A stretch of 64,000 nt of DNA from an uncultured Bacteroidales bacterium (GCA_905233585.1 CAJOFD010000009.1:2136-66135); one strand, 5' to 3'. Shown: positions 1-64,000, counted from the stretch's first letter. The notes: generated by a model from the letters alone, not told the origin. Numbers and translations: made by a program.

Positions 1-728
1 GCAACTGCGTCCATCAATTTTTTCAAGGTTTCCTCATCTGCCAAATAGTAATCTTTGATAAGATTCATATTGTCGTCAAATTCGAAAACATAAGGGATAC
101 CTGTTGGAATATTTGTATCAATAATTGCTTTATTGTCAATATTCTTTAGGTATTGAACAATGGCTCGCAAACTGTTCCCATGAGCGGCAATTATAACTTC
201 TTTGTATTTTTTGATATTGGGTAATATGCTTTCTTTCCAATATGGTAAAATTCTGTCTATTGTATCGCACAATGCTTCGGTTGCAGGGTGAGCCATCTGG
301 TTATCAATTTGTTGGTATCTGATGTCGTTGATAGGATGTCTTTCATCGCTTTCGTCCAATTGCGGCGGACGAACATCAAAACTTCTTCTCCAAAGTTTTA
401 CTTGGGCTTCACCATATTTTTCGGTTGTTTCTTTTTTGTTAAGTCCCTGCAAAGTGCCATAATGTTTTTCGTTTAAACACCATGATTTTTCAGTGGGAAT
501 CCACAATAAATTCATCTCTTCAAGAGCAATGTTTAGTGTTTTGATTGCTCTTTTTAAATATGATGTGTAGGCGTATTTAAAATTAAAGCCTTCTTGTTTC
601 ATGCGTTTTCCTGCTTCGTGTGCTTCATTTACACCATTTTCGGACAAATCAACATCTGTCCAACCCGTAAAGCGATTTTCTTTATTCCATTCGCTTTCGC
701 CATGTCGAATTAATACTAATCTATACAT
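1..728 (-). CDS. gpmA: 2,3-bisphosphoglycerate-dependent phosphoglycerate mutase (3' end runs off the window)
   Basis: Manual translation from ATG at 728: MYRLVLIRHGESEWNKENRFTGWTDVDLSENG..., with the RHG catalytic motif and later AAHGNSLR. Not in the ORF track because it is truncated. Confidence 0.95.
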   Translation of the reverse strand, partial: MYRLVLIRHGESEWNKENRFTGWTDVDLSENGVNEAHEAGKRMKQEGFNFKYAYTSYLKRAIKTLNIALEEMNLLWIPTEKSWCLNEKHYGTLQGLNKKETTEKYGEAQVKLWRRSFDVRPPQLDESDERHPINDIRYQQIDNQMAHPATEALCDTIDRILPYWKESILPNIKKYKEVIIAAHGNSLRAIVQYLKNIDNKAIIDTNIPTGIPYVFEFDDNMNLIKDYYLADEETLKKLMDAV

Positions 729-879
729 AATTCTTTTCTTCTTGTATTTATAAATATGAAACATATAACGTTCAAAATTATTATTTATTGTATATTTTTG
801 TAATCAAAAGAATATCAATTGTTTAAAAAATATATGGAAAAATTATTGGAAAAATATGTAATAATCAAAAAAAAAGTTG

Positions 880-887
880 TACTTTTG
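880..887 (+). promoter_or_regulatory. Bacteroidota sigma-A -7 element upstream of rpmH
   Basis: TACTTTTG matches TAnnTTTG, about 57 nt before the rpmH ATG. Confidence 0.65.
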
Positions 888-943
888 CAATCCCAATTTT
901 AGGGGAGAAATAGAAACGAATAATAACGACAAAAATAGCAGCA

Positions 944-1108
944 ATGAAAAGAACATATCAACCTTCTGTTAGAAAAAGAAAAAACAAACATGGTTTCAGA
1001 GAACGTATGCTCTCTGCTAATGGTAGAAGAGTTTTGGCTGCAAGAAGAGCCAAAGGTAGAAAAAAATTAACGGTTTCTGACGAAAAATTAGGCGGCAAGA
1101 AATTTTAA
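944..1108 (+). CDS. rpmH: 50S ribosomal protein L34
   Basis: Manual translation [54 protein letters not shown] (54 aa, below the ORF-track cutoff). Confidence 0.97.
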
Positions 1109-1124
1109 TTGATTGCCTGCATTA

Positions 1125-1166
1125 TACAAAGAGAGGTGAACAGAATGCTGTCCACCTTTTTTTGTA
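1125..1166 (+). terminator. Intrinsic terminator after rpmH
   Basis: Imperfect hairpin AGAGGTGAACAG-AATG-CTGTCCACCTTT followed by a T-tract. Confidence 0.6.
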
Positions 1167-1230
1167 CAAAGATTGCATTTGCACAAATTATTTGAATTTT
1201 TTATGTTATCTTTGCTTTTTAATATTGATA

Positions 1231-3765
1231 ATGATGAATAAAACACAAATTGTAAAACATGTATTGGCAATTGTTTTTTTTGCATTGCTGACTTTGGTTT
1301 ATTTTAAACCTCTTTTAGATGGAAAAGATGTGCAACAATCTGATATGTTGCATTTTGAAGGAATGTCAAAAGAGTTGACAGATTACCATGAAAACACGGG
1401 GGGGTATTCGTATTGGACTAATGCGATGTTTTCCGGCATGACTTCTACTTATATTTATGGTCCTCCTGATGCCAATGTTTATAATTGGCTGTCTGCTCCC
1501 ATACAAAAAGGTACGCCAATGAGGAGTTTTGGTATCATATTTATGATGCTGATAGGGGCATATATTGCCATGTTGGCTTTTGGTATGAGTTTTTGGGTGG
1601 CTTTAGGGGCGGCCATTGCCTATGCTTTTTGTTCGTACAATTTTATTATTATAGAAGCAGGACATATTACCAAGGCCTATGCTATTGCTGTTTTACCATT
1701 GGTTATCAGTGGGGTTGTGTTGGCTTATCAAAACAAAAGAGTTGCGGGCTTTTTCTTGTTTATGATAGGATTTGGCTTGAGTTTGGCACAATCGCATCCT
1801 CAGATTACCTATTATACGGCATTGGCGGTAGCAGCCTATGCATTAATTGTTTTTATATATGCTATTATTCAAAAAACATTGCTTGATTTCTTTAAGTCTA
1901 GCGGTGTTTTGATAATTGCTCTTATTTTGGCTTTGTTGCCTAATCTTGGATTGTTGTATCAGAGTTATGATTATTCCAAAGAGAGTATGAGAGGCAAAAG
2001 CGAACTTACGGCCAAAGCAGAAGAAAACGGTAGCGGTTTGGCTTATGATTATGCGTATGCGTGGAGTTATGGTAAAGGGGAAACTTTTTCTCTGTTAGTG
2101 CCCAATATGGCAGGTGGGGCTTCGCATTTCAGAACTTTTGAAGAAATGCAAGAGTTCATGCCGTCAACTATAAATACTTTACAAACAAAACGTTTTGAAC
2201 AAGATCCCAATCAATTGTTGCAACAATGTTCCACCTATTGGGGTGAACAACCTTTTACCTCTGGACCTGTTTATGTGGGTGCGGTTATTTGTTTGTTGTT
2301 TGTGTTTAGTTTGTTTGTTGTCAAAGGCAAGATGAGAATATGGGCTATTGTTGTTTTCCTGTTTTCGATTGCTTTGGCTTGGGGAAAACATTTCCCTTTG
2401 CTGAATGATTTCTTTTTCAATTATTTTCCAATGCACAATAAGTTCAGAACACCCTCTATGATATTGGTGCTGACTGCTTTTATTATGGCTTTTTATGGCT
2501 TTTATGGTTTGAATATATTGACAGACAAAAACAAACAAACAGATAAGAAAAAAATAAATCGTCATTTATACATATCGTTTGGAATAGTGGGTGGTATGTC
2601 ATTGTTGTTTGCCATTATGCCAAATGTATTTTTTGATTTTACCTGTGATAGAGACAACTTGTTGCCTGCAGAATTGTTGGCAGCCTTGCAATCGGACAGG
2701 CAAGCCATGTTGGTGGCTGATGCATGGCGGACATTAGGCTTTGTGTTTGTAACAGCCATTTTGCTTTGGTTGATTATCAACGAAAAAGTAAAAAAACAAC
2801 AATATATTGTCGTAGTTATATCGTTATTGGCATTGTTTGATTTGTGGAATGTGGACAAACGTTATTTGAATGATAATAATTTTGAAGAAAAGAAAGTAAG
2901 TATCAATCAACAATATCAGTTTACACCTTGCGATGCGGCTATTAAACAAGATGTTTCTTTGGGTTATCGTGTTTTAAATTTAGCGGCAAGTCCATTTAAT
3001 GATGCTCATGCTTCCTATTTCCACCATTCCATAGGTGGGTATCATGGTGCAAAAATCAGACGATACCAAGAATTTATCGATTCGGTGATGATGAATGATT
3101 TGAATAGATTTACAACGCAAATCAACACCATACGTTCAGATTCAGAACAACATGTTTTTATGTCGTCATTGCAGTCGTTGAATATGTTGAATGCCAAATA
3201 TTTCATTTATAATTATCAGGCTGCTCCATTGGTGAATACTGAAATATTCGGACCTGCATGGTTTGTAGATAATGTAAAAATGGTGGATAATGCAGATGAA
3301 GAGATTGCAGCTTTTAGAAATACCGATGTGAAAACAACTGCGATTGTAAACAAACAATTTGCACAACAAGTGCAAAAATTCAACTCGCAACACAACAAAA
3401 ATTCCACTATTGCTTTAATACAGAAAGATTCAAAAACATTAACTTATAATGTTAATGCCGTAAAAGATGAATTGGTTGTTTTTTCTGAAATATTTTATCC
3501 CAAATATTGGAAAGTTACGATTGATGGTAAAGATTGTTCTGCGGATTTGTTTAGAGCCGACTATATACTTCGTGCCATGATGGTTCCGCAAGGGCAACAC
3601 ACTATTCATTTTGAATTTGTGCCTCAAGCATGGATAAATGCAAGAACGGTATCTATGATAAGTTCTATATTGATACTTCTTTTTATGTTGGGAAGTTTGG
3701 CATATTATGCTTATAACTATTATAAGAAAAACCCTAAAACGTTTGCGAAGGCAGAACAAAGATAA
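1231..3765 (+). CDS. YfhO-family polytopic membrane protein (GT-C-type glycosyltransferase-like)
   Basis: Multi-TM protein with WTNAMFSGM, HPQITYY, YWGEQPFTSGPVYVG and GGYHGAK motifs typical of Bacteroidota YfhO. Start moved to ATG 1231 because a TATCTTTG promoter lies at 1207-1214. Confidence 0.8.
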   Translation: MMNKTQIVKHVLAIVFFALLTLVYFKPLLDGKDVQQSDMLHFEGMSKELTDYHENTGGYSYWTNAMFSGMTSTYIYGPPDANVYNWLSAPIQKGTPMRSFGIIFMMLIGAYIAMLAFGMSFWVALGAAIAYAFCSYNFIIIEAGHITKAYAIAVLPLVISGVVLAYQNKRVAGFFLFMIGFGLSLAQSHPQITYYTALAVAAYALIVFIYAIIQKTLLDFFKSSGVLIIALILALLPNLGLLYQSYDYSKESMRGKSELTAKAEENGSGLAYDYAYAWSYGKGETFSLLVPNMAGGASHFRTFEEMQEFMPSTINTLQTKRFEQDPNQLLQQCSTYWGEQPFTSGPVYVGAVICLLFVFSLFVVKGKMRIWAIVVFLFSIALAWGKHFPLLNDFFFNYFPMHNKFRTPSMILVLTAFIMAFYGFYGLNILTDKNKQTDKKKINRHLYISFGIVGGMSLLFAIMPNVFFDFTCDRDNLLPAELLAALQSDRQAMLVADAWRTLGFVFVTAILLWLIINEKVKKQQYIVVVISLLALFDLWNVDKRYLNDNNFEEKKVSINQQYQFTPCDAAIKQDVSLGYRVLNLAASPFNDAHASYFHHSIGGYHGAKIRRYQEFIDSVMMNDLNRFTTQINTIRSDSEQHVFMSSLQSLNMLNAKYFIYNYQAAPLVNTEIFGPAWFVDNVKMVDNADEEIAAFRNTDVKTTAIVNKQFAQQVQKFNSQHNKNSTIALIQKDSKTLTYNVNAVKDELVVFSEIFYPKYWKVTIDGKDCSADLFRADYILRAMMVPQGQHTIHFEFVPQAWINARTVSMISSILILLFMLGSLAYYAYNYYKKNPKTFAKAEQR

Positions 3766-3792
3766 GTTGTTTATATTATCAAAAAACATACC

Positions 3793-3831
3793 CAGCAACA
3801 GCAAGGTGTCTTTGATACCTTGCTGTTGCTG
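3793..3831. terminator. Long stem-loop after the YfhO gene
   Basis: CAGCAACAGCAAGGTGTC-TTT-GATACCTTGCTGTTGCTG, 18-bp stem with one G-U pair; weak T-tract. Confidence 0.55.
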
Positions 3832-3986
3832 CCTGTTATTATGTTGTTAATAAAAATCTTTTATCAAAAAAGGCGATAAATTAAAAAAATATGATAAATT
3901 TGCATTTTCAAAAAATGAATTGATTAAAAAAGGAAGAAGCCGAAAATCCAGAACAGAGTAGGCCTTATAAAATTTTCATAAAAAAA

Positions 3987-6900
3987 ATGAAAAAGTCAAT
4001 TTTATTATTGTGTAGCCTATTGCTTTTGTTGCAAGCAACATGGGCTCAAGTTACCGTTGTCGGCTCCGAGAATTTTGACGGAACAAGTCATACGTTTTCG
4101 GCTACGACCATGAACGGTGCAACATGGACAATAGACCAGAGCTATTATTACAATGGGACAAAGTCTATTGGAGGTGCAATCCCTATTTTTACAGGTGACT
4201 CCATTGTTTTAACAAGTCCAATTTATGATTTTTCACTTTACGGCTGGGTAGAAATGTCTTTTGCTCATATCTGTAAGGTTTCTGTATTGGACGAATGTAA
4301 GGTTCAATACCGATTGGACGCTATGGGACCAATGGGTGCATGGAAAGATATTCCTGCTACTGCCTATAAGGGAACAGGCAGAAATTACGGTGCTGTCGGT
4401 TTTAATGCAAATTCCTACGATATCTGGAATGCGGCAGACAGCAATGCAATGCCAGTCAACAGCACTTGGTGGCAATCAGAATTGTTTGATGTTACCAACG
4501 AAGTGTCTTACGACAGGGCTCAATTTCGTTTTGTTTTGAAAAGAACGGCAACTGCCGCAACACTTGTTAATTACGGGTGGTTGATAGATGCATTTCAAGT
4601 ACGAGCATCTACTTATGAAATCAAACCTCCTGTTGTACAATTGTTGAATACTTATAAGGATACGGTTGCATATACAGGACCATATGTTGTAAATGCTAAA
4701 GTGGCTTCACGTACAGCCGCCAAAACGGTTACTCCCAAATTGTATTGGACAGCCGTACAACCTAATGGTATGGGTACTGTAAATGATTCTATAGCTATGA
4801 CTGCCTACGAAGGCGATTCCTTGTGGACAGCCTATATTCCGCAATATGTATTTGGAACATCTATTTCTTATAAAGTAATAGGAAAAGATACAACTGGTAA
4901 TACGGATTCCGCAGTTTCAACAGGTTTTATTTCCAAGAGAGTATTCTCCAATTATATATATGTGGGAGATACAACTTTAACTAACACTATTAGCACTATT
5001 CCTTATGAGTCTTATTATGATTATTCATGGTCAAGAACATTGTATCTGGCTTCTGAATTGCAATTAGGACCTATTACACATATTGCTTGGAGATGTAATA
5101 CTAATAATGTTACAACAAATAACATAAGTGTATATTTTAAACAAACCACAGATGTATCAATATCGTCATCTACATCTTATATAAATCCTATAACAGACGG
5201 GGCTACATTGGTTTGGCAAGGTTCAATAACAACGGTTAATGGTTGGGTAGATATAACCTTGAATGATGCTTTTTATGTACAGAATGGTTATGGGTTGATA
5301 GTTTATGTGGATAATAATGATGGAAGTTGGACGAATGCTATTGCTTGGCGTTCTCATGCTGTTTCAACTGCCTTGCAACCGGTTTTTGGACGGCAAGATG
5401 CTTCAATGCCAAGTAGTGGCAGTGTTTCTTCTACAAGACCTCACACAAGATTTTATCTGAACAAAACAATAGACAGCACGGCAATGACTTTGTTGCAAAT
5501 TTCAGGTGGAGATACTGTTACGGTTTCGCCTGCAAGTGCAACCTCTATTAGTGTAGATGTTTTGAATTCCGGATATTATAATCTTACTTCTGCTGTATTG
5601 GGTTGGAGTGTAAACGGTGTTGTACAAAGCAACAATGTACCATGGAGTGGAAATCTGTATGCAGATTACCAAGATGTATGTGCTTTAGGTAGTTATTCAC
5701 CCAAAATGAACGGCTATGATACAGTTGAAGTGTGGGTAAACAGTGTTAATGGAAAGGCTGTAACACAAAAGGATACTTTGACAAAACGTATTTATGGTTC
5801 TGCGGATATTGTGCTTGCTTGGCAGAAATATATGGAAGACACTGTTTATACTACAGGACCTTTTGAATTTGAGGTTTCGGCTCACTCCTTGTCAGGTAGA
5901 ACTATTACCGCAATAGGTCTTGCCTATACACTCAAACAAAATGGTACAACCATAGCCACAGGTACATTGCCTCTAAACAATAATGGTAATAATATGTGGA
6001 GCATAAAAGTTGCCAATCTTTCTTATGGTACAGAAGTTATTTATGCTGCACAAGCCACAGACTATATGGGCAATGTGGTTTCATTGGGCAAGACAAGTTA
6101 TATAGACGGTACTAAAACAGTTGGCTTGGTTGCTATAGGAGATACAACTTGTTCCCGTAGTTTATCTTATATTCCTTCAAGTTCAGGTATAAATAGTTCT
6201 TGGTCAAGAATGTTGTATACGGCTTCAGAAGTTGGAGGTAAAACGTTGTTTGGTGTAGCATGGTATTCAACCAATGGACCAACTGCTCCTGTGCCAGGGG
6301 AGACACTTTATGCAAGATTGGTAAATTATAATACTATAGCAGACGAGGGTACTACGGGTCATATAGATCCTCTTTCCGTAGGGGCAACATTGGTTTGGCA
6401 AGGCTCTATTCCAAATTTGACCAGCAATGGCGGTTGGTTTGAATGTGAGTTTAATACACCTATTCAAGTACCTAACAATATGGGTGTGATGTTGTATTAT
6501 GAACACAACACCACTTCTGTTTCTTCCTCGTATTTTTGTGGTACTGTAACAGGCTATACACGTAGTTCTGGAGGTGATGAAGCAAGACCGGCTACTAAAT
6601 TTCACATGGCTGTTCCAAGAACATGGAATGCCAACTCTGTGGCATTGGAAGAAATTGTTTCTCCTGAAATAAGTGTTGCTCCAAGTTCACAACCTCTTAA
6701 AGTGATTATCAGAAACAAGGGTAGTCAGAATTTGAATTGTACTATTGCTTATTCTGTTAATGGAGGTACACCTGTTACTTATAATTATACCCAAGGTTTG
6801 GCTTGCGATTTTATAGACACAGTTCTTTTAGGCAATATTGCCATGACATACGGTAATGTTTACCATATAACGGTATGGGTATCTGACCCGAATGGTCAAG

Positions 6901-9900
6901 TTGATCCTGTAACTTCCGATGACACTTTATCAGTGATGTCGGTTCCATGTAGCAGCCAGTTGGCTCCGGGAACATTTACCATTGGTCCTTCTGCCAATGC
7001 AGATTTCGCTACACTTGACCAATTTATCAGAATTGCACAATATTGTGGCATCTCGTCTCATGGTACTTTCAGATTGGAAATGGAAACAGGCACTCATAAT
7101 GGTCAGGGCAACTTCGCTTATCTCCAAAGGGTATTCAACAACAATGATGAGATAATACTTACCTCTCAATCAGGCAATGCTTCTGATGTTGTTTTATCCA
7201 ATAGCGATAATGTAATTGTTTTGGGTAGGAATTACAATGTTTATATAAACAATTTGACCATTGCAACTACAACGGCATCTGCTGCAGGTGTATATTTTGA
7301 TAGTGCATGCAGTAATGTGGAAATTAAAAATTGTGTGTTCAATATGAGTAACACCGCATCTTCAGCAACAGGTTCTGCCATTTATTTCCCGGGTTCCACA
7401 AGCAATACGGGTATGGGTAATCTGCGTATTTTGAACAATACCTTTAATGATGGTTATGCAGGTTTGTGGTTAACCTATGCTAATGCAAATTATGCAGGCG
7501 TGGCAAACAATCCTGCCAGAATTACTATTACCAATAATAAATTTAACCGATTCCGTTATTATGGAGTTTATGCTTATAATTATATTGGTATTGATAGGAT
7601 AGCCGACAATGAATTTGTTTCTTCTACGGCTGGAAATACAATTTATACAATAAACTTAGGTTATACGCGAATAGATAGTGGTGTTGTTCGTAATAAAATC
7701 TTATTACAAAATTCGAGTACTGGTTATGGTATAAGGTTGTATTACGCACATAATGCAAGCACGGGAACAACTGTTCCTGCTCTGATTGCTAACAATGAAA
7801 TACGCAAACTTTCAGGGTCAGGTACTTTCTATGGTTTGTATCAAAATTATGCCAAAGCCAATTGGTATCACAATACGGTTTATCATGCAGGTACAGGCTC
7901 TTCTTATGGTATTTATGTTAATACTACCAATACTACATATCCTGCAAGTATCAGGAACAATATCTTTGTTTCCAACAGTTCATCTACAACCAACTATCCT
8001 ATCTATGGTACAGTTACCAATTTGAATAATTGTGATTTGGATTACAATTGTTATTGGGGACCAAGAGCAGGCACCTCAACTTCGTATGTAGGTTATGCAG
8101 GTGCTGCAAAAGCAGATTTGACGGCATGGAGAGCAGCCTTGAACGGCAAAGATTCCAATTCGGTTTCGTTAGACCCGCAATTTAAGAACATATCTCAAAA
8201 TGGAGATATAAACAATTATACGGCTTTGATGTGTCCTACAAGAGGAGTTGATGCTGATATAAACGGCAATAAACGTTGGAGTGTGTCTGCTATGGGTGCA
8301 TATACTCCGATTGTCGGTATTCAGGGTACCGATTTGGAATTGGTGGCTATGGTTGAACCTGATACAAGCAATACCGAACTTTGTACGCCAAACTATGTTA
8401 CTGCAAAATATACTGTAAAAAATGTGGGGACAGACATGGTTGATTTCTCACAAACACCAATGACTTTGACGCTTTATGTTTCAGGAGCGGATTCTGCCGT
8501 TTGGGATACTGTCATCAGCACAGGTTCTCTTATGCCGTTTGTTGTGGATACCTTTGTTGTTACCAATATGCTTAATGTAGATGTCAATGGTATATTGAAT
8601 TTTGTAGGTGTGGTAACATGCAGTGCGGATACCATCAAAACCAACGATACTGTATATTCAACTTTCGGTCCGACACGTTGGATGTTGCCTTTGGATGAAA
8701 ACTTCTCCAACGGATTCCCTGAATCTATGCAGGTAAGAGGCAACAATACTGCTGACAGTTGGACAATCATGCTTGACAGCAATGCTTCAGGCACTGTAAT
8801 TCCTCAGTTCGGCAATGCAATGATGACCTTTGAAGGCAACCGTGGCGCTACAAGCAAATTGATGACCCGCCAGTTGAACTTTAGTAATATCAGAGAACCT
8901 ATATTGGAATTCTGGTATTGGCACGATACAAGTGCAAGTGTTGCAACAGGTTCTTTGGCAGACTTTGTCAATGTGGCTTATACTGTCAATGGCGGTGTTT
9001 CGTATGTTGCTTTGGAAAGACTGCAAAAGAATGACGGTTCAGGCAGAATGGGCTGGCACAGACATATGGTTTCGTTAGACTCTGCTATCGGTGCTTCTTG
9101 TGTTATCATTACTTTTGATGCTACAAGATTGTCTTTGGCTCAATATGACGGTGCACAATATCTTGACAGAATACGTGTTACGGCTAAACAGGATGTGGCT
9201 GTTACCGATATATTGACAAGCCCGATTACCGTTTGCAACACCACTACCGATTTGTCGGTTGTGTTAGAAAATGTAAGTTCGCAAGCGATAGATTTCTCTG
9301 TTTCTCCAACTGCTTTGCAAGTGGAGATTACCGGAGCAATGACACGTTCGTTTACCTATCCGTTGACAAGTGGCACTCTTGCTGCTTTGTCTAAAGATAC
9401 CTTTGATATTACAACAGGTTTGACATTTAACAATGGTAATTATCATATTGCCGTTAAAATAGCAACTGCTATTGACAACAATGACAATAACGATACCATG
9501 AGCAAGGATATAAACATCAATCCTTCATTATTGGTAGATGCTCAAAAGGTAAGTACAAGCAGCAGTTGTTTGATACCGGCTACGCCGATATATCAAGTGG
9601 TGAACTTAAACAACAATGGTGATATGGATATGTCAGACCTCGTATTTGTTTTGGAAGTTTCCAACTCTACGGGTTCTGTTGTTGAAACCTTGAGAGATAC
9701 CATGACAGGTGTGTTGTCCGCCGGTGCGAGCGTTTCACATACATTTGCTTATCCTTATTCTGTTCCTAACGATGTTCAATACAATGTAGCGGTAACCGTT
9801 GCTCCTATGTGCAACGCTGCTATGACTTACCAATCGGTAATCAATGAATGTATTGAATCCAACGATTTGTCTGTTGATGGCATTATTACACCTGCAAATG

Positions 9901-10487
9901 ACGGCACTTGTAACAAAGTGGGCGACAGATTGGTTGTAAAAGTCAAAGTCAGCAACAAGAATCCTAACGATGATGCACAAAATGTAGTGGTTCATGCTGC
10001 AATTACGGACAATAACGGCACTCAGTTGGCTGCATGGGACGAAACGCTAGGTATAATTTATGCAGATGATTACGAAGAACTGGAATTCCCGATGTTTATC
10101 ATTCCTTCAGTTCCAAGTTATACCGTTAGTGCATACCTCGTTGGTAACAGCGATATGGTAGCAGCGAACGATACCGCAGCACCTGTAACCAAATGTACTG
10201 ATTTGGCTATTGAAAATGCTACCGCTGACAATATTTCAATGAGCCAGAATATTCCTAACCCTGCCAAAGGAATAACAAGTGTAAACTACACTATTCCTGA
10301 AGACGGAAAGGTAATGTTCAACATTATGAGCGTAACAGGTCAGGTACTCTACACAGAAGAAGTAAATGCAATGAGCGGAAACAATCGTATTGAATTCAAT
10401 ACGGCAAGTTTGGCCTCTGGCATATATTTCTACACGATGACATTTAATGGTCAAAGAATTGTTAAGAGAATGACCATAGAAAGATAA
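3987..10487 (+). CDS. Large T9SS type A sorting-domain surface protein (2166 aa; duplicated N-terminal modules, parallel beta-helix, CARDB/Ig-like repeats)
   Basis: Sec signal peptide; C-terminal SQNIPNPAK...LASGIYFYTMTFNGQRIVKRMTIER is a T9SS CTD; repeated I-x-N-N-x-F beta-helix rungs. Confidence 0.85.
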   Translation: MKKSILLLCSLLLLLQATWAQVTVVGSENFDGTSHTFSATTMNGATWTIDQSYYYNGTKSIGGAIPIFTGDSIVLTSPIYDFSLYGWVEMSFAHICKVSVLDECKVQYRLDAMGPMGAWKDIPATAYKGTGRNYGAVGFNANSYDIWNAADSNAMPVNSTWWQSELFDVTNEVSYDRAQFRFVLKRTATAATLVNYGWLIDAFQVRASTYEIKPPVVQLLNTYKDTVAYTGPYVVNAKVASRTAAKTVTPKLYWTAVQPNGMGTVNDSIAMTAYEGDSLWTAYIPQYVFGTSISYKVIGKDTTGNTDSAVSTGFISKRVFSNYIYVGDTTLTNTISTIPYESYYDYSWSRTLYLASELQLGPITHIAWRCNTNNVTTNNISVYFKQTTDVSISSSTSYINPITDGATLVWQGSITTVNGWVDITLNDAFYVQNGYGLIVYVDNNDGSWTNAIAWRSHAVSTALQPVFGRQDASMPSSGSVSSTRPHTRFYLNKTIDSTAMTLLQISGGDTVTVSPASATSISVDVLNSGYYNLTSAVLGWSVNGVVQSNNVPWSGNLYADYQDVCALGSYSPKMNGYDTVEVWVNSVNGKAVTQKDTLTKRIYGSADIVLAWQKYMEDTVYTTGPFEFEVSAHSLSGRTITAIGLAYTLKQNGTTIATGTLPLNNNGNNMWSIKVANLSYGTEVIYAAQATDYMGNVVSLGKTSYIDGTKTVGLVAIGDTTCSRSLSYIPSSSGINSSWSRMLYTASEVGGKTLFGVAWYSTNGPTAPVPGETLYARLVNYNTIADEGTTGHIDPLSVGATLVWQGSIPNLTSNGGWFECEFNTPIQVPNNMGVMLYYEHNTTSVSSSYFCGTVTGYTRSSGGDEARPATKFHMAVPRTWNANSVALEEIVSPEISVAPSSQPLKVIIRNKGSQNLNCTIAYSVNGGTPVTYNYTQGLACDFIDTVLLGNIAMTYGNVYHITVWVSDPNGQVDPVTSDDTLSVMSVPCSSQLAPGTFTIGPSANADFATLDQFIRIAQYCGISSHGTFRLEMETGTHNGQGNFAYLQRVFNNNDEIILTSQSGNASDVVLSNSDNVIVLGRNYNVYINNLTIATTTASAAGVYFDSACSNVEIKNCVFNMSNTASSATGSAIYFPGSTSNTGMGNLRILNNTFNDGYAGLWLTYANANYAGVANNPARITITNNKFNRFRYYGVYAYNYIGIDRIADNEFVSSTAGNTIYTINLGYTRIDSGVVRNKILLQNSSTGYGIRLYYAHNASTGTTVPALIANNEIRKLSGSGTFYGLYQNYAKANWYHNTVYHAGTGSSYGIYVNTTNTTYPASIRNNIFVSNSSSTTNYPIYGTVTNLNNCDLDYNCYWGPRAGTSTSYVGYAGAAKADLTAWRAALNGKDSNSVSLDPQFKNISQNGDINNYTALMCPTRGVDADINGNKRWSVSAMGAYTPIVGIQGTDLELVAMVEPDTSNTELCTPNYVTAKYTVKNVGTDMVDFSQTPMTLTLYVSGADSAVWDTVISTGSLMPFVVDTFVVTNMLNVDVNGILNFVGVVTCSADTIKTNDTVYSTFGPTRWMLPLDENFSNGFPESMQVRGNNTADSWTIMLDSNASGTVIPQFGNAMMTFEGNRGATSKLMTRQLNFSNIREPILEFWYWHDTSASVATGSLADFVNVAYTVNGGVSYVALERLQKNDGSGRMGWHRHMVSLDSAIGASCVIITFDATRLSLAQYDGAQYLDRIRVTAKQDVAVTDILTSPITVCNTTTDLSVVLENVSSQAIDFSVSPTALQVEITGAMTRSFTYPLTSGTLAALSKDTFDITTGLTFNNGNYHIAVKIATAIDNNDNNDTMSKDININPSLLVDAQKVSTSSSCLIPATPIYQVVNLNNNGDMDMSDLVFVLEVSNSTGSVVETLRDTMTGVLSAGASVSHTFAYPYSVPNDVQYNVAVTVAPMCNAAMTYQSVINECIESNDLSVDGIITPANDGTCNKVGDRLVVKVKVSNKNPNDDAQNVVVHAAITDNNGTQLAAWDETLGIIYADDYEELEFPMFIIPSVPSYTVSAYLVGNSDMVAANDTAAPVTKCTDLAIENATADNISMSQNIPNPAKGITSVNYTIPEDGKVMFNIMSVTGQVLYTEEVNAMSGNNRIEFNTASLASGIYFYTMTFNGQRIVKRMTIER

Positions 10488-10514
10488 AGTGGAATTTTCT
10501 AGATTTTCAAGTAT

Positions 10515-10540
10515 AGGGCAACCTCAGGGTTGCCTTTTTT
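10515..10540 (+). terminator. Intrinsic terminator
   Basis: AGGGCAACC-TCAG-GGTTGCCTT plus T-tract after the T9SS gene. Confidence 0.75.
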
Positions 10541-10653
10541 ATTAAGAACCGATGTAGAGATGTGTTATGACGTATTTTGGTATTTTTGTTACCATTAATT
10601 AATATATTGTATCATTGTTTTTATCCGATAATATCAATCGGAGCAATTTTATG

Positions 10654-10795
10654 TTTGCGGAATGTTCCGCAAGTACCAAAAATCAAAAAGTAGTTCTTGC
10701 GGGCGACCCGCAAGAATAAAAAATCAAGAAGTGGTATTTGCGGGCGACCCGCAAGAACAAATTTGTCAAAAAGTTATTCGCAGGCGACCTGCAAG
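10654..10795. repeat. Four degenerate tandem ~41-bp units each containing a GC-rich palindrome (REP/BIME-like)
   Basis: Palindrome cores starting at 10655 (TTGCGGAATGTTCCGCAAG), 10697 and 10738 (TTGCGGGCGACCCGCAAG) and 10778 (TCGCAGGCGACCTGCAAG), with related A-rich linkers. Confidence 0.85.
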
Positions 10796-10887
10796 TCTTA
10801 AAGCCACAGATTTTTTTACCTTGAATTTTAATGGATTTTATGTTGTGAAAATGACTATCTTTGCATCGCATAAAAAATCAATCAAAG

Positions 10888-11955
10888 ATGAATAAAGACA
10901 GATATATTATTTCAGGTATCCAACAAATGGGTGTTGGCGTTCCTGATGTTTACACGGCATGGCAATGGTACAAAGAACATTTTGGCGTTTGTCTGAAATT
11001 GTTTGACGAAAAGGCTATTGCCGACATTATGGCTCCTTACATGGGCGGAGCCGAGCGGGAAAGACATGCTATTTTGGCTATCAACCTGCAAGGTGGCGGC
11101 GGCTTTGAAATTTGGCAGCATTTAAGTCACGCCCCCAATCCGGCAAAGTTTGATATCCTACCGGGAGATTTGGGCATTTTTGCCTGCAAAATAAAGAGTA
11201 AAAATGTGGAAGAAAGTTACAGCCTATTGAAAGCAAAACAGGCAGACCTGAGTCCGATTTTTAAAGATTTTGACGATAAACCGATGTTCTATCTCCGCGA
11301 CCCTTATAAAAATCTGTTCCAGATAGTACAAGGCGACAACGATTGGTTTATGGACAGAAAACGCCATTGCGGAGGTGTTTACGGTGGTCTTGTCGGGACG
11401 CAAAATATGGAAGAATCCATGCGGTTTTACAAAGAAATATTGGGTTACGATGTTGTCTTGAGCGACCAAACCGCCACTTTTGACGATTTTGCCCATTTGG
11501 GTACCCCCAATCGTTTCAGAAGAGTGGTGCTGACACACAGTCAGCCCCGCCAAGGTTCTTTCTCCAAGATTTTTGCCAACTCGCAAATCGAACTCGTGCA
11601 AGCCATGGACAGAACAGATATTCATAAGATTTTCGATGGAAGAATGTGGGGCGACATAGGCTTTATACAACTCTGTTTTGACATCACCAATATGGACGCT
11701 TTGGAACAACATTGTGCAAAAGTGGGGTTCCCCTTTACGATAGACAGCCGCAAAAAAGCAGGTAAGTTTGATATGGGCGAAGCAACAGGGCATTTTGCCT
11801 ACAACGAAGACCCTGCCGGTACACTCATCGAATATGTCGAAACGGAAAAAATACCCCTGCTGAAAAAATTGGGCATTTATCTTAATTTGAAAAAATTCAA
11901 CAGAGAAAAACCCTTGCCCGATTGTTTGGTTAAACTACTTCGTTTTATGGAATAA
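10888..11955 (+). CDS. VOC/glyoxalase-superfamily protein (two VOC domains)
   Basis: GIQQMGVGVPD, DPYKNLFQI and EDPAGTLIEYVE motifs; TATCTTTG promoter at 10856-10863 places the start at 10888. Confidence 0.8.
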   Translation: MNKDRYIISGIQQMGVGVPDVYTAWQWYKEHFGVCLKLFDEKAIADIMAPYMGGAERERHAILAINLQGGGGFEIWQHLSHAPNPAKFDILPGDLGIFACKIKSKNVEESYSLLKAKQADLSPIFKDFDDKPMFYLRDPYKNLFQIVQGDNDWFMDRKRHCGGVYGGLVGTQNMEESMRFYKEILGYDVVLSDQTATFDDFAHLGTPNRFRRVVLTHSQPRQGSFSKIFANSQIELVQAMDRTDIHKIFDGRMWGDIGFIQLCFDITNMDALEQHCAKVGFPFTIDSRKKAGKFDMGEATGHFAYNEDPAGTLIEYVETEKIPLLKKLGIYLNLKKFNREKPLPDCLVKLLRFME

Positions 11956-12740
11956 TGATGGAAACACGTTGGGCATTGGTAACGGGCGGCAGCTCAGGTA
12001 TAGGCGCTGCATATGCTGAAGAATTGGCAAAACGCGGCTATGCCATATTGATTGTAAGCAATCAGCCAGCGGAAACGGAGGCAAAGGCCAAACTTCTGCA
12101 CGATTTGTATGCCATAGAAACAAAAATATTGGTCATGGACTTGGCCAAAGCGGAATCCGCCAAAGAGGTGTTCGATTTTTGTCAGACACAACATTTGACA
12201 ATAGAGGTCTTGGTGAACAATGCGGGAATGTTTTTCTGGAGTTCGCTCACCAAGGTGGCTGACAGTACCGTTGCAAAGATGTTGCAACTGCATCTTACAA
12301 CGCCGACCATGTTGTGCTATTATTTCGGCAAACAAATGCAGGAGCGGGGACGGGGATATATACTCAATGCAACCTCTATATGCGCGTGGATGGCTTTCCC
12401 GACCTTGGCAATGTATACCAGTACGAAAAACTACCTCAAACAATTTTCCTATGCGATACATTATGAAATGAAACAATATGGTGTCAATGTCTGCCATGTG
12501 GCTCCCGGTGCTGTTGATACCGGTTTGTACAATCTGTCCGCGGCAAAAAGAAAGCAACTGCTGAAATGGCACCTTATGCACACCCCCAACCTTATAGCCC
12601 GAAAGGGCTTGAAGGGTTTGTTCGGCGGACGGAAAAGAGTGGTGCCCGGGGCTTTTAATTATCTTGTTGTTCTTTTGGTAAAAATATGTCCCTTGTTTAT
12701 TGTAAATAGCATTCGAAAACGATTCTTTAAGCAATTGTAG
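11955..12740 (+). CDS. Short-chain dehydrogenase/reductase (SDR)
   Basis: TGGSSGIG, NNAG and YxxxK (YTSTK) motifs; start overlaps the VOC stop codon. Confidence 0.9.
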   Translation: MMETRWALVTGGSSGIGAAYAEELAKRGYAILIVSNQPAETEAKAKLLHDLYAIETKILVMDLAKAESAKEVFDFCQTQHLTIEVLVNNAGMFFWSSLTKVADSTVAKMLQLHLTTPTMLCYYFGKQMQERGRGYILNATSICAWMAFPTLAMYTSTKNYLKQFSYAIHYEMKQYGVNVCHVAPGAVDTGLYNLSAAKRKQLLKWHLMHTPNLIARKGLKGLFGGRKRVVPGAFNYLVVLLVKICPLFIVNSIRKRFFKQL

Positions 12741-13051
12741 CATATTATTTTACGAATTTGACAAAGAGTAATATCGTATTTTATTGTTTATAAGTGATTT
12801 TCGTTTTCTATTGTGAGTTTTTTTGAGGAATCACCACAGAAAGTGTAAACAAAGCATATTGTTAGTACATGATGATAAAAATATTTTTCTGCATTTTTTG
12901 TTCTATATTAACTTCTCAATTGTAATTTTTTTGCTTGTAGTTTAAAACTACCATCACTACCAATTTTGACTTTATTTTGTAAAAGATAATAATTTTTTTA
13001 ATGCTATTGTCTTTTTTTTGCGATAAGCAGTATTTATACAAGAGTTTGCTC

Positions 13052-13086
13052 AAAAAAAAACAAGGCACTGTTGCCTTGTTTTTTTG
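13052..13086. terminator. Bidirectional intrinsic terminator
   Basis: A-tract-CAAGGCA-CTGT-TGCCTTG-T-tract between convergent genes. Confidence 0.75.
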
Positions 13087-13256
13087 TTTATTCCTCTCTT
13101 TCTGTCTTATTTATAACACGTCCCGGCGATTTGTCAAGTACTTTTTTCCAAAAAACTGTGGGATTATATTACCCTAGTTCAACCTTGATTTCAGCGGTTC
13201 TGTGTAATTTGCGTGGGGGTAATGCTATATTACTTCGTATGCATTACAGCCCAAAA

Positions 13257-13628
13257 TCAGTTCTGACATTTTGTTCCGGTAATGCCTTTTACCTCAATTG
13301 TACTAGAGGGACCTTGAACATAGTCGGAGGGTAATTTGATTTCAATAAGAGTTTCTCCATTAGGTTTGGCTAATTTTTTCCCCGATAAATCAAAGTCCTT
13401 ATAAGTACTTGAGGATTTGTATGATGCATGTACTTTAATGTTTACGGTTACATTTGCGGAAATATCTTGGCTGTCATTTGATACAGCAACCACAATGGTG
13501 TTGTTATCTTTAAAATAATATGAAGTAACCTCAACATTGTCGTTAGAATTTGAAATACGGCAAACTTGAGCACTAACAGAACAAAGCATGCCGACAATAA
13601 TTGTTATCAATAAAAAAGCTTTTTTCAT
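13257..13628 (-). CDS. Hypothetical secreted protein (123 aa)
   Basis: MKKAFLLITIIVGMLCSVSAQ signal peptide; beta-rich mature domain with Cys near both ends. Confidence 0.7.
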   Translation of the reverse strand: MKKAFLLITIIVGMLCSVSAQVCRISNSNDNVEVTSYYFKDNNTIVVAVSNDSQDISANVTVNIKVHASYKSSSTYKDFDLSGKKLAKPNGETLIEIKLPSDYVQGPSSTIEVKGITGTKCQN

Positions 13629-13639
13629 CTCAAAATAAC

Positions 13640-14062
13640 TTAATAGTTAAAGTAATATCTAGAACTTGCATCAATGTAATATTCATAATAAAAGGGGCTT
13701 TGTGAATCATAAGAAGATTCGTCATAACTGTAATTTTTTCTGACTCTATAATAAGACCCATTTCTTTTTACAAAATAATCCCCATTTGATGTTTTGTATA
13801 AATCTGCAGAAGCGGATGCAGAACCATAAGAATGAAAATATTTCAGACTAACAGACCTAACATAAGTGTAATTGTTTGAGGTGCTTGAAGAACTACTTGA
13901 TGAAGAACGATATGTATTTACTTCATCTTTCACATCTTTTGTGATTTGACGTGTGGTTGACACTGCTTCTGCTGCTTTGTTAAGAAAGTTTAAGAAAGAT
14001 TGTGCTTCACCATTCAACGTAAAACATACGCATAAACCTAAGATAAAAAATATCTTTTTCAT
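13640..14062 (-). CDS. Hypothetical secreted protein with Ser linker and Tyr-rich C-terminal domain
   Basis: Start MKKIFFILGLCVCFTLNGEAQ at 14062; TACTTTTG promoter on the minus strand at 14135-14142. Confidence 0.7.
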   Translation of the reverse strand: MKKIFFILGLCVCFTLNGEAQSFLNFLNKAAEAVSTTRQITKDVKDEVNTYRSSSSSSSSTSNNYTYVRSVSLKYFHSYGSASASADLYKTSNGDYFVKRNGSYYRVRKNYSYDESSYDSQSPFYYEYYIDASSRYYFNY

Positions 14063-14214
14063 TATTAAAGCGTCGGTTATATCCCATCGACCCGTCGGTT
14101 TTAATGTTTTATTTAATTTTAAATTTTTCAGATGCAAAAGTATCTTCTATTGGAATTGGAGTGTGAAAAATGCTGTATTTAAAATGGAAACAGTGTCCAA
14201 ATGTGATACAGCCA

Positions 14215-14433
14215 TTAAAGCAAACCATGGTCGGAAATATCCTTGAAAAAATCGTGTTGCAAGGCCTTGGATATGCTTTTTAATAACTCAATATCAATGT
14301 TCTCCTTTTTCAGAATCTTGTGCATATTGGTGCGGGTGGTGTTAATGCGTTCCGCCAGTGCGGTAACGGTAACGCCCTGCTTGTGCATCACCTCTCTGAT
14401 ATGTTGCCCGATATGAAAGTTTTCCTGTTGCAT
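14215..14433 (-). CDS. XRE-family helix-turn-helix protein
   Basis: HIGQHIREVMHKQGVTVTALAERINTTRTNMHKIL...IDIELLKSISKALQHDFF, a typical Bacteroidales small XRE protein. Confidence 0.8.
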   Translation of the reverse strand: MQQENFHIGQHIREVMHKQGVTVTALAERINTTRTNMHKILKKENIDIELLKSISKALQHDFFKDISDHGLL

Positions 14434-14860
14434 TGTGTTTGTTTCTGACAAAAAAATAGCGTGGAACTTCAAATCTTGCCTGACTCTCAGGGATTTCCAA
14501 GCCCTTCACATCCAACAAGTCATTCCACGCCGCAACAAACGGCAATTTGACAACTTATCCTTGATGTGTTTCTTCTTTAAGAAGACTATTTGGAAATTTT
14601 GAGAGTCAAGGATAGCCTCAAACGCTATCTAATCTATATTCTTATTTTATATTTACTTTTATTTCAATGGTTTGTATTTGTTTTTGTTGTTCGTTTTTTG
14701 TGCTACAAAAATACAATATTTTTTTTTCTTTTTGTTTTAGGCTACAAGTCGCTTGTCATTTCAAGGCAGGCTTATCGGTTGTTTGTTTGTGTTTTTCCGT
14801 TCTTTGGGTATTATATAATAATTGGAAAAAAAATGTTATCTTTGCATTCAAATTTCACAG

Positions 14861-15574
14861 ATGAATATTATGGGCAAGAAAATTTATAATTGGACAATTA
14901 TATTTCTATTATTAATAGGAATATTACCTTATGCATATAGCCAAAGAGCAAGTCAGAGAGCTGGTGATATAAAAGAAAAAGGACCGCTGTTTATTACCAG
15001 TTTGTCATTTTCACAGGGTCTTGCCCGTATTCCTTATACTATGGAAGAAGGCGAAAATGCAGAAGGAGTGGACAAACTGAACAAGGGCATTTCCAATATT
15101 GCTATCAACCAATTTTTAGGTTATCAGTTCAATCCCTATATCGCCTTGGGTGTAGGAGTCAATTTTGAATATTGGACAGTAAAAAACGGCTTTGTACCTA
15201 TTTATTTGGATTTGAGAGTAAATATGATGCGGACAAGAATAGCTCCTCACATGTATGTGAATTTGGGCTATGCCAACCGCTGGTTTTTCGATTCCAAGCC
15301 CTACAAGGCATCAAATGGCAATGCTTCGGATTATGTTATACACGGTGCCAAATCCGGTTTGATGGGGGAAATAGGCATGGGTATGAAATTCAATTTTGCC
15401 TATGCCACAGGTCTTAACCTTACCCTGTTCGCCAAATTCCAAGAATCAACTTACAGATATTACAGCAGTGAAGACGGCAGCAAACCGGCTCAAAATATCC
15501 GTCCGATAATGGTCAATACAGACAGACCTTCAATGTATATCTTTTTCGGACTAAAAGCAGGTATATTCTTTTAG
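14861..15574 (+). CDS. Putative outer-membrane beta-barrel protein
   Basis: Signal peptide, alternating beta-strands, C-terminal GLKAGIFF; TATCTTTG at 14837-14844. Confidence 0.7.
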   Translation: MNIMGKKIYNWTIIFLLLIGILPYAYSQRASQRAGDIKEKGPLFITSLSFSQGLARIPYTMEEGENAEGVDKLNKGISNIAINQFLGYQFNPYIALGVGVNFEYWTVKNGFVPIYLDLRVNMMRTRIAPHMYVNLGYANRWFFDSKPYKASNGNASDYVIHGAKSGLMGEIGMGMKFNFAYATGLNLTLFAKFQESTYRYYSSEDGSKPAQNIRPIMVNTDRPSMYIFFGLKAGIFF

Positions 15575-15576
15575 TC

Positions 15577-16287
15577 TCATAGCGTAGTATTTTTCGTGTT
15601 TTCTTGCCTTGAGCAAAAACCTGCAAAATCGCAAAGATAAGGTTTTGTACAATGTTCGCCTTTGGGGACAAGCAGCAACTTATCATCAGTCATTGCTTCA
15701 AACGCCTTGACGATATGTTCTTCCACAAAGTTTTGTTTGTCTATAACAATAGCAGTTACATCGCTTATGCAAACATCTTCTGTGCCGATATTGTCAAGAT
15801 TTGCACCTGTCCGCATGTGGACAATATAAAATTTTTCAGGCTTAAATCCTGCTTGTGTCATCACATAATATTGAAAGGCAGCGTCATTGAGATAGGTGGG
15901 GGTTATTTCAACTGAACTTTTTACCTCATAGGCATACAAAAGATTGTTTTTCTTTTCCAATATATCCAAAATGGTCAATGCAGAATTGTAGCAAAAAGAC
16001 GCTTCATACAAGGTAATGGTATCGTTTTGTAAAAGATAAGCCTCAACATTTTTAGCCGCACGAACAATTGCATGGAAGAAGACGGATTTTGGGGACATAT
16101 CCATACCATTGGGAAACAAATGCCACGCAAGTTTGCCGAATTGTGTCCCTTGCCTGAATCGGCGGAGCAATTCAATAGGGAGCGGGTCTTTTTCTTTGTA
16201 ATAATTTTTGTACAAATACAAAGATTTCAAACATTGCAGGCTACGAATATACGTGCTTTTGGACAATGTTTTGCTTTTGACTATCAT
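15577..16287 (-). CDS. PD-(D/E)xK Cas4/RecB-like nuclease (resembles the N-terminal half of DUF2779 proteins)
   Basis: LSKS...QC at the N-terminus, DIL...YEVKSS catalytic motif, QYYV, C-terminal C-x5-C-x5-C (HCTKPYLCDFAGFC). Confidence 0.65.
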   Translation of the reverse strand: MIVKSKTLSKSTYIRSLQCLKSLYLYKNYYKEKDPLPIELLRRFRQGTQFGKLAWHLFPNGMDMSPKSVFFHAIVRAAKNVEAYLLQNDTITLYEASFCYNSALTILDILEKKNNLLYAYEVKSSVEITPTYLNDAAFQYYVMTQAGFKPEKFYIVHMRTGANLDNIGTEDVCISDVTAIVIDKQNFVEEHIVKAFEAMTDDKLLLVPKGEHCTKPYLCDFAGFCSRQENTKNTTL

Positions 16288-16288
16288 G

Positions 16289-17221
16289 TTAGATTTGGAA
16301 ACGAGGACTGTTGATAATTCGTTTAATTCCTTCTTCCAAAGAACAAAGCGGGCGATTGAGCAATGTTTTCATATTGCTAATATCCGGTAATCTTCTTTGC
16401 ATATCGCCTTCTTTTAATGGCGGCAAAAATACCAATTCCGATTTGGAATCAGTTAATTTGATAATCAAATGAGCCAAATCCAAAATAGAGGTTTCATTGT
16501 TATTGCCGATATTGACTACGTCGTTTACAAAAAGATTGTCATAGGCGGCTTTGCAACAAGCGTCAATATTGTCATCAATATAACAAAACGTTCTTGATTG
16601 AGTGCCATCGCCATAAATGGTTATGGGTTCGTTTTTCAATGCTTTTGCCAACAATTTGGAAATGACAAAATCTTTGGATTGTTTGGGGCCATAAGTGTTG
16701 AAGAATCGGAATATGGTATATTCCAAGCCAAATTCTTTGTGATAGGAACGCAAAAAGGCTTCTCCCGCATTTTTGACAACCGCGTAGGGGACTCTTGAAT
16801 TAAGCGGAGTGCTTATTTCGTTTTGGGGAAAAGTAACCGATTCACCATACACTTCTGACGAAGAGGCAAAAAAGACACGTTTTACATTGGAATTTTTGGC
16901 TAAATTTAATATATTTTTAAATCCGTCCAAATCGTTTAACACCTTGCAAGGATTGGCTTGTGTTCTGTTTACGCCTACAACGGCGGCATAGTGAAAAACA
17001 AAGTCAAACTTATTGGACAACATTACGCCCGAGATATCTCTATAATTGTTGACATCTGCTTTTATGAAAATCCAATTGTCGCTTTTTTGTGGCAGATTTT
17101 CAGCCAATCCTGTAGAGAAATCATCAACGAGTACCAAATAATTTTCTTTGTCTTGCAATAATTTTTCAGCTAAGCAACTTGCAATAAATCCAGCCCCACC
17201 GGTAATTAAAATTTTTCGCAT
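16289..17221 (-). CDS. NAD-dependent nucleotide-sugar epimerase/dehydratase
   Basis: ITGGAGFIA, SSSEVYG, YAVVK and RFFNTYGP motifs. Confidence 0.9.
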   Translation of the reverse strand: MRKILITGGAGFIASCLAEKLLQDKENYLVLVDDFSTGLAENLPQKSDNWIFIKADVNNYRDISGVMLSNKFDFVFHYAAVVGVNRTQANPCKVLNDLDGFKNILNLAKNSNVKRVFFASSSEVYGESVTFPQNEISTPLNSRVPYAVVKNAGEAFLRSYHKEFGLEYTIFRFFNTYGPKQSKDFVISKLLAKALKNEPITIYGDGTQSRTFCYIDDNIDACCKAAYDNLFVNDVVNIGNNNETSILDLAHLIIKLTDSKSELVFLPPLKEGDMQRRLPDISNMKTLLNRPLCSLEEGIKRIINSPRFQI

Positions 17222-17230
17222 TGTCCCGTT

Positions 17231-18097
17231 CTATTTTTTATCTAACAAATTTACAAGATATTGTCCATAACCGCTTTTTAATAGCGGTTGTGCTAATTTT
17301 TCCAATTGTTCTGTAGAGATAAAGCCTTGTTCATAGGCAACTTCTTCTATACAGCCGATCTTCTTGCCTTGTCTGTCTTCTATTACTTGCACATATTGAG
17401 TGGCTTCCAACAGAGAACGGAAAGTTCCTGTATCCAACCATGCGGTGCCTCTGTCCAAGATAGACACTTTCAATTTGCCTTGTGTCAAATAATATTTATT
17501 GACATCGGTAATTTCGTATTCGCCTCTTGCACTGGGTTTAATGTTTTTTGCCACTTCTACAACGGTATTATCATAAAAATACAACCCCGGTACGGCATAG
17601 TTTGATTTTGGATTTTTGGGTTTTTCTTCAATGGAAAGAGCCTTAAATTTTTCGTCAAATTCGACAACTCCGTATCGTTCAGGGTCATTGACATGATAAG
17701 CGAAAACGATGCCGCCTTCCGGATTTACGCAAGTGCGGATATTGTGTTCAAAGCCGCTGCCAGAAAAAATATTGTCTCCCAAAATCAAGCAAACGCTGTC
17801 TTTGCCGATAAATTCTTCACCAAGAACAAAGGCTTGTGCAAGTCCGTTGGGTATTTCTTGTACTTTGTAGGAAAACCGGCAACCCAGACTGGAGCCATCG
17901 CCCAATAGTTTTTCAAAATTAGGCAAATCATGTGGAGTGGAAATAATCAATATTTCGTTGATACCGGCAGACATAAGCACACTTAACGGATAATAAATCA
18001 TAGGTTTGTCATAAATCGGCATCAATTGCTTACTCATTGCCAATGTCAAGGGGTGTAAACGTGTTCCTGCTCCTCCTGCTAAAATAATACCTTTCAT
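17231..18097 (-). CDS. rfbA: Glucose-1-phosphate thymidylyltransferase
   Basis: [16 protein letters not shown]...[16 protein letters not shown]; WLDTGT. Confidence 0.97.
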
Positions 18098-18120
18098 ACT
18101 ATTATCAATCTTTACAAAAA

Positions 18121-19005
18121 TTAGGCATACAATTTATCTATCTTCATTTTGATGTATTTGCGAACGGCAAATAAAGTTGAAAGCCAATTGAGAAGTATGC
18201 CCAAAGCAAACATTACCCCGAACAAAACAGCATAGTACATCGGTTGGCTAAAATCAATAATGGCTTCCAAACTTGGGCGGTTGTAGGCCATATACAATAT
18301 AAATACCATCAAGGCAATGGCCAATACCGAAGCAATAATGCCTTGCACAATGCTGTTGGTGATAAATGGACGGTAGATGGTTCTTCTTTTGGCTCCTACC
18401 AACAACATGCTTTTTATGGTAAAGCGTTTGGCATAGATATACAACCTGATGGTGTTGTTAATTAAAGCGAAAGAGATAATTAACAACAAGCCGCAAATTA
18501 CCAGTAAAACAATACCTATTTTGTGGATATTGTCATTGACATTGTTGATGTAACTTTTTTGATAGCATACATCAGATATGTTTTCCATCAAATTCAGTTC
18601 TTTTTCTATCATTTGCAAACTATCCATAGTGGTATAGTTGGCATTTATTTTCAGTTGAAACGATGGAGGAATAACATCCCCGACAATATCGCGGAAATCA
18701 TGCCCTAACAAATCTATGGTTTCTTGTGTCGCTTGTTCTTTAGACACATATTTCACCGATTTTACATAAGGCTTTTTTTCTAATGTTTGTTGAATATAAG
18801 ATACTTGTCCTTCGGTAATATCAGGCATAAGCATCACCTCAAAACCGATATTTTCTCTGACATTGTCTGCAATGCGTTTGGCATTGATGAGAACAATGCC
18901 CAGCAAGCCGACGATAAACAACACTAAAGTAACACTAATAATGGTAGATAGTACAGAAGATGCTAATCTGTGTTTTGCTATTTTTTCTATTTGTATGGCT
19001 GCCAT
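18121..19005 (-). CDS. ftsX: Cell-division permease-like protein FtsX
   Basis: TM1, periplasmic domain (VKYVSKEQA), LINNTIRL...[12 protein letters not shown]...PF and 3 C-terminal TMs. Confidence 0.9.
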
Positions 19006-19245
19006 AATGCTTTTTATATTTTCTCATTTGCAAAGATAACACAAAAATCAATGCAAATTACATACAATTATATGAAATATTATTTTCCAAAGTCAATATT
19101 TTCAATATTATCAATGGAAAATCTTTTTGTCTTTTTGTTTTTGCCCAACATATCGCAAAAAACTTGTGGGCAAAGCATGTCAAAATGCTAAATATATCTT
19201 TATTTTTTGTACCTTTGTTTGTTTGAATAAATACATATAAAACCG

Positions 19246-20157
19246 ATGGCAAAGATTAAATCTATCACTCGTTATGTCTATCAATATCAACGCAAAGATG
19301 TTTTTGATGACGAACAAATAGAATCAAAAAAGAAAGTTTCTTATACCGAATTTGACCAAAATAGCAATAATATATTGGATATAATTTTTGACAATGCTGG
19401 AAATATCGAAAATCGTGTTGTCAGAGTTTTTGATGCGGAAAATCTGCAAACGGAAGAACATTCGTTTAATGATGAAAGCAATCAAGCCTATGAAAACAAA
19501 TATTATATCTACAACAATCGCATTCTGACCACTTGTAGAATTTCATACGAAGAAGGCGATGAATTTGAAGAACAATATATATCCACTCCAGAAGGGCATT
19601 TGTTGAAAAAAAATATCGTTTATGGAGATGGGGATATGACTACAGAATTGGAATGTACGTGGGAAAACAATCTCATCCAAAGAATAGTGGAATATGATGA
19701 CGATGAACAAGAAAATATTGTAAAATCATATAATTACAATGAAAAAGGACAACTCATTTCCACAATTACTGAAGATAAAATAAATGAAGACAAAACAACA
19801 GAAGAATATTTATATCAAGATGATTTTGTGGTAGAACAAAAGACTTATAATTTGAAAGATATGCTTGTTTCTGTTACCAAAAATATTTATAATGAAAAAA
19901 AACAATTGATTGGGAAAATTGTAGAGACTACATCTCAATATTTGAAATATATTTATTCGTACAACGAACAAGGTCTGCTCAAAAGAGAAAGCCTACTCAA
20001 CAAAGATGATATTGTTTTGTCCGATAAAGAATATCTTTATAATTCAGAAGGATTGGAAACAGAGGTAGTGGTAAGTTCACGTAATATAATCGAAAATGAA
20101 AAGGACGAGATGATACTTACCCAAAAAATTGTGAATGAATATCAATATTGGGACTAA
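19246..20157 (+). CDS. Hypothetical acidic protein with YD/RHS-like beta-hairpin repeats
   Basis: Recurrent Y-x-Y-N-E-x-G-x-L units; no signal peptide. Confidence 0.6.
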   Translation: MAKIKSITRYVYQYQRKDVFDDEQIESKKKVSYTEFDQNSNNILDIIFDNAGNIENRVVRVFDAENLQTEEHSFNDESNQAYENKYYIYNNRILTTCRISYEEGDEFEEQYISTPEGHLLKKNIVYGDGDMTTELECTWENNLIQRIVEYDDDEQENIVKSYNYNEKGQLISTITEDKINEDKTTEEYLYQDDFVVEQKTYNLKDMLVSVTKNIYNEKKQLIGKIVETTSQYLKYIYSYNEQGLLKRESLLNKDDIVLSDKEYLYNSEGLETEVVVSSRNIIENEKDEMILTQKIVNEYQYWD

Positions 20158-20191
20158 TATTTGAATATAAACATATAATAACAAATACAAA

Positions 20192-20623
20192 ATGAAAGAA
20201 ATAGCAATAGCATCCGACCATGCAGGATTTGAAATGAAAGAGTTTTTGAAAGAACAATTGAAGACTGAATGTGTTTTTAAAGATTTTGGTACATTTTCTC
20301 CGGAAAGTATGGACTATCCCGATGTTGCCCACCCCTTGGCACAATCAATTGTCAAAGGCGATTTTCAGGTGGGAATTATACTTTGTGGCTCCGGCAATGG
20401 TGTAAATATGGTTGTGAATAAATATCCGCAAGTGCGTTCTGCTCTTTGTTGGAAAGAAGAACTGGCAATATTGGCAAGACAACACAACAATGCAAATATT
20501 GTGGCCATTCCCGCCCGTTTTATCGAAAAAGAAGAAGCCTTGAGAATAGTTAAAGCGTTTCTTTCTACAGATTTTGAAGGTGGAAGACATCAAAGACGTG
20601 TGGAAAAAATCGCTCCTAAATAA
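20192..20623 (+). CDS. rpiB: Ribose-5-phosphate isomerase B
   Basis: IAIASDHAG, CGSGNG, ARQHNNAN and FEGGRHQRR motifs. Confidence 0.95.
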   Translation: MKEIAIASDHAGFEMKEFLKEQLKTECVFKDFGTFSPESMDYPDVAHPLAQSIVKGDFQVGIILCGSGNGVNMVVNKYPQVRSALCWKEELAILARQHNNANIVAIPARFIEKEEALRIVKAFLSTDFEGGRHQRRVEKIAPK

Positions 20624-20629
20624 ACTTAG

Positions 20630-23600
20630 ATGACGGAAAGCAAACTTTATATTCAATTACAAAAGTTTATTAATGCTTACTACAATAACAAGATATACAA
20701 AGGTCTTGTTGTATGGGTAAGCATTGCTGTTATATTGTTTTTAGGGCTTGTTTTCAGTGAATATTTTTCCTATTTTTCAAGCCCTATCAGGGCAGCGTTT
20801 TTTTATGGTTTTATAGCTATAACCCTGTTCAATTTCTGTGTTTTGGTGGCGGAACCATTGCTCCGTAAATTGCATGTATTGCCACAGATGTCATACGAAA
20901 AAGCGGCAAAGATTATTGGTGCACATTTCCCTGAAATTGACGATAAACTGCTTAACGCCATACAATTGAACGAGCAAATTGCCAATTGCCCGCCTGAAAA
21001 AACAGAACTGCTGTTGGCTTGTGTGGAACAACGGACAATGGAAATGAACAGATTCCATTTTCCGTTGGCTATAAATTGGCGAAAAACAAAACGTTATGCT
21101 AAATATGCTATTGTTCCGTTATTGTTGTTGTTGTGTATTTTTGTCTTGAACAATCAATTGATTACAAAACCGACACAACGTATTGTACGATATGAACAAT
21201 ATTTTGAAAAACCGGCACCATATTCGTTTGTCCTCCTCAATAAAGATTTGAAAATATTTGAAAACGATGATTTTACAATCAAAATTAAAATTGAAGGCGA
21301 AGAAATGCCTGCGGAAGTGTTTGTCAAAATTGACAATGCGGAATATAAAATGCAACAAATAGCTATCAATCAATTTCAATTTGAATTGAAAAATGTGCAA
21401 AAAAATACTCTATTTGCTATTTTTTCGCCAGAGGTGAACTCTCAAACATACGAGATACAAGTTTTGCCGCAACCCATTCTTGTAAGTTTCGTTATGGATT
21501 TGAGTTATCCCGCCTATACGGGCAAACCTAATGAAAAAATTGAAAATAATAGTGATATTAGCGTTCCGCAGGGAACAATCATCACTTGGAATTTCTATGT
21601 TAGAAATACTGATGCTGTTGTTTTTAAATATCAAGACAAAAACGATACACTCTCTGTTGCAAAAGACAACGCCGCTTGCCGTCTGCGTTTGTTGAATAGT
21701 GTAGAATATACTATATTCAATATCAATACTTTTATGCAAAACAAAGATTCTATTGCGGGTTTTGTGCATGTAGTTGCTGACCAATATCCGTCTATAGATG
21801 TAAAAACAATGCATGATAGTGTTTTTGCCGACAGATATTATTTCCGTGGAAACATAAAAGATGACTATGGCTTTGATAAATTATATTTTGTTTATACCAT
21901 CACAGAAAAAGGCAATAGTATAGAACAACAAAAAATTCCAATTGAGATAGAAAAATATGCTGTTGTGCAAGATTTTTATTATTATTTCGATGCACAGACC
22001 TTACATTTAGCACAAGGACAGCAAGTGGAATTTTATTTTGAAGTTTGGGACAATGATGCCATAAATGGTTCGAAAGCATCAAAATCAAATACGGAAGTCT
22101 TTTATTTGCCATCGTTGGACGAAATACATCAACAAACAGCGAATAGCAACAAACACGTGAAATCTGATTTGGAAAAACTGATGAAAGAAAGCGAAAAAAT
22201 ACTTTCTCAAATAGAAAACTTGAAAAAAGAAATGCTCAATCAAAATCAGGCAACATGGCAAGAAAAGAAAGAGATGGAAAACTTGCTCAAACAAATGCAA
22301 GATATTCGTAAACAGGGCGAGGCGATTGTTCAAGAACAGAAACGGCAAGAACACATCAATCAACAATATAACGATTTGAATCAAGAAATTATTGACAAAC
22401 AAAAAGAACTGCAAAAACGTTTTGATGAATTGTTCAACGATGAAATGAAATCCATGATGCAAGAATTGCAGATGATGCTCAATCAAAACATTGACAAGAA
22501 CAAAATGAATCAAATTATTGACAATATCAAAACAAATACCGAAGAAATAAACAAAAGCCTTGACCAACAATTGGAATTGTTCAAACAATTGGAAATAGAA
22601 GCCAAAATGGATAACATTATTTCCAAGTCATTGCAATTGGCCGAACAAGAAGAGCAATTGGCGGAAAAGACGCTGCAACAATCCCAAAATGATCAATCGT
22701 TGTCAGAACAACAAGAACATATCAATCAACAATTTGATGTTTTGAAATCGGATATCCAACAGATGGAAAATCTCAATAAGGCTTTGGAAGATGCCTATAA
22801 TTTGGATTCTGTCAATGCTTTAAAAACCGCTATAGAACAAAAACTACATCAGGCAAGCGAACAATTGAAACAAAAACACCCTCAAAAAGCAGCCCAAACG
22901 CAAAAAGAAGCCGCCGAAAAAATGAAAGAATTGGCTCAAGAAATAGAAACGCAAATGCAAGAATCCGAAGATGAAAATTTAGGCGAAGATATTCAGACTA
23001 TTCGTCAAACTTTGGACAATATTGTTTCAACATCTTTTGCCCAAGAAGACATTCTGCAAAAAATGAATCATACGCAAGTACATCAACCCGCGATGAAAGA
23101 TATTATTCTTCAACAATATAAACTGAAAGACAAACTCAAACTGATAGAAGATTCTATTGCTGCTGTCGCACGCCGACAAATTATGGTGGAACCTTTTATT
23201 TCCAAGCAAATACGTACTATTTCGCAAGCGCAAACGGATATTATGAATCTTATGAGCAATTCGCAGGAACAGATGTCAATAATGTTTTATGGTCCAAGTT
23301 ATGGTCGGCAGATTGCTGCCAAGCAGCAATTTATTATGACATCATTGAACGATTTGGCTTTGATGTTGGCAGAGTCGATGAAAAATATGCTACAAAAACA
23401 AAGTCAAGGACAAGCGGGTAACAGAAAAGGAAATTGCAACAGCGAAAGTTGTGGCTCCAAACCTTCCAAATCGGGCAAAAAGTCAATGAAAACCATGCGA
23501 CAAATGCAAGAACAACTCAACAAGCAACTTGAAGAGATGCGAAAGCAAATGCAACAAGGTGGCAAACAACCCAATGCTCAACAGAAAGGGCAACAACAAG

Positions 23601-24046
23601 GTCAGGGACAGAGTCTTAGCGAACAATTTGCCCGCATGGCGGCTCAACAAGAAGCCATTCGGAAAATGATGCAAGATTATCAGTCCCAACTCAAAAAAGA
23701 GGGCAAAGGCTATGACGGGCAAATTGACAAAATGCTCAAAGAAATGGAACAAACCGAAAGAGAATTAGTCAATAAGATTCTGAATCAACAAACCATCAAC
23801 CGTCAACAACAAATTATGACAAGGCTTTTGGAATCCGAAAAAGCGGAATTTCAACGAGAAAAGGATGACCAACGGCAATCTACTCAAGCCAAAGATTATA
23901 AAATTGCCACCCCGCCTGCTTACATTGAACAAGAACTTAAAAAACAAAAGGAAACGGAGTTGTACAAAACCATTCCACCTACCTTGAATAGATATTATCG
24001 CGATAAAGTCAATACATATTTCTATCATTTTCAGTACGAAAAATAG
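20630..24046 (+). CDS. DUF4175-like membrane-anchored coiled-coil protein
   Basis: N-terminal TMs, DDYG and EVWDND motifs, long Q-rich coiled coil, YYRDKVNTYF C-terminus. Confidence 0.75.
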   Translation: MTESKLYIQLQKFINAYYNNKIYKGLVVWVSIAVILFLGLVFSEYFSYFSSPIRAAFFYGFIAITLFNFCVLVAEPLLRKLHVLPQMSYEKAAKIIGAHFPEIDDKLLNAIQLNEQIANCPPEKTELLLACVEQRTMEMNRFHFPLAINWRKTKRYAKYAIVPLLLLLCIFVLNNQLITKPTQRIVRYEQYFEKPAPYSFVLLNKDLKIFENDDFTIKIKIEGEEMPAEVFVKIDNAEYKMQQIAINQFQFELKNVQKNTLFAIFSPEVNSQTYEIQVLPQPILVSFVMDLSYPAYTGKPNEKIENNSDISVPQGTIITWNFYVRNTDAVVFKYQDKNDTLSVAKDNAACRLRLLNSVEYTIFNINTFMQNKDSIAGFVHVVADQYPSIDVKTMHDSVFADRYYFRGNIKDDYGFDKLYFVYTITEKGNSIEQQKIPIEIEKYAVVQDFYYYFDAQTLHLAQGQQVEFYFEVWDNDAINGSKASKSNTEVFYLPSLDEIHQQTANSNKHVKSDLEKLMKESEKILSQIENLKKEMLNQNQATWQEKKEMENLLKQMQDIRKQGEAIVQEQKRQEHINQQYNDLNQEIIDKQKELQKRFDELFNDEMKSMMQELQMMLNQNIDKNKMNQIIDNIKTNTEEINKSLDQQLELFKQLEIEAKMDNIISKSLQLAEQEEQLAEKTLQQSQNDQSLSEQQEHINQQFDVLKSDIQQMENLNKALEDAYNLDSVNALKTAIEQKLHQASEQLKQKHPQKAAQTQKEAAEKMKELAQEIETQMQESEDENLGEDIQTIRQTLDNIVSTSFAQEDILQKMNHTQVHQPAMKDIILQQYKLKDKLKLIEDSIAAVARRQIMVEPFISKQIRTISQAQTDIMNLMSNSQEQMSIMFYGPSYGRQIAAKQQFIMTSLNDLALMLAESMKNMLQKQSQGQAGNRKGNCNSESCGSKPSKSGKKSMKTMRQMQEQLNKQLEEMRKQMQQGGKQPNAQQKGQQQGQGQSLSEQFARMAAQQEAIRKMMQDYQSQLKKEGKGYDGQIDKMLKEMEQTERELVNKILNQQTINRQQQIMTRLLESEKAEFQREKDDQRQSTQAKDYKIATPPAYIEQELKKQKETELYKTIPPTLNRYYRDKVNTYFYHFQYEK

Positions 24047-25362
24047 TGAACAAACGCATACTTAAACTTACGTTGCCCAATATTGTTTCTAATATTACCG
24101 TGCCCTTGTTGGGTATGGTTGATTTGGCTATTGTAGGGCATTTGGGCAGTCTTGACTATATTGGCGCCATTGCGATTGCTGCAACCGTTTTCAATTTTAT
24201 TTATTGGAATTTTGGCTTTCTTAGAATGGGGACAAGCGGTTATACCGCCCAATCCTATGGGGCTAAAGATTTAAGTCAAGCGGTTAATACATTGGTAAAA
24301 GCCGTTTTTATAGCATTGTTTATTGCTATTATTGTTATTACTTTGCAATATCCATTGTGTTATGTTGCATTGTTGTTTTTTGATATCAATGCAGATATGG
24401 CAGATATGGTCAGACAATATTTTTTTATACGCATTTGGGCTGCTCCTGCAACCTTGTTGTTGTATGTATTCAATGGCTGGTTTATTGGTATGCAAAATGC
24501 AAATACACCTATGATTGTCGCAATTGTTTCCAATGTATTGAATATTTTGTTTAGTCTGTTTTTTGTCATTGTTTGTAAAATGGGTATTGCAGGTGTTGCT
24601 TGGGGAACATTGTTGGCACAATATACAGGTCTTTTGTTGTCAATGTTGTTTTGGAGTTTGTTTTATAGAAAATTGTGGAAAAAAATAAACATTGCCAAAA
24701 GTCTTGTATGGAAAGATATGAAACAATTTTTGCAAGTCAATAGGGATATTTTTCTGCGCAGTTTCTGCTTGTTGATGGTCTTTTCTTTTATACCTTTGGC
24801 TGGTGCCAAACAAGGGGATATGGTTTTGGCAATAAATACGTTGTTGTTGCAGTTTCTGACCATTTTTTCTTATATTATGGACGGTTTTGCCTATGCTGGG
24901 GAAGCACTTTCGGGTAAATATATCGGAGCCAAAGACAGACAATCGCTATACAAAATGATTACCTATATTTTTGTCTGGGGAGCCATTATATCTTTAGGCT
25001 TTACATTAATATATGCTTTGGGCGGCCATGTTCTTTTGGCGATACTTACCAATCAAAAAGAAATTATAGAGGCGGCAGGACAATACTATTTTTGGGTATT
25101 GGCCATTCCCTTGGCGGGTTTTGCGGCCTTTTTGTGGGATGGTATATATATTGGGGCTACGGCTTCCAAAGAGATGAAAAATACGATGATTGTTGCTACA
25201 GGTATATTTTTTGTTATTTATTATATTTTTTGCAATAAACTGGGCAATAATGCTTTATGGCTGGCTATGGTTGCCTTTTTGATGGCAAGAAGTTTGTCTC
25301 TTACCATACTTGTTGCCAAGAAAAAAAATATATTTTCACAATTTTTTGATGAAGAAAGTTAA
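24046..25362 (+). CDS. MATE-family efflux transporter (DinF-like)
   Basis: PNIVSNITVPLLGMVD, FGFLRMGTSG and DGIYIG motifs; about 12 TMs; GTG start overlaps the upstream stop. Confidence 0.9.
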   Translation: MNKRILKLTLPNIVSNITVPLLGMVDLAIVGHLGSLDYIGAIAIAATVFNFIYWNFGFLRMGTSGYTAQSYGAKDLSQAVNTLVKAVFIALFIAIIVITLQYPLCYVALLFFDINADMADMVRQYFFIRIWAAPATLLLYVFNGWFIGMQNANTPMIVAIVSNVLNILFSLFFVIVCKMGIAGVAWGTLLAQYTGLLLSMLFWSLFYRKLWKKINIAKSLVWKDMKQFLQVNRDIFLRSFCLLMVFSFIPLAGAKQGDMVLAINTLLLQFLTIFSYIMDGFAYAGEALSGKYIGAKDRQSLYKMITYIFVWGAIISLGFTLIYALGGHVLLAILTNQKEIIEAAGQYYFWVLAIPLAGFAAFLWDGIYIGATASKEMKNTMIVATGIFFVIYYIFCNKLGNNALWLAMVAFLMARSLSLTILVAKKKNIFSQFFDEES

Positions 25363-25504
25363 CAATAAAAAATATTTAGACGACAATTTCTAAAAAATGA
25401 TAAAATTTAAAAGTTTTATGTTATCTTTGCAAATTAAAAGCAAAATAAAAGTTGCATGTATAGTTTGAAATAAATAAATTGTTTAATAAAAAATAGATAA
25501 TATT

Positions 25505-26809
25505 ATGGCAATATTAAAACCGTTTAAGGGCTTACGTCCTCCAGTAGAATTGGTAAAAAAAATCGCATCACGTCCTTATGACGTCCTCAACACAGAAGAA
25601 GCGCGTATAGAAGCCTCTGGTAATCCGATGTCATTGTTACACATTACAAAGGCAGAAATTGATTTGCCCAAAGGTGTAGATGAACATTCTCAAGAAGTGT
25701 ATGACAAGGTGGTGGAAAATTTCCAAAAATTCCAAGATAATGGTTGGTTGGTGCAAGACAATGAAGAAAAATATTATGTTTATGCACAAACAATGGATGG
25801 CCGCACACAATATGGTATTATGGGTTGTACTCATATTGATGATTATTTCAACAATAACATCAAAAAACACGAATTGACCCGTAAAGACAAAGAAGAAGAC
25901 AGAATGATTCACGTGCGTATCACCAATGCAAACGTAGAACCTGTGTTCTTTTCTTATCCTGCTAATGCAGAAATTGATGCTATTGTTGCCAATGTGGTGA
26001 AAAATCCTCCTATTTATGATTTTGTGGCTGAAGATGGTTTCGGACATCATTTTTGGGTAATTGATGACAAAAATACCATTAACCGTATTTCTGAAATTTT
26101 CAAAAACGATATACCTTATTTGTATGTTGCAGACGGACACCACCGTACGGCTGCTGCTGCTTTGGTAGGGGCTGAAAAGAAAAAAAATAATCCTAACCAT
26201 ACTGGCAATGAAGAATATAACTATTTTATGGCAGTTATATTCCCTGATAATCAATTGAAAATAATTGACTACAACCGTGTCGTTAAAGATTTGAATGGTT
26301 TGGACGCAAAACAATTTATCGAAGCCTTGAAAGAAAACTTTGATATTGAATGCAAATGCGATTGTACACTTAATGGTGGCAAATGCGAATGTGAATTACC
26401 ATGTCATTGTGAATCAAGTGTACCTTATAAACCAACCAATTTGCACAATTTCTCTATGTATTTGGAAGGTGTGTGGTATTCTTTGACTGCAAAACAAGGC
26501 ACGTATAACGACAATGACCCGATTGGTGTATTGGATGTAACTATCCTTTCCAATTTGGTGCTTGACAAAATTTTGGGTATCAAGGATTTGAGAACAGACA
26601 AGAGAATTGACTTTGTCGGTGGTATTCGTGGTTTGGGTGAATTGAAACGCAGAGTGGATAGCGGCGAAATGAAAGTGGCTTTTGCTTTGTATCCTGTTTC
26701 AATGAAACAGATTATCGATATTGCTGATAGCGGCAATATTATGCCTCCTAAAACTACATGGTTCGAACCAAAATTGCGTTCCGGTTTGGCTATTCATGTT
26801 TTAGAATAG
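25505..26809 (+). CDS. DUF1015-family protein with Cys-rich insertion
   Basis: PYDV, IKKHELTR, YVADGHHR and MPPKTTWFEPKLRSGL motifs. Confidence 0.9.
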   Translation: MAILKPFKGLRPPVELVKKIASRPYDVLNTEEARIEASGNPMSLLHITKAEIDLPKGVDEHSQEVYDKVVENFQKFQDNGWLVQDNEEKYYVYAQTMDGRTQYGIMGCTHIDDYFNNNIKKHELTRKDKEEDRMIHVRITNANVEPVFFSYPANAEIDAIVANVVKNPPIYDFVAEDGFGHHFWVIDDKNTINRISEIFKNDIPYLYVADGHHRTAAAALVGAEKKKNNPNHTGNEEYNYFMAVIFPDNQLKIIDYNRVVKDLNGLDAKQFIEALKENFDIECKCDCTLNGGKCECELPCHCESSVPYKPTNLHNFSMYLEGVWYSLTAKQGTYNDNDPIGVLDVTILSNLVLDKILGIKDLRTDKRIDFVGGIRGLGELKRRVDSGEMKVAFALYPVSMKQIIDIADSGNIMPPKTTWFEPKLRSGLAIHVLE

Positions 26810-26838
26810 AAAAGTCAATCAAATAAGATAATAAAATG

Positions 26839-26868
26839 AAAGGGCTGGTGTAAAAACCAACCCTTTTT
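26839..26868 (+). terminator. Intrinsic terminator
   Basis: AAAGGGCTGGT-GTAAAA-ACCAACCCTTTTT. Confidence 0.6.
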
Positions 26869-26874
26869 GTTCGT

Positions 26875-27450
26875 ATGCAACAAGCACATTTAGTCATTTT
26901 TGCCAATCATACCATTGACTGTTCTTGCAAAGAGAACTTTTTGCCCTGTTTTTTGTCCATAGACCAAACAGCAATAACCGATTATTTGAATAAATACATG
27001 TGTTTGAGTAATTGTGAAGATAGGGTTGAACCTTTTGTTTGGATTGAGGAAAATGCTTTGCCTTATCGTTTTCTTTTTTATGGCATAGAAGTAAAAATGG
27101 AGAAAAATTTGATACAAATGAAATTTCCGTTTATTTTTCGGGCGATTGTTGATTTTGTTCCTTTACGAACGGCATTGTTGCAATTGTGCCAAACTTTGTT
27201 ACCTGCTTTGGGAACAAGTGAAATGGTTTTCTGTCCTTCATTTTGGCAACAGACAGCCTTGGAATGTCATACCGAATGGGGAGAAAAACGGTTGTTGCAA
27301 ATGCAGGAAAAAATCATGAATAAGGCTACTTCATACAAGCGGACAAAATTGAATCTGGCTCATTGTATGGGGGCTGCTTTAGAAGATTTTGCCCGATTCC
27401 CCGATAAGAAATACAGAGGTTGGCTGATATATGATTTAAGCAGAAGATAA
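26875..27450 (+). CDS. Hypothetical protein
   Basis: 191-aa ORF filling the gap between two terminators; no recognised motif. Confidence 0.55.
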   Translation: MQQAHLVIFANHTIDCSCKENFLPCFLSIDQTAITDYLNKYMCLSNCEDRVEPFVWIEENALPYRFLFYGIEVKMEKNLIQMKFPFIFRAIVDFVPLRTALLQLCQTLLPALGTSEMVFCPSFWQQTALECHTEWGEKRLLQMQEKIMNKATSYKRTKLNLAHCMGAALEDFARFPDKKYRGWLIYDLSRR

Positions 27451-27452
27451 AC

Positions 27453-27487
27453 AAAAAAAAGGATATTCTTGGAATACCCTTTTTTTT
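27453..27487. terminator. Bidirectional terminator
   Basis: A8-GGATATTC-TTG-GAATACCC-T8 between convergent genes. Confidence 0.65.
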
Positions 27488-27513
27488 ATCATTGTTAAAC
27501 TTCTATAATAGTC

Positions 27514-28464
27514 TTATTTGTTGAATTTTTTCGCTACTTCTTTCAGCATCACTTCTGTCATTTTGTCCAAGTCGTAAACGTATGACAGATTCCAGTCTTT
27601 TTTGGATTGGTCATCGTTAATGCTTTGCGGCCAAGAGTCTGCTATAGCCTGACGGAAATCGGGTTCATAGTCAATAGTGAAATCCGGCATTTGTTTTTTG
27701 ATGGATTTGAATACATCGTCTGGACAGAAACTCATACCGCCAATATTGTAACTTTCTTTTACCGTCAATTTGTCGGCATCTGCCTGCATAATGTCTATTG
27801 TTGCTTTGATGGCATCGGGCATAAACATCATCGGCAAATAGGTCTTTTCTGACAAGAAACAGGTGTAGTGATGATTTTTTATGGCTTCGTAGTAGATTTC
27901 AACAGCGTAGTCAGTGGTGCCGCCGCCTGCTTCTGTTTTGTAACTTATCAAACCGGGATAACGGACACTACGGGTATCTACACCGTAACGTTTGTTGTAG
28001 TATGCAATCCAACGTTCACCTGCCAATTTGCTGATACCATAAACCGTATTGGGGTCCATAACACATTGTTGCGGGGTATTTTTGGTTGGGGTACTCGGCC
28101 CGAAAACTGCAATACTGCTTGGCCAGAACAATCTTTTGAGTTTCAATTCGCGGGCAATGTCCAAAACGCCCAACAAACCTTTCATATTAATATCCCAAGA
28201 TGGGAGAGGTTTTTTTTCTGCATTGCCAGACAGGATTGCGGCCAAGTGATAAATTTGGGTGATACCGTATTTTTTCACCACTTCGGCAACTTTGTCTGTT
28301 TCCAATGCGTTTACGATTTCAAAAGGACCGCTTTGGCAAATATCTTCACCTGCTTGGCGAATATCTGCAGCAACAACATTGCTATCCCCATACATTTTTC
28401 TAAGTTCGAGGGTCAATTCTGAACCTATTTGACCGGCACAGCCTATAACTAATATTTTATCCAT
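27514..28464 (-). CDS. SDR-type L-threonine 3-dehydrogenase
   Basis: GCAGQIG, PSSIAVFG, YGISK, GGGTTDYAV and RQAIADSWP motifs of epimerase-like threonine dehydrogenases. Confidence 0.8.
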   Translation of the reverse strand: MDKILVIGCAGQIGSELTLELRKMYGDSNVVAADIRQAGEDICQSGPFEIVNALETDKVAEVVKKYGITQIYHLAAILSGNAEKKPLPSWDINMKGLLGVLDIARELKLKRLFWPSSIAVFGPSTPTKNTPQQCVMDPNTVYGISKLAGERWIAYYNKRYGVDTRSVRYPGLISYKTEAGGGTTDYAVEIYYEAIKNHHYTCFLSEKTYLPMMFMPDAIKATIDIMQADADKLTVKESYNIGGMSFCPDDVFKSIKKQMPDFTIDYEPDFRQAIADSWPQSINDDQSKKDWNLSYVYDLDKMTEVMLKEVAKKFNK

Positions 28465-28596
28465 GTTTGTTACGTATTTTTTAATTTTTGCAAAAGTAGA
28501 AAAAATAAATAGAATAGGATTGTTTTTTGGGTAATTTTTTTCAAGTTTTTTATTTTTTCATTGGTTTGTCTGTAATGCAAGGTGAAAATGAAAGTT

Positions 28597-28884
28597 TTAT
28601 AGGTCTGTTAAAAGAAATCCCATATAGAAAGGAAGAGTAAGGAGGGCTCTGGTTCGTCCTACATTATAATCTCCTAATTTTATGGCATGGTAAACATGAT
28701 ATTTCTCGCTATGTTTCAATATGGTTTGTAAGGATTTTGCATTTCCACTTTTTGCTTTGCATTTTACAATTACACACTCACCTTTGTAGCGTAGGACAAA
28801 ATCTATTTCCAAACCGCTTTCTTTGTGGTAATAATACAATTTTCGTCCCATTTTCTTGTAATGAACAAACCATACATCAAGCAA
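28597..28884 (-). pseudogene. 3' remnant of AAA-ATPase/DUF4143 gene
   Basis: KLYYY...LEIDFVL...K..SGNAKSL...LPFYMGFLL resembles the DUF4143 C-terminus; ATPase part absent and the expected E-x-K reads K-C-K. Confidence 0.7.
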
Positions 28885-28958
28885 AGTTTATAAATGCATA
28901 TTAGCCTCATATTTTTGGGTTATCTTTTATCGGCTCATTTTACTACCTCTCATACTTG

Positions 28959-29507
28959 TTATCTACTATTCCACAAAATATAATCCAATATTTTAATATC
29001 TGACAAATTATATTCTGGAAAGTATTCTTTAAAATCTTTTATAGCTTGTTGTATATCTTTTTGTTTAAGTTTGTTATTTTCTATTTCAATTATTTTATTA
29101 TAAACTACTATAGTATCCTTTAATTTTTCTTCTTTTGTTTTACCTTTTACTTCTAGATTTAAATTAGATAACACATATTGATCCCATATTGGCATATCAG
29201 GATTTATTGTAGATAAAAGTTTACTACAAAATGATGCTTCAATATTTCCTGTTTTCTTATACATATAACCAACTATTTCTTCAAATGTTACATTCTTTCT
29301 ATTCTTAATTGATTCAAAGTAATCATAAAAAACTTTTCTCCAACAATCATTTCTTCTTACACGATAAAATGCATTGAATCTGGTTTGAAACTCAGTATCA
29401 TTACTTATATCGCATTTATAAAGATTATCTTTAATATAATTATACTTATCTAATGCTAAAAATCTAATCACAGCATTTTTTTGAAAATTTGTAAAACTAT
29501 AGTCCAT
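28959..29507 (-). CDS. Hypothetical very AT-rich protein, putative HhH-glycosylase-like fold
   Basis: FNAFYRVRR, EASFCSKLL..INPDMPIWD and KILDYILW motifs; preceded by an AGGGGT Shine-Dalgarno-like sequence. Confidence 0.6.
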   Translation of the reverse strand: MDYSFTNFQKNAVIRFLALDKYNYIKDNLYKCDISNDTEFQTRFNAFYRVRRNDCWRKVFYDYFESIKNRKNVTFEEIVGYMYKKTGNIEASFCSKLLSTINPDMPIWDQYVLSNLNLEVKGKTKEEKLKDTIVVYNKIIEIENNKLKQKDIQQAIKDFKEYFPEYNLSDIKILDYILWNSR

Positions 29508-29663
29508 GATTACCCCTATCTAATTATAATAATCGATTATATCATTACTATTTCCAAGCGACTTTCAAATGCAAAAGTATAATTTTTTTCTTTTTGGGGC
29601 CTTTTTAGGGGGGGAAAAAAATGTTATTTTGAGGTAGTTGAGGATAGCAAAGAACAATCATTT

Positions 29664-29748
29664 TTTTGCGGAACGAAAAAATCAAGAAATTTTTTTTGAC
29701 AAAAAGACAGATTTGTTAAAAAAAAATATATACTTTTGCGGAACGAAA
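29664..29748 (+). promoter_or_regulatory. 15-bp direct repeat pair flanking a sigma-A -7 element
   Basis: TTTTGCGGAACGAAA at 29664-29678 and 29734-29748 (70-bp period); second copy overlaps TACTTTTG at 29731-29738. Confidence 0.6.
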
Positions 29749-30019
29749 TATCAAAATAAATGATAAAAATCAGCGGAATTAGTCTTTTGAATCTATGCGA
29801 AACCGAATCTTGCAGAGAGTGTAAGTGCTTGGTTTTTAATCATTTTCCTCCCCCCCCCCAATTGCGATAATATTTTAATTTTCAGTATCTTACAGTATTT
29901 TGGCTGCCTGTCTCTTACCTATAAAGAGACGGGTTTGTGGTCGTTTTGTAAGTTGCTGTTTTATAGTATTATAAACATTAGAACCTTATTAGGACTAAAA
30001 AAACGCTTGCAAATTCTTA

Positions 30020-30027
30020 TATTTTTG
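30020..30027 (+). promoter_or_regulatory. Candidate sigma-A -7 element of the island operon
   Basis: TATTTTTG followed by CAAC, about 45 nt before ATG 30072. Confidence 0.55.
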
Positions 30028-30071
30028 CAACGGCGACAGATAATCAATAATCATCTAAAAATAAATAATCT

Positions 30072-30974
30072 ATGGCAAGTAAAGTAAGAGTTTATGGTAA
30101 GGCACAGAATAGAACTGTGTTGGGTATTTTCAACGCGTATCTTGTAATGTATCCACATGCTACATTAGAAGATTTTAAGAAAGCATTTCCAAAAGAGTTA
30201 AACCCCGATTCCGGTTGGAAGGTTAATGTACAAACATTGGAAGAATGTGACACAGAAAACGAGAAAAAGTTCTTCTTTACAGACGAAGAGGATGTGATTA
30301 AATTGCAAGACGGTACAAAGATGGTACTTTGCAAAATGTGGACAAAGCCAAGTTTTGAGCGTTTAGTCAATCATGCAAAACAATACGATATTGAAGTTGC
30401 AGAATTTACTGCTGCTGAAAAAGGTTTCGGTAAAAAGGGTGGATGGAGACTTGAATATTTAAATGGTTACGTTCCGCCTAAACCTGAAAAATCCAAAACC
30501 GGTTTGTATATTGCTTGTGCTGCCATTGTGTTTGTCGCAATTTTGACTTTCTTGTTGGCACGCAGTTGCAACAAAGAAACGCAAGTGGTGGAAAAAATAG
30601 TAACCGTTGTAGATACCGTTTATGTGCAACAGATTGAGGAAATGGAAAAGAATTTCAATGCGGCCGAATTTGAAAAAGGCAAAACGGATTTGAGCGATGC
30701 TTCTAAATTCGTGTTGCACGATTTGGCAAAATTAATGGAAAAACAACAATCTATAAAATTGAAAATAGTAGGGCATACTTCTGCCGAAGGCGATGACGCT
30801 TTCAATCAAAAATTGTCGGAAAACAGGGCTAAAGCCGCTGTGGATTTTTGGGTTTCACAAGGTATTGCACAAGACCGTCTGCAATGGGAAGGCAAAGGCA
30901 GCACAGAACTCAAAGATGCTGAAAATCCTGAATCAAATGTAAATAGAAGAACGGAATTTGTTGTAATTGAATAA
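30072..30974 (+). CDS. Single-TM protein: unknown N-terminal domain plus C-terminal OmpA-like peptidoglycan-binding domain
   Basis: TM GLYIACAAIVFVAILTFLLA; GHTS..G...FNQKLSENRAKA and NRRTEF motifs; no signal peptide. Confidence 0.85.
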   Translation: MASKVRVYGKAQNRTVLGIFNAYLVMYPHATLEDFKKAFPKELNPDSGWKVNVQTLEECDTENEKKFFFTDEEDVIKLQDGTKMVLCKMWTKPSFERLVNHAKQYDIEVAEFTAAEKGFGKKGGWRLEYLNGYVPPKPEKSKTGLYIACAAIVFVAILTFLLARSCNKETQVVEKIVTVVDTVYVQQIEEMEKNFNAAEFEKGKTDLSDASKFVLHDLAKLMEKQQSIKLKIVGHTSAEGDDAFNQKLSENRAKAAVDFWVSQGIAQDRLQWEGKGSTELKDAENPESNVNRRTEFVVIE

Positions 30975-31002
30975 TTTAATGTTTAATAAAAAATAAGGAA
31001 TA

Positions 31003-31407
31003 ATGAAAACTGAATCCAAAGTACTTTCTTCATTTCTTGCTGCTGCTGTTTGGGCTGACGGGGAATATGATGAATTTGAAAAAGAATTTGTAAAAGAAGT
31101 TGGTGATGTACTTGAAATAAAGACACTTTCAACTGACTTGGAAAAAACAATCAAAGAAACGGAAAAAATGAACGAGGACGAATTGGCTTCGTTTTTGGAA
31201 ACAGCAGCAAAAAAAGTGGCTGCAACGGAAAAGGAAGGTGTATTGACACTTTGCCTGCAAATGTTGTGTGCCGATGCTTTCTTGTCTATTGACGAAATGG
31301 AGAATTTCTTTGCTTTTGCAGACATTTTGGGGATAGACGAAGAAAAAGCAACTGCAATGCTTGATGAATTTGTCGCTGAAGAAGAAGATTTGATTATAGA
31401 AGAATAA
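31003..31407 (+). CDS. TerB-like protein
   Basis: AAAVWADGEYDEFE and MLCADAFLSIDE...FADILGI, the duplicated (A)DG-x4-E pattern of TerB; acidic. Confidence 0.75.
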   Translation: MKTESKVLSSFLAAAVWADGEYDEFEKEFVKEVGDVLEIKTLSTDLEKTIKETEKMNEDELASFLETAAKKVAATEKEGVLTLCLQMLCADAFLSIDEMENFFAFADILGIDEEKATAMLDEFVAEEEDLIIEE

Positions 31408-31426
31408 CCTTAAAAAATTGAGAATT

Positions 31427-31696
31427 ATGGCAGTACAGAAAACAGCGTCCGGAAAAGTGGACAAACGTACAAAAGAATACAAGGAAATGGTGGAACGTGC
31501 AAAAAAAGCACGTGAGGCACATAAAAAAGCCGCTACAAAACCGACTATTAAGAAAAAAACAACAGCACCAGCCAGACGTGCTGACGGTCGTCTGGACCAA
31601 CGCACAAAAGCAGGTAAAGAAGCCGCTGAACGCATGGCTAAAGCCCGTAAGGCAAAAGGCAGTTTTGTCAACAAACTCAAAAGGTTGTTCAAATAA
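31427..31696 (+). CDS. Small basic protein with a duplicated motif
   Basis: TASGKVDKRTKEYKE and RADGRLDQRTKAGKE; Lys/Arg-rich; A-rich translation-initiation region. Confidence 0.75.
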   Translation: MAVQKTASGKVDKRTKEYKEMVERAKKAREAHKKAATKPTIKKKTTAPARRADGRLDQRTKAGKEAAERMAKARKAKGSFVNKLKRLFK

Positions 31697-31721
31697 GATA
31701 GATTAATACATTGATAAACAA

Positions 31722-31763
31722 TTTTCCCCGTTGGAAATATATATTCCAACGGGTTGGGGAAAA
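31722..31763. other. Intergenic stem-loop
   Basis: CCCGTTGGAA-ATATATA-TTCCAACGGG, with an alternative outer pairing TTTTCCCC/GGGGAAAA. Confidence 0.6.
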
Positions 31764-31784
31764 GAGAGATAAAAGGTAATATAT

Positions 31785-32408
31785 ATGAAGAAAAATCTTT
31801 TGAAAGATGCTCAAGCGGTACTGAATGCCTACAAAAAAATGGAAACTTATCAGATTCAGCAAGAAGTGTTGGATAATCTTGTGGACAAGTTTCCTGATCA
31901 TAAGAACAAGGCCGCTGTTGAAGTAAAGGTTAAATTGCTTAATTTATTATACTCTACAAATGTTCGGGCAACCAATAATATGATGAAACATATTCTTGAA
32001 ATAAAGGATATTGACAAACGTTTGAAGAATGGAGACAAGACTTTGGTGCCGGAGATTGCTAATATTAAAATTAGTGATAAAACATACAATTTTTACTCTT
32101 TTGCCACAAAATATTGTGCCTATCACCAATCCGACAAATTTCCCATTTATGACAATATCGTTGCTAATGTGCTAACTGCACTTTATGCAGATAAAAATAA
32201 AAAAGAGTTTGAAAAAAAGTTGAGGGAGTATGATTTCTATGTGCAGGTATATGATACTTTTATGAAAGAATATGGTCTTGCAGGACATTTCAAATATCGT
32301 GAAGTTGATAACTATATATGGGGAGCATACAAGATTGCAGGAGTAGACTTTGAGATAGAAAAATTGGCTCCAATAGACAAACGCAAGATTATTGAGGTAG
32401 AAATATAA
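31785..32408 (+). CDS. Hypothetical protein, putative HhH-glycosylase-like fold
   Basis: KVKLLNLLYST, YSFATKYC..H....FPIYD and REVDNYIW motifs. Confidence 0.65.
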   Translation: MKKNLLKDAQAVLNAYKKMETYQIQQEVLDNLVDKFPDHKNKAAVEVKVKLLNLLYSTNVRATNNMMKHILEIKDIDKRLKNGDKTLVPEIANIKISDKTYNFYSFATKYCAYHQSDKFPIYDNIVANVLTALYADKNKKEFEKKLREYDFYVQVYDTFMKEYGLAGHFKYREVDNYIWGAYKIAGVDFEIEKLAPIDKRKIIEVEI

Positions 32409-32432
32409 AATAAAAATAATAAAGATTCTGTG

Positions 32433-32858
32433 ATGAAAGTTTCCAAAATTACCGATGTTGAATTTGTTAAATATCATATAGATTTTGAACGTTATGTCCT
32501 TATTTATAGTTCAGATTTTGAGGCTATCTTTGATGAAAAAATGAAAGATACAAACAATTCAAATATGTTGGAGGGACTAGTTAAAATTACAAACAATAAC
32601 AATAAAAATAAAAAATCAGTATATAGAAAATGTATTGGAAGGCATGTCGAAAAGGATATCGTGCAAATGGGTTACAGAACTCAAAGCGAATTGGAGATAA
32701 AGTCTGGCAATGAAGTAGAGATAAAACCTGCAAAATGGTTTCCTTATTATTGGCATAATTCGGATTCGTATTACAAATATCCTTTTAGGATAGCTTGTAT
32801 TGCTTTAATTATAACATGTTTATCCTTTTTATTAAATATATTGTTTCTATTGTGGTGA
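32433..32858 (+). CDS. Hypothetical protein with C-terminal TM anchor
   Basis: Soluble beta-rich domain then FRIACIALIITCLSFLLNILFLLW. Confidence 0.7.
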   Translation: MKVSKITDVEFVKYHIDFERYVLIYSSDFEAIFDEKMKDTNNSNMLEGLVKITNNNNKNKKSVYRKCIGRHVEKDIVQMGYRTQSELEIKSGNEVEIKPAKWFPYYWHNSDSYYKYPFRIACIALIITCLSFLLNILFLLW

Positions 32859-32906
32859 AATAAAAAGTAAAATTAACATAGTATTAATCAATAAAAAAAT
32901 AAAATT

Positions 32907-33656
32907 ATGGCAGAATTTAATATAGACGGTCGCATGCGTGTGGATTCCCTGCAGGCACAATTCAAAGAGGCATTCGGAGGAACTCTCCGTGTTTATTATC
33001 ATCATCACTTTGCAGAAGCATCTGCCCGTTTGTCAGAAATTAGAAGTGAAAATGCACCTGCTACTGGTGAATTAAAAGTCAATGGAAATATGCAGGTTGG
33101 CACTTTTGAGGAAAAAATGATGGAACAATTTGGTATAGAGGTGCAAGTTGCTGATGCCAACAACGAAGTTTTGATTGAAAACGGGGCAACCTTACGAAAT
33201 GCGGCCAATGCGAAAGCAAAGGCAGCATATCAACAACAAGACTATTCTCGAGAATATTGGGTTGAAACATCTTGTGAACAAAATGTGGTTTTGTCAGAAC
33301 ATGTGATAGACTTGTTGAATGAATGTACAGGTAAGAAATATGAACCTGTATTCAGACAAGTATATATCGGGATAAAATTTGATGACAAACCCTGCAATTT
33401 TATAACATTAACACCGCAGAAACGGGAATTGCTTCTTTCAATAAGTGTTGCGGAAAGTGCCAAACATCAAGAAATTTTTGACAAGTATTTTGATGGGGAT
33501 GTTAAATATAATAAAGGTGTTTATCAATTGAAAATCAATACTGAAGATACCGAAAAGAAAGGTGGTTTTTTCAAAAAATTATTGGGCAAAGCGGCAAGCA
33601 ATATAGATCAACTCAAACCGATATTATTACAAGCGGAAAAAGAATATAGAAAATAA
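32907..33656 (+). CDS. Duplicated beta-grasp-like domain fused to a DUF5655-like C-terminal domain
   Basis: N-terminal ~100 aa clearly paralogous to 34309..34623; C-terminal YIGIK...NFITLTPQKRELLLSI. Confidence 0.7.
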   Translation: MAEFNIDGRMRVDSLQAQFKEAFGGTLRVYYHHHFAEASARLSEIRSENAPATGELKVNGNMQVGTFEEKMMEQFGIEVQVADANNEVLIENGATLRNAANAKAKAAYQQQDYSREYWVETSCEQNVVLSEHVIDLLNECTGKKYEPVFRQVYIGIKFDDKPCNFITLTPQKRELLLSISVAESAKHQEIFDKYFDGDVKYNKGVYQLKINTEDTEKKGGFFKKLLGKAASNIDQLKPILLQAEKEYRK

Positions 33657-33692
33657 AAATAAAAATAAGTATTAACCAATTAAAATAATATT

Positions 33693-34241
33693 ATGGCAAC
33701 AACAAAGAAACCAGCCGTTAAGAAATCCGCAGCTAAACCTGCAGCCAGGAAAACCACAACAGTTGCAAAGACAGCAACTTCGACAAAGAAAACTGCAGCG
33801 AAGCCTGCGGCTAAATCTGTAGCAAAGAAAACAACTACAGTGAAGACGACTGTTGAATTGTCGGTAACTGGAAACAAGAAGGTGGAAACTTTGATGAAAG
33901 AATTTACAAAGAAATTTCCATATCTTCGTTTGCGTATTTATTCAGGAGAAGCCAAAAAAGTTTCGGGCTCATTGACTCCATATAGGGTTGACATATCTAA
34001 AACTCTAGCATCAGTACGCGATAAAAGTGCAAAAGGTGGAGATATATCCATTAGCGGCAATAAGAAAATCAAGACCTTGGAAAAAGAATTTGATACCGTA
34101 TTCGGTCTGTATGTACAAGTATGCTACACTGCAAAAGACGGACATCGTTATTATACCAGCGGTACTGCTGACGAGATGACCCTCGCCGCCTTCAATAGGA
34201 AGTGCGAAGCCGATGGCTGCAAAAAAGATGAATGGAAGTAA
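33693..34241 (+). CDS. Histone-H1-like K/A/T-rich tail fused to a duplicated beta-grasp-like domain
   Basis: KKPAVKKSAAKPAARK... followed by LSVTGNKKVETLMKEF and ISISGNKKIKTLEKEF repeats. Confidence 0.75.
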   Translation: MATTKKPAVKKSAAKPAARKTTTVAKTATSTKKTAAKPAAKSVAKKTTTVKTTVELSVTGNKKVETLMKEFTKKFPYLRLRIYSGEAKKVSGSLTPYRVDISKTLASVRDKSAKGGDISISGNKKIKTLEKEFDTVFGLYVQVCYTAKDGHRYYTSGTADEMTLAAFNRKCEADGCKKDEWK

Positions 34242-34308
34242 AATCGGATAGATAAAAATTTAAATTAATCAAATAAACATAGTATTAACCAATTAAAAAA
34301 TTAAAGTT

Positions 34309-34623
34309 ATGGCAGAATTTAACATTGACGGAAGAATGAAGGTAAAAACCTTGAAATCCAAGTTCAAAGAAGCGTTTGGTGCATCTTTGCGTGTTTACAT
34401 GAATGTATCAAGCAAAGGTCGTATGGCGGATGAGGAAGCAACATTGGCAAGCATTCGTGCTGAAGGTGCCAAAGGTGGCGAACTTGCTGTAAAAGGCAAC
34501 ATGAAAGTCGGCAATTTTGAAAACAAAATAGCTGAAATGTATGGTATTGGTGTACAGGTAGCCAATGCAGATGACTCCAAACTTGCAGACAATGAGGCAA
34601 CCCTCATTCAAGCCGGAAAGTAA
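34309..34623 (+). CDS. Stand-alone duplicated beta-grasp-like domain protein
   Basis: Two internal repeats: FNIDGRMKVKTLKSKFKEAFGASLRV...DEEATL and LAVKGNMKVGNFENKIAEMYGIGVQV...DNEATL. Confidence 0.8.
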   Translation: MAEFNIDGRMKVKTLKSKFKEAFGASLRVYMNVSSKGRMADEEATLASIRAEGAKGGELAVKGNMKVGNFENKIAEMYGIGVQVANADDSKLADNEATLIQAGK

Positions 34624-34635
34624 GTTTTTCGTCAG

Positions 34636-34688
34636 AGCAGGGGAACAGCAATGTTCCCTTGCTTACCAACAACCAACGTTCTTTGACA
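34636..34688 (+). promoter_or_regulatory. GNRA-loop hairpin followed by boxA-like sequence
   Basis: AGCAGGGGAACA-GCAA-TGTTCCCTTGCT (no T-tract), then CGTTCTTTGACA at 34677-34688. Confidence 0.5.
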
Positions 34689-34879
34689 TATTGTAGAGAA
34701 AAAATCAGAACAAATTGCTTTCTAATTCATTGTTTAATTGATAATAACGCGTAAACATAGATTGTATTTTGTTATAATTTAATCAGTAATATTTCATATT
34801 TGTCTGTAGAAATCGCAGTACAATTACAACTTTTATTTGAAAAACGAAAGAATTGATATTAAAAATTTTCTCTACAATA
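34689..34879. mobile_element. 191-bp non-coding segment bounded by perfect 14-bp inverted repeats (MITE-like)
   Basis: TATTGTAGAGAAAA (34689-34702) and TTTTCTCTACAATA (34866-34879). Confidence 0.5.
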
Positions 34880-34948
34880 CAAAAATATAAGGATAATCCC
34901 GCAGTCCTGAAATTGCGGAAAAAATTATTTTATTAAATTTTCATTATT

Positions 34949-35191
34949 ATGAGCAAAGAGTATTATCGTAAGAAAATTATTGATTTGCGGGCGAGTCTGC
35001 AAAAAGAAAAAGATGCCAAAAAACGAGACAACGAACATTATGCAAGCCTGATAAAGGGAGCGTCAACGCCATCGTTAAAGGCCTCGTATAGAAAATCAAA
35101 AATTGACTATGCCGCTAGACACGACCGTAACATCGAGTCGCTAAAACGACAGATAGAAAGTGCCAAAGAATCGCTGAAAAGAGAAAAATAA
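34949..35191 (+). CDS. Small basic helical/coiled-coil protein
   Basis: 80-aa K/R-rich heptad-like ORF with an AT-rich initiation region. Confidence 0.7.
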   Translation: MSKEYYRKKIIDLRASLQKEKDAKKRDNEHYASLIKGASTPSLKASYRKSKIDYAARHDRNIESLKRQIESAKESLKREK

Positions 35192-35235
35192 TGGCAGGAT
35201 GGATATAGACAAAATTGTCGGTATAATAAATTGAA

Positions 35236-36975
35236 ATGAGTAGAATCGCGAGTTTTAAACGTGAACTTTCACGTGTTTTTGATGACAACCTGCACACCAA
35301 ACAATGGCACAATTATGTGGATTATACCATTATTGGATTGATTATAATCAGTACTTTGGAAGTGTTCATCTCCACTTTCGCAGGGGTAGAACAACGTTTC
35401 GGCAAAATACTGATATTTATTGATATTTTTACTGTCATTATTTTTACAATTGAAGTTTCTCTCCGCATTTGGTGTGCTGACCTGATTGACGACAAATACA
35501 AAGGTTTTCTCGGAAGGATACGCTATTGTTGCAGTTTCTATGGATTAATAGATATTCTGTCAACATATCCTTTTTATTTGAGTTTCTTATTTCCTTTTCC
35601 CTATACTGCCCTCAAAGTTTTGCGAATAGCCCGTTTGTTGAGAGTCTTTCGCTATATGCATTCATTCCGTTTGTTGGCAGAGGCTTTTAAGTCTAAAAAG
35701 AATGAATTGTGGGTTTCTGTTCAGTTTTTGGCGATTGTAACAATCATATTGTCGCTTATCTTGTTTTTTGTAGAACACAAGGCACAGCCTGAAACTTATG
35801 CAAACGGTTGGGATTCTGTTGCATGGGCTTTTCTTCAATATGTTGGCGATCCGGGCGGATTTGCCGACAATCCGCCTATTACTTCTATAGGACAAATTAT
35901 AGCCGTATTGGTGGGGATACTTGGAATAGCGATATTTGCTGTGCCTGCAGGTCTTATCGGATCCGGATTTACAGAAGTTATGGAAAAAGAACAAAAAGAG
36001 GAGAAGCGTCAAAATGATATAGATAAGATAAACGCAATTTTCCGGTACGTACAATGTCGTTACACAAAATATTTACTGGTTCCCAAATATATGTCAATAA
36101 CAGACATACAGGCACAACAGGGTATAAGCCAACCCAATATTATCGAAGCCGTTTCCGCTTCTGATTTTTTGCGTTTGCGTAATATCGCCACCACTCGTCC
36201 AGTGGAAGAAAAACCAGCAGATAAACTTGTTGTAGAATGTTTTCCTAAAAACAGACCGTATGGCTGCTGTATCAATAGGGGTTCAAAGGTTACAATTGTT
36301 TCCACTTCCAGTTGCAGTGAGGCTGTAATCGGTAATTTTTCGTATTATCTTGCCATGATTGGAGGTTTTAATTATGTAAGTAAAGAAATTGAGTTTGATA
36401 GCAAATATCCTATAACATATTATAATATCAACGATAGGAATGCTTGTCCCAATTTGCCTCTTTTTCTTAATGATATAGATAGTCTTGCAAAAACCGAAGA
36501 TAGTTGGGTTGTTTTTCTACTTTCGGCCAGTGGAGGTCAAGAACCTGTATATCCAACGCAGTTTCACTATATAATAGGTGCGCAAAAAGGTGATGAAACT
36601 TATAATGACCCCAATATAACAATAAAAGATGTTGCCGTATTTGATGCGATGTACAATGAATTGACAGAAACAATACAATCTCAATTCGGGTTAAATTCAG
36701 ACAGACACAAATATTATGGTTCTTCCCCCAGAAACATAAGCCGCCATATCTGTCAAGGAAGAAAAATCAATGCTTTTACCATAAGGATTGCATGGAGCGT
36801 AACTTGTTGGGATTATCGCAATACATTAATTTCCAAAACTATGGCAGATATATTCAACAAGCATTTTGAACCTGAAGTGCAGAAAGAATATTCATCGGAA
36901 TTGACCATTCGCAAACCTAAAATGGACTATGGTTACACATTTTATTCCGACCTGATTGAGAATGAAAAAAGTTAA
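35236..36975 (+). CDS. 6-TM voltage-sensor ion channel with atypical pore loop and large cytoplasmic C-terminal domain
   Basis: S4 LKVLRIARLLRVFR; S6 GIAIFAVPAGLIGSGF; pore loop LQYVGDPGGFADNPP. Confidence 0.85.
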   Translation: MSRIASFKRELSRVFDDNLHTKQWHNYVDYTIIGLIIISTLEVFISTFAGVEQRFGKILIFIDIFTVIIFTIEVSLRIWCADLIDDKYKGFLGRIRYCCSFYGLIDILSTYPFYLSFLFPFPYTALKVLRIARLLRVFRYMHSFRLLAEAFKSKKNELWVSVQFLAIVTIILSLILFFVEHKAQPETYANGWDSVAWAFLQYVGDPGGFADNPPITSIGQIIAVLVGILGIAIFAVPAGLIGSGFTEVMEKEQKEEKRQNDIDKINAIFRYVQCRYTKYLLVPKYMSITDIQAQQGISQPNIIEAVSASDFLRLRNIATTRPVEEKPADKLVVECFPKNRPYGCCINRGSKVTIVSTSSCSEAVIGNFSYYLAMIGGFNYVSKEIEFDSKYPITYYNINDRNACPNLPLFLNDIDSLAKTEDSWVVFLLSASGGQEPVYPTQFHYIIGAQKGDETYNDPNITIKDVAVFDAMYNELTETIQSQFGLNSDRHKYYGSSPRNISRHICQGRKINAFTIRIAWSVTCWDYRNTLISKTMADIFNKHFEPEVQKEYSSELTIRKPKMDYGYTFYSDLIENEKS

Positions 36976-37712
36976 TGATATTTATGCAATTACTCAAACA
37001 ATTATATCAAATCAATAGCAAATCGGGGCATGAAGATGAAATCAAACATGTCGTGCTTGAATATCTAAAGGGACTGCCTTTGTCAATATCTGAAGATGCT
37101 ATCGGCAATTTGTTCATTACCAAAGGAAAATCCCAATATTATCCTTGCATTGCAGCACATTTGGACGAAGTACACTATCCTCAGCATAGAAATTTGCACG
37201 AAATCAATGGAATTGTTTGTGCTACAGATGATGATAAAAATCGTATCGGTATAGGTGCCGATGATAAAAACGGAATATGGATTGCACTGCAATTGCTACA
37301 AAGTGAAGAGTTTTTGAAAGTCGTCTTGTTTGTACAAGAAGAAAAAGACGGAGAAATACCGGGGTGTCGCGGTTCAAAAGCCTGTGATTTACATTTCTTT
37401 GATAATGTGAGATTTATTGTACAATGTGACCGAAAAGGCAATAGCGATATTGTTACTTTTAATGAAAAATATAATGTGCGGCTTTGTGAAGATGATTTTA
37501 TTCCCCTTGCCTTGCAACAGAAATATGGCTATAAACCTGTCAACGGTGGAACTACCGATGTTGTTGCTTTACGCAATCGAGGACTTGCTATTCCTTGTTG
37601 CAACATCAGTTGCGGTTACTACAATGCTCACAAATCCGAAGAATATACGGTGTACAACGATTTGTTCAAATGTTTTAATTTAGTAAAAGATATTTTGACT
37701 TATTATAAATAA
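36975..37712 (+). CDS. M20/M28-type binuclear Zn peptidase
   Basis: AHLD, GADDKNG, QEE, QCDR and YNAH metal-ligand motifs; start overlaps the channel stop codon. Confidence 0.8.
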   Translation: MIFMQLLKQLYQINSKSGHEDEIKHVVLEYLKGLPLSISEDAIGNLFITKGKSQYYPCIAAHLDEVHYPQHRNLHEINGIVCATDDDKNRIGIGADDKNGIWIALQLLQSEEFLKVVLFVQEEKDGEIPGCRGSKACDLHFFDNVRFIVQCDRKGNSDIVTFNEKYNVRLCEDDFIPLALQQKYGYKPVNGGTTDVVALRNRGLAIPCCNISCGYYNAHKSEEYTVYNDLFKCFNLVKDILTYYK

Positions 37713-37717
37713 AAAAA

Positions 37718-38542
37718 ATGGAAATGAGAAATTTATTTAAGGGTATTTTCTTGAATGACAAGTTCATTCTTGCTGTAATACTGCTCAATTCCTACATTAT
37801 TTATATGCAAGTTTCAGGATATGAAAGTTTTACTATTAGTTTGTTGGATGCACTATGTACTTTGATATTTTTGGTGGAAATGATTATCAAACACATGGAG
37901 TATGGTTTTAAGGGATATTGGAAAAATGGCTGGAACCGTTTGGACGGAATATTGGTTATATTATCGTTGCCGTCTTTGGTAGAATTGTTTATTCCATTGG
38001 AAATGTTCAATTTGTCATTTTTGTTGATATTTCGTTTATTGCGTGTGCTGAGATTTTTCCGTGTGTTGCATTTCTTTCCTAATTTCAGCAAAGTGGTACA
38101 GGGATTTAAAGTGGCATTGAGAGAATCGTATGCGATATTATTAAGTTTCTTTGTCATTATTGTGATATTCGGCTTGCTCAACTGTAGCCTGTTTCAGACT
38201 GCCGATCCTGAACATTTTCAAACGCCTCTCCGTTCCATTTATGCCGTATTCCAAATTTGTACGGTGGAGGGTTGGTACGAAATTCCCGATACTATTGCTA
38301 CATATTATGGCTCTGCGTCAATAATGGCAGATATTGTGCGTATCTATTTTTGCTTGATATTGATTTTGGGTGGTATAATAGGTATGTCTTTTATCAATTC
38401 CATTTTTGTAGATGCAATGGTTGCCGATAACAATGACGATGTCAAAGCCCAACTTCATGAGATGGAACAAAAAATGGATAACAACAATAAAAAATGGGAA
38501 CAGGATATAGAAGATATTAAGCAATTACTAAAAAATAAATAA
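37718..38542 (+). CDS. BacNav-type voltage-gated cation channel
   Basis: YWKNGWNRLD, S4 RLLRVLRFFR, filter TVEGWYE, C-terminal coiled coil. Confidence 0.88.
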   Translation: MEMRNLFKGIFLNDKFILAVILLNSYIIYMQVSGYESFTISLLDALCTLIFLVEMIIKHMEYGFKGYWKNGWNRLDGILVILSLPSLVELFIPLEMFNLSFLLIFRLLRVLRFFRVLHFFPNFSKVVQGFKVALRESYAILLSFFVIIVIFGLLNCSLFQTADPEHFQTPLRSIYAVFQICTVEGWYEIPDTIATYYGSASIMADIVRIYFCLILILGGIIGMSFINSIFVDAMVADNNDDVKAQLHEMEQKMDNNNKKWEQDIEDIKQLLKNK

Positions 38543-38545
38543 ATT

Positions 38546-38842
38546 ATGGCAATATTTCTTTGGTTATGGAACTTGGTTTCGCCTATAGTAGTGGCGATGG
38601 GTATGTTGTATGTTTTTACTGGTACCCCTGATACGCTTGTGTTTGTACTTGGCGGTATAGCATCGGCATTGGGATTGATAATAGGTATTGTCGGTTGGGG
38701 GGACATGGTGCCACCTCGTTGGTTTTGGATAAAAAGTCGTACTGATTTAGCTGGAAGCCGTATCGGGACAGCGATTTCCTATGCCATACAATTTTTCTTT
38801 ATCCCTGCCTTTGTCATAGGTTTGATAGAATATTTCGGATAA
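38546..38842 (+). CDS. Small membrane protein (about 3 TMs)
   Basis: Hydrophobic 98-aa ORF 3 nt after the channel stop. Confidence 0.7.
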   Translation: MAIFLWLWNLVSPIVVAMGMLYVFTGTPDTLVFVLGGIASALGLIIGIVGWGDMVPPRWFWIKSRTDLAGSRIGTAISYAIQFFFIPAFVIGLIEYFG

Positions 38843-39325
38843 GGGAAAAAGCTTGGAGGTGTATAAAATTTATGCGGTACAAGAATATTGTTTTCATACC
38901 GCACAAAAGTCTTTTGAATATCGGTTATTTTTTTGAGGTAAATTTCTTTGCTTATGGGGGCAGCAAAGTAATGATTTATTCTTCTTGTATCGCCTCCGAA
39001 AACGTATAGGGTGTGTTCATAGTCAAATATTGTCATCGGATAGCGTAGCGTAACATATTTTGTTTCGGCGGTGTATCAGGTCTAAATAATAAATGTATTT
39101 TACCTTTGAGACTTTTATTTTAGATGTTGAAATATCAGATAGTTTATCCTTTAGTTCGTATTGAGCCTTGATAAAATGTCCTTCGGCATCAGGATAGGCT
39201 TTGATTACGGTTTGGTAATCTTCCCAACGGATAGTCAATGTATTTTTTGTATCGTTTTGCTTGCAAAAACTGAATATGAATGCTGTTATTGATACAGAAA
39301 GCATGTTAAATAAACACTTTCCCAT
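38779..39325 (-). pseudogene. Probable frameshifted secreted/lipoprotein gene (two overlapping ORFs)
   Basis: 39023..39325 has a degenerate signal peptide; 38779..39036 continues in another frame; TACTTTTG on the minus strand near 39364-39371. Confidence 0.4.
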
Positions 39326-39476
39326 TTTGGATAAATTTTTAATGAGCCCTTAAATAATTATTGCAAAAGTATATTTGGGATAATACATCAATAAAACATT
39401 GCCTGTTTTTTATATAGGTTCTTTAAAAGTTTGTATTATTTTTTGTTGTATCTTTGTAGCGTAAAATTGATTTGAT

Positions 39477-39929
39477 ATGAAAAATAAATATTTACTTTCC
39501 GTCTCACTTGTATTTTGCTGTATGTTTGTTTTTGTTTCGTGCAAAAAGGAACCGCACAAAGGAAAATATACGGGTAGTTTTCAAGGTGTGTATCATACAA
39601 GTGCAAACAATACAACGACTTTTACATCATATTATTCATTTCAAATAGAGAAAAGTTCTAATAAAGAAATAGTTATAGAAGAAATGGAACATCATACCAT
39701 GTCCACCTTAAAAAAACAGAATGATTCTATTATCGGTATTATCGGTTTTGGTAATGTTTACAGTGCCACGGGCGAAAAGGGCTTAACAATGAATCTGATA
39801 AAAATGCGTGGAAGGAGTTATTCCCAAGGAGAAAAAAGTTATATAGAAGGAACTTTTGAAGGTGATGTTTATCTTGAAACGGGCAAAAGTTATTTGTCCA
39901 CGGGGACATTTTTGTTGTCAGAACAATAA
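39477..39929 (+). CDS. Hypothetical lipoprotein
   Basis: Lipobox FVSC followed by KKE; TATCTTTG promoter upstream. Confidence 0.75.
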   Translation: MKNKYLLSVSLVFCCMFVFVSCKKEPHKGKYTGSFQGVYHTSANNTTTFTSYYSFQIEKSSNKEIVIEEMEHHTMSTLKKQNDSIIGIIGFGNVYSATGEKGLTMNLIKMRGRSYSQGEKSYIEGTFEGDVYLETGKSYLSTGTFLLSEQ

Positions 39930-40059
39930 TTATTGGATTTCAATCAATAGTTATTGTTTCCCATTCTGATAAGAGTTTAACATTTTGTTGTTATAAAATT
40001 CTTCCTTTTGTTTGTCATTTTTGTCGGAAAAAATGCTATTTTTGTAAAAATTTTAAGTT

Positions 40060-41922
40060 TTGGAACAAATAAATAATTCATACAGCGACAAAAATGTAAT
40101 TACCTTAGAATGGTATAAACATATTCGTATGCGTCCGGGTATGTATGTAGGTCGTCTTGGAGACGGTTCTTCTGCCGATGATGGTATTTATATCCTACTC
40201 AAGGAGGTGATAGACAATTCGATAGATGAATACCATCAAGGATTTGGACGTAGTATAGAAATCGATATTCAAGAAAATCAAGTGCGAGTTAGGGATTTTG
40301 GACGAGGTATTCCATTGGAAAAGACAATAGATTGTGTTTCCAAAATGAATACTGGAGCCAAATATGATTCCGAAGCGTTTCAACAATCCATAGGTATGAA
40401 TGGGGTGGGTACCAAAGCGGTAAATGCCTTGTCAAGTTATTTTAAAGTGCAGTCAATACGAAATGGAAAAACCAAAGTTGCTGAGTTTTCTCAAGGTATT
40501 CTTACCAATGATTATGAAATAACAGATACATCAGAAGCCAATGGTACAATTATAACATTTATTCCTGATACTGATGAAGATATTTTCGGCAATTATTCCT
40601 TTTATCTTGACTATGTTGAGAAAATGTTGTGGAATTATGCTTTTTTGAACAAAGGTTTGACATTGGTTTGCAATGGTAATAGGTATTATTCCAAAAACGG
40701 CTTATTGGATTTGTTGACTCAAAATTTATCTACCGAATTGGCATATCCTATCATACATTTGCAGGAAGGTCAGTTTGAATTGGCTCTTACGCATACCCAA
40801 AGAGGAAGCAGTGAAGAATATTTTACCTTTGTCAATGGGCAATATACCATACATGGTGGTACGCATTTGCAAGCCTTGCGTGAAGCATTGGTGAAATGTG
40901 CCCGTGATTATTTCAAAAAAGATTATGATGCTTCAGATATTCGTCAATCTATTTGTGCGGCTATGAGTATCCGTATTCAAGAACCACAGTTTGAAGGGCA
41001 GACCAAGACCAAATTGGGCTCTAATGATATGAAAAAAGGCGGTCCAACGGTTAGATGGTATATCAACGATATGGTTTGTCGCTTGTTGGACAACTATTTG
41101 CACATGCATCAAGAGGTTGGGGCTATTTGGCAACAAAAAATTCTTGAAGCAAAAAAAGAACGGGAAGAAATAGCCGGATTGAAAAAATCATCTAAAGAAA
41201 GTGCCAAAAAGACAAGTTTGGTGAACAAAAAATTAAGAGATTGTCATGTGCATTTGACCGATTCAACGCCAAAGGGGGAAGACCAGCGTTTGGAAACTAT
41301 GATTTTTATTACCGAGGGAGAATCGGCATCGGGTTCTATTACAAAATCAAGAAATGCACAATTGCAAGCAGTCTTTTCGTTGAGGGGCAAGCCTCTGAAT
41401 TCTTATGGCAAGCCCAAAAAGATTGTTTATGAAAACGAAGAGTTTAATTTGTTGCAAGCCGCTCTGAACATTGAAAACGGCTTGGAAGGTTTGCGTTATA
41501 ATAAAATTATCATTGCAACCGATGCCGATGATGACGGTATGCATATTCGTTTGTTGCTGATGACATTCTTTTTGCAGTTTTTCCCCGAATTAATACGTAT
41601 GGGGCATGTATATATTTTGCAGACTCCATTGTTTCGAGTGAGAAACAAGCAAGAAACCCGATATTGTTATTCGGAAGAGGAAAAAAATGCAGTCAGCAAA
41701 CAATTAAAAGGAAAGTTGGAGGTAACCCGTTTTAAGGGTTTGGGAGAAATTTCCCCAGATGAGTTCAAACATTTTATTGGTAAAAATATTCGTTTGGACC
41801 CTGTGGTACTCACCAATTCGCCTATAGCCGATTTGTTGGACTATTATATGGGCAAAAATACGCCTGAAAGACAGGGATTTATTATAGAAAATCTACAAAT
41901 AGAAGAAGATATAATTTCTTAA
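40060..41922 (+). CDS. parE: DNA topoisomerase IV subunit B
   Basis: [40 protein letters not shown] and TRFKGLGE motifs; Bacteroidota ParE type; TTG start. Confidence 0.9.
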
Positions 41923-41924
41923 TA

Positions 41925-42980
41925 ATGGCAGAAAAAGAACATCAAAATAGTAATTTAAATCCGACAAAATCCCAAATGTCAGTTGCAGATAAGGTCATAG
42001 AACAAGAGATTCGTCCTGCCGGTTTTGAGGATTTTGCCGGACAAGAGGATATTATAGAAAATCTTACTATTTTTGTTCGTGCTGCCAAATTACGTGGGGA
42101 AAGTTTAGACCACGTGTTGTTTCACGGCCCTCCAGGCTTGGGCAAAACCACACTTTCTTATATTATCGCTAAAGAAATGGGGGTGAACATAAGGGTAACT
42201 TCAGGACCGGTCATCGATAAACCGGGCGATTTGGCAGGTTTGCTCACCAATCTGGAACCCAATGATGTCCTTTTTATTGATGAAATACACAGGTTGTCTT
42301 CGGTAGTGGAAGAATATTTGTATTCTGCCATGGAGGATAGAAAAATAGATATTGTTATAGAATCCGGTCCCAATGCCCGTACGGTACAAATAGGTTTGAA
42401 TCCGTTTACTTTGGTAGGAGCCACCACCCGTTCAGGATTGCTTACAGCCCCTTTGTTGTCCCGATTCGGCATTAAATTCAGATTGAATTATTATAATACA
42501 GAAACATTAAAGCGTATTATTATTCGTTCTGCCACTATTCTTAATACGAAGATAGATGATGATGCCGCTACAGAGATCGCACGGCGTAGTCGGGGAACTC
42601 CACGTATTGCCAATGGCCTTTTGCGGCGTGTACGTGATTTTGCACAGGTCAAAGGCAATGGAATAAATGAAATAATAGATTTGGATATAGCACGCTATAG
42701 TCTGAATAAACTCAATGTGGATTCTCACGGTTTGGACGAAATGGATAATCGTATATTGGGTTGTATTATCAATAAGTTCAAAGGCGGTCCTGTGGGTATT
42801 AATACGATAGCTACGGCAGTAGGTGAAGATGCCGGTACTATTGAAGAAGTATATGAACCGTTTTTGATACAAGAAGGATTTTTGGTGCGGACTCCAAGAG
42901 GTCGGGAAGTTACCCCTGCTGCTTATGAACATTTGGGTATAGCAAAGCAAGGTGGTGAAGTGGGAAGTTTGTTTGATTAA
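41925..42980 (+). CDS. ruvB: Holliday junction branch-migration helicase RuvB
   Basis: [21 protein letters not shown] and RTPRGR motifs. Confidence 0.97.
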
Positions 42981-42993
42981 AGGAGAAAAAACA

Positions 42994-43695
42994 ATGGCGA
43001 TAAAAAAACATATACCGAATTGTATTACTTTACTTAATTTGTTTTGTGGGATTGTTGCCATATTGTTAGCAGTAAATGGAATGCTTGGGCGTTCCGCTTT
43101 TATGATTTTTCTCGCTGCTGTTTTTGACTTTTTGGACGGATTGGCAGCGAGAGCCTTGCATGTAAAATCAGATATAGGCAAGGAGTTGGATTCTTTGTCC
43201 GATATTGTGTCCTTTGGAGTGGCTCCAGCGTTTATCATGTATCAAATGTTGGCTTTGTCCTCGGATTATACAACGCAAGTTTGGGGCATTCAGATAATAC
43301 CGTTTGTTGCCAGTGCACTGTATCCTTGTTGTGCGGCTTTGCGATTGGCCAAATTTAATCTTGATACAACTCAAACGGAGATGTTTCATGGTTTGCCAGT
43401 GCCAGCGGCTGCATTTGTGATACTTTCTTTGCAATTTTATAACGTAGGTGCTTATGCAGCAAGTATTTATACTGCTATTATTATATTGCTTTGTATTGCT
43501 ATGTTGTCGCGATTCCCTTTGTTGTCATTAAAGTTTAAGAATCTGACAATAAAAGAGAATATTTTTCGTTACGCACTAATAGGAATAAGTTTAATATTAA
43601 TTATATGTTTAAAGATACGGGCAATTTTGTTTATTATGATGACCTATTTCATCTTGTCCATTATTTATAATATTGTTTATCATAAAGAAAAATGA
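42994..43695 (+). CDS. pssA: CDP-diacylglycerol--serine O-phosphatidyltransferase
   Basis: PNCITLLNL, DFLDGLAAR...GKELDSLSD and RLAKFN motifs. Confidence 0.88.
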   Translation: MAIKKHIPNCITLLNLFCGIVAILLAVNGMLGRSAFMIFLAAVFDFLDGLAARALHVKSDIGKELDSLSDIVSFGVAPAFIMYQMLALSSDYTTQVWGIQIIPFVASALYPCCAALRLAKFNLDTTQTEMFHGLPVPAAAFVILSLQFYNVGAYAASIYTAIIILLCIAMLSRFPLLSLKFKNLTIKENIFRYALIGISLILIICLKIRAILFIMMTYFILSIIYNIVYHKEK

Positions 43696-44471
43696 AAAAA
43701 AGTTATATATTATTGATTCTTTTAGCATTAATGTGTAGTTCGTGTAAGGTTTTTATGCCGACAAGATTAGTTCATGCTAAAAAATCGGATTTAAGTCCCA
43801 TTCCGGAAGACGATAGATTTGCCGTATATCGTATTGCTCCAAATGATGTATTGTCTTTGGCTGTTTATGTTCAAAATGGCGAAAATATTTTTGAAAATAA
43901 CGAAAACAGTAACAATAACCATAATAATAGAAATTATTATGATTTGACGGTAGATTATGATGGTACACTGAAAGTGCCGGGGTTGAGAAAAGAAGATTCT
44001 ACCAAACGTATCTATGTAGCCGGATTAACCATACAAGAATTGGAAGATTGGTTAGAGATAGAATATTCCAAATATATGAATTCTCCTATGGTAATCATAA
44101 CAGGAAATCATCAAGTATATGTTTTTCAGGGAGAAGATGGCAATAAAGCCAAATTGATTACTTTAAGAAAACCCTATACAACAGTTTTTGAGGCACTTGC
44201 AGAGGCGGGTGGCATTAGTGACGGAAAAGGGTATAATATAAAGGTAATTCGTGGAAATCTAAGAAATCCAACGGTTTATAAAGTTGATTTATCGACCATA
44301 CAAGGATTAAGAGAAACAAACTTGACCGTTCAAGCAAACGATATTATTTATGTCGAACCGCGTTTAAAGCCTGTTTCAAGATTCTTGAAAGAAGCCAGCC
44401 CTTATATCAATTTGGGTAACACAATCTTATCCATTATTAATACGGTTGAGATTTTTAAACGTATAAGATAA
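43692..44471 (+). CDS. Polysaccharide export outer-membrane lipoprotein (Wza-like)
   Basis: Lipobox CSSC; YRIAPND, EALAEAGG and QANDIIYVEP motifs. Confidence 0.85.
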   Translation: MKKSYILLILLALMCSSCKVFMPTRLVHAKKSDLSPIPEDDRFAVYRIAPNDVLSLAVYVQNGENIFENNENSNNNHNNRNYYDLTVDYDGTLKVPGLRKEDSTKRIYVAGLTIQELEDWLEIEYSKYMNSPMVIITGNHQVYVFQGEDGNKAKLITLRKPYTTVFEALAEAGGISDGKGYNIKVIRGNLRNPTVYKVDLSTIQGLRETNLTVQANDIIYVEPRLKPVSRFLKEASPYINLGNTILSIINTVEIFKRIR

Positions 44472-44482
44472 CAACAATTCAA

Positions 44483-46978
44483 ATGAAACAAGAAATTCCA
44501 AAAATAAATTCGAAATTTAATTTTCATATCATTGCGTTATTGCTGAAACAATGTTGGTATGTATTACCCCTGCTATTATTGCTTAGTTTGTCCATAGCCT
44601 TTTTGTATCTTCGCTATAAGATACCTGTTTATACGGCAAGTACAACTATACAAACGGCAGAAGATGAGCCGTCTTCGTTGGCAGCATCTGCCTTTGAAAG
44701 CAGTTTTAATCTTGAAAAGGACAATAATGTATCGATAATCAATGTCTTGTCTTCAAGGTATTTTTTGGAAAAAGCCTTGGCAGCATTGAATTTGCAAACG
44801 GAGTATTATCAATACGGAACAATTATTGATACAGAAGTATATCCTAACCAAGTTTTTCAAATAGTATTTGATTCTACCCACCAACAACCTGTGGGAGAAA
44901 GGGTTTATATTGATTTTTTAGAGAAGAATGCCATTAGAATTTATACTAAGAAAAATGAAGCCAAACATATATTTTCTTATCAAACAACTATATCAAATCC
45001 GAACGTAAAACTTACCTCTCCATATTTTTCTTTTACTTTTCATTTAAATACAAGTTTGGACAATCTTGTCGGGCAAACGTATTATGTTATCTATCGTTCT
45101 CAAGAAGAAATAAACGAAACTTATATTCGTCATATTACAATAGCCCCGTCTGCAGTATATAAAAATGGTATTACCATTTCGTTCCAACATCAGAATGCCA
45201 ACAAGGCCTATTCTATTCCCAATGATATTACAGAGTTGTTTTTTGATTATTATGATAAATACAAACAATCGAAATATGCTCATGTAATTGGATATATAGA
45301 TGAGCAATTGGAATTTTGGGAAAATGAAGTTCAAGACAGAGAAAACAATTTGAACATTTACAAAAGATCAAATAATGTTCAGTTGCCGCCGGAAGAATTG
45401 TTGGTGAATTTGCAGGCAGACGCAGAAGAAATGCGGCAAAAGGTGGATATTTTATCTCAAAAAGAGGTGAAAATGGCAATGATTTTGCAATCGTTTGATA
45501 CCGAAAAAGACCCATATAAATTGATGGCCAGAATTATAGGAAATGATGTGGGCGGAAATTTAAGCCATTATATAGATAAAATTCAAGGCTTATTGTTGGA
45601 AAAAGAAAATCTGCAATACAATTATACCGTCAATAGCGGTAGAATTAAAAATATAGATCATCAAATTGAGGTACAAATAGCAACCTTAAAAGAGATGATA
45701 AAAACAAACATAGAAACCATTAAAAATGATAAAAATATTTTATCAGGCAAATTGGCAAAATATCAAGCCACATTGACCGCTCAAGAAGATTTTTCAAAAA
45801 CAATGGAATTGACCAAACTGCAACGTTTGAAAAGTATTAGCAGTACTTACTACGAACGATTATTGGATTTGCGGGTCAATTATTCTATTTTGAAGGTTAG
45901 AACAACCACTCCGTTTATTATTCTACAAGCGGCAACAATGAACAATATGTCCAAAACTCCTATCTCTACAAATATTTATCTCATTGCGATAGCCATTTCT
46001 ATTTTTTTGTTTTTATTGTTGTTTTTCTATCAATATTTATTCTATAATTATATCGATTCAAAAGCTAATATAAGTGATTATGTTGATATTCCTCATTTAG
46101 GCAATGTTCCATTGGTACCTAATATGAGTTCTTCGGTATTGCTTGTTGATAAAGATCCGTTAAGCTCGTTGAGTGAAACATTTAGGTCCATACGTGCCAA
46201 TCTTAATTTTTTGGACAATAGTGTCGGGGCAAAAGTGATAGCAGTAACATCAACCATTTCAGGAGAGGGGAAAACATTTGTTGTAACCAACATTGCAGCT
46301 ATTTTTGCTTATTCCGGCAAAAAAACCATTGTTTTGGATTTCGATATGAGAAGACCTAAAATACACCGTGCTTTTTCTACGGAAGAACAGCGGGTGTATA
46401 ATGTAAAAGGAATAAGTAATATTTTGATTGGTAAGGAAAAATGGCAAGATTGTGTACATCATACACGATTGGATAATCTGTTTTTTATTACAGCAGGTAG
46501 TATCCCGCCTAATCCTTCGGAATTGATATTGTCTCCACAAACGATAAAGTTGATTGACGAACTAAAACAAAATTATGATTATATTTGTATAGATAATCCG
46601 CCTATCGGTTTGGTTACCGATGCTGTGTTTGCTTTGTCTATAGCCAATTATCCAATCTATGTATTCAAACAACATTATTCACTGATACCATTTGTTGAGG
46701 AATTGGATAATCTGTATGAAAAAAATAATATCAAAAAAATATCATTTATTTTAAATGGTGTTGATATAAAAAATCGTAGTAAATACAGATACAGGTACAG
46801 ATACAGATATAATTACGGAAAATACAGATATAGATATAGATATAGCGAGGGGTATCGGTATCAAAATGAATATGCTCATGAATATAATGGTAATAAAGAA
46901 GAGTCGGAGCGAAATCAGAAGAAAAAGAAAAAACATAAAATAAGATTAAAATCTTTGTTGAAAAAACGTAAAAAATAA
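44483..46978 (+). CDS. Polysaccharide co-polymerase / BY tyrosine kinase (Wzc-like)
   Basis: Two TMs, ETFRSIR, Walker A SGEGKT, DFDMRRP, DNPP and a Tyr-rich tail. Confidence 0.92.
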   Translation: MKQEIPKINSKFNFHIIALLLKQCWYVLPLLLLLSLSIAFLYLRYKIPVYTASTTIQTAEDEPSSLAASAFESSFNLEKDNNVSIINVLSSRYFLEKALAALNLQTEYYQYGTIIDTEVYPNQVFQIVFDSTHQQPVGERVYIDFLEKNAIRIYTKKNEAKHIFSYQTTISNPNVKLTSPYFSFTFHLNTSLDNLVGQTYYVIYRSQEEINETYIRHITIAPSAVYKNGITISFQHQNANKAYSIPNDITELFFDYYDKYKQSKYAHVIGYIDEQLEFWENEVQDRENNLNIYKRSNNVQLPPEELLVNLQADAEEMRQKVDILSQKEVKMAMILQSFDTEKDPYKLMARIIGNDVGGNLSHYIDKIQGLLLEKENLQYNYTVNSGRIKNIDHQIEVQIATLKEMIKTNIETIKNDKNILSGKLAKYQATLTAQEDFSKTMELTKLQRLKSISSTYYERLLDLRVNYSILKVRTTTPFIILQAATMNNMSKTPISTNIYLIAIAISIFLFLLLFFYQYLFYNYIDSKANISDYVDIPHLGNVPLVPNMSSSVLLVDKDPLSSLSETFRSIRANLNFLDNSVGAKVIAVTSTISGEGKTFVVTNIAAIFAYSGKKTIVLDFDMRRPKIHRAFSTEEQRVYNVKGISNILIGKEKWQDCVHHTRLDNLFFITAGSIPPNPSELILSPQTIKLIDELKQNYDYICIDNPPIGLVTDAVFALSIANYPIYVFKQHYSLIPFVEELDNLYEKNNIKKISFILNGVDIKNRSKYRYRYRYRYNYGKYRYRYRYSEGYRYQNEYAHEYNGNKEESERNQKKKKKHKIRLKSLLKKRKK

Positions 46979-47520
46979 TGGAAGTAGAAAAAACGTCAAT
47001 AGATGGTCTTTTGATTTTACATCCCAAAGTTTTTGAGGACAATAGAGGTTGTTTTTTTGAAAGTTACAACGAAAATGTTTTCCGTCAATTGGGTATAGAT
47101 GTTACATTTGTTCAAGAAAATCAGTCAATTTCAGCAAAAAATGTTGTGCGTGGTCTGCATTTACAGGCCCCGCCGTTTGCACAAGGCAAATTGGTACGTG
47201 TAGCCAAGGGGGCTGCCTTGGATTTTGCTGTGGATATTCGTAAAAATTCGCCAACCTACGGAAAATATGTTGCTGCCTATTTGAGTGAAAAAAATTATAC
47301 ACAATTTTGGATCCCCGAAGGATTTGCACATGGTTTTGTTGCCCAAGAAGATGATACCGTTTTTGTTTACAAAACGACAAATTTTTATGACAAATCTTCA
47401 GAAATGGCTATCCGTTGGGACGACCCAACGCTGAATATTGATTGGCAAGTGAAAACTCCGATTGTTTCGGAAAAAGATGCCTCCAATCCGTCTTTTGCCG
47501 ATTTTGTGAGTCCTTTTTAA
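46978..47520 (+). CDS. rfbC: dTDP-4-dehydrorhamnose 3,5-epimerase
   Basis: DNRGCFFE, RGLH, AVDIR, GFAHGF and SEKD motifs. Confidence 0.95.
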   Translation: MEVEKTSIDGLLILHPKVFEDNRGCFFESYNENVFRQLGIDVTFVQENQSISAKNVVRGLHLQAPPFAQGKLVRVAKGAALDFAVDIRKNSPTYGKYVAAYLSEKNYTQFWIPEGFAHGFVAQEDDTVFVYKTTNFYDKSSEMAIRWDDPTLNIDWQVKTPIVSEKDASNPSFADFVSPF

Positions 47521-47578
47521 TGAAATAAGGTATTTTGGTTTATAATTGTTAGCTATCGTTTAGAAAGATTACAAACAA

Positions 47579-48310
47579 ATGCGGAATTATCAATATTATT
47601 TCCAACTCTTGAAAAAATATAAATGGATATGGCTTGTATTGGTAGGTATATCAGTTGGGGGAACGTATTTGTTTTTTAGCAAACAAACTCGTTTATATGA
47701 ATCAAGAACGGAAATATATCCGTTGGTGATGTATAAAAAAACGAGTATGTTGTCCTTAAATCCTTGTGTGCAAGTGAAGCGTATTGTTCAAGGTGAGCAA
47801 TTTCACCGATTGTTGATAAACGCCAATATTTGTCCAACGCTTACGGCTAAAAATTATGAAGAAAGAATATCTTTTTACGAAACGACTCGTCATACTTTGG
47901 TCATAAGAGCAAGGGCAGAAAACGTTGCTATGGCAGATTCGCTCTTGTGGCAATGGTTGTATCAATTGGATTATGCAGGCAAACAATTGACCTCTATGCA
48001 AATGATATTTGATACTTGCTCTTTAGCTGAATTGATACCTTGGGATTATTATCACAAGCAAGCGGATTTTGTTGATAATTCAGCGAGATGTTATACAGAA
48101 GTTAACGGTATGTTTTTTTTGTTTGATGTAATATCTGAACCTTATTGTGATAAGGAACCCGTATATCCCCCCGCTATGTTGAAAGTGTTGATATTTGTTT
48201 TTTGTTTATCAGCATGTTTATCGTTTGTGGCTATGTGTTTGACAGAAGAAATACGCAATCGTTTGGTAAAAAACAAAATAGAGAGCAATGAAACAACTGA
48301 GTCTGTATAA
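47579..48310 (+). CDS. Two-TM Wzz-like chain-length protein (divergent)
   Basis: N- and C-terminal TMs flanking a periplasmic domain; P-x5-P-x2-P before TM2; locus context. Confidence 0.5.
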   Translation: MRNYQYYFQLLKKYKWIWLVLVGISVGGTYLFFSKQTRLYESRTEIYPLVMYKKTSMLSLNPCVQVKRIVQGEQFHRLLINANICPTLTAKNYEERISFYETTRHTLVIRARAENVAMADSLLWQWLYQLDYAGKQLTSMQMIFDTCSLAELIPWDYYHKQADFVDNSARCYTEVNGMFFLFDVISEPYCDKEPVYPPAMLKVLIFVFCLSACLSFVAMCLTEEIRNRLVKNKIESNETTESV

Positions 48311-49487
48311 TAAGATTGCATTTCTTATTTTGTGTTTGGGGCTATTCTCCAATTGGTATTTTTTCTTGCCTGTACTTACCATTACAAGGGTGGCTACGTT
48401 GGCATTGTTGGTGGGAATGTTTTTTGTTAAACGGCCCAAATTAGACAATATTTTTTATGTTGTTGCTGCATTTTTCTTTATGTATGTAACATATACACTG
48501 CTTATTTCCTTATGGCATAGCCAATATTTAACATATTCAAATGCAGGCAATCATGTTTTTATATTGTTGTTGATAATTCCGACTTTATGGTTGTTTTGTG
48601 CTTATTCCAAGGAGACTATGAGAATTTTTTACTATGCGTGTTGTGTTTTTCTTGTAGTTTCAGCAATACTTGCAGTAGTAGAGATAATTACAGGGTGGCA
48701 TTTGCCTATGTCAAATATGTTTTTGTTGGAAAACAAATATATTATTCCGGAGGATACGAGAAATTCGCCTACAGGTTTTTTCTATAATACCAATGATTTT
48801 GCAATAATTGTAACAATGGCTTTATGTTATATTTTGTCATATAGAAAATTGATATCGGCAGAAACCAAAATTTGGAAAGATATTCTCTTTGTCATATTGG
48901 GGTTGCTAACAATTTGTTTAACACATTGCCGTACTGCTTTGTTTATAATAGTATTTTTTGTGCTGTTTATGCAAAGAAACATATTTTTGAAGTATAAACG
49001 GATTTTGCTGATATTACTTGCCGTTTTGGTCATAGCAGCTATCGTGGCATTTTTTGCCATTCAAACGGAATCCACATGGGTAAGAGCAAATTTGTATCTG
49101 TATTCTTTCCTGTCATTGTTCGATTCTTATTGTCTGGGCTATGGTTTGGAGGGAGATATGTACTACTATGCCAATATGGACAATTACAATCTGTTCGGGC
49201 ATATCATTAATATTCATTCATATTTATTGCATTTTCTGCTGACTTCAGGTGTGTTGTTTTTTATGGGCTATATTGTATTGCTTGTTTATATTATGCGAAA
49301 AATAGCAGAGAATCACGGTCGTAATGAGTTTTGGTGTATGATACCCTTGTATGTTCTGTTGTTGTTTGCCCCAAGTTCATCTAACTTTTTGTGGCCACAT
49401 TATGTATTTTTTTGCTCGTATATAGGTTATGCTTGTCTGCCGATGGCTAATCAAGGTAGTTTTCAAACGGAGATAGTATGCAGTTAA
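48288..49487 (+). CDS. Wzy polymerase / O-antigen ligase-family protein
   Basis: Multi-TM protein; FFYNTND, HCRT and NIHSY motifs; AT-rich; next to the flippase. Confidence 0.75.
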   Translation: MKQLSLYNKIAFLILCLGLFSNWYFFLPVLTITRVATLALLVGMFFVKRPKLDNIFYVVAAFFFMYVTYTLLISLWHSQYLTYSNAGNHVFILLLIIPTLWLFCAYSKETMRIFYYACCVFLVVSAILAVVEIITGWHLPMSNMFLLENKYIIPEDTRNSPTGFFYNTNDFAIIVTMALCYILSYRKLISAETKIWKDILFVILGLLTICLTHCRTALFIIVFFVLFMQRNIFLKYKRILLILLAVLVIAAIVAFFAIQTESTWVRANLYLYSFLSLFDSYCLGYGLEGDMYYYANMDNYNLFGHIINIHSYLLHFLLTSGVLFFMGYIVLLVYIMRKIAENHGRNEFWCMIPLYVLLLFAPSSSNFLWPHYVFFCSYIGYACLPMANQGSFQTEIVCS

Positions 49488-50911
49488 AGGATAAAACTAT
49501 ATCAGGAGCCAAGTGGATGACTGTGTCGAAAATAGCTAGTTCTTCGATGCAGATATTTAAATTGATGATACTTGCCCGTTTGCTTTCCGAGTCGGATTTC
49601 GGTATCATCGCCATTGTTTTAATGGTGTTGGGGTTTACTGAGATATTTGCCGACCTCGGTTTTGCCGTAGGGCTTGTTCACAAACAAAACATCACCCGCA
49701 AAGAATATTCCTCCGTTTTTTGGGTAAATCTGCTGCTGAGTGTTATATTGTATGCCATTGTGGCACTTTCTTCACCGTTGTTCGTGGCATATTACAATGA
49801 AAAGATATTGGTTTCCGTCATCCCTATTATGGGGCTGCAGTTAATTATCAATGCTTTTGGGCGAATGTTCTTCACTTTTAAAACAAAACAGTTGGAGTTT
49901 AAATTCATTGCCATTGCGGATATGTTGGGTTTGGGTTTGGGTACCGTACTTACTATACTTATGGCCGCCAATGGTTTTGGGGTATATAGTCTTGTGTTTG
50001 GCTATTTGTTGCAATCTGTTGTAACACAAGGTATTTATTGGTTCTCTGGTATTAAAACATATCCTATATCTTTTCATTGTAACATTCGGGAAATATTCGA
50101 TTTGTTGAAAATTGGAGGCTACCAAGTGGGAGCACAAGTGTTGGATTATATCTCCAACAAAATTGACATCTTTTTGATTGGGCGTTTTTTCGGCATGGAA
50201 TTGTTGGGACTTTATAATCTTGCAAAGGAATTGGTGATAAAACCGATACAAATCATCAATTCAATTGTTACCAGTGTGGCCACACCCGCTTTCGCCAAAT
50301 TTCAGAACAATCTTGCGATGATACAAGAAAAGTACGTAGATGTTTTGAAACTGCTTTCGGTATTTAATTTTCCGATATTCATTGGATTTTTTGTTTTTGC
50401 CGACCCGCTTACGCTCCTGCTTTACGGCAGTGAAAAGATGGGGGTTGCAATATTTATAAAGATACTCTCTTTCTGGGGATTGTTCAATTCGGTAGGCAAT
50501 CCAGCCGGCATACTTATGGTTGCCAAAGGACGTACAGACCTGAGTTTCTATTGGACAATAGTGCGTATTGCGGTGATGACTACAGCGATTTTCATTGCAG
50601 GGCAGTTCAGCATTTATGCTGTAGCAGTTTCACAATCCGTCATTGCTTTCGGTTTTCTATTTCTATATTGGCGGATGATGGTTTACAGTATCGCTTTCAT
50701 TCCATTGAAAAACTATTTGAAATCGTGCGGACTGGCAACGATGGTTTCCCTGTTGGCCGGTATTCCGGCATGGATTATTGCGGCAATATCCGACAATTTA
50801 TACTTTCAGGCAGGAGTGCTATGTTTGTACGGACTATTGGTGTTGCTTTTGTATTGGCTGATAGACAGACAATATGTTATTAAACTGAAAAACATGGTAT
50901 TGTCAAGATGA
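49478..50911 (+). CDS. Wzx flippase (WzxC-like)
   Basis: LARLLSESDFG, DLGF and LGLYNLA motifs; many TMs. Confidence 0.9.
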   Translation: MQLKDKTISGAKWMTVSKIASSSMQIFKLMILARLLSESDFGIIAIVLMVLGFTEIFADLGFAVGLVHKQNITRKEYSSVFWVNLLLSVILYAIVALSSPLFVAYYNEKILVSVIPIMGLQLIINAFGRMFFTFKTKQLEFKFIAIADMLGLGLGTVLTILMAANGFGVYSLVFGYLLQSVVTQGIYWFSGIKTYPISFHCNIREIFDLLKIGGYQVGAQVLDYISNKIDIFLIGRFFGMELLGLYNLAKELVIKPIQIINSIVTSVATPAFAKFQNNLAMIQEKYVDVLKLLSVFNFPIFIGFFVFADPLTLLLYGSEKMGVAIFIKILSFWGLFNSVGNPAGILMVAKGRTDLSFYWTIVRIAVMTTAIFIAGQFSIYAVAVSQSVIAFGFLFLYWRMMVYSIAFIPLKNYLKSCGLATMVSLLAGIPAWIIAAISDNLYFQAGVLCLYGLLVLLLYWLIDRQYVIKLKNMVLSR

Positions 50912-52176
50912 ACGACATAAAAAAACATCATATTATACTTTTGACCACATGGTATCCTCCCCGACATTCGATTGCCGTGAACAGGATGCTTGCATTTGCG
51001 AAATACCTTGACAAAACAAAATTTGAGGTTGATGTGGTAACATTTTTGTCGGATGAACAATTGGAAAAGGACATTTCCCTTGAAGACGTAACAGTCTATC
51101 GTTTGCCCAACAAAACATTGTTGAAACGGGCGAAATTCGACAGACCGGTTTGTTTTGCCTTTCACAAACTTAAGGCTTTGTACAACGTGTTACTCGCATT
51201 TTTCGTTAAAAAGGAATATGGCGATTGGCAGCGACGTGCCGAAAAAAAAGTGGACGAACTTTTGGCGTCATACGGTTCGGACACCACGGTAATAAGCAGT
51301 TACGAACCTATTGAGCCACATCTCGTTGCCATAAATCTGAAAAAGCACGGTCGGAAGTTCCATTGGATTGCCGACTGTAGGGATGAAATATCCCAAAATC
51401 CTTCTGTAACAAAAGGTCTGCGAAAATTATACGCCAAAGCCGAAAGGCAGATGCTGTTGTATGCCGATGCGGTAACAACGGTCTCCCGACCGATATTGGA
51501 AGGCTTTGAAAGCAATGTGCCCGCAACCTCCTCGCAGTACCCGCTATTTGCAGAGATAAGAAATGGATATGACTTTGATTCTCCAAAAACTAATAAAGAA
51601 TCGAAAAATACGTTCTTTACATTATCCTATTTTGGTACTTTTTATGGGAAAAGAAAACCTTATGTTTTTTTTAAGGCATTGGAATGTTTCTTGTTGAAAA
51701 ATAAAAATGCAAGATTGAAAGTGAAACTCATTGGAGTTGGCAATACAATAAGAATACCAGACACTTTGTTTGATGTCGTGGAAACGTATGGGTTGGTAGC
51801 GCATAATGAGTCTGTTGCTATGATGATGGAGGCTGATAGTCTTTTACTAATTTTACCCAAATTGGAACAAAAAGGCGTTTATTCGGGCAAATTGTTTGAA
51901 TATCTGGGTTGCCGCAAACCGATATTGGCGGTGGTGGATCCGGATGATGTGGCTGCGGATTTGATACGGGAATGCAATGCCGGAATGGTGGCAGATTTTG
52001 ACGATATACAGTCTATCAGTTATGCTATTGAAATCCTGTATGATATGTGGCAAAAGGGTGAAAAATTGCCCATGAACGAGGATGTGATAAAAAAGCACCA
52101 CCGCAAGGAACAAGTGGAAATTCTGAACAAAATGATTTTTGATAACTTTTATTCGGGAGGGGAGGCGAGTTTATGA
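50908..52176 (+). CDS. GT4-family glycosyltransferase
   Basis: WIADCRD, IRNGYD and GKLFEYLG motifs. Confidence 0.85.
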   Translation: MNDIKKHHIILLTTWYPPRHSIAVNRMLAFAKYLDKTKFEVDVVTFLSDEQLEKDISLEDVTVYRLPNKTLLKRAKFDRPVCFAFHKLKALYNVLLAFFVKKEYGDWQRRAEKKVDELLASYGSDTTVISSYEPIEPHLVAINLKKHGRKFHWIADCRDEISQNPSVTKGLRKLYAKAERQMLLYADAVTTVSRPILEGFESNVPATSSQYPLFAEIRNGYDFDSPKTNKESKNTFFTLSYFGTFYGKRKPYVFFKALECFLLKNKNARLKVKLIGVGNTIRIPDTLFDVVETYGLVAHNESVAMMMEADSLLLILPKLEQKGVYSGKLFEYLGCRKPILAVVDPDDVAADLIRECNAGMVADFDDIQSISYAIEILYDMWQKGEKLPMNEDVIKKHHRKEQVEILNKMIFDNFYSGGEASL

Positions 52177-53279
52177 AAATACTAATGTTGTCGAATGCGG
52201 GAAGTGTACACACCCAGCGTTGGGTAAAAGCCCTTGCGGAACACGGAAATGATATAATGCTTTTTACATTGTCATGCAATTATGACAAAGGTTTTTTCAA
52301 TTCATTTGACAACGTATTTGTAAAAGAATATGATTATCGACATCGTGGAACATCCTTTAAAAATAGGATTCTTCAGCGATTTGAGCTACTTTTTGTCGTA
52401 AAATATGTCAAACAATTAATCAAAGATTTTCAACCTGACATTGTTCATGCCCATTATGCGGTGGATTATGGAACAATCGCAGCCTTGTCAGGATTTCATC
52501 CTTTTGTCCTATCGGTTTGGGGCAGTGATATTTACGGCGATCCGCAATTGTCTTTTTTGTCAAAACAGACCCTGCGTTACAAATTACGCAAGGCAGATAT
52601 GATATTATCCACAAGCCGGGCAATGGCAAAGGAAACCAATAAATATACTTCTAAAAATATAGAAATAACACCCTTTGGGGTGGATACATCGTTTTTTTGC
52701 CCTGCAACTGTTACAAGGAATGATGCTTTTGTTGTAGGAAATGTTAAATCGTTGGAACCGATTTATGGAATAGATACACTTATCAGGGCTTTTAAAATTA
52801 TTTCAGACAACAATCCTCAAAGGAATATTGTATTAAAGATTGTCGGTGATGGTTCGCAATATGCTTCTTTGAAAACACTTGCAGAAACGCTGAAAATAGA
52901 GGATAAGGTGATATTTGTCGGTAGGGTACCCAATGGCGATTTGCCAGTTTATTATAATAGTTTTGATGTGGCTGTGTTTCTTTCCAATAAAGAAAGTTTT
53001 GGAGTGGTGGCAGTGGAGGCTATGTCCTGTGAATGTCCAGTGGTAGTTTCTGATGCCTACGGCTTTACAGAGGTCGTGGAAGACAATATTACCGGATTTG
53101 TTGTCCCCAAAAGAGATGCCGAAGCCACAGCGACTGCCATCCAGAAGTTTATCGACGACCCAGATTTGCGTAAGAAAATGGGAGCGACCGGACGGAAACA
53201 TGTGCAACGCATGTTTGAATGGAACGAAAATGTGAAAACCATGCTTGGATATTATAAGGAGCTTATTGATAATAAATAA
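52173..53279 (+). CDS. GT4-family glycosyltransferase
   Basis: HTQRW, SVWGSD and ESFGVVAVEAM motifs. Confidence 0.9.
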   Translation: MKILMLSNAGSVHTQRWVKALAEHGNDIMLFTLSCNYDKGFFNSFDNVFVKEYDYRHRGTSFKNRILQRFELLFVVKYVKQLIKDFQPDIVHAHYAVDYGTIAALSGFHPFVLSVWGSDIYGDPQLSFLSKQTLRYKLRKADMILSTSRAMAKETNKYTSKNIEITPFGVDTSFFCPATVTRNDAFVVGNVKSLEPIYGIDTLIRAFKIISDNNPQRNIVLKIVGDGSQYASLKTLAETLKIEDKVIFVGRVPNGDLPVYYNSFDVAVFLSNKESFGVVAVEAMSCECPVVVSDAYGFTEVVEDNITGFVVPKRDAEATATAIQKFIDDPDLRKKMGATGRKHVQRMFEWNENVKTMLGYYKELIDNK

Positions 53280-53329
53280 AAACAATGAAAAAAAGGACAC
53301 TTGTTGTAAAATAGTAAAATAAAGAGATA

Positions 53330-54364
53330 ATGAGACGTAAACTATTGCTTTTGGGAAACAATTGTATTCATACCTACAACTATTTTCAGTTGGTAAAGGA
53401 TTATTTTGACGATATATTGCTGCTTACCGACAAAAGTGGAGGTGCGTGTGAGAACTTGCCGTTAAAAGTATTGGATTATTCCCCGAGTCCGCACAAAATG
53501 CTGAAAGCCTTTTGGCAAACCAAATGCATTATAAATGAATATCAGCCCGACATCATTCACGGACAGCAGATAAACAAAGCCTTGTTTTTTGCCGTTTTGG
53601 TAAACAATAGCCTCAAAATACCAGTGGTAGCTACGGCGTGGGGCAGTGATATCCTTGTCATTCCCCGCAAAAATTGGTTATTCAGGCAGATTGTCAGATA
53701 CATATTGCGGAATATTCCTTTTTTTACCTCTGATTCCAAATATATGGCGGAGCAAATGGAGCAAATTGCCGAACGCAAACTGAATATAACTATCGCCAAC
53801 TTTGGAATAAACATGCCTGAAATCAATGTTCGCAAGCAGGATATTATCTATTCAAACCGTTTGCACGAAAAACTGTACAGAATAGACGCTATTATTGTTG
53901 CGTTCAGCCGTTTTTTGAAAAAAAATCCGCAGTGGAAACTGGTGGTAGCCGCCACTGGCAGTGAAACGGAAAACTTGAAGCATTTAACCCAAACGTTGTC
54001 TATAGCTGACAATGTACAATTTGTCGGTTGGTTGAATCAAGAGCAGAATTTTCATTATTACGCTCTTGCAAAATATTGGGTGTCAATTCCGGAAAGTGAT
54101 GCAACCGCCATCAGTCTGTTTGAGGCTATGGCAATGGGGTGTATTCCGGTTGTTTCCGATTTGCCTGCAAACAGGGAGTGGGTTTCTAATGGGGAAAACG
54201 GTATTGTTGTGGAGAATGTAAACGACGATTTTTTGTCTGAAGTTGTTGATTTGGATGCACGTAAGTTGGTCGGAAAAAATAAGGAAATTGTATTTGCCAA
54301 TGCCACTAAAGAAGCAAACAGGGCAAAGTTTCTCTCAATTTATGATAAAATATTGTCAGTATGA
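53330..54364 (+). CDS. GT4-family glycosyltransferase
   Basis: AWGSD and SDATAISLFEAMAMG motifs. Confidence 0.85.
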   Translation: MRRKLLLLGNNCIHTYNYFQLVKDYFDDILLLTDKSGGACENLPLKVLDYSPSPHKMLKAFWQTKCIINEYQPDIIHGQQINKALFFAVLVNNSLKIPVVATAWGSDILVIPRKNWLFRQIVRYILRNIPFFTSDSKYMAEQMEQIAERKLNITIANFGINMPEINVRKQDIIYSNRLHEKLYRIDAIIVAFSRFLKKNPQWKLVVAATGSETENLKHLTQTLSIADNVQFVGWLNQEQNFHYYALAKYWVSIPESDATAISLFEAMAMGCIPVVSDLPANREWVSNGENGIVVENVNDDFLSEVVDLDARKLVGKNKEIVFANATKEANRAKFLSIYDKILSV

Positions 54365-55599
54365 ACATTCTCATAATCAACCATTACGCAGGCAGCCCCG
54401 ACATGGGCATGGAGTTCCGCCCTTACTATCTGGCAAGGGAATGGCAGAAACTCGGGCACAAAGTGCTTGTTGTTGGTGGAACTTACTCGCATTTGCGAAA
54501 AAAACAACCTCGGACTACTGGTTGTCAAACTGTTGGCGGAGTGGATTATTTGTGGATAAAAACGCCTGAATATCACGGCAATGGCGTGAAAAGAGTGTTG
54601 TCGATGCTCTTTTTTACCGCCAAACTGTGGTTGCGTGCCGGGAAAATAGTACGCGTTTTCCGTCCCGATGCGGTAATAGCCTCCTCCACATATCCCCTCG
54701 ACAACTATCCTTCGCGCAGAATAGCACGTAGAAGCGGAGGAAAATACATCTACGAGATACACGACCTTTGGCCGCTGTCGCCAATGGAGCTGGGCGGCAT
54801 GTCCAAACGTCATCCGTTTATTGTGATGATGCAAAAGGCCGAAAATTACGCCTACAATAATTGCGACGCGGTTGTTTCCATTCTGCCCAAAGCCAAGGAG
54901 CACTGCGTGGCTCACGGCCTGCCAGAAAACCGATTTTTCCATGTTCATAACGGCATTGTGGAGGAGGATTGGAATCATCCCGAGCCTTTGCCCGACGAAC
55001 ATAAGCAGATTATTGGAAAACTCCGCGAAGAGGGGCGTTTCTTAGTGGGATACATAGGCGGACACGCTATGTCCAACGCTCTTGACACGTTGCTCGACAC
55101 AGCAAAAATTGTTCCCCCTAATGACATCGCTTTTGTGCTTGTTGGCAATGGAACAGAAAAACAGAATCTGATGCAACGTGTTCGCAACGAACATATTGAA
55201 AATGTGTTTTTTCTGCCCTCTATTCACAAGTTGGCTGTTCCGGAATTTCTTATGCAAATGGATGTCTTGTATATCGGTTGGAAAAAAAATCCACTTTATC
55301 GTTTTGGAATAAGTCCCAACAAAATTTTTGATTATATGATGAGCGGCAAGCCCATTGTACATTCAGTTGATGCGGGAAACGACCCTGTTTTCGAGGCAGG
55401 TTGCGGAATTTCGGTCACTGCCGAGAATCCGCATAGAGTTGCCGAAGCCATAGCTAAAATGCAGGCCATGTCGGAAGAAGAACGTTGCAAGATGGGAGAG
55501 AATGGACGGGCATATATTCTTAAAAATCACACATATAGCGTTTTGGCAAATTCCTTTATCGAAATAATTGAAACTCTTGTAAAAAGTAATAATACATGA
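54361..55599 (+). CDS. GT4 glycosyltransferase (WbuB/WlbE-like)
   Basis: NHYAGSP..GMEFRPYY, EIHDLWP and SPNKIFDYM motifs. Confidence 0.85.
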   Translation: MNILIINHYAGSPDMGMEFRPYYLAREWQKLGHKVLVVGGTYSHLRKKQPRTTGCQTVGGVDYLWIKTPEYHGNGVKRVLSMLFFTAKLWLRAGKIVRVFRPDAVIASSTYPLDNYPSRRIARRSGGKYIYEIHDLWPLSPMELGGMSKRHPFIVMMQKAENYAYNNCDAVVSILPKAKEHCVAHGLPENRFFHVHNGIVEEDWNHPEPLPDEHKQIIGKLREEGRFLVGYIGGHAMSNALDTLLDTAKIVPPNDIAFVLVGNGTEKQNLMQRVRNEHIENVFFLPSIHKLAVPEFLMQMDVLYIGWKKNPLYRFGISPNKIFDYMMSGKPIVHSVDAGNDPVFEAGCGISVTAENPHRVAEAIAKMQAMSEEERCKMGENGRAYILKNHTYSVLANSFIEIIETLVKSNNT

Positions 55600-56663
55600 A
55601 AATAGTTACTATCGTAGGGGCACGTCCCCAGTTTGTAAAGGCTGCCGTGGTGAGCCGTGCTATGGCCAAGGTAGGCGGCATTGACGAGGTCATTGTACAT
55701 ACCGGACAGCATTACGATGCCAATATGTCCGACGTGTTTTTCGAGGAGATGGAGATACCACGCCCCGATTACAACCTTAATATCAACGGCCTCTCGCACG
55801 GCGCCATGACAGGACAGATGCTAGAAAAGATAGAAAAAGTGCTGATGGATGAAAATCCCGACTGGGTGCTGGTTTATGGCGACACCGACTCCACCCTTGC
55901 GGGAGCGTTGGCTGCCAGCAAGTTACACATCCGTCTTGCCCACGTGGAGGCCGGTCTGCGGTCGTTCAATATGCAGATGCCCGAGGAGGTGAACCGTATC
56001 CTCACCGACCGCGTGAGCAACCTGCTGTTTTGCCCCACGCAAACAGCCATCGACAATCTTATGTGCGAGGGCTATGGCAATATGCCTGCTTCTTTGGTGC
56101 GTACTGGCGATGTAATGTACGATGCGGCAATGTTTTACAAAGCCAAAGCCCGCAAACCCGACACCAGCCTGCCCCAAAACTACATCCTATGCACCATACA
56201 TCGTGCTGAAAACACCGACGACACAACAAAATTGACGGCCATTTTCGATGCTTTGGAAGAAATCTCGCGCAACAATCCCGTTGTAATTCCCCTTCATCCC
56301 CGCACAAGGGCGATATTGCAAAAAAACAGCTACAAATTCGCTGAAAGTGCCATAACATTCATCAATCCAGTAGGTTACTTTGAAATGATATGGCTTATCA
56401 CCAACGCCCGACTGATTATGACCGACAGCGGCGGGTTGCAGAAGGAAGCTTATTTTGTCGAAAAGAAATGCGTTACTTTGCGAGAACAGACCGAATGGAC
56501 GGAACTCGTCGAATGCGGCTGCAATGTCTTGGCAGGAGCCGACGCAAAAAAAATAATTTCCCTCACGGATGAGATGCTTTCCCGAACCACAGACTTTTCT
56601 ACTGCCTTGTATGGCGACGGGCATTCGGGGGAATATATTGTACAACAATTGATGAACATATAA
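55596..56663 (+). CDS. wecB: Non-hydrolysing UDP-N-acetylglucosamine 2-epimerase family (WecB/WbpI-like)
   Basis: GARPQF, HTGQHYD, HVEAGLRS, PEEVNR and DSGGLQKEA motifs. Confidence 0.85.
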   Translation: MKIVTIVGARPQFVKAAVVSRAMAKVGGIDEVIVHTGQHYDANMSDVFFEEMEIPRPDYNLNINGLSHGAMTGQMLEKIEKVLMDENPDWVLVYGDTDSTLAGALAASKLHIRLAHVEAGLRSFNMQMPEEVNRILTDRVSNLLFCPTQTAIDNLMCEGYGNMPASLVRTGDVMYDAAMFYKAKARKPDTSLPQNYILCTIHRAENTDDTTKLTAIFDALEEISRNNPVVIPLHPRTRAILQKNSYKFAESAITFINPVGYFEMIWLITNARLIMTDSGGLQKEAYFVEKKCVTLREQTEWTELVECGCNVLAGADAKKIISLTDEMLSRTTDFSTALYGDGHSGEYIVQQLMNI

Positions 56664-56706
56664 TTTTGATTTTAATGAATTTTAACCATAAAAAACAGAT
56701 AATATT

Positions 56707-57900
56707 ATGAAAATACCCTTTTCCCCACCGGATATAACAGAAGAAGAAATTAAGGCTGTTGCGGAAGTGTTGCGTTCTGGTTGGATTACCACCGGACCTA
56801 AAACCAAAGAGTTTGAACAGAAAATCGCTGCATATTGTCATACCTCAAGGGCGGTGTGTTTGAATTCGGCTACCGCTTGTATGGAGTTGATATTGCGGGT
56901 TTTGGGCGTAGGTGAAGGCGATGAGGTCATTACTTCGGCTTATACCTATACCGCTACGGCAAGTGTGATTTGTCATGTCGGAGCCAAACCTGTTTTGGTG
57001 GATACTGCCCCCGATTCCTTTGAAATGGATTATGATAAGTTGAAACAGGCTGTAACAGAACGCACCAAGGTGATTATGCCCGTTGATTTGGCGGGAATCG
57101 TGTGCAATTACGACCGTATTTTTGAGGTGGTGAATGCACGAAAACATCTCTTCCGCCCTGCAAATGATTTGCAAAAGGCTTTCAATAGGGTAGTTGTCCT
57201 TGCCGATGCCGCACATGCTTTCGGTGCAAAAAGAAACAATCAACCGTGTGGAAGTATTGCAGATTTTACCTCGTTTTCTTTCCATGCCGTGAAAAATCTT
57301 ACGACAGCAGAAGGGGGAGCCCTTACTTGGCGTGATATTTCTGGTATTGACAATGAATGGTTGTACAAACAGTTTATGCTCTATTCGTTGCACGGACAAA
57401 GCAAAGATGCTTTTGCAAAGACTCAACTTGGGGCTTGGGAATACGATATAGTATATCCCGCATATAAATGCAATATGACAGATATTATGGCCGCCGTAGG
57501 GCTTGTTCAATTCAAACGTTATTCCTCTTTGCTTAATCGGCGTAGGGAAATTATCGGTATGTATGATAATAAGCTGAAGAACAATCGTTTACAAGTGCTT
57601 CCTCATTATACTGATACCAATTCATCAAGCGGGCATTTGTATCTGGTGCGTTTGTCGGATAAAAATGAGACCGAACGCAATGCGATAATCACCCGAATGG
57701 CGGAACTGGGCATTGCCACCAATGTTCACTACAAGCCCTTGCCTATGATGACCGCTTACCGCGGTCTTGGGTTTGATATAGCCAACTTTCCGAACGCCTA
57801 CAATATGTATCACAATGAAATAACTTTGCCGTTGCATACGCTTTTAACAGATGAGCAGGCGGAATTTGTGGCCAATAGTCTTGTGAAAATATTGGATTGA
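56707..57900 (+). CDS. DegT/DnrJ/EryC1/StrS PLP-dependent sugar aminotransferase
   Basis: SGWITTGP, DAAHAFG and SFHAVKNLTTAEGG motifs. Confidence 0.92.
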   Translation: MKIPFSPPDITEEEIKAVAEVLRSGWITTGPKTKEFEQKIAAYCHTSRAVCLNSATACMELILRVLGVGEGDEVITSAYTYTATASVICHVGAKPVLVDTAPDSFEMDYDKLKQAVTERTKVIMPVDLAGIVCNYDRIFEVVNARKHLFRPANDLQKAFNRVVVLADAAHAFGAKRNNQPCGSIADFTSFSFHAVKNLTTAEGGALTWRDISGIDNEWLYKQFMLYSLHGQSKDAFAKTQLGAWEYDIVYPAYKCNMTDIMAAVGLVQFKRYSSLLNRRREIIGMYDNKLKNNRLQVLPHYTDTNSSSGHLYLVRLSDKNETERNAIITRMAELGIATNVHYKPLPMMTAYRGLGFDIANFPNAYNMYHNEITLPLHTLLTDEQAEFVANSLVKILD

Positions 57901-57959
57901 AACAATTTTTAAGCATTGCTTTGGGGCTAAATATACCGTATGTATTTAGCCCTTTTGTT

Positions 57960-58559
57960 TTAGAAAACGACACCCAACATAATGCAAAACATATCGGCAT
58001 AACGTTTGCTGCCGTTTGCGGAAGCCATGGCTTTGACGGCTTTTTCGTAAGAAATATCAATGGAAATGTTTTTCAAATCTACGCCTATTCCTCCTAAAAC
58101 ACTCATGTTGTGTACGGTGAATGCTTTTTTTTCTAAATTGATTTTGTTTTTGCTCAGGTGTACAAGTGCATCGTATTGTAAACCAATATTAAAACGCAAT
58201 ACATTGTTTTTTCCGAAAGCATAACCGTAACTGAACAGAAAAGGTATTTTTAGAACACCTAATTCGATGGCGGAAGTTGCATCGGTTTGTATGTTTTTTA
58301 CTTGTAATTTGTTTATATCGTAATAAAAACCCACTTGTCCGGCAAAGTCATATCCAATTCTGACCATACCTCCGACTTTAAAATTGAGTGATTTGTAGAT
58401 TGTAAAATCCGGACTGAAAGTTTTATTATTGACAGGTATTTCAAAACCGAAATGCACACCACCGCGTATCAATCGCTTATGCTTGTTTTGTGCCAATAAA
58501 CATGCATTGCAAAACAACAGAAGAATAACAGCAACAATTAGTTTATGATTCTTCATCAT
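57960..58559 (-). CDS. PorT-like outer-membrane beta-barrel protein
   Basis: Signal peptide from MMKNHKLIVAVILLLFCNACLLAQ; LKIP motif; terminal LGVVF. Confidence 0.7.
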   Translation of the reverse strand: MMKNHKLIVAVILLLFCNACLLAQNKHKRLIRGGVHFGFEIPVNNKTFSPDFTIYKSLNFKVGGMVRIGYDFAGQVGFYYDINKLQVKNIQTDATSAIELGVLKIPFLFSYGYAFGKNNVLRFNIGLQYDALVHLSKNKINLEKKAFTVHNMSVLGGIGVDLKNISIDISYEKAVKAMASANGSKRYADMFCIMLGVVF

Positions 58560-61218
58560 CGCCAAACAAAGACATTTGTTCGCCTGCTCCGCTGAATCTG
58601 TCATCGTCTTCATCGAAACTAATCTGTACTTCAGGTTCATCGGTGTCTTCAATAGGTTCAGTATGTTCATCTTCAGGTGTTTCCTCTATGGTTTCTTCGT
58701 ATGGTAGAGGCTCTAACAATTGGAATGAGGTAATGTGTTCAATAGGAATACGTTTGCCTTTGTATTTGGTTTTCCCTATTTCAACAAACGCTTCAACATC
58801 AATTATTTCTGTTTGTTTATCTGTCTTGTCTTTTCCGTAGAAATGTACTTCTATTTGAGGACGATAGTCAAATGTCATTAATTGGACGATTTGCATATCT
58901 TGCAACATTTCAACCTTTTTGTCGGTTATTTCCGGTAAGATACGTTTGATAAAATATTTGTTTTTTTCTTTATCAAGATAAACGATGGTAATTGGTTTTT
59001 GTGTTTTTAGTTTCTCCACTTTTAGCAAGTTGTCGTCAAAGTGAGTGGAGGTGTCAAAGCCTGTTATTTTGTAATAGGCAGATTGGTAATAGGCGATAAT
59101 TTTATCCAAAGCACTGAAATTTCCTAATTTGTAACCTCTTTCTTCTACATTTAGGCGGTTAATGCTATCGTCAAACCATACGGCAAGGTCGCCCAAAGTG
59201 GAAGTTCCTTTTTTGATAAGATGTATGTTTTTGATAGGATTTTTGGAAACAATGTTTCCGCGAGCGGCACGCCCTTTTATTGCTAATGTGCTGAAATCGA
59301 ATGTGAAATTTATTTTCTTAAGTTTCGGTTTCGGTTTAAGGGTTACTTTTACGACTTCGGCTTCACCGTTGTTATTGGCGGTAAAGTGCAGTATTTTTGA
59401 CCCTTGTTTGCCTTGAGTTATATCGTAATCTTTGTCTCTTGTGATACCGCCAACTGCAAAACGTTTGGCAAAGGCTATACCGTTTTTGCCGTCAGAATAG
59501 ATAACATTATAAATGGTACGGGTATCGTTACGGGAAAAAATGGCTACATGTATTATTCCGTTGCCGAAAAATTGTTTGTCTGCGATTTTTGACACTTTAA
59601 AGGTACCGTCTTCCCTGAAAACAATAACTTCATCAATATCAGAACAATCACAAACGTATTCCGCTTCATTCTTTTTCAAACCTATGCCGACAAAGCCGTT
59701 TTCTTTGTCCACATATAGTTTTTGGTTGGCAATAGCCACTTTTTCAACAGAAATAGTGTCAAAATTGCGTATTTCGGTTTTTCTGTCTCTGCCTTGTCCG
59801 TATTTTTTCTTTATCTGTTTGAAATAATTGATAGTATAATCGACAAGATGAGCCAAATGATTTTGTATCTCATCTATATTGGCTTCAATTTCAGCAATTT
59901 TGTCTTCCGCTTTTTTGATGTCAAATTTAGAAATTTTTCTGACAGGTTTTTCTGTTAATTTCAAAACATCATCAGTAGTGATTTCTTGTTTGAACATGGG
60001 TCTGTATGGGTCAAAAGCACGTTCAATGGCTTCTATTTGTTGCTCAAAGTTGTCGGTGTCTTTTTCCAATTCTTTATAGATGCGTTTTTCAAAGAATATT
60101 TTTTCCAACGATACCCAATGCCATTCTGCGGACAGTTCATCTAATTCAAATTTTAGTTCTTGTTCCAACAAGTCCAATGTTCTTTGTGTGTTGGCCTGTA
60201 AAATATATTTTACGTCCACAAAGATGGGCTTTTTATTCTCAAATACGCAAGCATTTGGCGAATAAGATTGTTGGCAAAGCGTAAAGGCATAAAGGGCATC
60301 AATAGTTTGGTCGGTAGAAGCGTCTGCCCCCAATTGCAACATTATTTCTGCCTTGTCTGAAGTGTTGTCGTTTATTTTTTTCAAAGATATTTTTTTGTTA
60401 TCAACAGCCTTTTCTATACTTTGAATCAAATCTTGGGTAGTAACTCCGTATGGCAACTCTGTAATAAGCAAGTTTTTTTTGTCTATAGGTTCTATTTTGG
60501 CTCTCATTTTCACCTTACCGCCACGTTTGCCGTGATTATATCCGCTGATGTCAATGTAGCCACCTGTTGGAATATCTGGATAAATAACAAAATCTTTGTT
60601 TTGTAAAATGGCAATAGACGCATCTATCAGTTCATTGAAATTGTGAGGCAGGATAGAGGTGGACAATCCTATGCCCAAACCATCAGTTCCTTGAGCCAAT
60701 AGAAGGGGAAATTTTATCGGCAATGCAATGGGTTCCTTGTTACGGCTGTCGTATGAAAGTTTCCATTGTGTTGTCTTAGGATTAAAACAAACTTCAATGG
60801 CAAATTTTGTCAATCTTGCTTCTATATAACGAGGAGCAGCAGCACCGTCTCCTGTAAGGACATTGCCCCAATTGCCCTGACAATCAATCAGCAAATCTTT
60901 TTGTCCCATATTCACGAGAGCATCGCCAATGGACGCATCACCGTGTGGGTGATATTTCATAGTGTTGCCGATAATATTGGCCACTTTGTTGTAACGCCCG
61001 TCTTCCAATTCGTCCATAGAATGTAAAATACGGCGTTGAACAGGTTTTAGTCCATCGGTAATATCGGGAATTGCACGAGGATTGGCACTCGAAGCATAGT
61101 CTAAAAACCATTCTTTAAATTGGTCTTGAATATGAATGACCTTTTGTAAACTATTGCTTGGCTCTATGTGGTTTTCTTCTAAAGAATTAGATTGTATATT
61201 ATCTTTATTTTCGTCCAT
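58543..61218 (-). CDS. parC: DNA topoisomerase IV subunit A
   Basis: DGLKPVQRR, YHPHGDASI and AAPRYIEARL (catalytic Tyr) motifs; Bacteroidota ParC type. Confidence 0.9.
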   Translation of the reverse strand: MDENKDNIQSNSLEENHIEPSNSLQKVIHIQDQFKEWFLDYASSANPRAIPDITDGLKPVQRRILHSMDELEDGRYNKVANIIGNTMKYHPHGDASIGDALVNMGQKDLLIDCQGNWGNVLTGDGAAAPRYIEARLTKFAIEVCFNPKTTQWKLSYDSRNKEPIALPIKFPLLLAQGTDGLGIGLSTSILPHNFNELIDASIAILQNKDFVIYPDIPTGGYIDISGYNHGKRGGKVKMRAKIEPIDKKNLLITELPYGVTTQDLIQSIEKAVDNKKISLKKINDNTSDKAEIMLQLGADASTDQTIDALYAFTLCQQSYSPNACVFENKKPIFVDVKYILQANTQRTLDLLEQELKFELDELSAEWHWVSLEKIFFEKRIYKELEKDTDNFEQQIEAIERAFDPYRPMFKQEITTDDVLKLTEKPVRKISKFDIKKAEDKIAEIEANIDEIQNHLAHLVDYTINYFKQIKKKYGQGRDRKTEIRNFDTISVEKVAIANQKLYVDKENGFVGIGLKKNEAEYVCDCSDIDEVIVFREDGTFKVSKIADKQFFGNGIIHVAIFSRNDTRTIYNVIYSDGKNGIAFAKRFAVGGITRDKDYDITQGKQGSKILHFTANNNGEAEVVKVTLKPKPKLKKINFTFDFSTLAIKGRAARGNIVSKNPIKNIHLIKKGTSTLGDLAVWFDDSINRLNVEERGYKLGNFSALDKIIAYYQSAYYKITGFDTSTHFDDNLLKVEKLKTQKPITIVYLDKEKNKYFIKRILPEITDKKVEMLQDMQIVQLMTFDYRPQIEVHFYGKDKTDKQTEIIDVEAFVEIGKTKYKGKRIPIEHITSFQLLEPLPYEETIEETPEDEHTEPIEDTDEPEVQISFDEDDDRFSGAGEQMSLFGDDEES

Positions 61219-61450
61219 TGCAAATTGATTATCAGTTTTTTTGTGTAGAAATAACAAATTTTTGTCTATCATACAAAGATAACCATTTTTTTGCTATGCC
61301 TTCAAGTCCCTTTTATTTAATTTTCAACTGATTTTTTAACATAAAAAGGAGGGAAGCACCCTTGTTTTCTGTATATGGCAAACCAGCTGACAGAATTGAT
61401 TTTGTTGCTGCCAACGGGTGTGATGTGTTGTAAAAAAAATAAATGTTTGT

Positions 61451-63691
61451 TTAGAATACACGTAAGAGTTTTACTCCGTGTGTGGGAATATGCAATAGAC
61501 AAGGTTTAGTATCATTGCTAAGGTCCTTTTGTCTCCATATATCACGAATTGTAGTATTTGGTTGTATTTTAAGATATTCTTTGTAATCGTTCGGATTAAT
61601 GCTTATGTCTTTATCGCTGACATTGAAAATGCCGATGGCGTAGGAGCTGTCGGCAAGTTGTCTGCCCCATATTTGTATGTCATCGTGTTTGAATAAGGGT
61701 CTTGCCTGTTGTCCCAATGGGTCTTGGTTGATGGCAAGCACTTCGTTGTTGCATAACAAATTGAATGTAAAATCATCAATTTGTGCAACATCGCAACCGA
61801 TAAGCATATTTGCTGCGAGCAAAGCCCATAGGGATATGTGAGTGTATTGTTCATCGGTGCTTAGACGAGTGTTGCGTAGTTGGCTGCTCCAACCTACCTT
61901 GCCGACAATGAGCATATCGGGGTCATTCCAATGTCCTGGACCTGCATAAGGATACAATTGGGCCTGTTTGTTGAAGCCGATATCGTAGAGTGAAGACCAC
62001 GTGTCGGTAATGTCGCCTGTTGTTCTCCATGAGTTTGCGTCAACGTAAGTACCCCATTTCCACACCTCATCCATGCCATATTGACAAATGGAGTAGAAAA
62101 TATCTCTTGGCTGTTGGCGTAAGTATTGTTGCATTTTTATGTATGGACGCAAATAGGCGGCATGAGACCTATCGTCTGAAGCACGAAAAACTTTGTAATA
62201 TCCGCACCAATCGTATTTTAGATAATCTATGCCCCATTCATTGAACGTTTGAGCATCTTGCTCTTCATGGTCAATAGAGCCAAGATAGTCGCCACAAGTG
62301 AGGTCACCAGGTGAAGAGTATATCCCGAATTTAAATCCTTGTTGGTGTAACCAATCGCCTAAAGCTTTCATGTCCGGAAATTTTTCATTGGGAACAATTC
62401 TGCCATCAGAGGCACGCTTCTCGGCAGTCCATGAATCATCAATGTTTACATAGACGAACCCATAGTCAGCAAGTCCTTTGTCAAGTAAGGCTTGGGCTGA
62501 AGACTTTACTTTTTCTTGTGAAACAGACAAACCCCAACAATTCCAAGAATTCCAACCTAATGGAGGGGTAAGGGCTATAGTGTTACCGACTTTGAGCGTG
62601 AATGGTGCTTCCGCTTTTCCTTTATTGTTTTCTGCTATAAGGGTCATAGTGTAATCGCCCTTTTGAGTGATATGTCCATGCAATACACCTCGTTGTGTGT
62701 CGAGGTCAAGTCCTTCTGGCAGGTTTTGTACGGAATAGGTCATGGGTTTATTGCCAGAGAACGCCAATTTGAATATCACCGGAGAACCAGGGCGTACCCC
62801 ATATACACTGGTACCATTGTAGCGAGGTTGTTCAGGAGCCTTGGGAGTTTGGATATAATGTGGTATTGTTGTTGCCGTTACAGCCTTTTTACTTGCTTTG
62901 TCTGTATAGGTTATCGTGATACGTATCGGTGTGTTTTTGTCATATACTATTGGAATAATGCTTGTTTTAGTTATGCTGATATTTTTGTCAAAACTATGTA
63001 TGATTTGTTGTTTGTCAATATCGAAGATATCCACATGCACCTGCCCTTGTTGTTTGCAGGAGTATTTGTTGTCAATGATGATATTGGTGTGTCCTTTTGG
63101 GTCAAAGGCTTGTTGGTCAAAAGCCAAAGCAATGCCTTCTATGCGTCTTACGGGGGTAATGCGGACAAGGTCGTTCATCATTCCCCCTTGGTCATTGGCA
63201 TTATATACTCTAACGGCAATAACATTGTCTTCGTTCCATTTGACGATACCGTTGTTGGCGTTTACAAGATATTCGCGTGTTGAGGGATAACGGTAATTTA
63301 TCTCGTGCGAATATTCTTCGTGAGAGCGTGGCATAACCCCCGTTTTGCCAATAAGATGACCATTCAAGAATGTTTCATCGCAATCATCAATATGGGGTAG
63401 GTGTATGCGTATCCAACCTTTCAGTTCTGATTCATTAAGCATGCTTTGAGGAATGTTTACATGAATGCGATACCAACCATATTGAGTGGTAATGTCTAAT
63501 TTTTGTTTGCGCAAATTCTTTTCAACGGAAGCATTTACCCATTGACTGTCATCAAAGGCAACGTTTTTGTATTCTCCATTGTCTCCTTTGGTGAATTTTG
63601 CTTCTTTGATTACAATGTCTTGGGCTTGTAATAATATGGAGGTGAATAAACTCCACGTGAACAATAGCATAAAACTGACAATCTGTTTCAT
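61451..63691 (-). CDS. GH27 alpha-galactosidase-like glycosidase with N-terminal jelly-roll and Ig domains
   Basis: Signal peptide; TPPLGWNSW, NIDD, DYLKYDWC, WRTTGDI and WNDPDML motifs. Confidence 0.9.
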   Translation of the reverse strand: MKQIVSFMLLFTWSLFTSILLQAQDIVIKEAKFTKGDNGEYKNVAFDDSQWVNASVEKNLRKQKLDITTQYGWYRIHVNIPQSMLNESELKGWIRIHLPHIDDCDETFLNGHLIGKTGVMPRSHEEYSHEINYRYPSTREYLVNANNGIVKWNEDNVIAVRVYNANDQGGMMNDLVRITPVRRIEGIALAFDQQAFDPKGHTNIIIDNKYSCKQQGQVHVDIFDIDKQQIIHSFDKNISITKTSIIPIVYDKNTPIRITITYTDKASKKAVTATTIPHYIQTPKAPEQPRYNGTSVYGVRPGSPVIFKLAFSGNKPMTYSVQNLPEGLDLDTQRGVLHGHITQKGDYTMTLIAENNKGKAEAPFTLKVGNTIALTPPLGWNSWNCWGLSVSQEKVKSSAQALLDKGLADYGFVYVNIDDSWTAEKRASDGRIVPNEKFPDMKALGDWLHQQGFKFGIYSSPGDLTCGDYLGSIDHEEQDAQTFNEWGIDYLKYDWCGYYKVFRASDDRSHAAYLRPYIKMQQYLRQQPRDIFYSICQYGMDEVWKWGTYVDANSWRTTGDITDTWSSLYDIGFNKQAQLYPYAGPGHWNDPDMLIVGKVGWSSQLRNTRLSTDEQYTHISLWALLAANMLIGCDVAQIDDFTFNLLCNNEVLAINQDPLGQQARPLFKHDDIQIWGRQLADSSYAIGIFNVSDKDISINPNDYKEYLKIQPNTTIRDIWRQKDLSNDTKPCLLHIPTHGVKLLRVF

Positions 63692-64000
63692 AAATTAAGT
63701 GTTTAACATTAAAGAGGGCTTCTGTATTTTGGTTTGTATTCAAAATTAAATACAACTTGAATACAAAGGTATAATAAATTTTTGAATTATAGATTTATAG
63801 ATTCAACCCACAAAGTTATAAAAAATAATTTTTTATCTTCTGTGCTTATGTTTAGAGGATTCCAATATGCGGTTGTCGGAGAAGGAATCACAAGCCCCTT
63901 TCTTCTGCAATGTCTCAATAATATGAAATGACAGGGCTTTTTGAATTTCCATTTTATAGCTTGCGAAGGAGTTTTGCTCTCGTTTTTGAAAATTTCGACT

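Follow-up and report, generated by a model that had tools for sequence, protein, structure and literature searches.

A mosaic accessory island of gut and rumen Bacteroidales that resembles an undescribed membrane-based stress or anti-phage module

Genes of the block and their flanks

The window analysed here is a stretch of 64,000 nucleotides from an uncultured Bacteroidales bacterium. Between positions 30072 and 38842 it holds 13 open reading frames, all on the plus strand and all confirmed at the coordinates listed below, in agreement with the cluster of 13 co-directional genes of the original prediction. The block represents a local variant of an accessory island, mosaic in composition, that recurs in gut and rumen Bacteroidales and has the look of a membrane-based stress or anti-phage module not described so far.

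g1, 30072..30974, plus strand: cytoplasmic N-terminal domain (about residues 1–140), one transmembrane segment (145–163) and a periplasmic OmpA-like peptidoglycan-binding domain (200–292)
g2, 31003..31407, plus strand: acidic TerB-domain protein, 134 aa, pI 4.1
g3, 31427..31696, plus strand: small basic protein with two KRTK..AKKAR-type repeats, pI 11.2
g4, 31785..32408, plus strand: 207 aa, variable cassette gene without family match
g5, 32433..32858, plus strand: 141-aa tail-anchored protein specific to this genome, with a single C-terminal transmembrane segment at 123–141 (TM scan)
g6, 32907..33656, plus strand: REP domain (1–100) and a C-terminal domain without family match
g7, 33693..34241, plus strand: Lys/Ala-rich H1-like tail (1–50), then a divergent REP domain with a Cys motif at its end
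g8, 34309..34623, plus strand: 104-aa stand-alone REP protein with two repeats, each about 50 aa long
g9, 34949..35191, plus strand: 80-aa basic helical protein, pI 10.0
g10, 35236..36975, plus strand: 579-aa six-TM voltage-sensor channel (25–252) fused to a predicted 320-aa cytoplasmic Zn-hydrolase-fold domain
g11, 36975..37712, plus strand: compact clan-MH (M20/M42-like) metallopeptidase-like protein, below family cut-offs
g12, 37718..38542, plus strand: 274-aa single-repeat CaV/BacNaV-type channel with pore T-V-E-G-W and four S4 arginines
g13, 38546..38842, plus strand: 98-aa membrane protein with three hydrophobic segments (TM scan)

Pfam and transmembrane scans matched most of the domain content that had been predicted. 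The TM-OmpA protein is g1, whose OmpA domain (PF00691) scored 62.4 bits against a Pfam cut-off of 27.2 (E = 5.5e-17), and the TerB-like protein is g2 (PF05099, 29.2 bits, above the gathering cut-off of 24.4). The two small basic proteins (g3 and g9), the tail-anchored protein (g5) and the 3-TM protein (g13) were likewise recovered. The glycosylase-like nature proposed for g4, however, found no support, as this protein has no match in Pfam, NCBIfam or PADLOC. Full-length homologues of g4 are present in 2 of 68 loci, family c34 is weakly related to it (E = 5e-4), and no homologue of g5 was found in any of the 68. The start of g3 is probably the ATG at 31427 rather than the TTG at 31418 given by the ORF lister, because a homologue begins with MAIQK and the ATGGCAG context is repeated; the protein is 74–77% identical to homologues located after TerB in three loci (L021, L025 and G020).

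Decayed genes had been predicted at both flanks and are indeed there. On the right, a lipoprotein gene is split over two frames and has an intact 191-aa paralogue (G000:C18:15490-16065), and on the left lies the C-terminal remnant of an ATPase-type gene. For the putative insertion between tdh and the parE region, five genomes of the same genus have the flank genes on different contigs.

The expected pair of different six-TM voltage-sensor channels was found in g10 and g12, which match Ion_trans with 68.7 bits (E = 5.9e-19) and 108.3 bits (E = 4.7e-31), respectively, and carry an arginine at every third residue of S4. The six-TM core of g10 is Kv7-like (E about 1e-22 against KCNQ chains). We considered g10 as a K+-selective Kv channel and rejected this assignment, since the TVGYG-type filter (T-V/I-G-Y/F-G) is absent and an atypical YIGDPGG pore is conserved in its place: g10 itself reads YVGDPGGF, and the 11 homologues shown of a 30-row alignment read YIGDPG[GN]F. 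Like the BacNaV channels NavMs, NavAb and NaChBac, g12 has a single six-TM Ion_trans repeat of about 270 aa, a four-arginine S4 (FRLLRVLRFFRVL) and an acidic T-x-E-x-W pore; S4 and the TVEGW pore are kept in the aligned homologues. Unlike them, it matches eukaryotic T-type CaV repeats (E = 1.9e-35) better than bacterial NaV chains (E about 2e-19).

The C-terminal domain of g10 has no sequence-family match in Pfam. Its structural model (pLDDT 87.6) gave 54 Foldseek matches at E <= 1e-3, and the best fold matches are N-formylglutamate amidohydrolase-like chains (2odf_A, Z 13.7 over 187 residues; also Z 13.3), besides poly-gamma-glutamate hydrolases (Z 12.0 and 11.5) and M14 carboxypeptidases (Z 9–11). 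Residues D86, R87, D152, H183, D204 and E284 of the C-terminal fragment are near-invariant in the alignment. A new point of this analysis is that g10 carries at its C-terminus a domain predicted to have a Zn-hydrolase fold, and our literature search found no description of such a domain on a channel. For g11, an M20/M28 peptidase in the original prediction, a likeness to clan MH was seen at scores under the family cut-offs: Peptidase_M42 reached 20.5 bits against 23.2 and a PepT-like model 39.9 bits (E = 2.6e-10) against 274, while M42 structures were matched at E of about 2e-4 over residues 5–67.

As predicted, g6, g7 and g8 are three paralogous repeat proteins: residues 1–100 of g6 are 54% identical to g8 (E = 6e-28) and g7 is 33% identical to it (E = 2e-9). 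The best-conserved gene of the island is g8, with 989 near-length homologues that, among the matches listed, are 71–79% identical and have no Pfam match. The REP family profile retrieves 1453 clusters, so that a second new point is the existence of REP as a large family without Pfam match. The AF2 model of g8 (pLDDT 90.2) has the arrangement (beta-alpha-beta..alpha)x2, and no enzyme family was matched. The ubiquitin-like label originally given to these proteins is weakly supported: the best Foldseek matches of REP, linear di-ubiquitin and ISG15, were weak (E 0.019–0.05, TM about 0.33), VIA gave Z <= 4.3, and 1 of 105 long REP forms matched each of two UBL Pfam models. Among the relatives of the single proteins, g6 is 97% identical in the same-genus genome G005, g7 has homologues of 55–72% identity in 15 loci and weak HC2 or H1-like matches in its tail, and g9 is 66–88% identical across loci (mean column identity 71% in alignment A4).

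REP occupies residues 1–100 in most of the best 150 family matches, followed by variable C-termini. Of 120 longer REP proteins listed, 54 have an OmpA domain, as in P0155 (REP, linker, g1 N-domain, TM, OmpA), and g1-type proteins bear an N-terminal REP domain in many relatives. Other fusions join REP to TerB, LRR_5, WG repeats and FGE-sulfatase.

Linkage and turnover across Bacteroidales

We collected 53 Bacteroidales loci solely by the presence of a g8 homologue (52 groups at 95% DNA identity). In these, g9 is present in 46, g1 in 38, g10 in 33, TerB in 25 and a pyroglutamyl peptidase in 24, always on the strand of g8; the loci here and below belong to related lineages and are not independent statistically. 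Where each side extends for 8 kb or more (29 loci), the figures are 27 for g9, 23 for g1 and 22 for g10. The reciprocal set of 30 metagenome loci, chosen solely by the g10 C-domain and with at least 7 kb upstream, contains REP in 27 and g9 in 27, on the same strand throughout; grouped at 95% identity (21 groups), REP and g9 are each found in 18. Of the 27 loci with all four genes, 20 show the order g1-REP-g9-g10; two other orders were also seen. Linkage is strong and reciprocal, contrary to the absence of conserved linkage that would have refuted the original prediction. The conserved unit is not the full 13-gene set originally proposed. The recurrent core consists of the REP proteins (g6–g8), g9, g1 with or without TerB and g3, and g10 with an adjacent peptidase; g4, g5, g11, g12 and g13 are facultative, g12 being present in 5 of the 53 loci at a strict threshold and g13 in 16.

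The distribution of the island is patchy. Multi-gene matches were found in only 3 of 40 relatives, the island is present in 3 of 8 genomes within the genus, and g8 occurs in 7 of 301 order-wide genomes. Genes commonly added in relatives are a Ser/Thr kinase, a pyroglutamyl peptidase (family match 2.3e-45), a 428-aa lipoprotein, the c18 domain and a KAP NTPase, all absent from the window's own genome, and lipoprotein c6 and DUF4230 envelope proteins recur in the linked loci. The close relative G005 has an extra cassette of REP and PDC-M11B between g7 and g8. Phage and plasmid records yielded no g8 homologue, which leaves the mobility of the island unproven.

Several added genes resemble defence genes. 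As raw, uncalibrated PADLOC matches, the relatives have a KAP NTPase matching PifA and PDC-S20 (about 1e-33), a kinase matching PD-T4-6 (3.5e-38), a GIY-YIG protein matching PD-T4-3 (1e-51), PvuRts1I-SRA matching mREase_II (5e-85), EcsC-TerB matching PDC-S29 (6e-72), UzuA (5.5e-66) and PDC-M11B (3e-32). Homologues of the PifA/KAP NTPase exclusion proteins and of PDC-S20, PDC-S26, PDC-S29 and PDC-M11B lie inside the same co-directional block in relatives, with none in the window or the rest of its genome, and look like exchangeable cassettes rather than core.

This turnover could mean that several small units (REP with g9; g1 with TerB and g3; g10 with peptidases; g12 with g13; single nucleases) travel together as an inherited or transferred block and do no joint work, an account that we regard as possible but doubtful. 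The island is strongly mosaic, with 37 distinct accessory families inserted in the block, and g4, g5, g12 and g13 can be missing. The units also have tight adjacencies of their own: TerB lies within 400 bp downstream of g1 in 19 of 24 loci with both, g11 within 400 bp downstream of g10 in 6 of 6, and in 9 of 16 loci g13 comes no more than 400 bp after g9; g13 also follows g12 in the window, G007 and G020. Moreover, G007 lacks g10 and g11, G020 lacks these and g4–g7, and both retain the remainder. Against such independence, in many genomes REP forms one protein with anchors of the g1 type or with TerB, which ties at least the REP-g9 and g1-TerB-g3 units together; REP and g9 are kept in the 27 of 30 g10-selected loci despite changed orders and about 40–60% protein divergence, and all parts share one strand.

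Comparison with described systems

The set had been described as not matching a named system, and this holds: no PADLOC v2 system matches the 13 proteins, and a literature keyword search found no description of the gene set. The only PADLOC matches in the window, neither of them convincing, are ZorB on the OmpA part of g1 (residues 226–296; weak, E = 1.2e-5) and PDC-S48 on TerB (E = 8e-6); the defence genes sit in the relatives instead. ZorB combines an N-terminal TM plug with a peptidoglycan-binding domain; the transmembrane segment of g1 instead lies behind a 140-aa cytoplasmic domain, which ZorB is not known to have. TerB is part of Ter stress-response loci and of the Shango defence system, and is reportedly listed in a 2022 preprint by Millman. 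Like these, the island has a TerB domain protein, which in relatives is also fused to REP and to EcsC (PDC-S29). Unlike them, the window is without TerC, TerD, TerZ, TerA, helicase or ATPase partner, and the fixed partner of the island's TerB is the OmpA-anchored g1.

Zorya is an anti-phage ZorAB membrane complex with soluble effectors (PMC11946911, PMC11890865). Compared with that description, the island has a similar periplasmic peptidoglycan-binding inner-membrane protein of OmpA/MotB type, an ion-conducting membrane part and, in relatives, nuclease-type partners, but its ion pathways are tetramer-type voltage-sensor channels and not a 5:2 stator. The earlier analogies to Zorya and the Ter operon did not extend to membership, since PADLOC and Pfam found no ZorA/MotA-like protein and no ZorC, ZorD or ZorE among the 13 proteins, and Pfam no TerC or TerD among these and seven flank proteins.

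A further likeness is to the EAD-coupled NTP-dependent conflict systems (Kaur et al. 2020, eLife; PMC7159879), in which a small non-enzymatic domain occurs in several neighbourhood proteins, terminally fused to differing modules, together with "sensor" domains of repeat or FGE type and effectors with TM+OmpA. REP is small (104 aa) and presumably non-catalytic, as it matches no enzyme family; it occurs in g6, g7 and g8 here and elsewhere as REP-g1/OmpA, REP-TerB, REP-LRR, REP-WG and REP-FGE. EAD copies in neighbouring genes resemble one another more than they resemble other copies, but REP paralogues in one locus are less alike (33–54%) than orthologues across genomes and families (71–79%). In further contrast to the EADs of that paper, REP paralogues form ancient orthologous groups instead of lineage-specific pairs, and only 13 of 53 loci contain KAP as an NTPase core, which the window lacks. 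The passages of PMC7159879 consulted do not list REP as an EAD.

Proposed role and remaining alternatives

In our reading, which we give a probability of about 0.45, the island is a conflict module anchored in the envelope and most likely directed at phages; REP would serve as adaptor and the channels would be effectors. The reciprocal linkage, the REP fusions, the modelled fold of the g10 C-domain with peptidases on either side of the channel gene, the defence genes of relatives and the patchy, shifting distribution speak for it. Speaking against it, besides the lack of convincing PADLOC matches in the window, the low likeness of REP paralogues within a locus and the absence of g8 from phage and plasmid records, is that g8 and g9, at 66–88% identity across families, are unusually conservative for immune genes. 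The same conservation, resembling that of housekeeping proteins, agrees with a physiological signalling module unrelated to phages. In such a module, glutamate-type peptides or metabolites would be sensed or processed by the hydrolase-fold domain, the pyroglutamyl peptidase and the M20/M42-like peptidase, the channels would respond by setting the membrane potential or cation flux, and envelope or metal stress would be signalled by g1 and TerB. The fold of the g10 C-domain, near to N-formylglutamate amidohydrolase and poly-gamma-glutamate hydrolases, points in this direction, as do the peptidases adjoining g10 (the aminopeptidase-like protein, and the pyroglutamyl peptidase, which in 13 of 22 loci is no more than 400 bp upstream) and the recurrent c6 lipoprotein and DUF4230 proteins. 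We still consider signalling unlikely: presence is patchy even inside the genus, the cassette differs between close relatives, the block in relatives holds nucleases, a type IV restriction enzyme and PifA-like NTPases, and no transporter or metabolic genes are linked. As another alternative, REP might tag proteins at the N-terminus for trafficking or packaging and deliver a variable cargo at the C-terminus (LRR, RCC1, DUF4116, FGE-sulfatase, WG repeats) to an island-encoded export or assembly machine. This would suit the N-terminal position of REP and the repeat-type domains behind it but is very improbable, as neither the window (by Pfam) nor the recurrent linked families contained a secretion ATPase, a pore-forming secretin or any known component of export, and REP is also present on TerB and on the cytoplasmic side of the TM-OmpA anchor, neither being cargo.

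For the conflict module, we infer complex formation, a trigger, an effector role and anti-phage function as follows. REP would be a shared cytoplasmic adaptor of about 100 aa with two modelled beta-alpha-beta repeats, and REP domains would join the wall-anchored g1, TerB and DNA-binding-type tails in one membrane-proximal complex; the basic proteins may provide a link to nucleic acid. As a bitopic inner-membrane protein, g1 would be held to peptidoglycan by its OmpA domain, and in relatives REP would also bring repeat-type sensors into the complex. Upon a trigger, g10 and g12 may act as effectors through which ion gradients collapse, and the hydrolase-fold domain and neighbouring peptidases may gate or arm the channel.

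Gene content of the island and its surroundings

The ORF listing gave 13 ORFs within window 30072-38842, all on the + strand and numbered in order as g1–g13. The intergenic gaps are mostly short, the exception being the 326 bp between g8 and g9.

Features of the proteins encoded at 30072-38842 (+ strand)
g1: one TM segment and an OmpA domain (5.5e-17, family scan)
g2: TerB, 29.2 bits, over the cut-off
g3: basic protein, pI 11.2
g5: tail-anchored protein
g6, g7 and g8: a domain of about 100 aa in common, here termed REP (g8, at 34309..34623, is the stand-alone form)
g9: basic protein, pI 10.0
g10: Ion_trans channel, 5.9e-19
g11: M20/M42-type peptidase match, sub-threshold
g12: Ion_trans channel, 4.7e-31
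g13: three hydrophobic segments

The family and TM scans confirmed the OmpA, TerB, two Ion_trans, basic, tail-anchored and three-segment proteins of the original prediction. The product of g4, described there as glycosylase-like, has no family match, and no significant similarity was found between it and a 182-aa ORF of the left flank (E 0.12). The protein atlas gave unnamed “hypothetical protein” clusters only, and the search of Rfam with 28000-41000 at E <= 0.1 gave no RNA match.

Decayed genes had been reported at both flanks, and broken genes are indeed seen on each side. On the right, a lipoprotein gene (38779-39325, - strand) lies in two frames with internal loss, and an intact 191-aa paralogue of about 75% DNA identity is found elsewhere in the same genome (G000:C18:15490-16065). 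On the left, a 95-aa ORF (28597-28884, - strand), ending ...EIDFVLRYKGECVIVKCKAK..., is presumably what is left of the C-terminal part of a larger gene, putatively of ATPase type. The block had also been taken as inserted between tdh and parE; this found no support, as in five genomes of the same genus the flanking genes sit on separate contigs.

Candidate regulatory features and other observations in the window
29571-29592 / 29718-29739: 22-nt inverted repeat adjoining the copies of TTTTGCGGAACGAAA
29649-29678 and 29719-29748: TTTTGCGGAACGAAA twice, 70 bp apart, in a 565-bp AT-rich region 5' of g1
32870-32904, 33668-33690 and 34271-34305 (+ strand): leaders of g6, g7 and g8 with a common motif of about 23-35 nt (AGTATTAACCAAT.AAAA...), directly 5' of the ATGGCA start in all three REP genes
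34635-34664: stem-loop with a 13-bp stem, 12 nt past the stop codon of g8 (-21.9 kcal/mol, z -4.9), equalled in stability by 0/200 shuffles, without a U-tract
3930-3964: DUF805b cis-regulatory RNA motif, 41.3 bits vs an Rfam gathering score of 35.6
22001-24000: very strong AT skew (0.36 and 0.30), within a 1138-aa ORF at 20630-24046

Since the leader motif is common to g6, g7 and g8, the REP gene duplications included the leader. The stem-loop may be an attenuator or a processing site separating g8 from g9–g13, because it lies where the single long gap of the block begins, and the pair of TTTTGCGGAACGAAA copies may be an operator or promoter element. A scan for sigma-70 promoters and terminators, which is ill-suited to Bacteroidota promoters, was not usefully above shuffles.

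Conserved linkage and distribution

The g8 protein has 989 near-length homologues; the 119 others listed show 71-79% identity, carry no Pfam domain and are all named “hypothetical protein”. Scanning one genome per species, we obtained 68 g8 loci, 53 of them from Bacteroidales (52 groups at 95% DNA identity), with labels including Bacteroidaceae, Muribaculaceae, Paludibacteraceae, Rikenellaceae/Alistipes, Ca. Limisoma and Alloprevotella. Neighbours were counted by tblastn with the window proteins and representatives of recurrent families at query coverage of at least 50%, because even in the window the crude longest-ORF calling left out g2 and g3.

As a result, the 53 loci were found to hold g9 (46), g1 (38), g10 (33), a Ser/Thr kinase (30), TerB (25), a pyroglutamyl peptidase (24), a 428-aa lipoprotein (24), g13 (16), a KAP NTPase (13), g11 (6) and g12 (5). 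All hits share the strand of g8 apart from two kinase genes and a 195-aa gene that is transcribed divergently. In the 29 loci that extend at least 8 kb to both sides, g9 is present in 27, g1 in 23 and g10 in 22. The gene order of the window recurs in 20 of the 27 loci holding g1, REP, g9 and g10, and two other orders account for the remaining seven.

In the reverse test, 79 metagenome loci were selected by the C-terminal domain of g10, and the 30 with at least 7 kb 5' of g10 were counted. REP and g9 each occur in 27, the recurrent neighbour domain c18 in 22, pyroglutamyl peptidase in 19 and g1 in 17, on the same strand throughout. These loci form 21 groups at 95% identity, none matching a genome locus at that level, and REP and g9 are each present in 18 groups; all such counts come from related lineages and hence are not independent trials. 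The linkage of the island genes, for which the original prediction had proposed a neighbourhood search, is with high confidence conserved: the homologues do not occur independently, whether viewed from g8 or from g10, and chance clustering is rejected on both sets of counts.

Searching 40 related genomes with the block DNA gave multi-gene matches in only three. in G005, of the same genus, 12 genes were found (all but g5), with a DNA identity of 81-93% and scattered across small contigs; G007, also of the same genus, has a shorter version with the N-half of g1, g4, g8, g7, another REP, g9, g12 and g13; and G020, of another genus, has REP, g1, g2, g3, g8, g9, g12 and g13. The island is therefore an accessory element, within the genus too, and it varies in content. 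Across the order, g8 is present in 7 of the 301 genomes sampled. Between g7 and g8, G005 carries an additional cassette of REP plus PDC-M11B that the window does not have. In a close same-genus relative (L013, 2004-3128), an additional 101-aa REP and a 138-aa PDC-M11B-like gene (E 3e-32) lie between the g7 and g8 homologues, where the window has a 67-bp interval.

Some island contigs are labelled “human gut metagenome”. No match to g8 was found in phage records, plasmid records or IMG/VR patterns, the last by a scan that needs exact peptides and so is weak evidence. In a locus labelled Helicobacter cetorum (L063), three REP genes in tandem occur with a KAP NTPase, a pattern typical for Bacteroidota, which may reflect contamination or transfer. 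Seven loci of Flavobacteriales and Cytophagales (L071, L072, L074-L076, L078 and L080) have REP genes in pairs, with 37-49% identity to g8, adjoining a KAP NTPase, a PD-T4-3-like GIY-YIG, a DUF2779 protein and a PvuRts1I-SRA enzyme; they have neither channels nor g9.

The REP domain and the channels

The three paralogous proteins do share the REP domain, as first described, while “ubiquitin-like” is at most a tentative label: the AF2 model (54-row alignment, pLDDT 90.2) has two beta-alpha-beta-(beta)-alpha repeats, and matches to the PDB are weak tandem-ubiquitin or ISG15-type ones only (Foldseek E 0.019, VIA Z at most 4.3). REP is a large domain family without a Pfam match. Its profile found 1453 clusters (counted at 50% identity) at E <= 1e-3 among 1.84 billion representatives, with 700 at E <= 1e-10, and in most of the best 150 of the 1453 it forms residues 1-100 of a longer protein. 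Among the 120 longer homologues listed, OmpA occurs in 54 by manual count, LRR_5 in 6, WG repeats in 3, the ribosomal L12 C-domain in 3, TerB in 2 and FGE-sulfatase in 2. In a scan of 105 long forms, the C-termini mostly had no Pfam match, with DUF4116 in 6 and LRR, RCC1, FGE, OmpA and TerB in one each.

One such protein (P0155) consists of REP, a linker, the g1 N-domain, a TM segment and OmpA. We infer that REP is cytoplasmic, because it lies ahead of the TM segment, and the OmpA domain of the same protein must be periplasmic. By the usual reasoning from gene fusions, the fusions to OmpA anchors and TerB link the free REP proteins of the window functionally to g1 and g2. Comparison by hhalign of the g1 N-domain, the KAP C-terminus, the c18 domain and REP gave weak links only, on which we make no claim (g1 N-domain vs KAP C-terminus, E 0.003, probability 11%; KAP C-terminus vs c18, E 2.6e-4, probability 42%), and nothing is drawn from the predicted complex of g8 and g9 (score 0.00 vs a mark of 0.32).

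Of the two channels, g12 is a single repeat of BacNaV size; its S4 has four arginines and its pore, T-[VI]-E-G-W, is conserved. Among solved structures, T-type CaV repeats are its best relatives. The g10 channel has a Kv7-like core with a conserved non-canonical YIGDPGG pore, and in it a voltage-sensor channel and an enzyme-like domain are joined in one protein. Residues 262-579 are predicted as a Zn-hydrolase-type domain (pLDDT 87.6, pTM 0.89), with 54 Foldseek matches at E <= 1e-3; the fold matches have Z scores of 13.7 and 13.3 for N-formylglutamate amidohydrolase-like chains, 12.0 and 11.5 for poly-gamma-glutamate hydrolases and 9-11 for M14 carboxypeptidases. The domain may be either an enzyme or a ligand sensor. 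Peptidase genes sit close to g10: a pyroglutamyl peptidase at most 400 bp upstream in 13 of 22 loci, and g11 downstream in 6/6.

In the g10 tree (30 rows), Bacteroidaceae-labelled rows fall in three clades and one Alistipes-labelled row stands beside a Bacteroidaceae row. Transfer is only suggested by this placement, because MAG labels are coarse and one locus (L035) holds two paralogues. The two g10-type channels of that locus are in different deep clades, so the channel family has old paralogues. A third Ion_trans-type channel of the window's genome, outside the island (G000:C29:18993-19772), shares 28-29% identity with g10 across some 260 residues.

Known systems and the proposed mechanism

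The set had not been recognised as a named system, and this stands: the 13 proteins of the island gave two weak PADLOC matches only, and keyword searches of the literature found no description of it, which does not prove that none exists. A Ter locus is rejected, as TerB is present without TerC/TerD-family genes among the 13 proteins and 7 flank proteins scanned, and so is Shango, as no helicase or ATPase partner was seen there. In Zorya, a membrane part anchored to peptidoglycan is combined with a path for ions (PMC11946911, PMC11890865); the island combines both too and would work somewhat alike, but there is no ZorA among the 13 proteins and membership is rejected. A further resemblance is to the adaptor-coupled conflict systems described by Kaur et al. 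2020 (PMC7159879), with the difference that the REP paralogues are ancient orthologous groups and not lineage-specific pairs. The island is a member of neither.

Co-directional blocks of the relatives gave further PADLOC matches, which are raw and uncontrolled for the background match rate: the KAP NTPase is a homologue of PifA / PDC-S20 / QatA, the kinase matches PD-T4-6, GIY-YIG matches PD-T4-3, PvuRts1I-SRA matches mREase_II, EcsC-TerB matches PDC-S29 and PDDEXK_4 matches PDC-S26, together with homologues of UzuA and PDC-M11B. Moreover, the slot between two REP genes holds different nuclease-like genes in different genomes.

We propose, with a probability of about 0.45, that the island is an envelope-anchored conflict module with REP adaptors, channel effectors and control of g10 by the hydrolase domain and peptidases. 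The REP domains would tie together g1, TerB, the basic-tailed proteins and exchangeable sensors; the channels would act as effectors dissipating ion gradients; and the hydrolase-fold domain and the peptidases would control g10. A block of independent small systems is an unlikely account, and a physiological module for ion, peptide and envelope signalling somewhat more doubtful still. That REP is a trafficking tag is very improbable.

The conflict module could be, in a more specific and tentative form, an undescribed multi-protein immune module of Bacteroidales, in which tandem-repeat REP adaptors connect the PG-anchored protein, TerB and exchangeable sensors and nucleases with members of the voltage-gated cation-channel superfamily, one of them gated by its fused Zn-hydrolase-like domain. 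REP would then be a new family of adaptor domains, possibly tandem ubiquitin-like, and this would be the first case of Kv/CaV-type channels as abortive-infection effectors.

The island is a concrete and testable candidate system, recurrent in gut and rumen Bacteroidales. Should its channels not be immune effectors, the island still gives a handle on the little-known role of such channels in anaerobic gut bacteria; should they be, channels of the voltage-gated type would become part of bacterial immunity.
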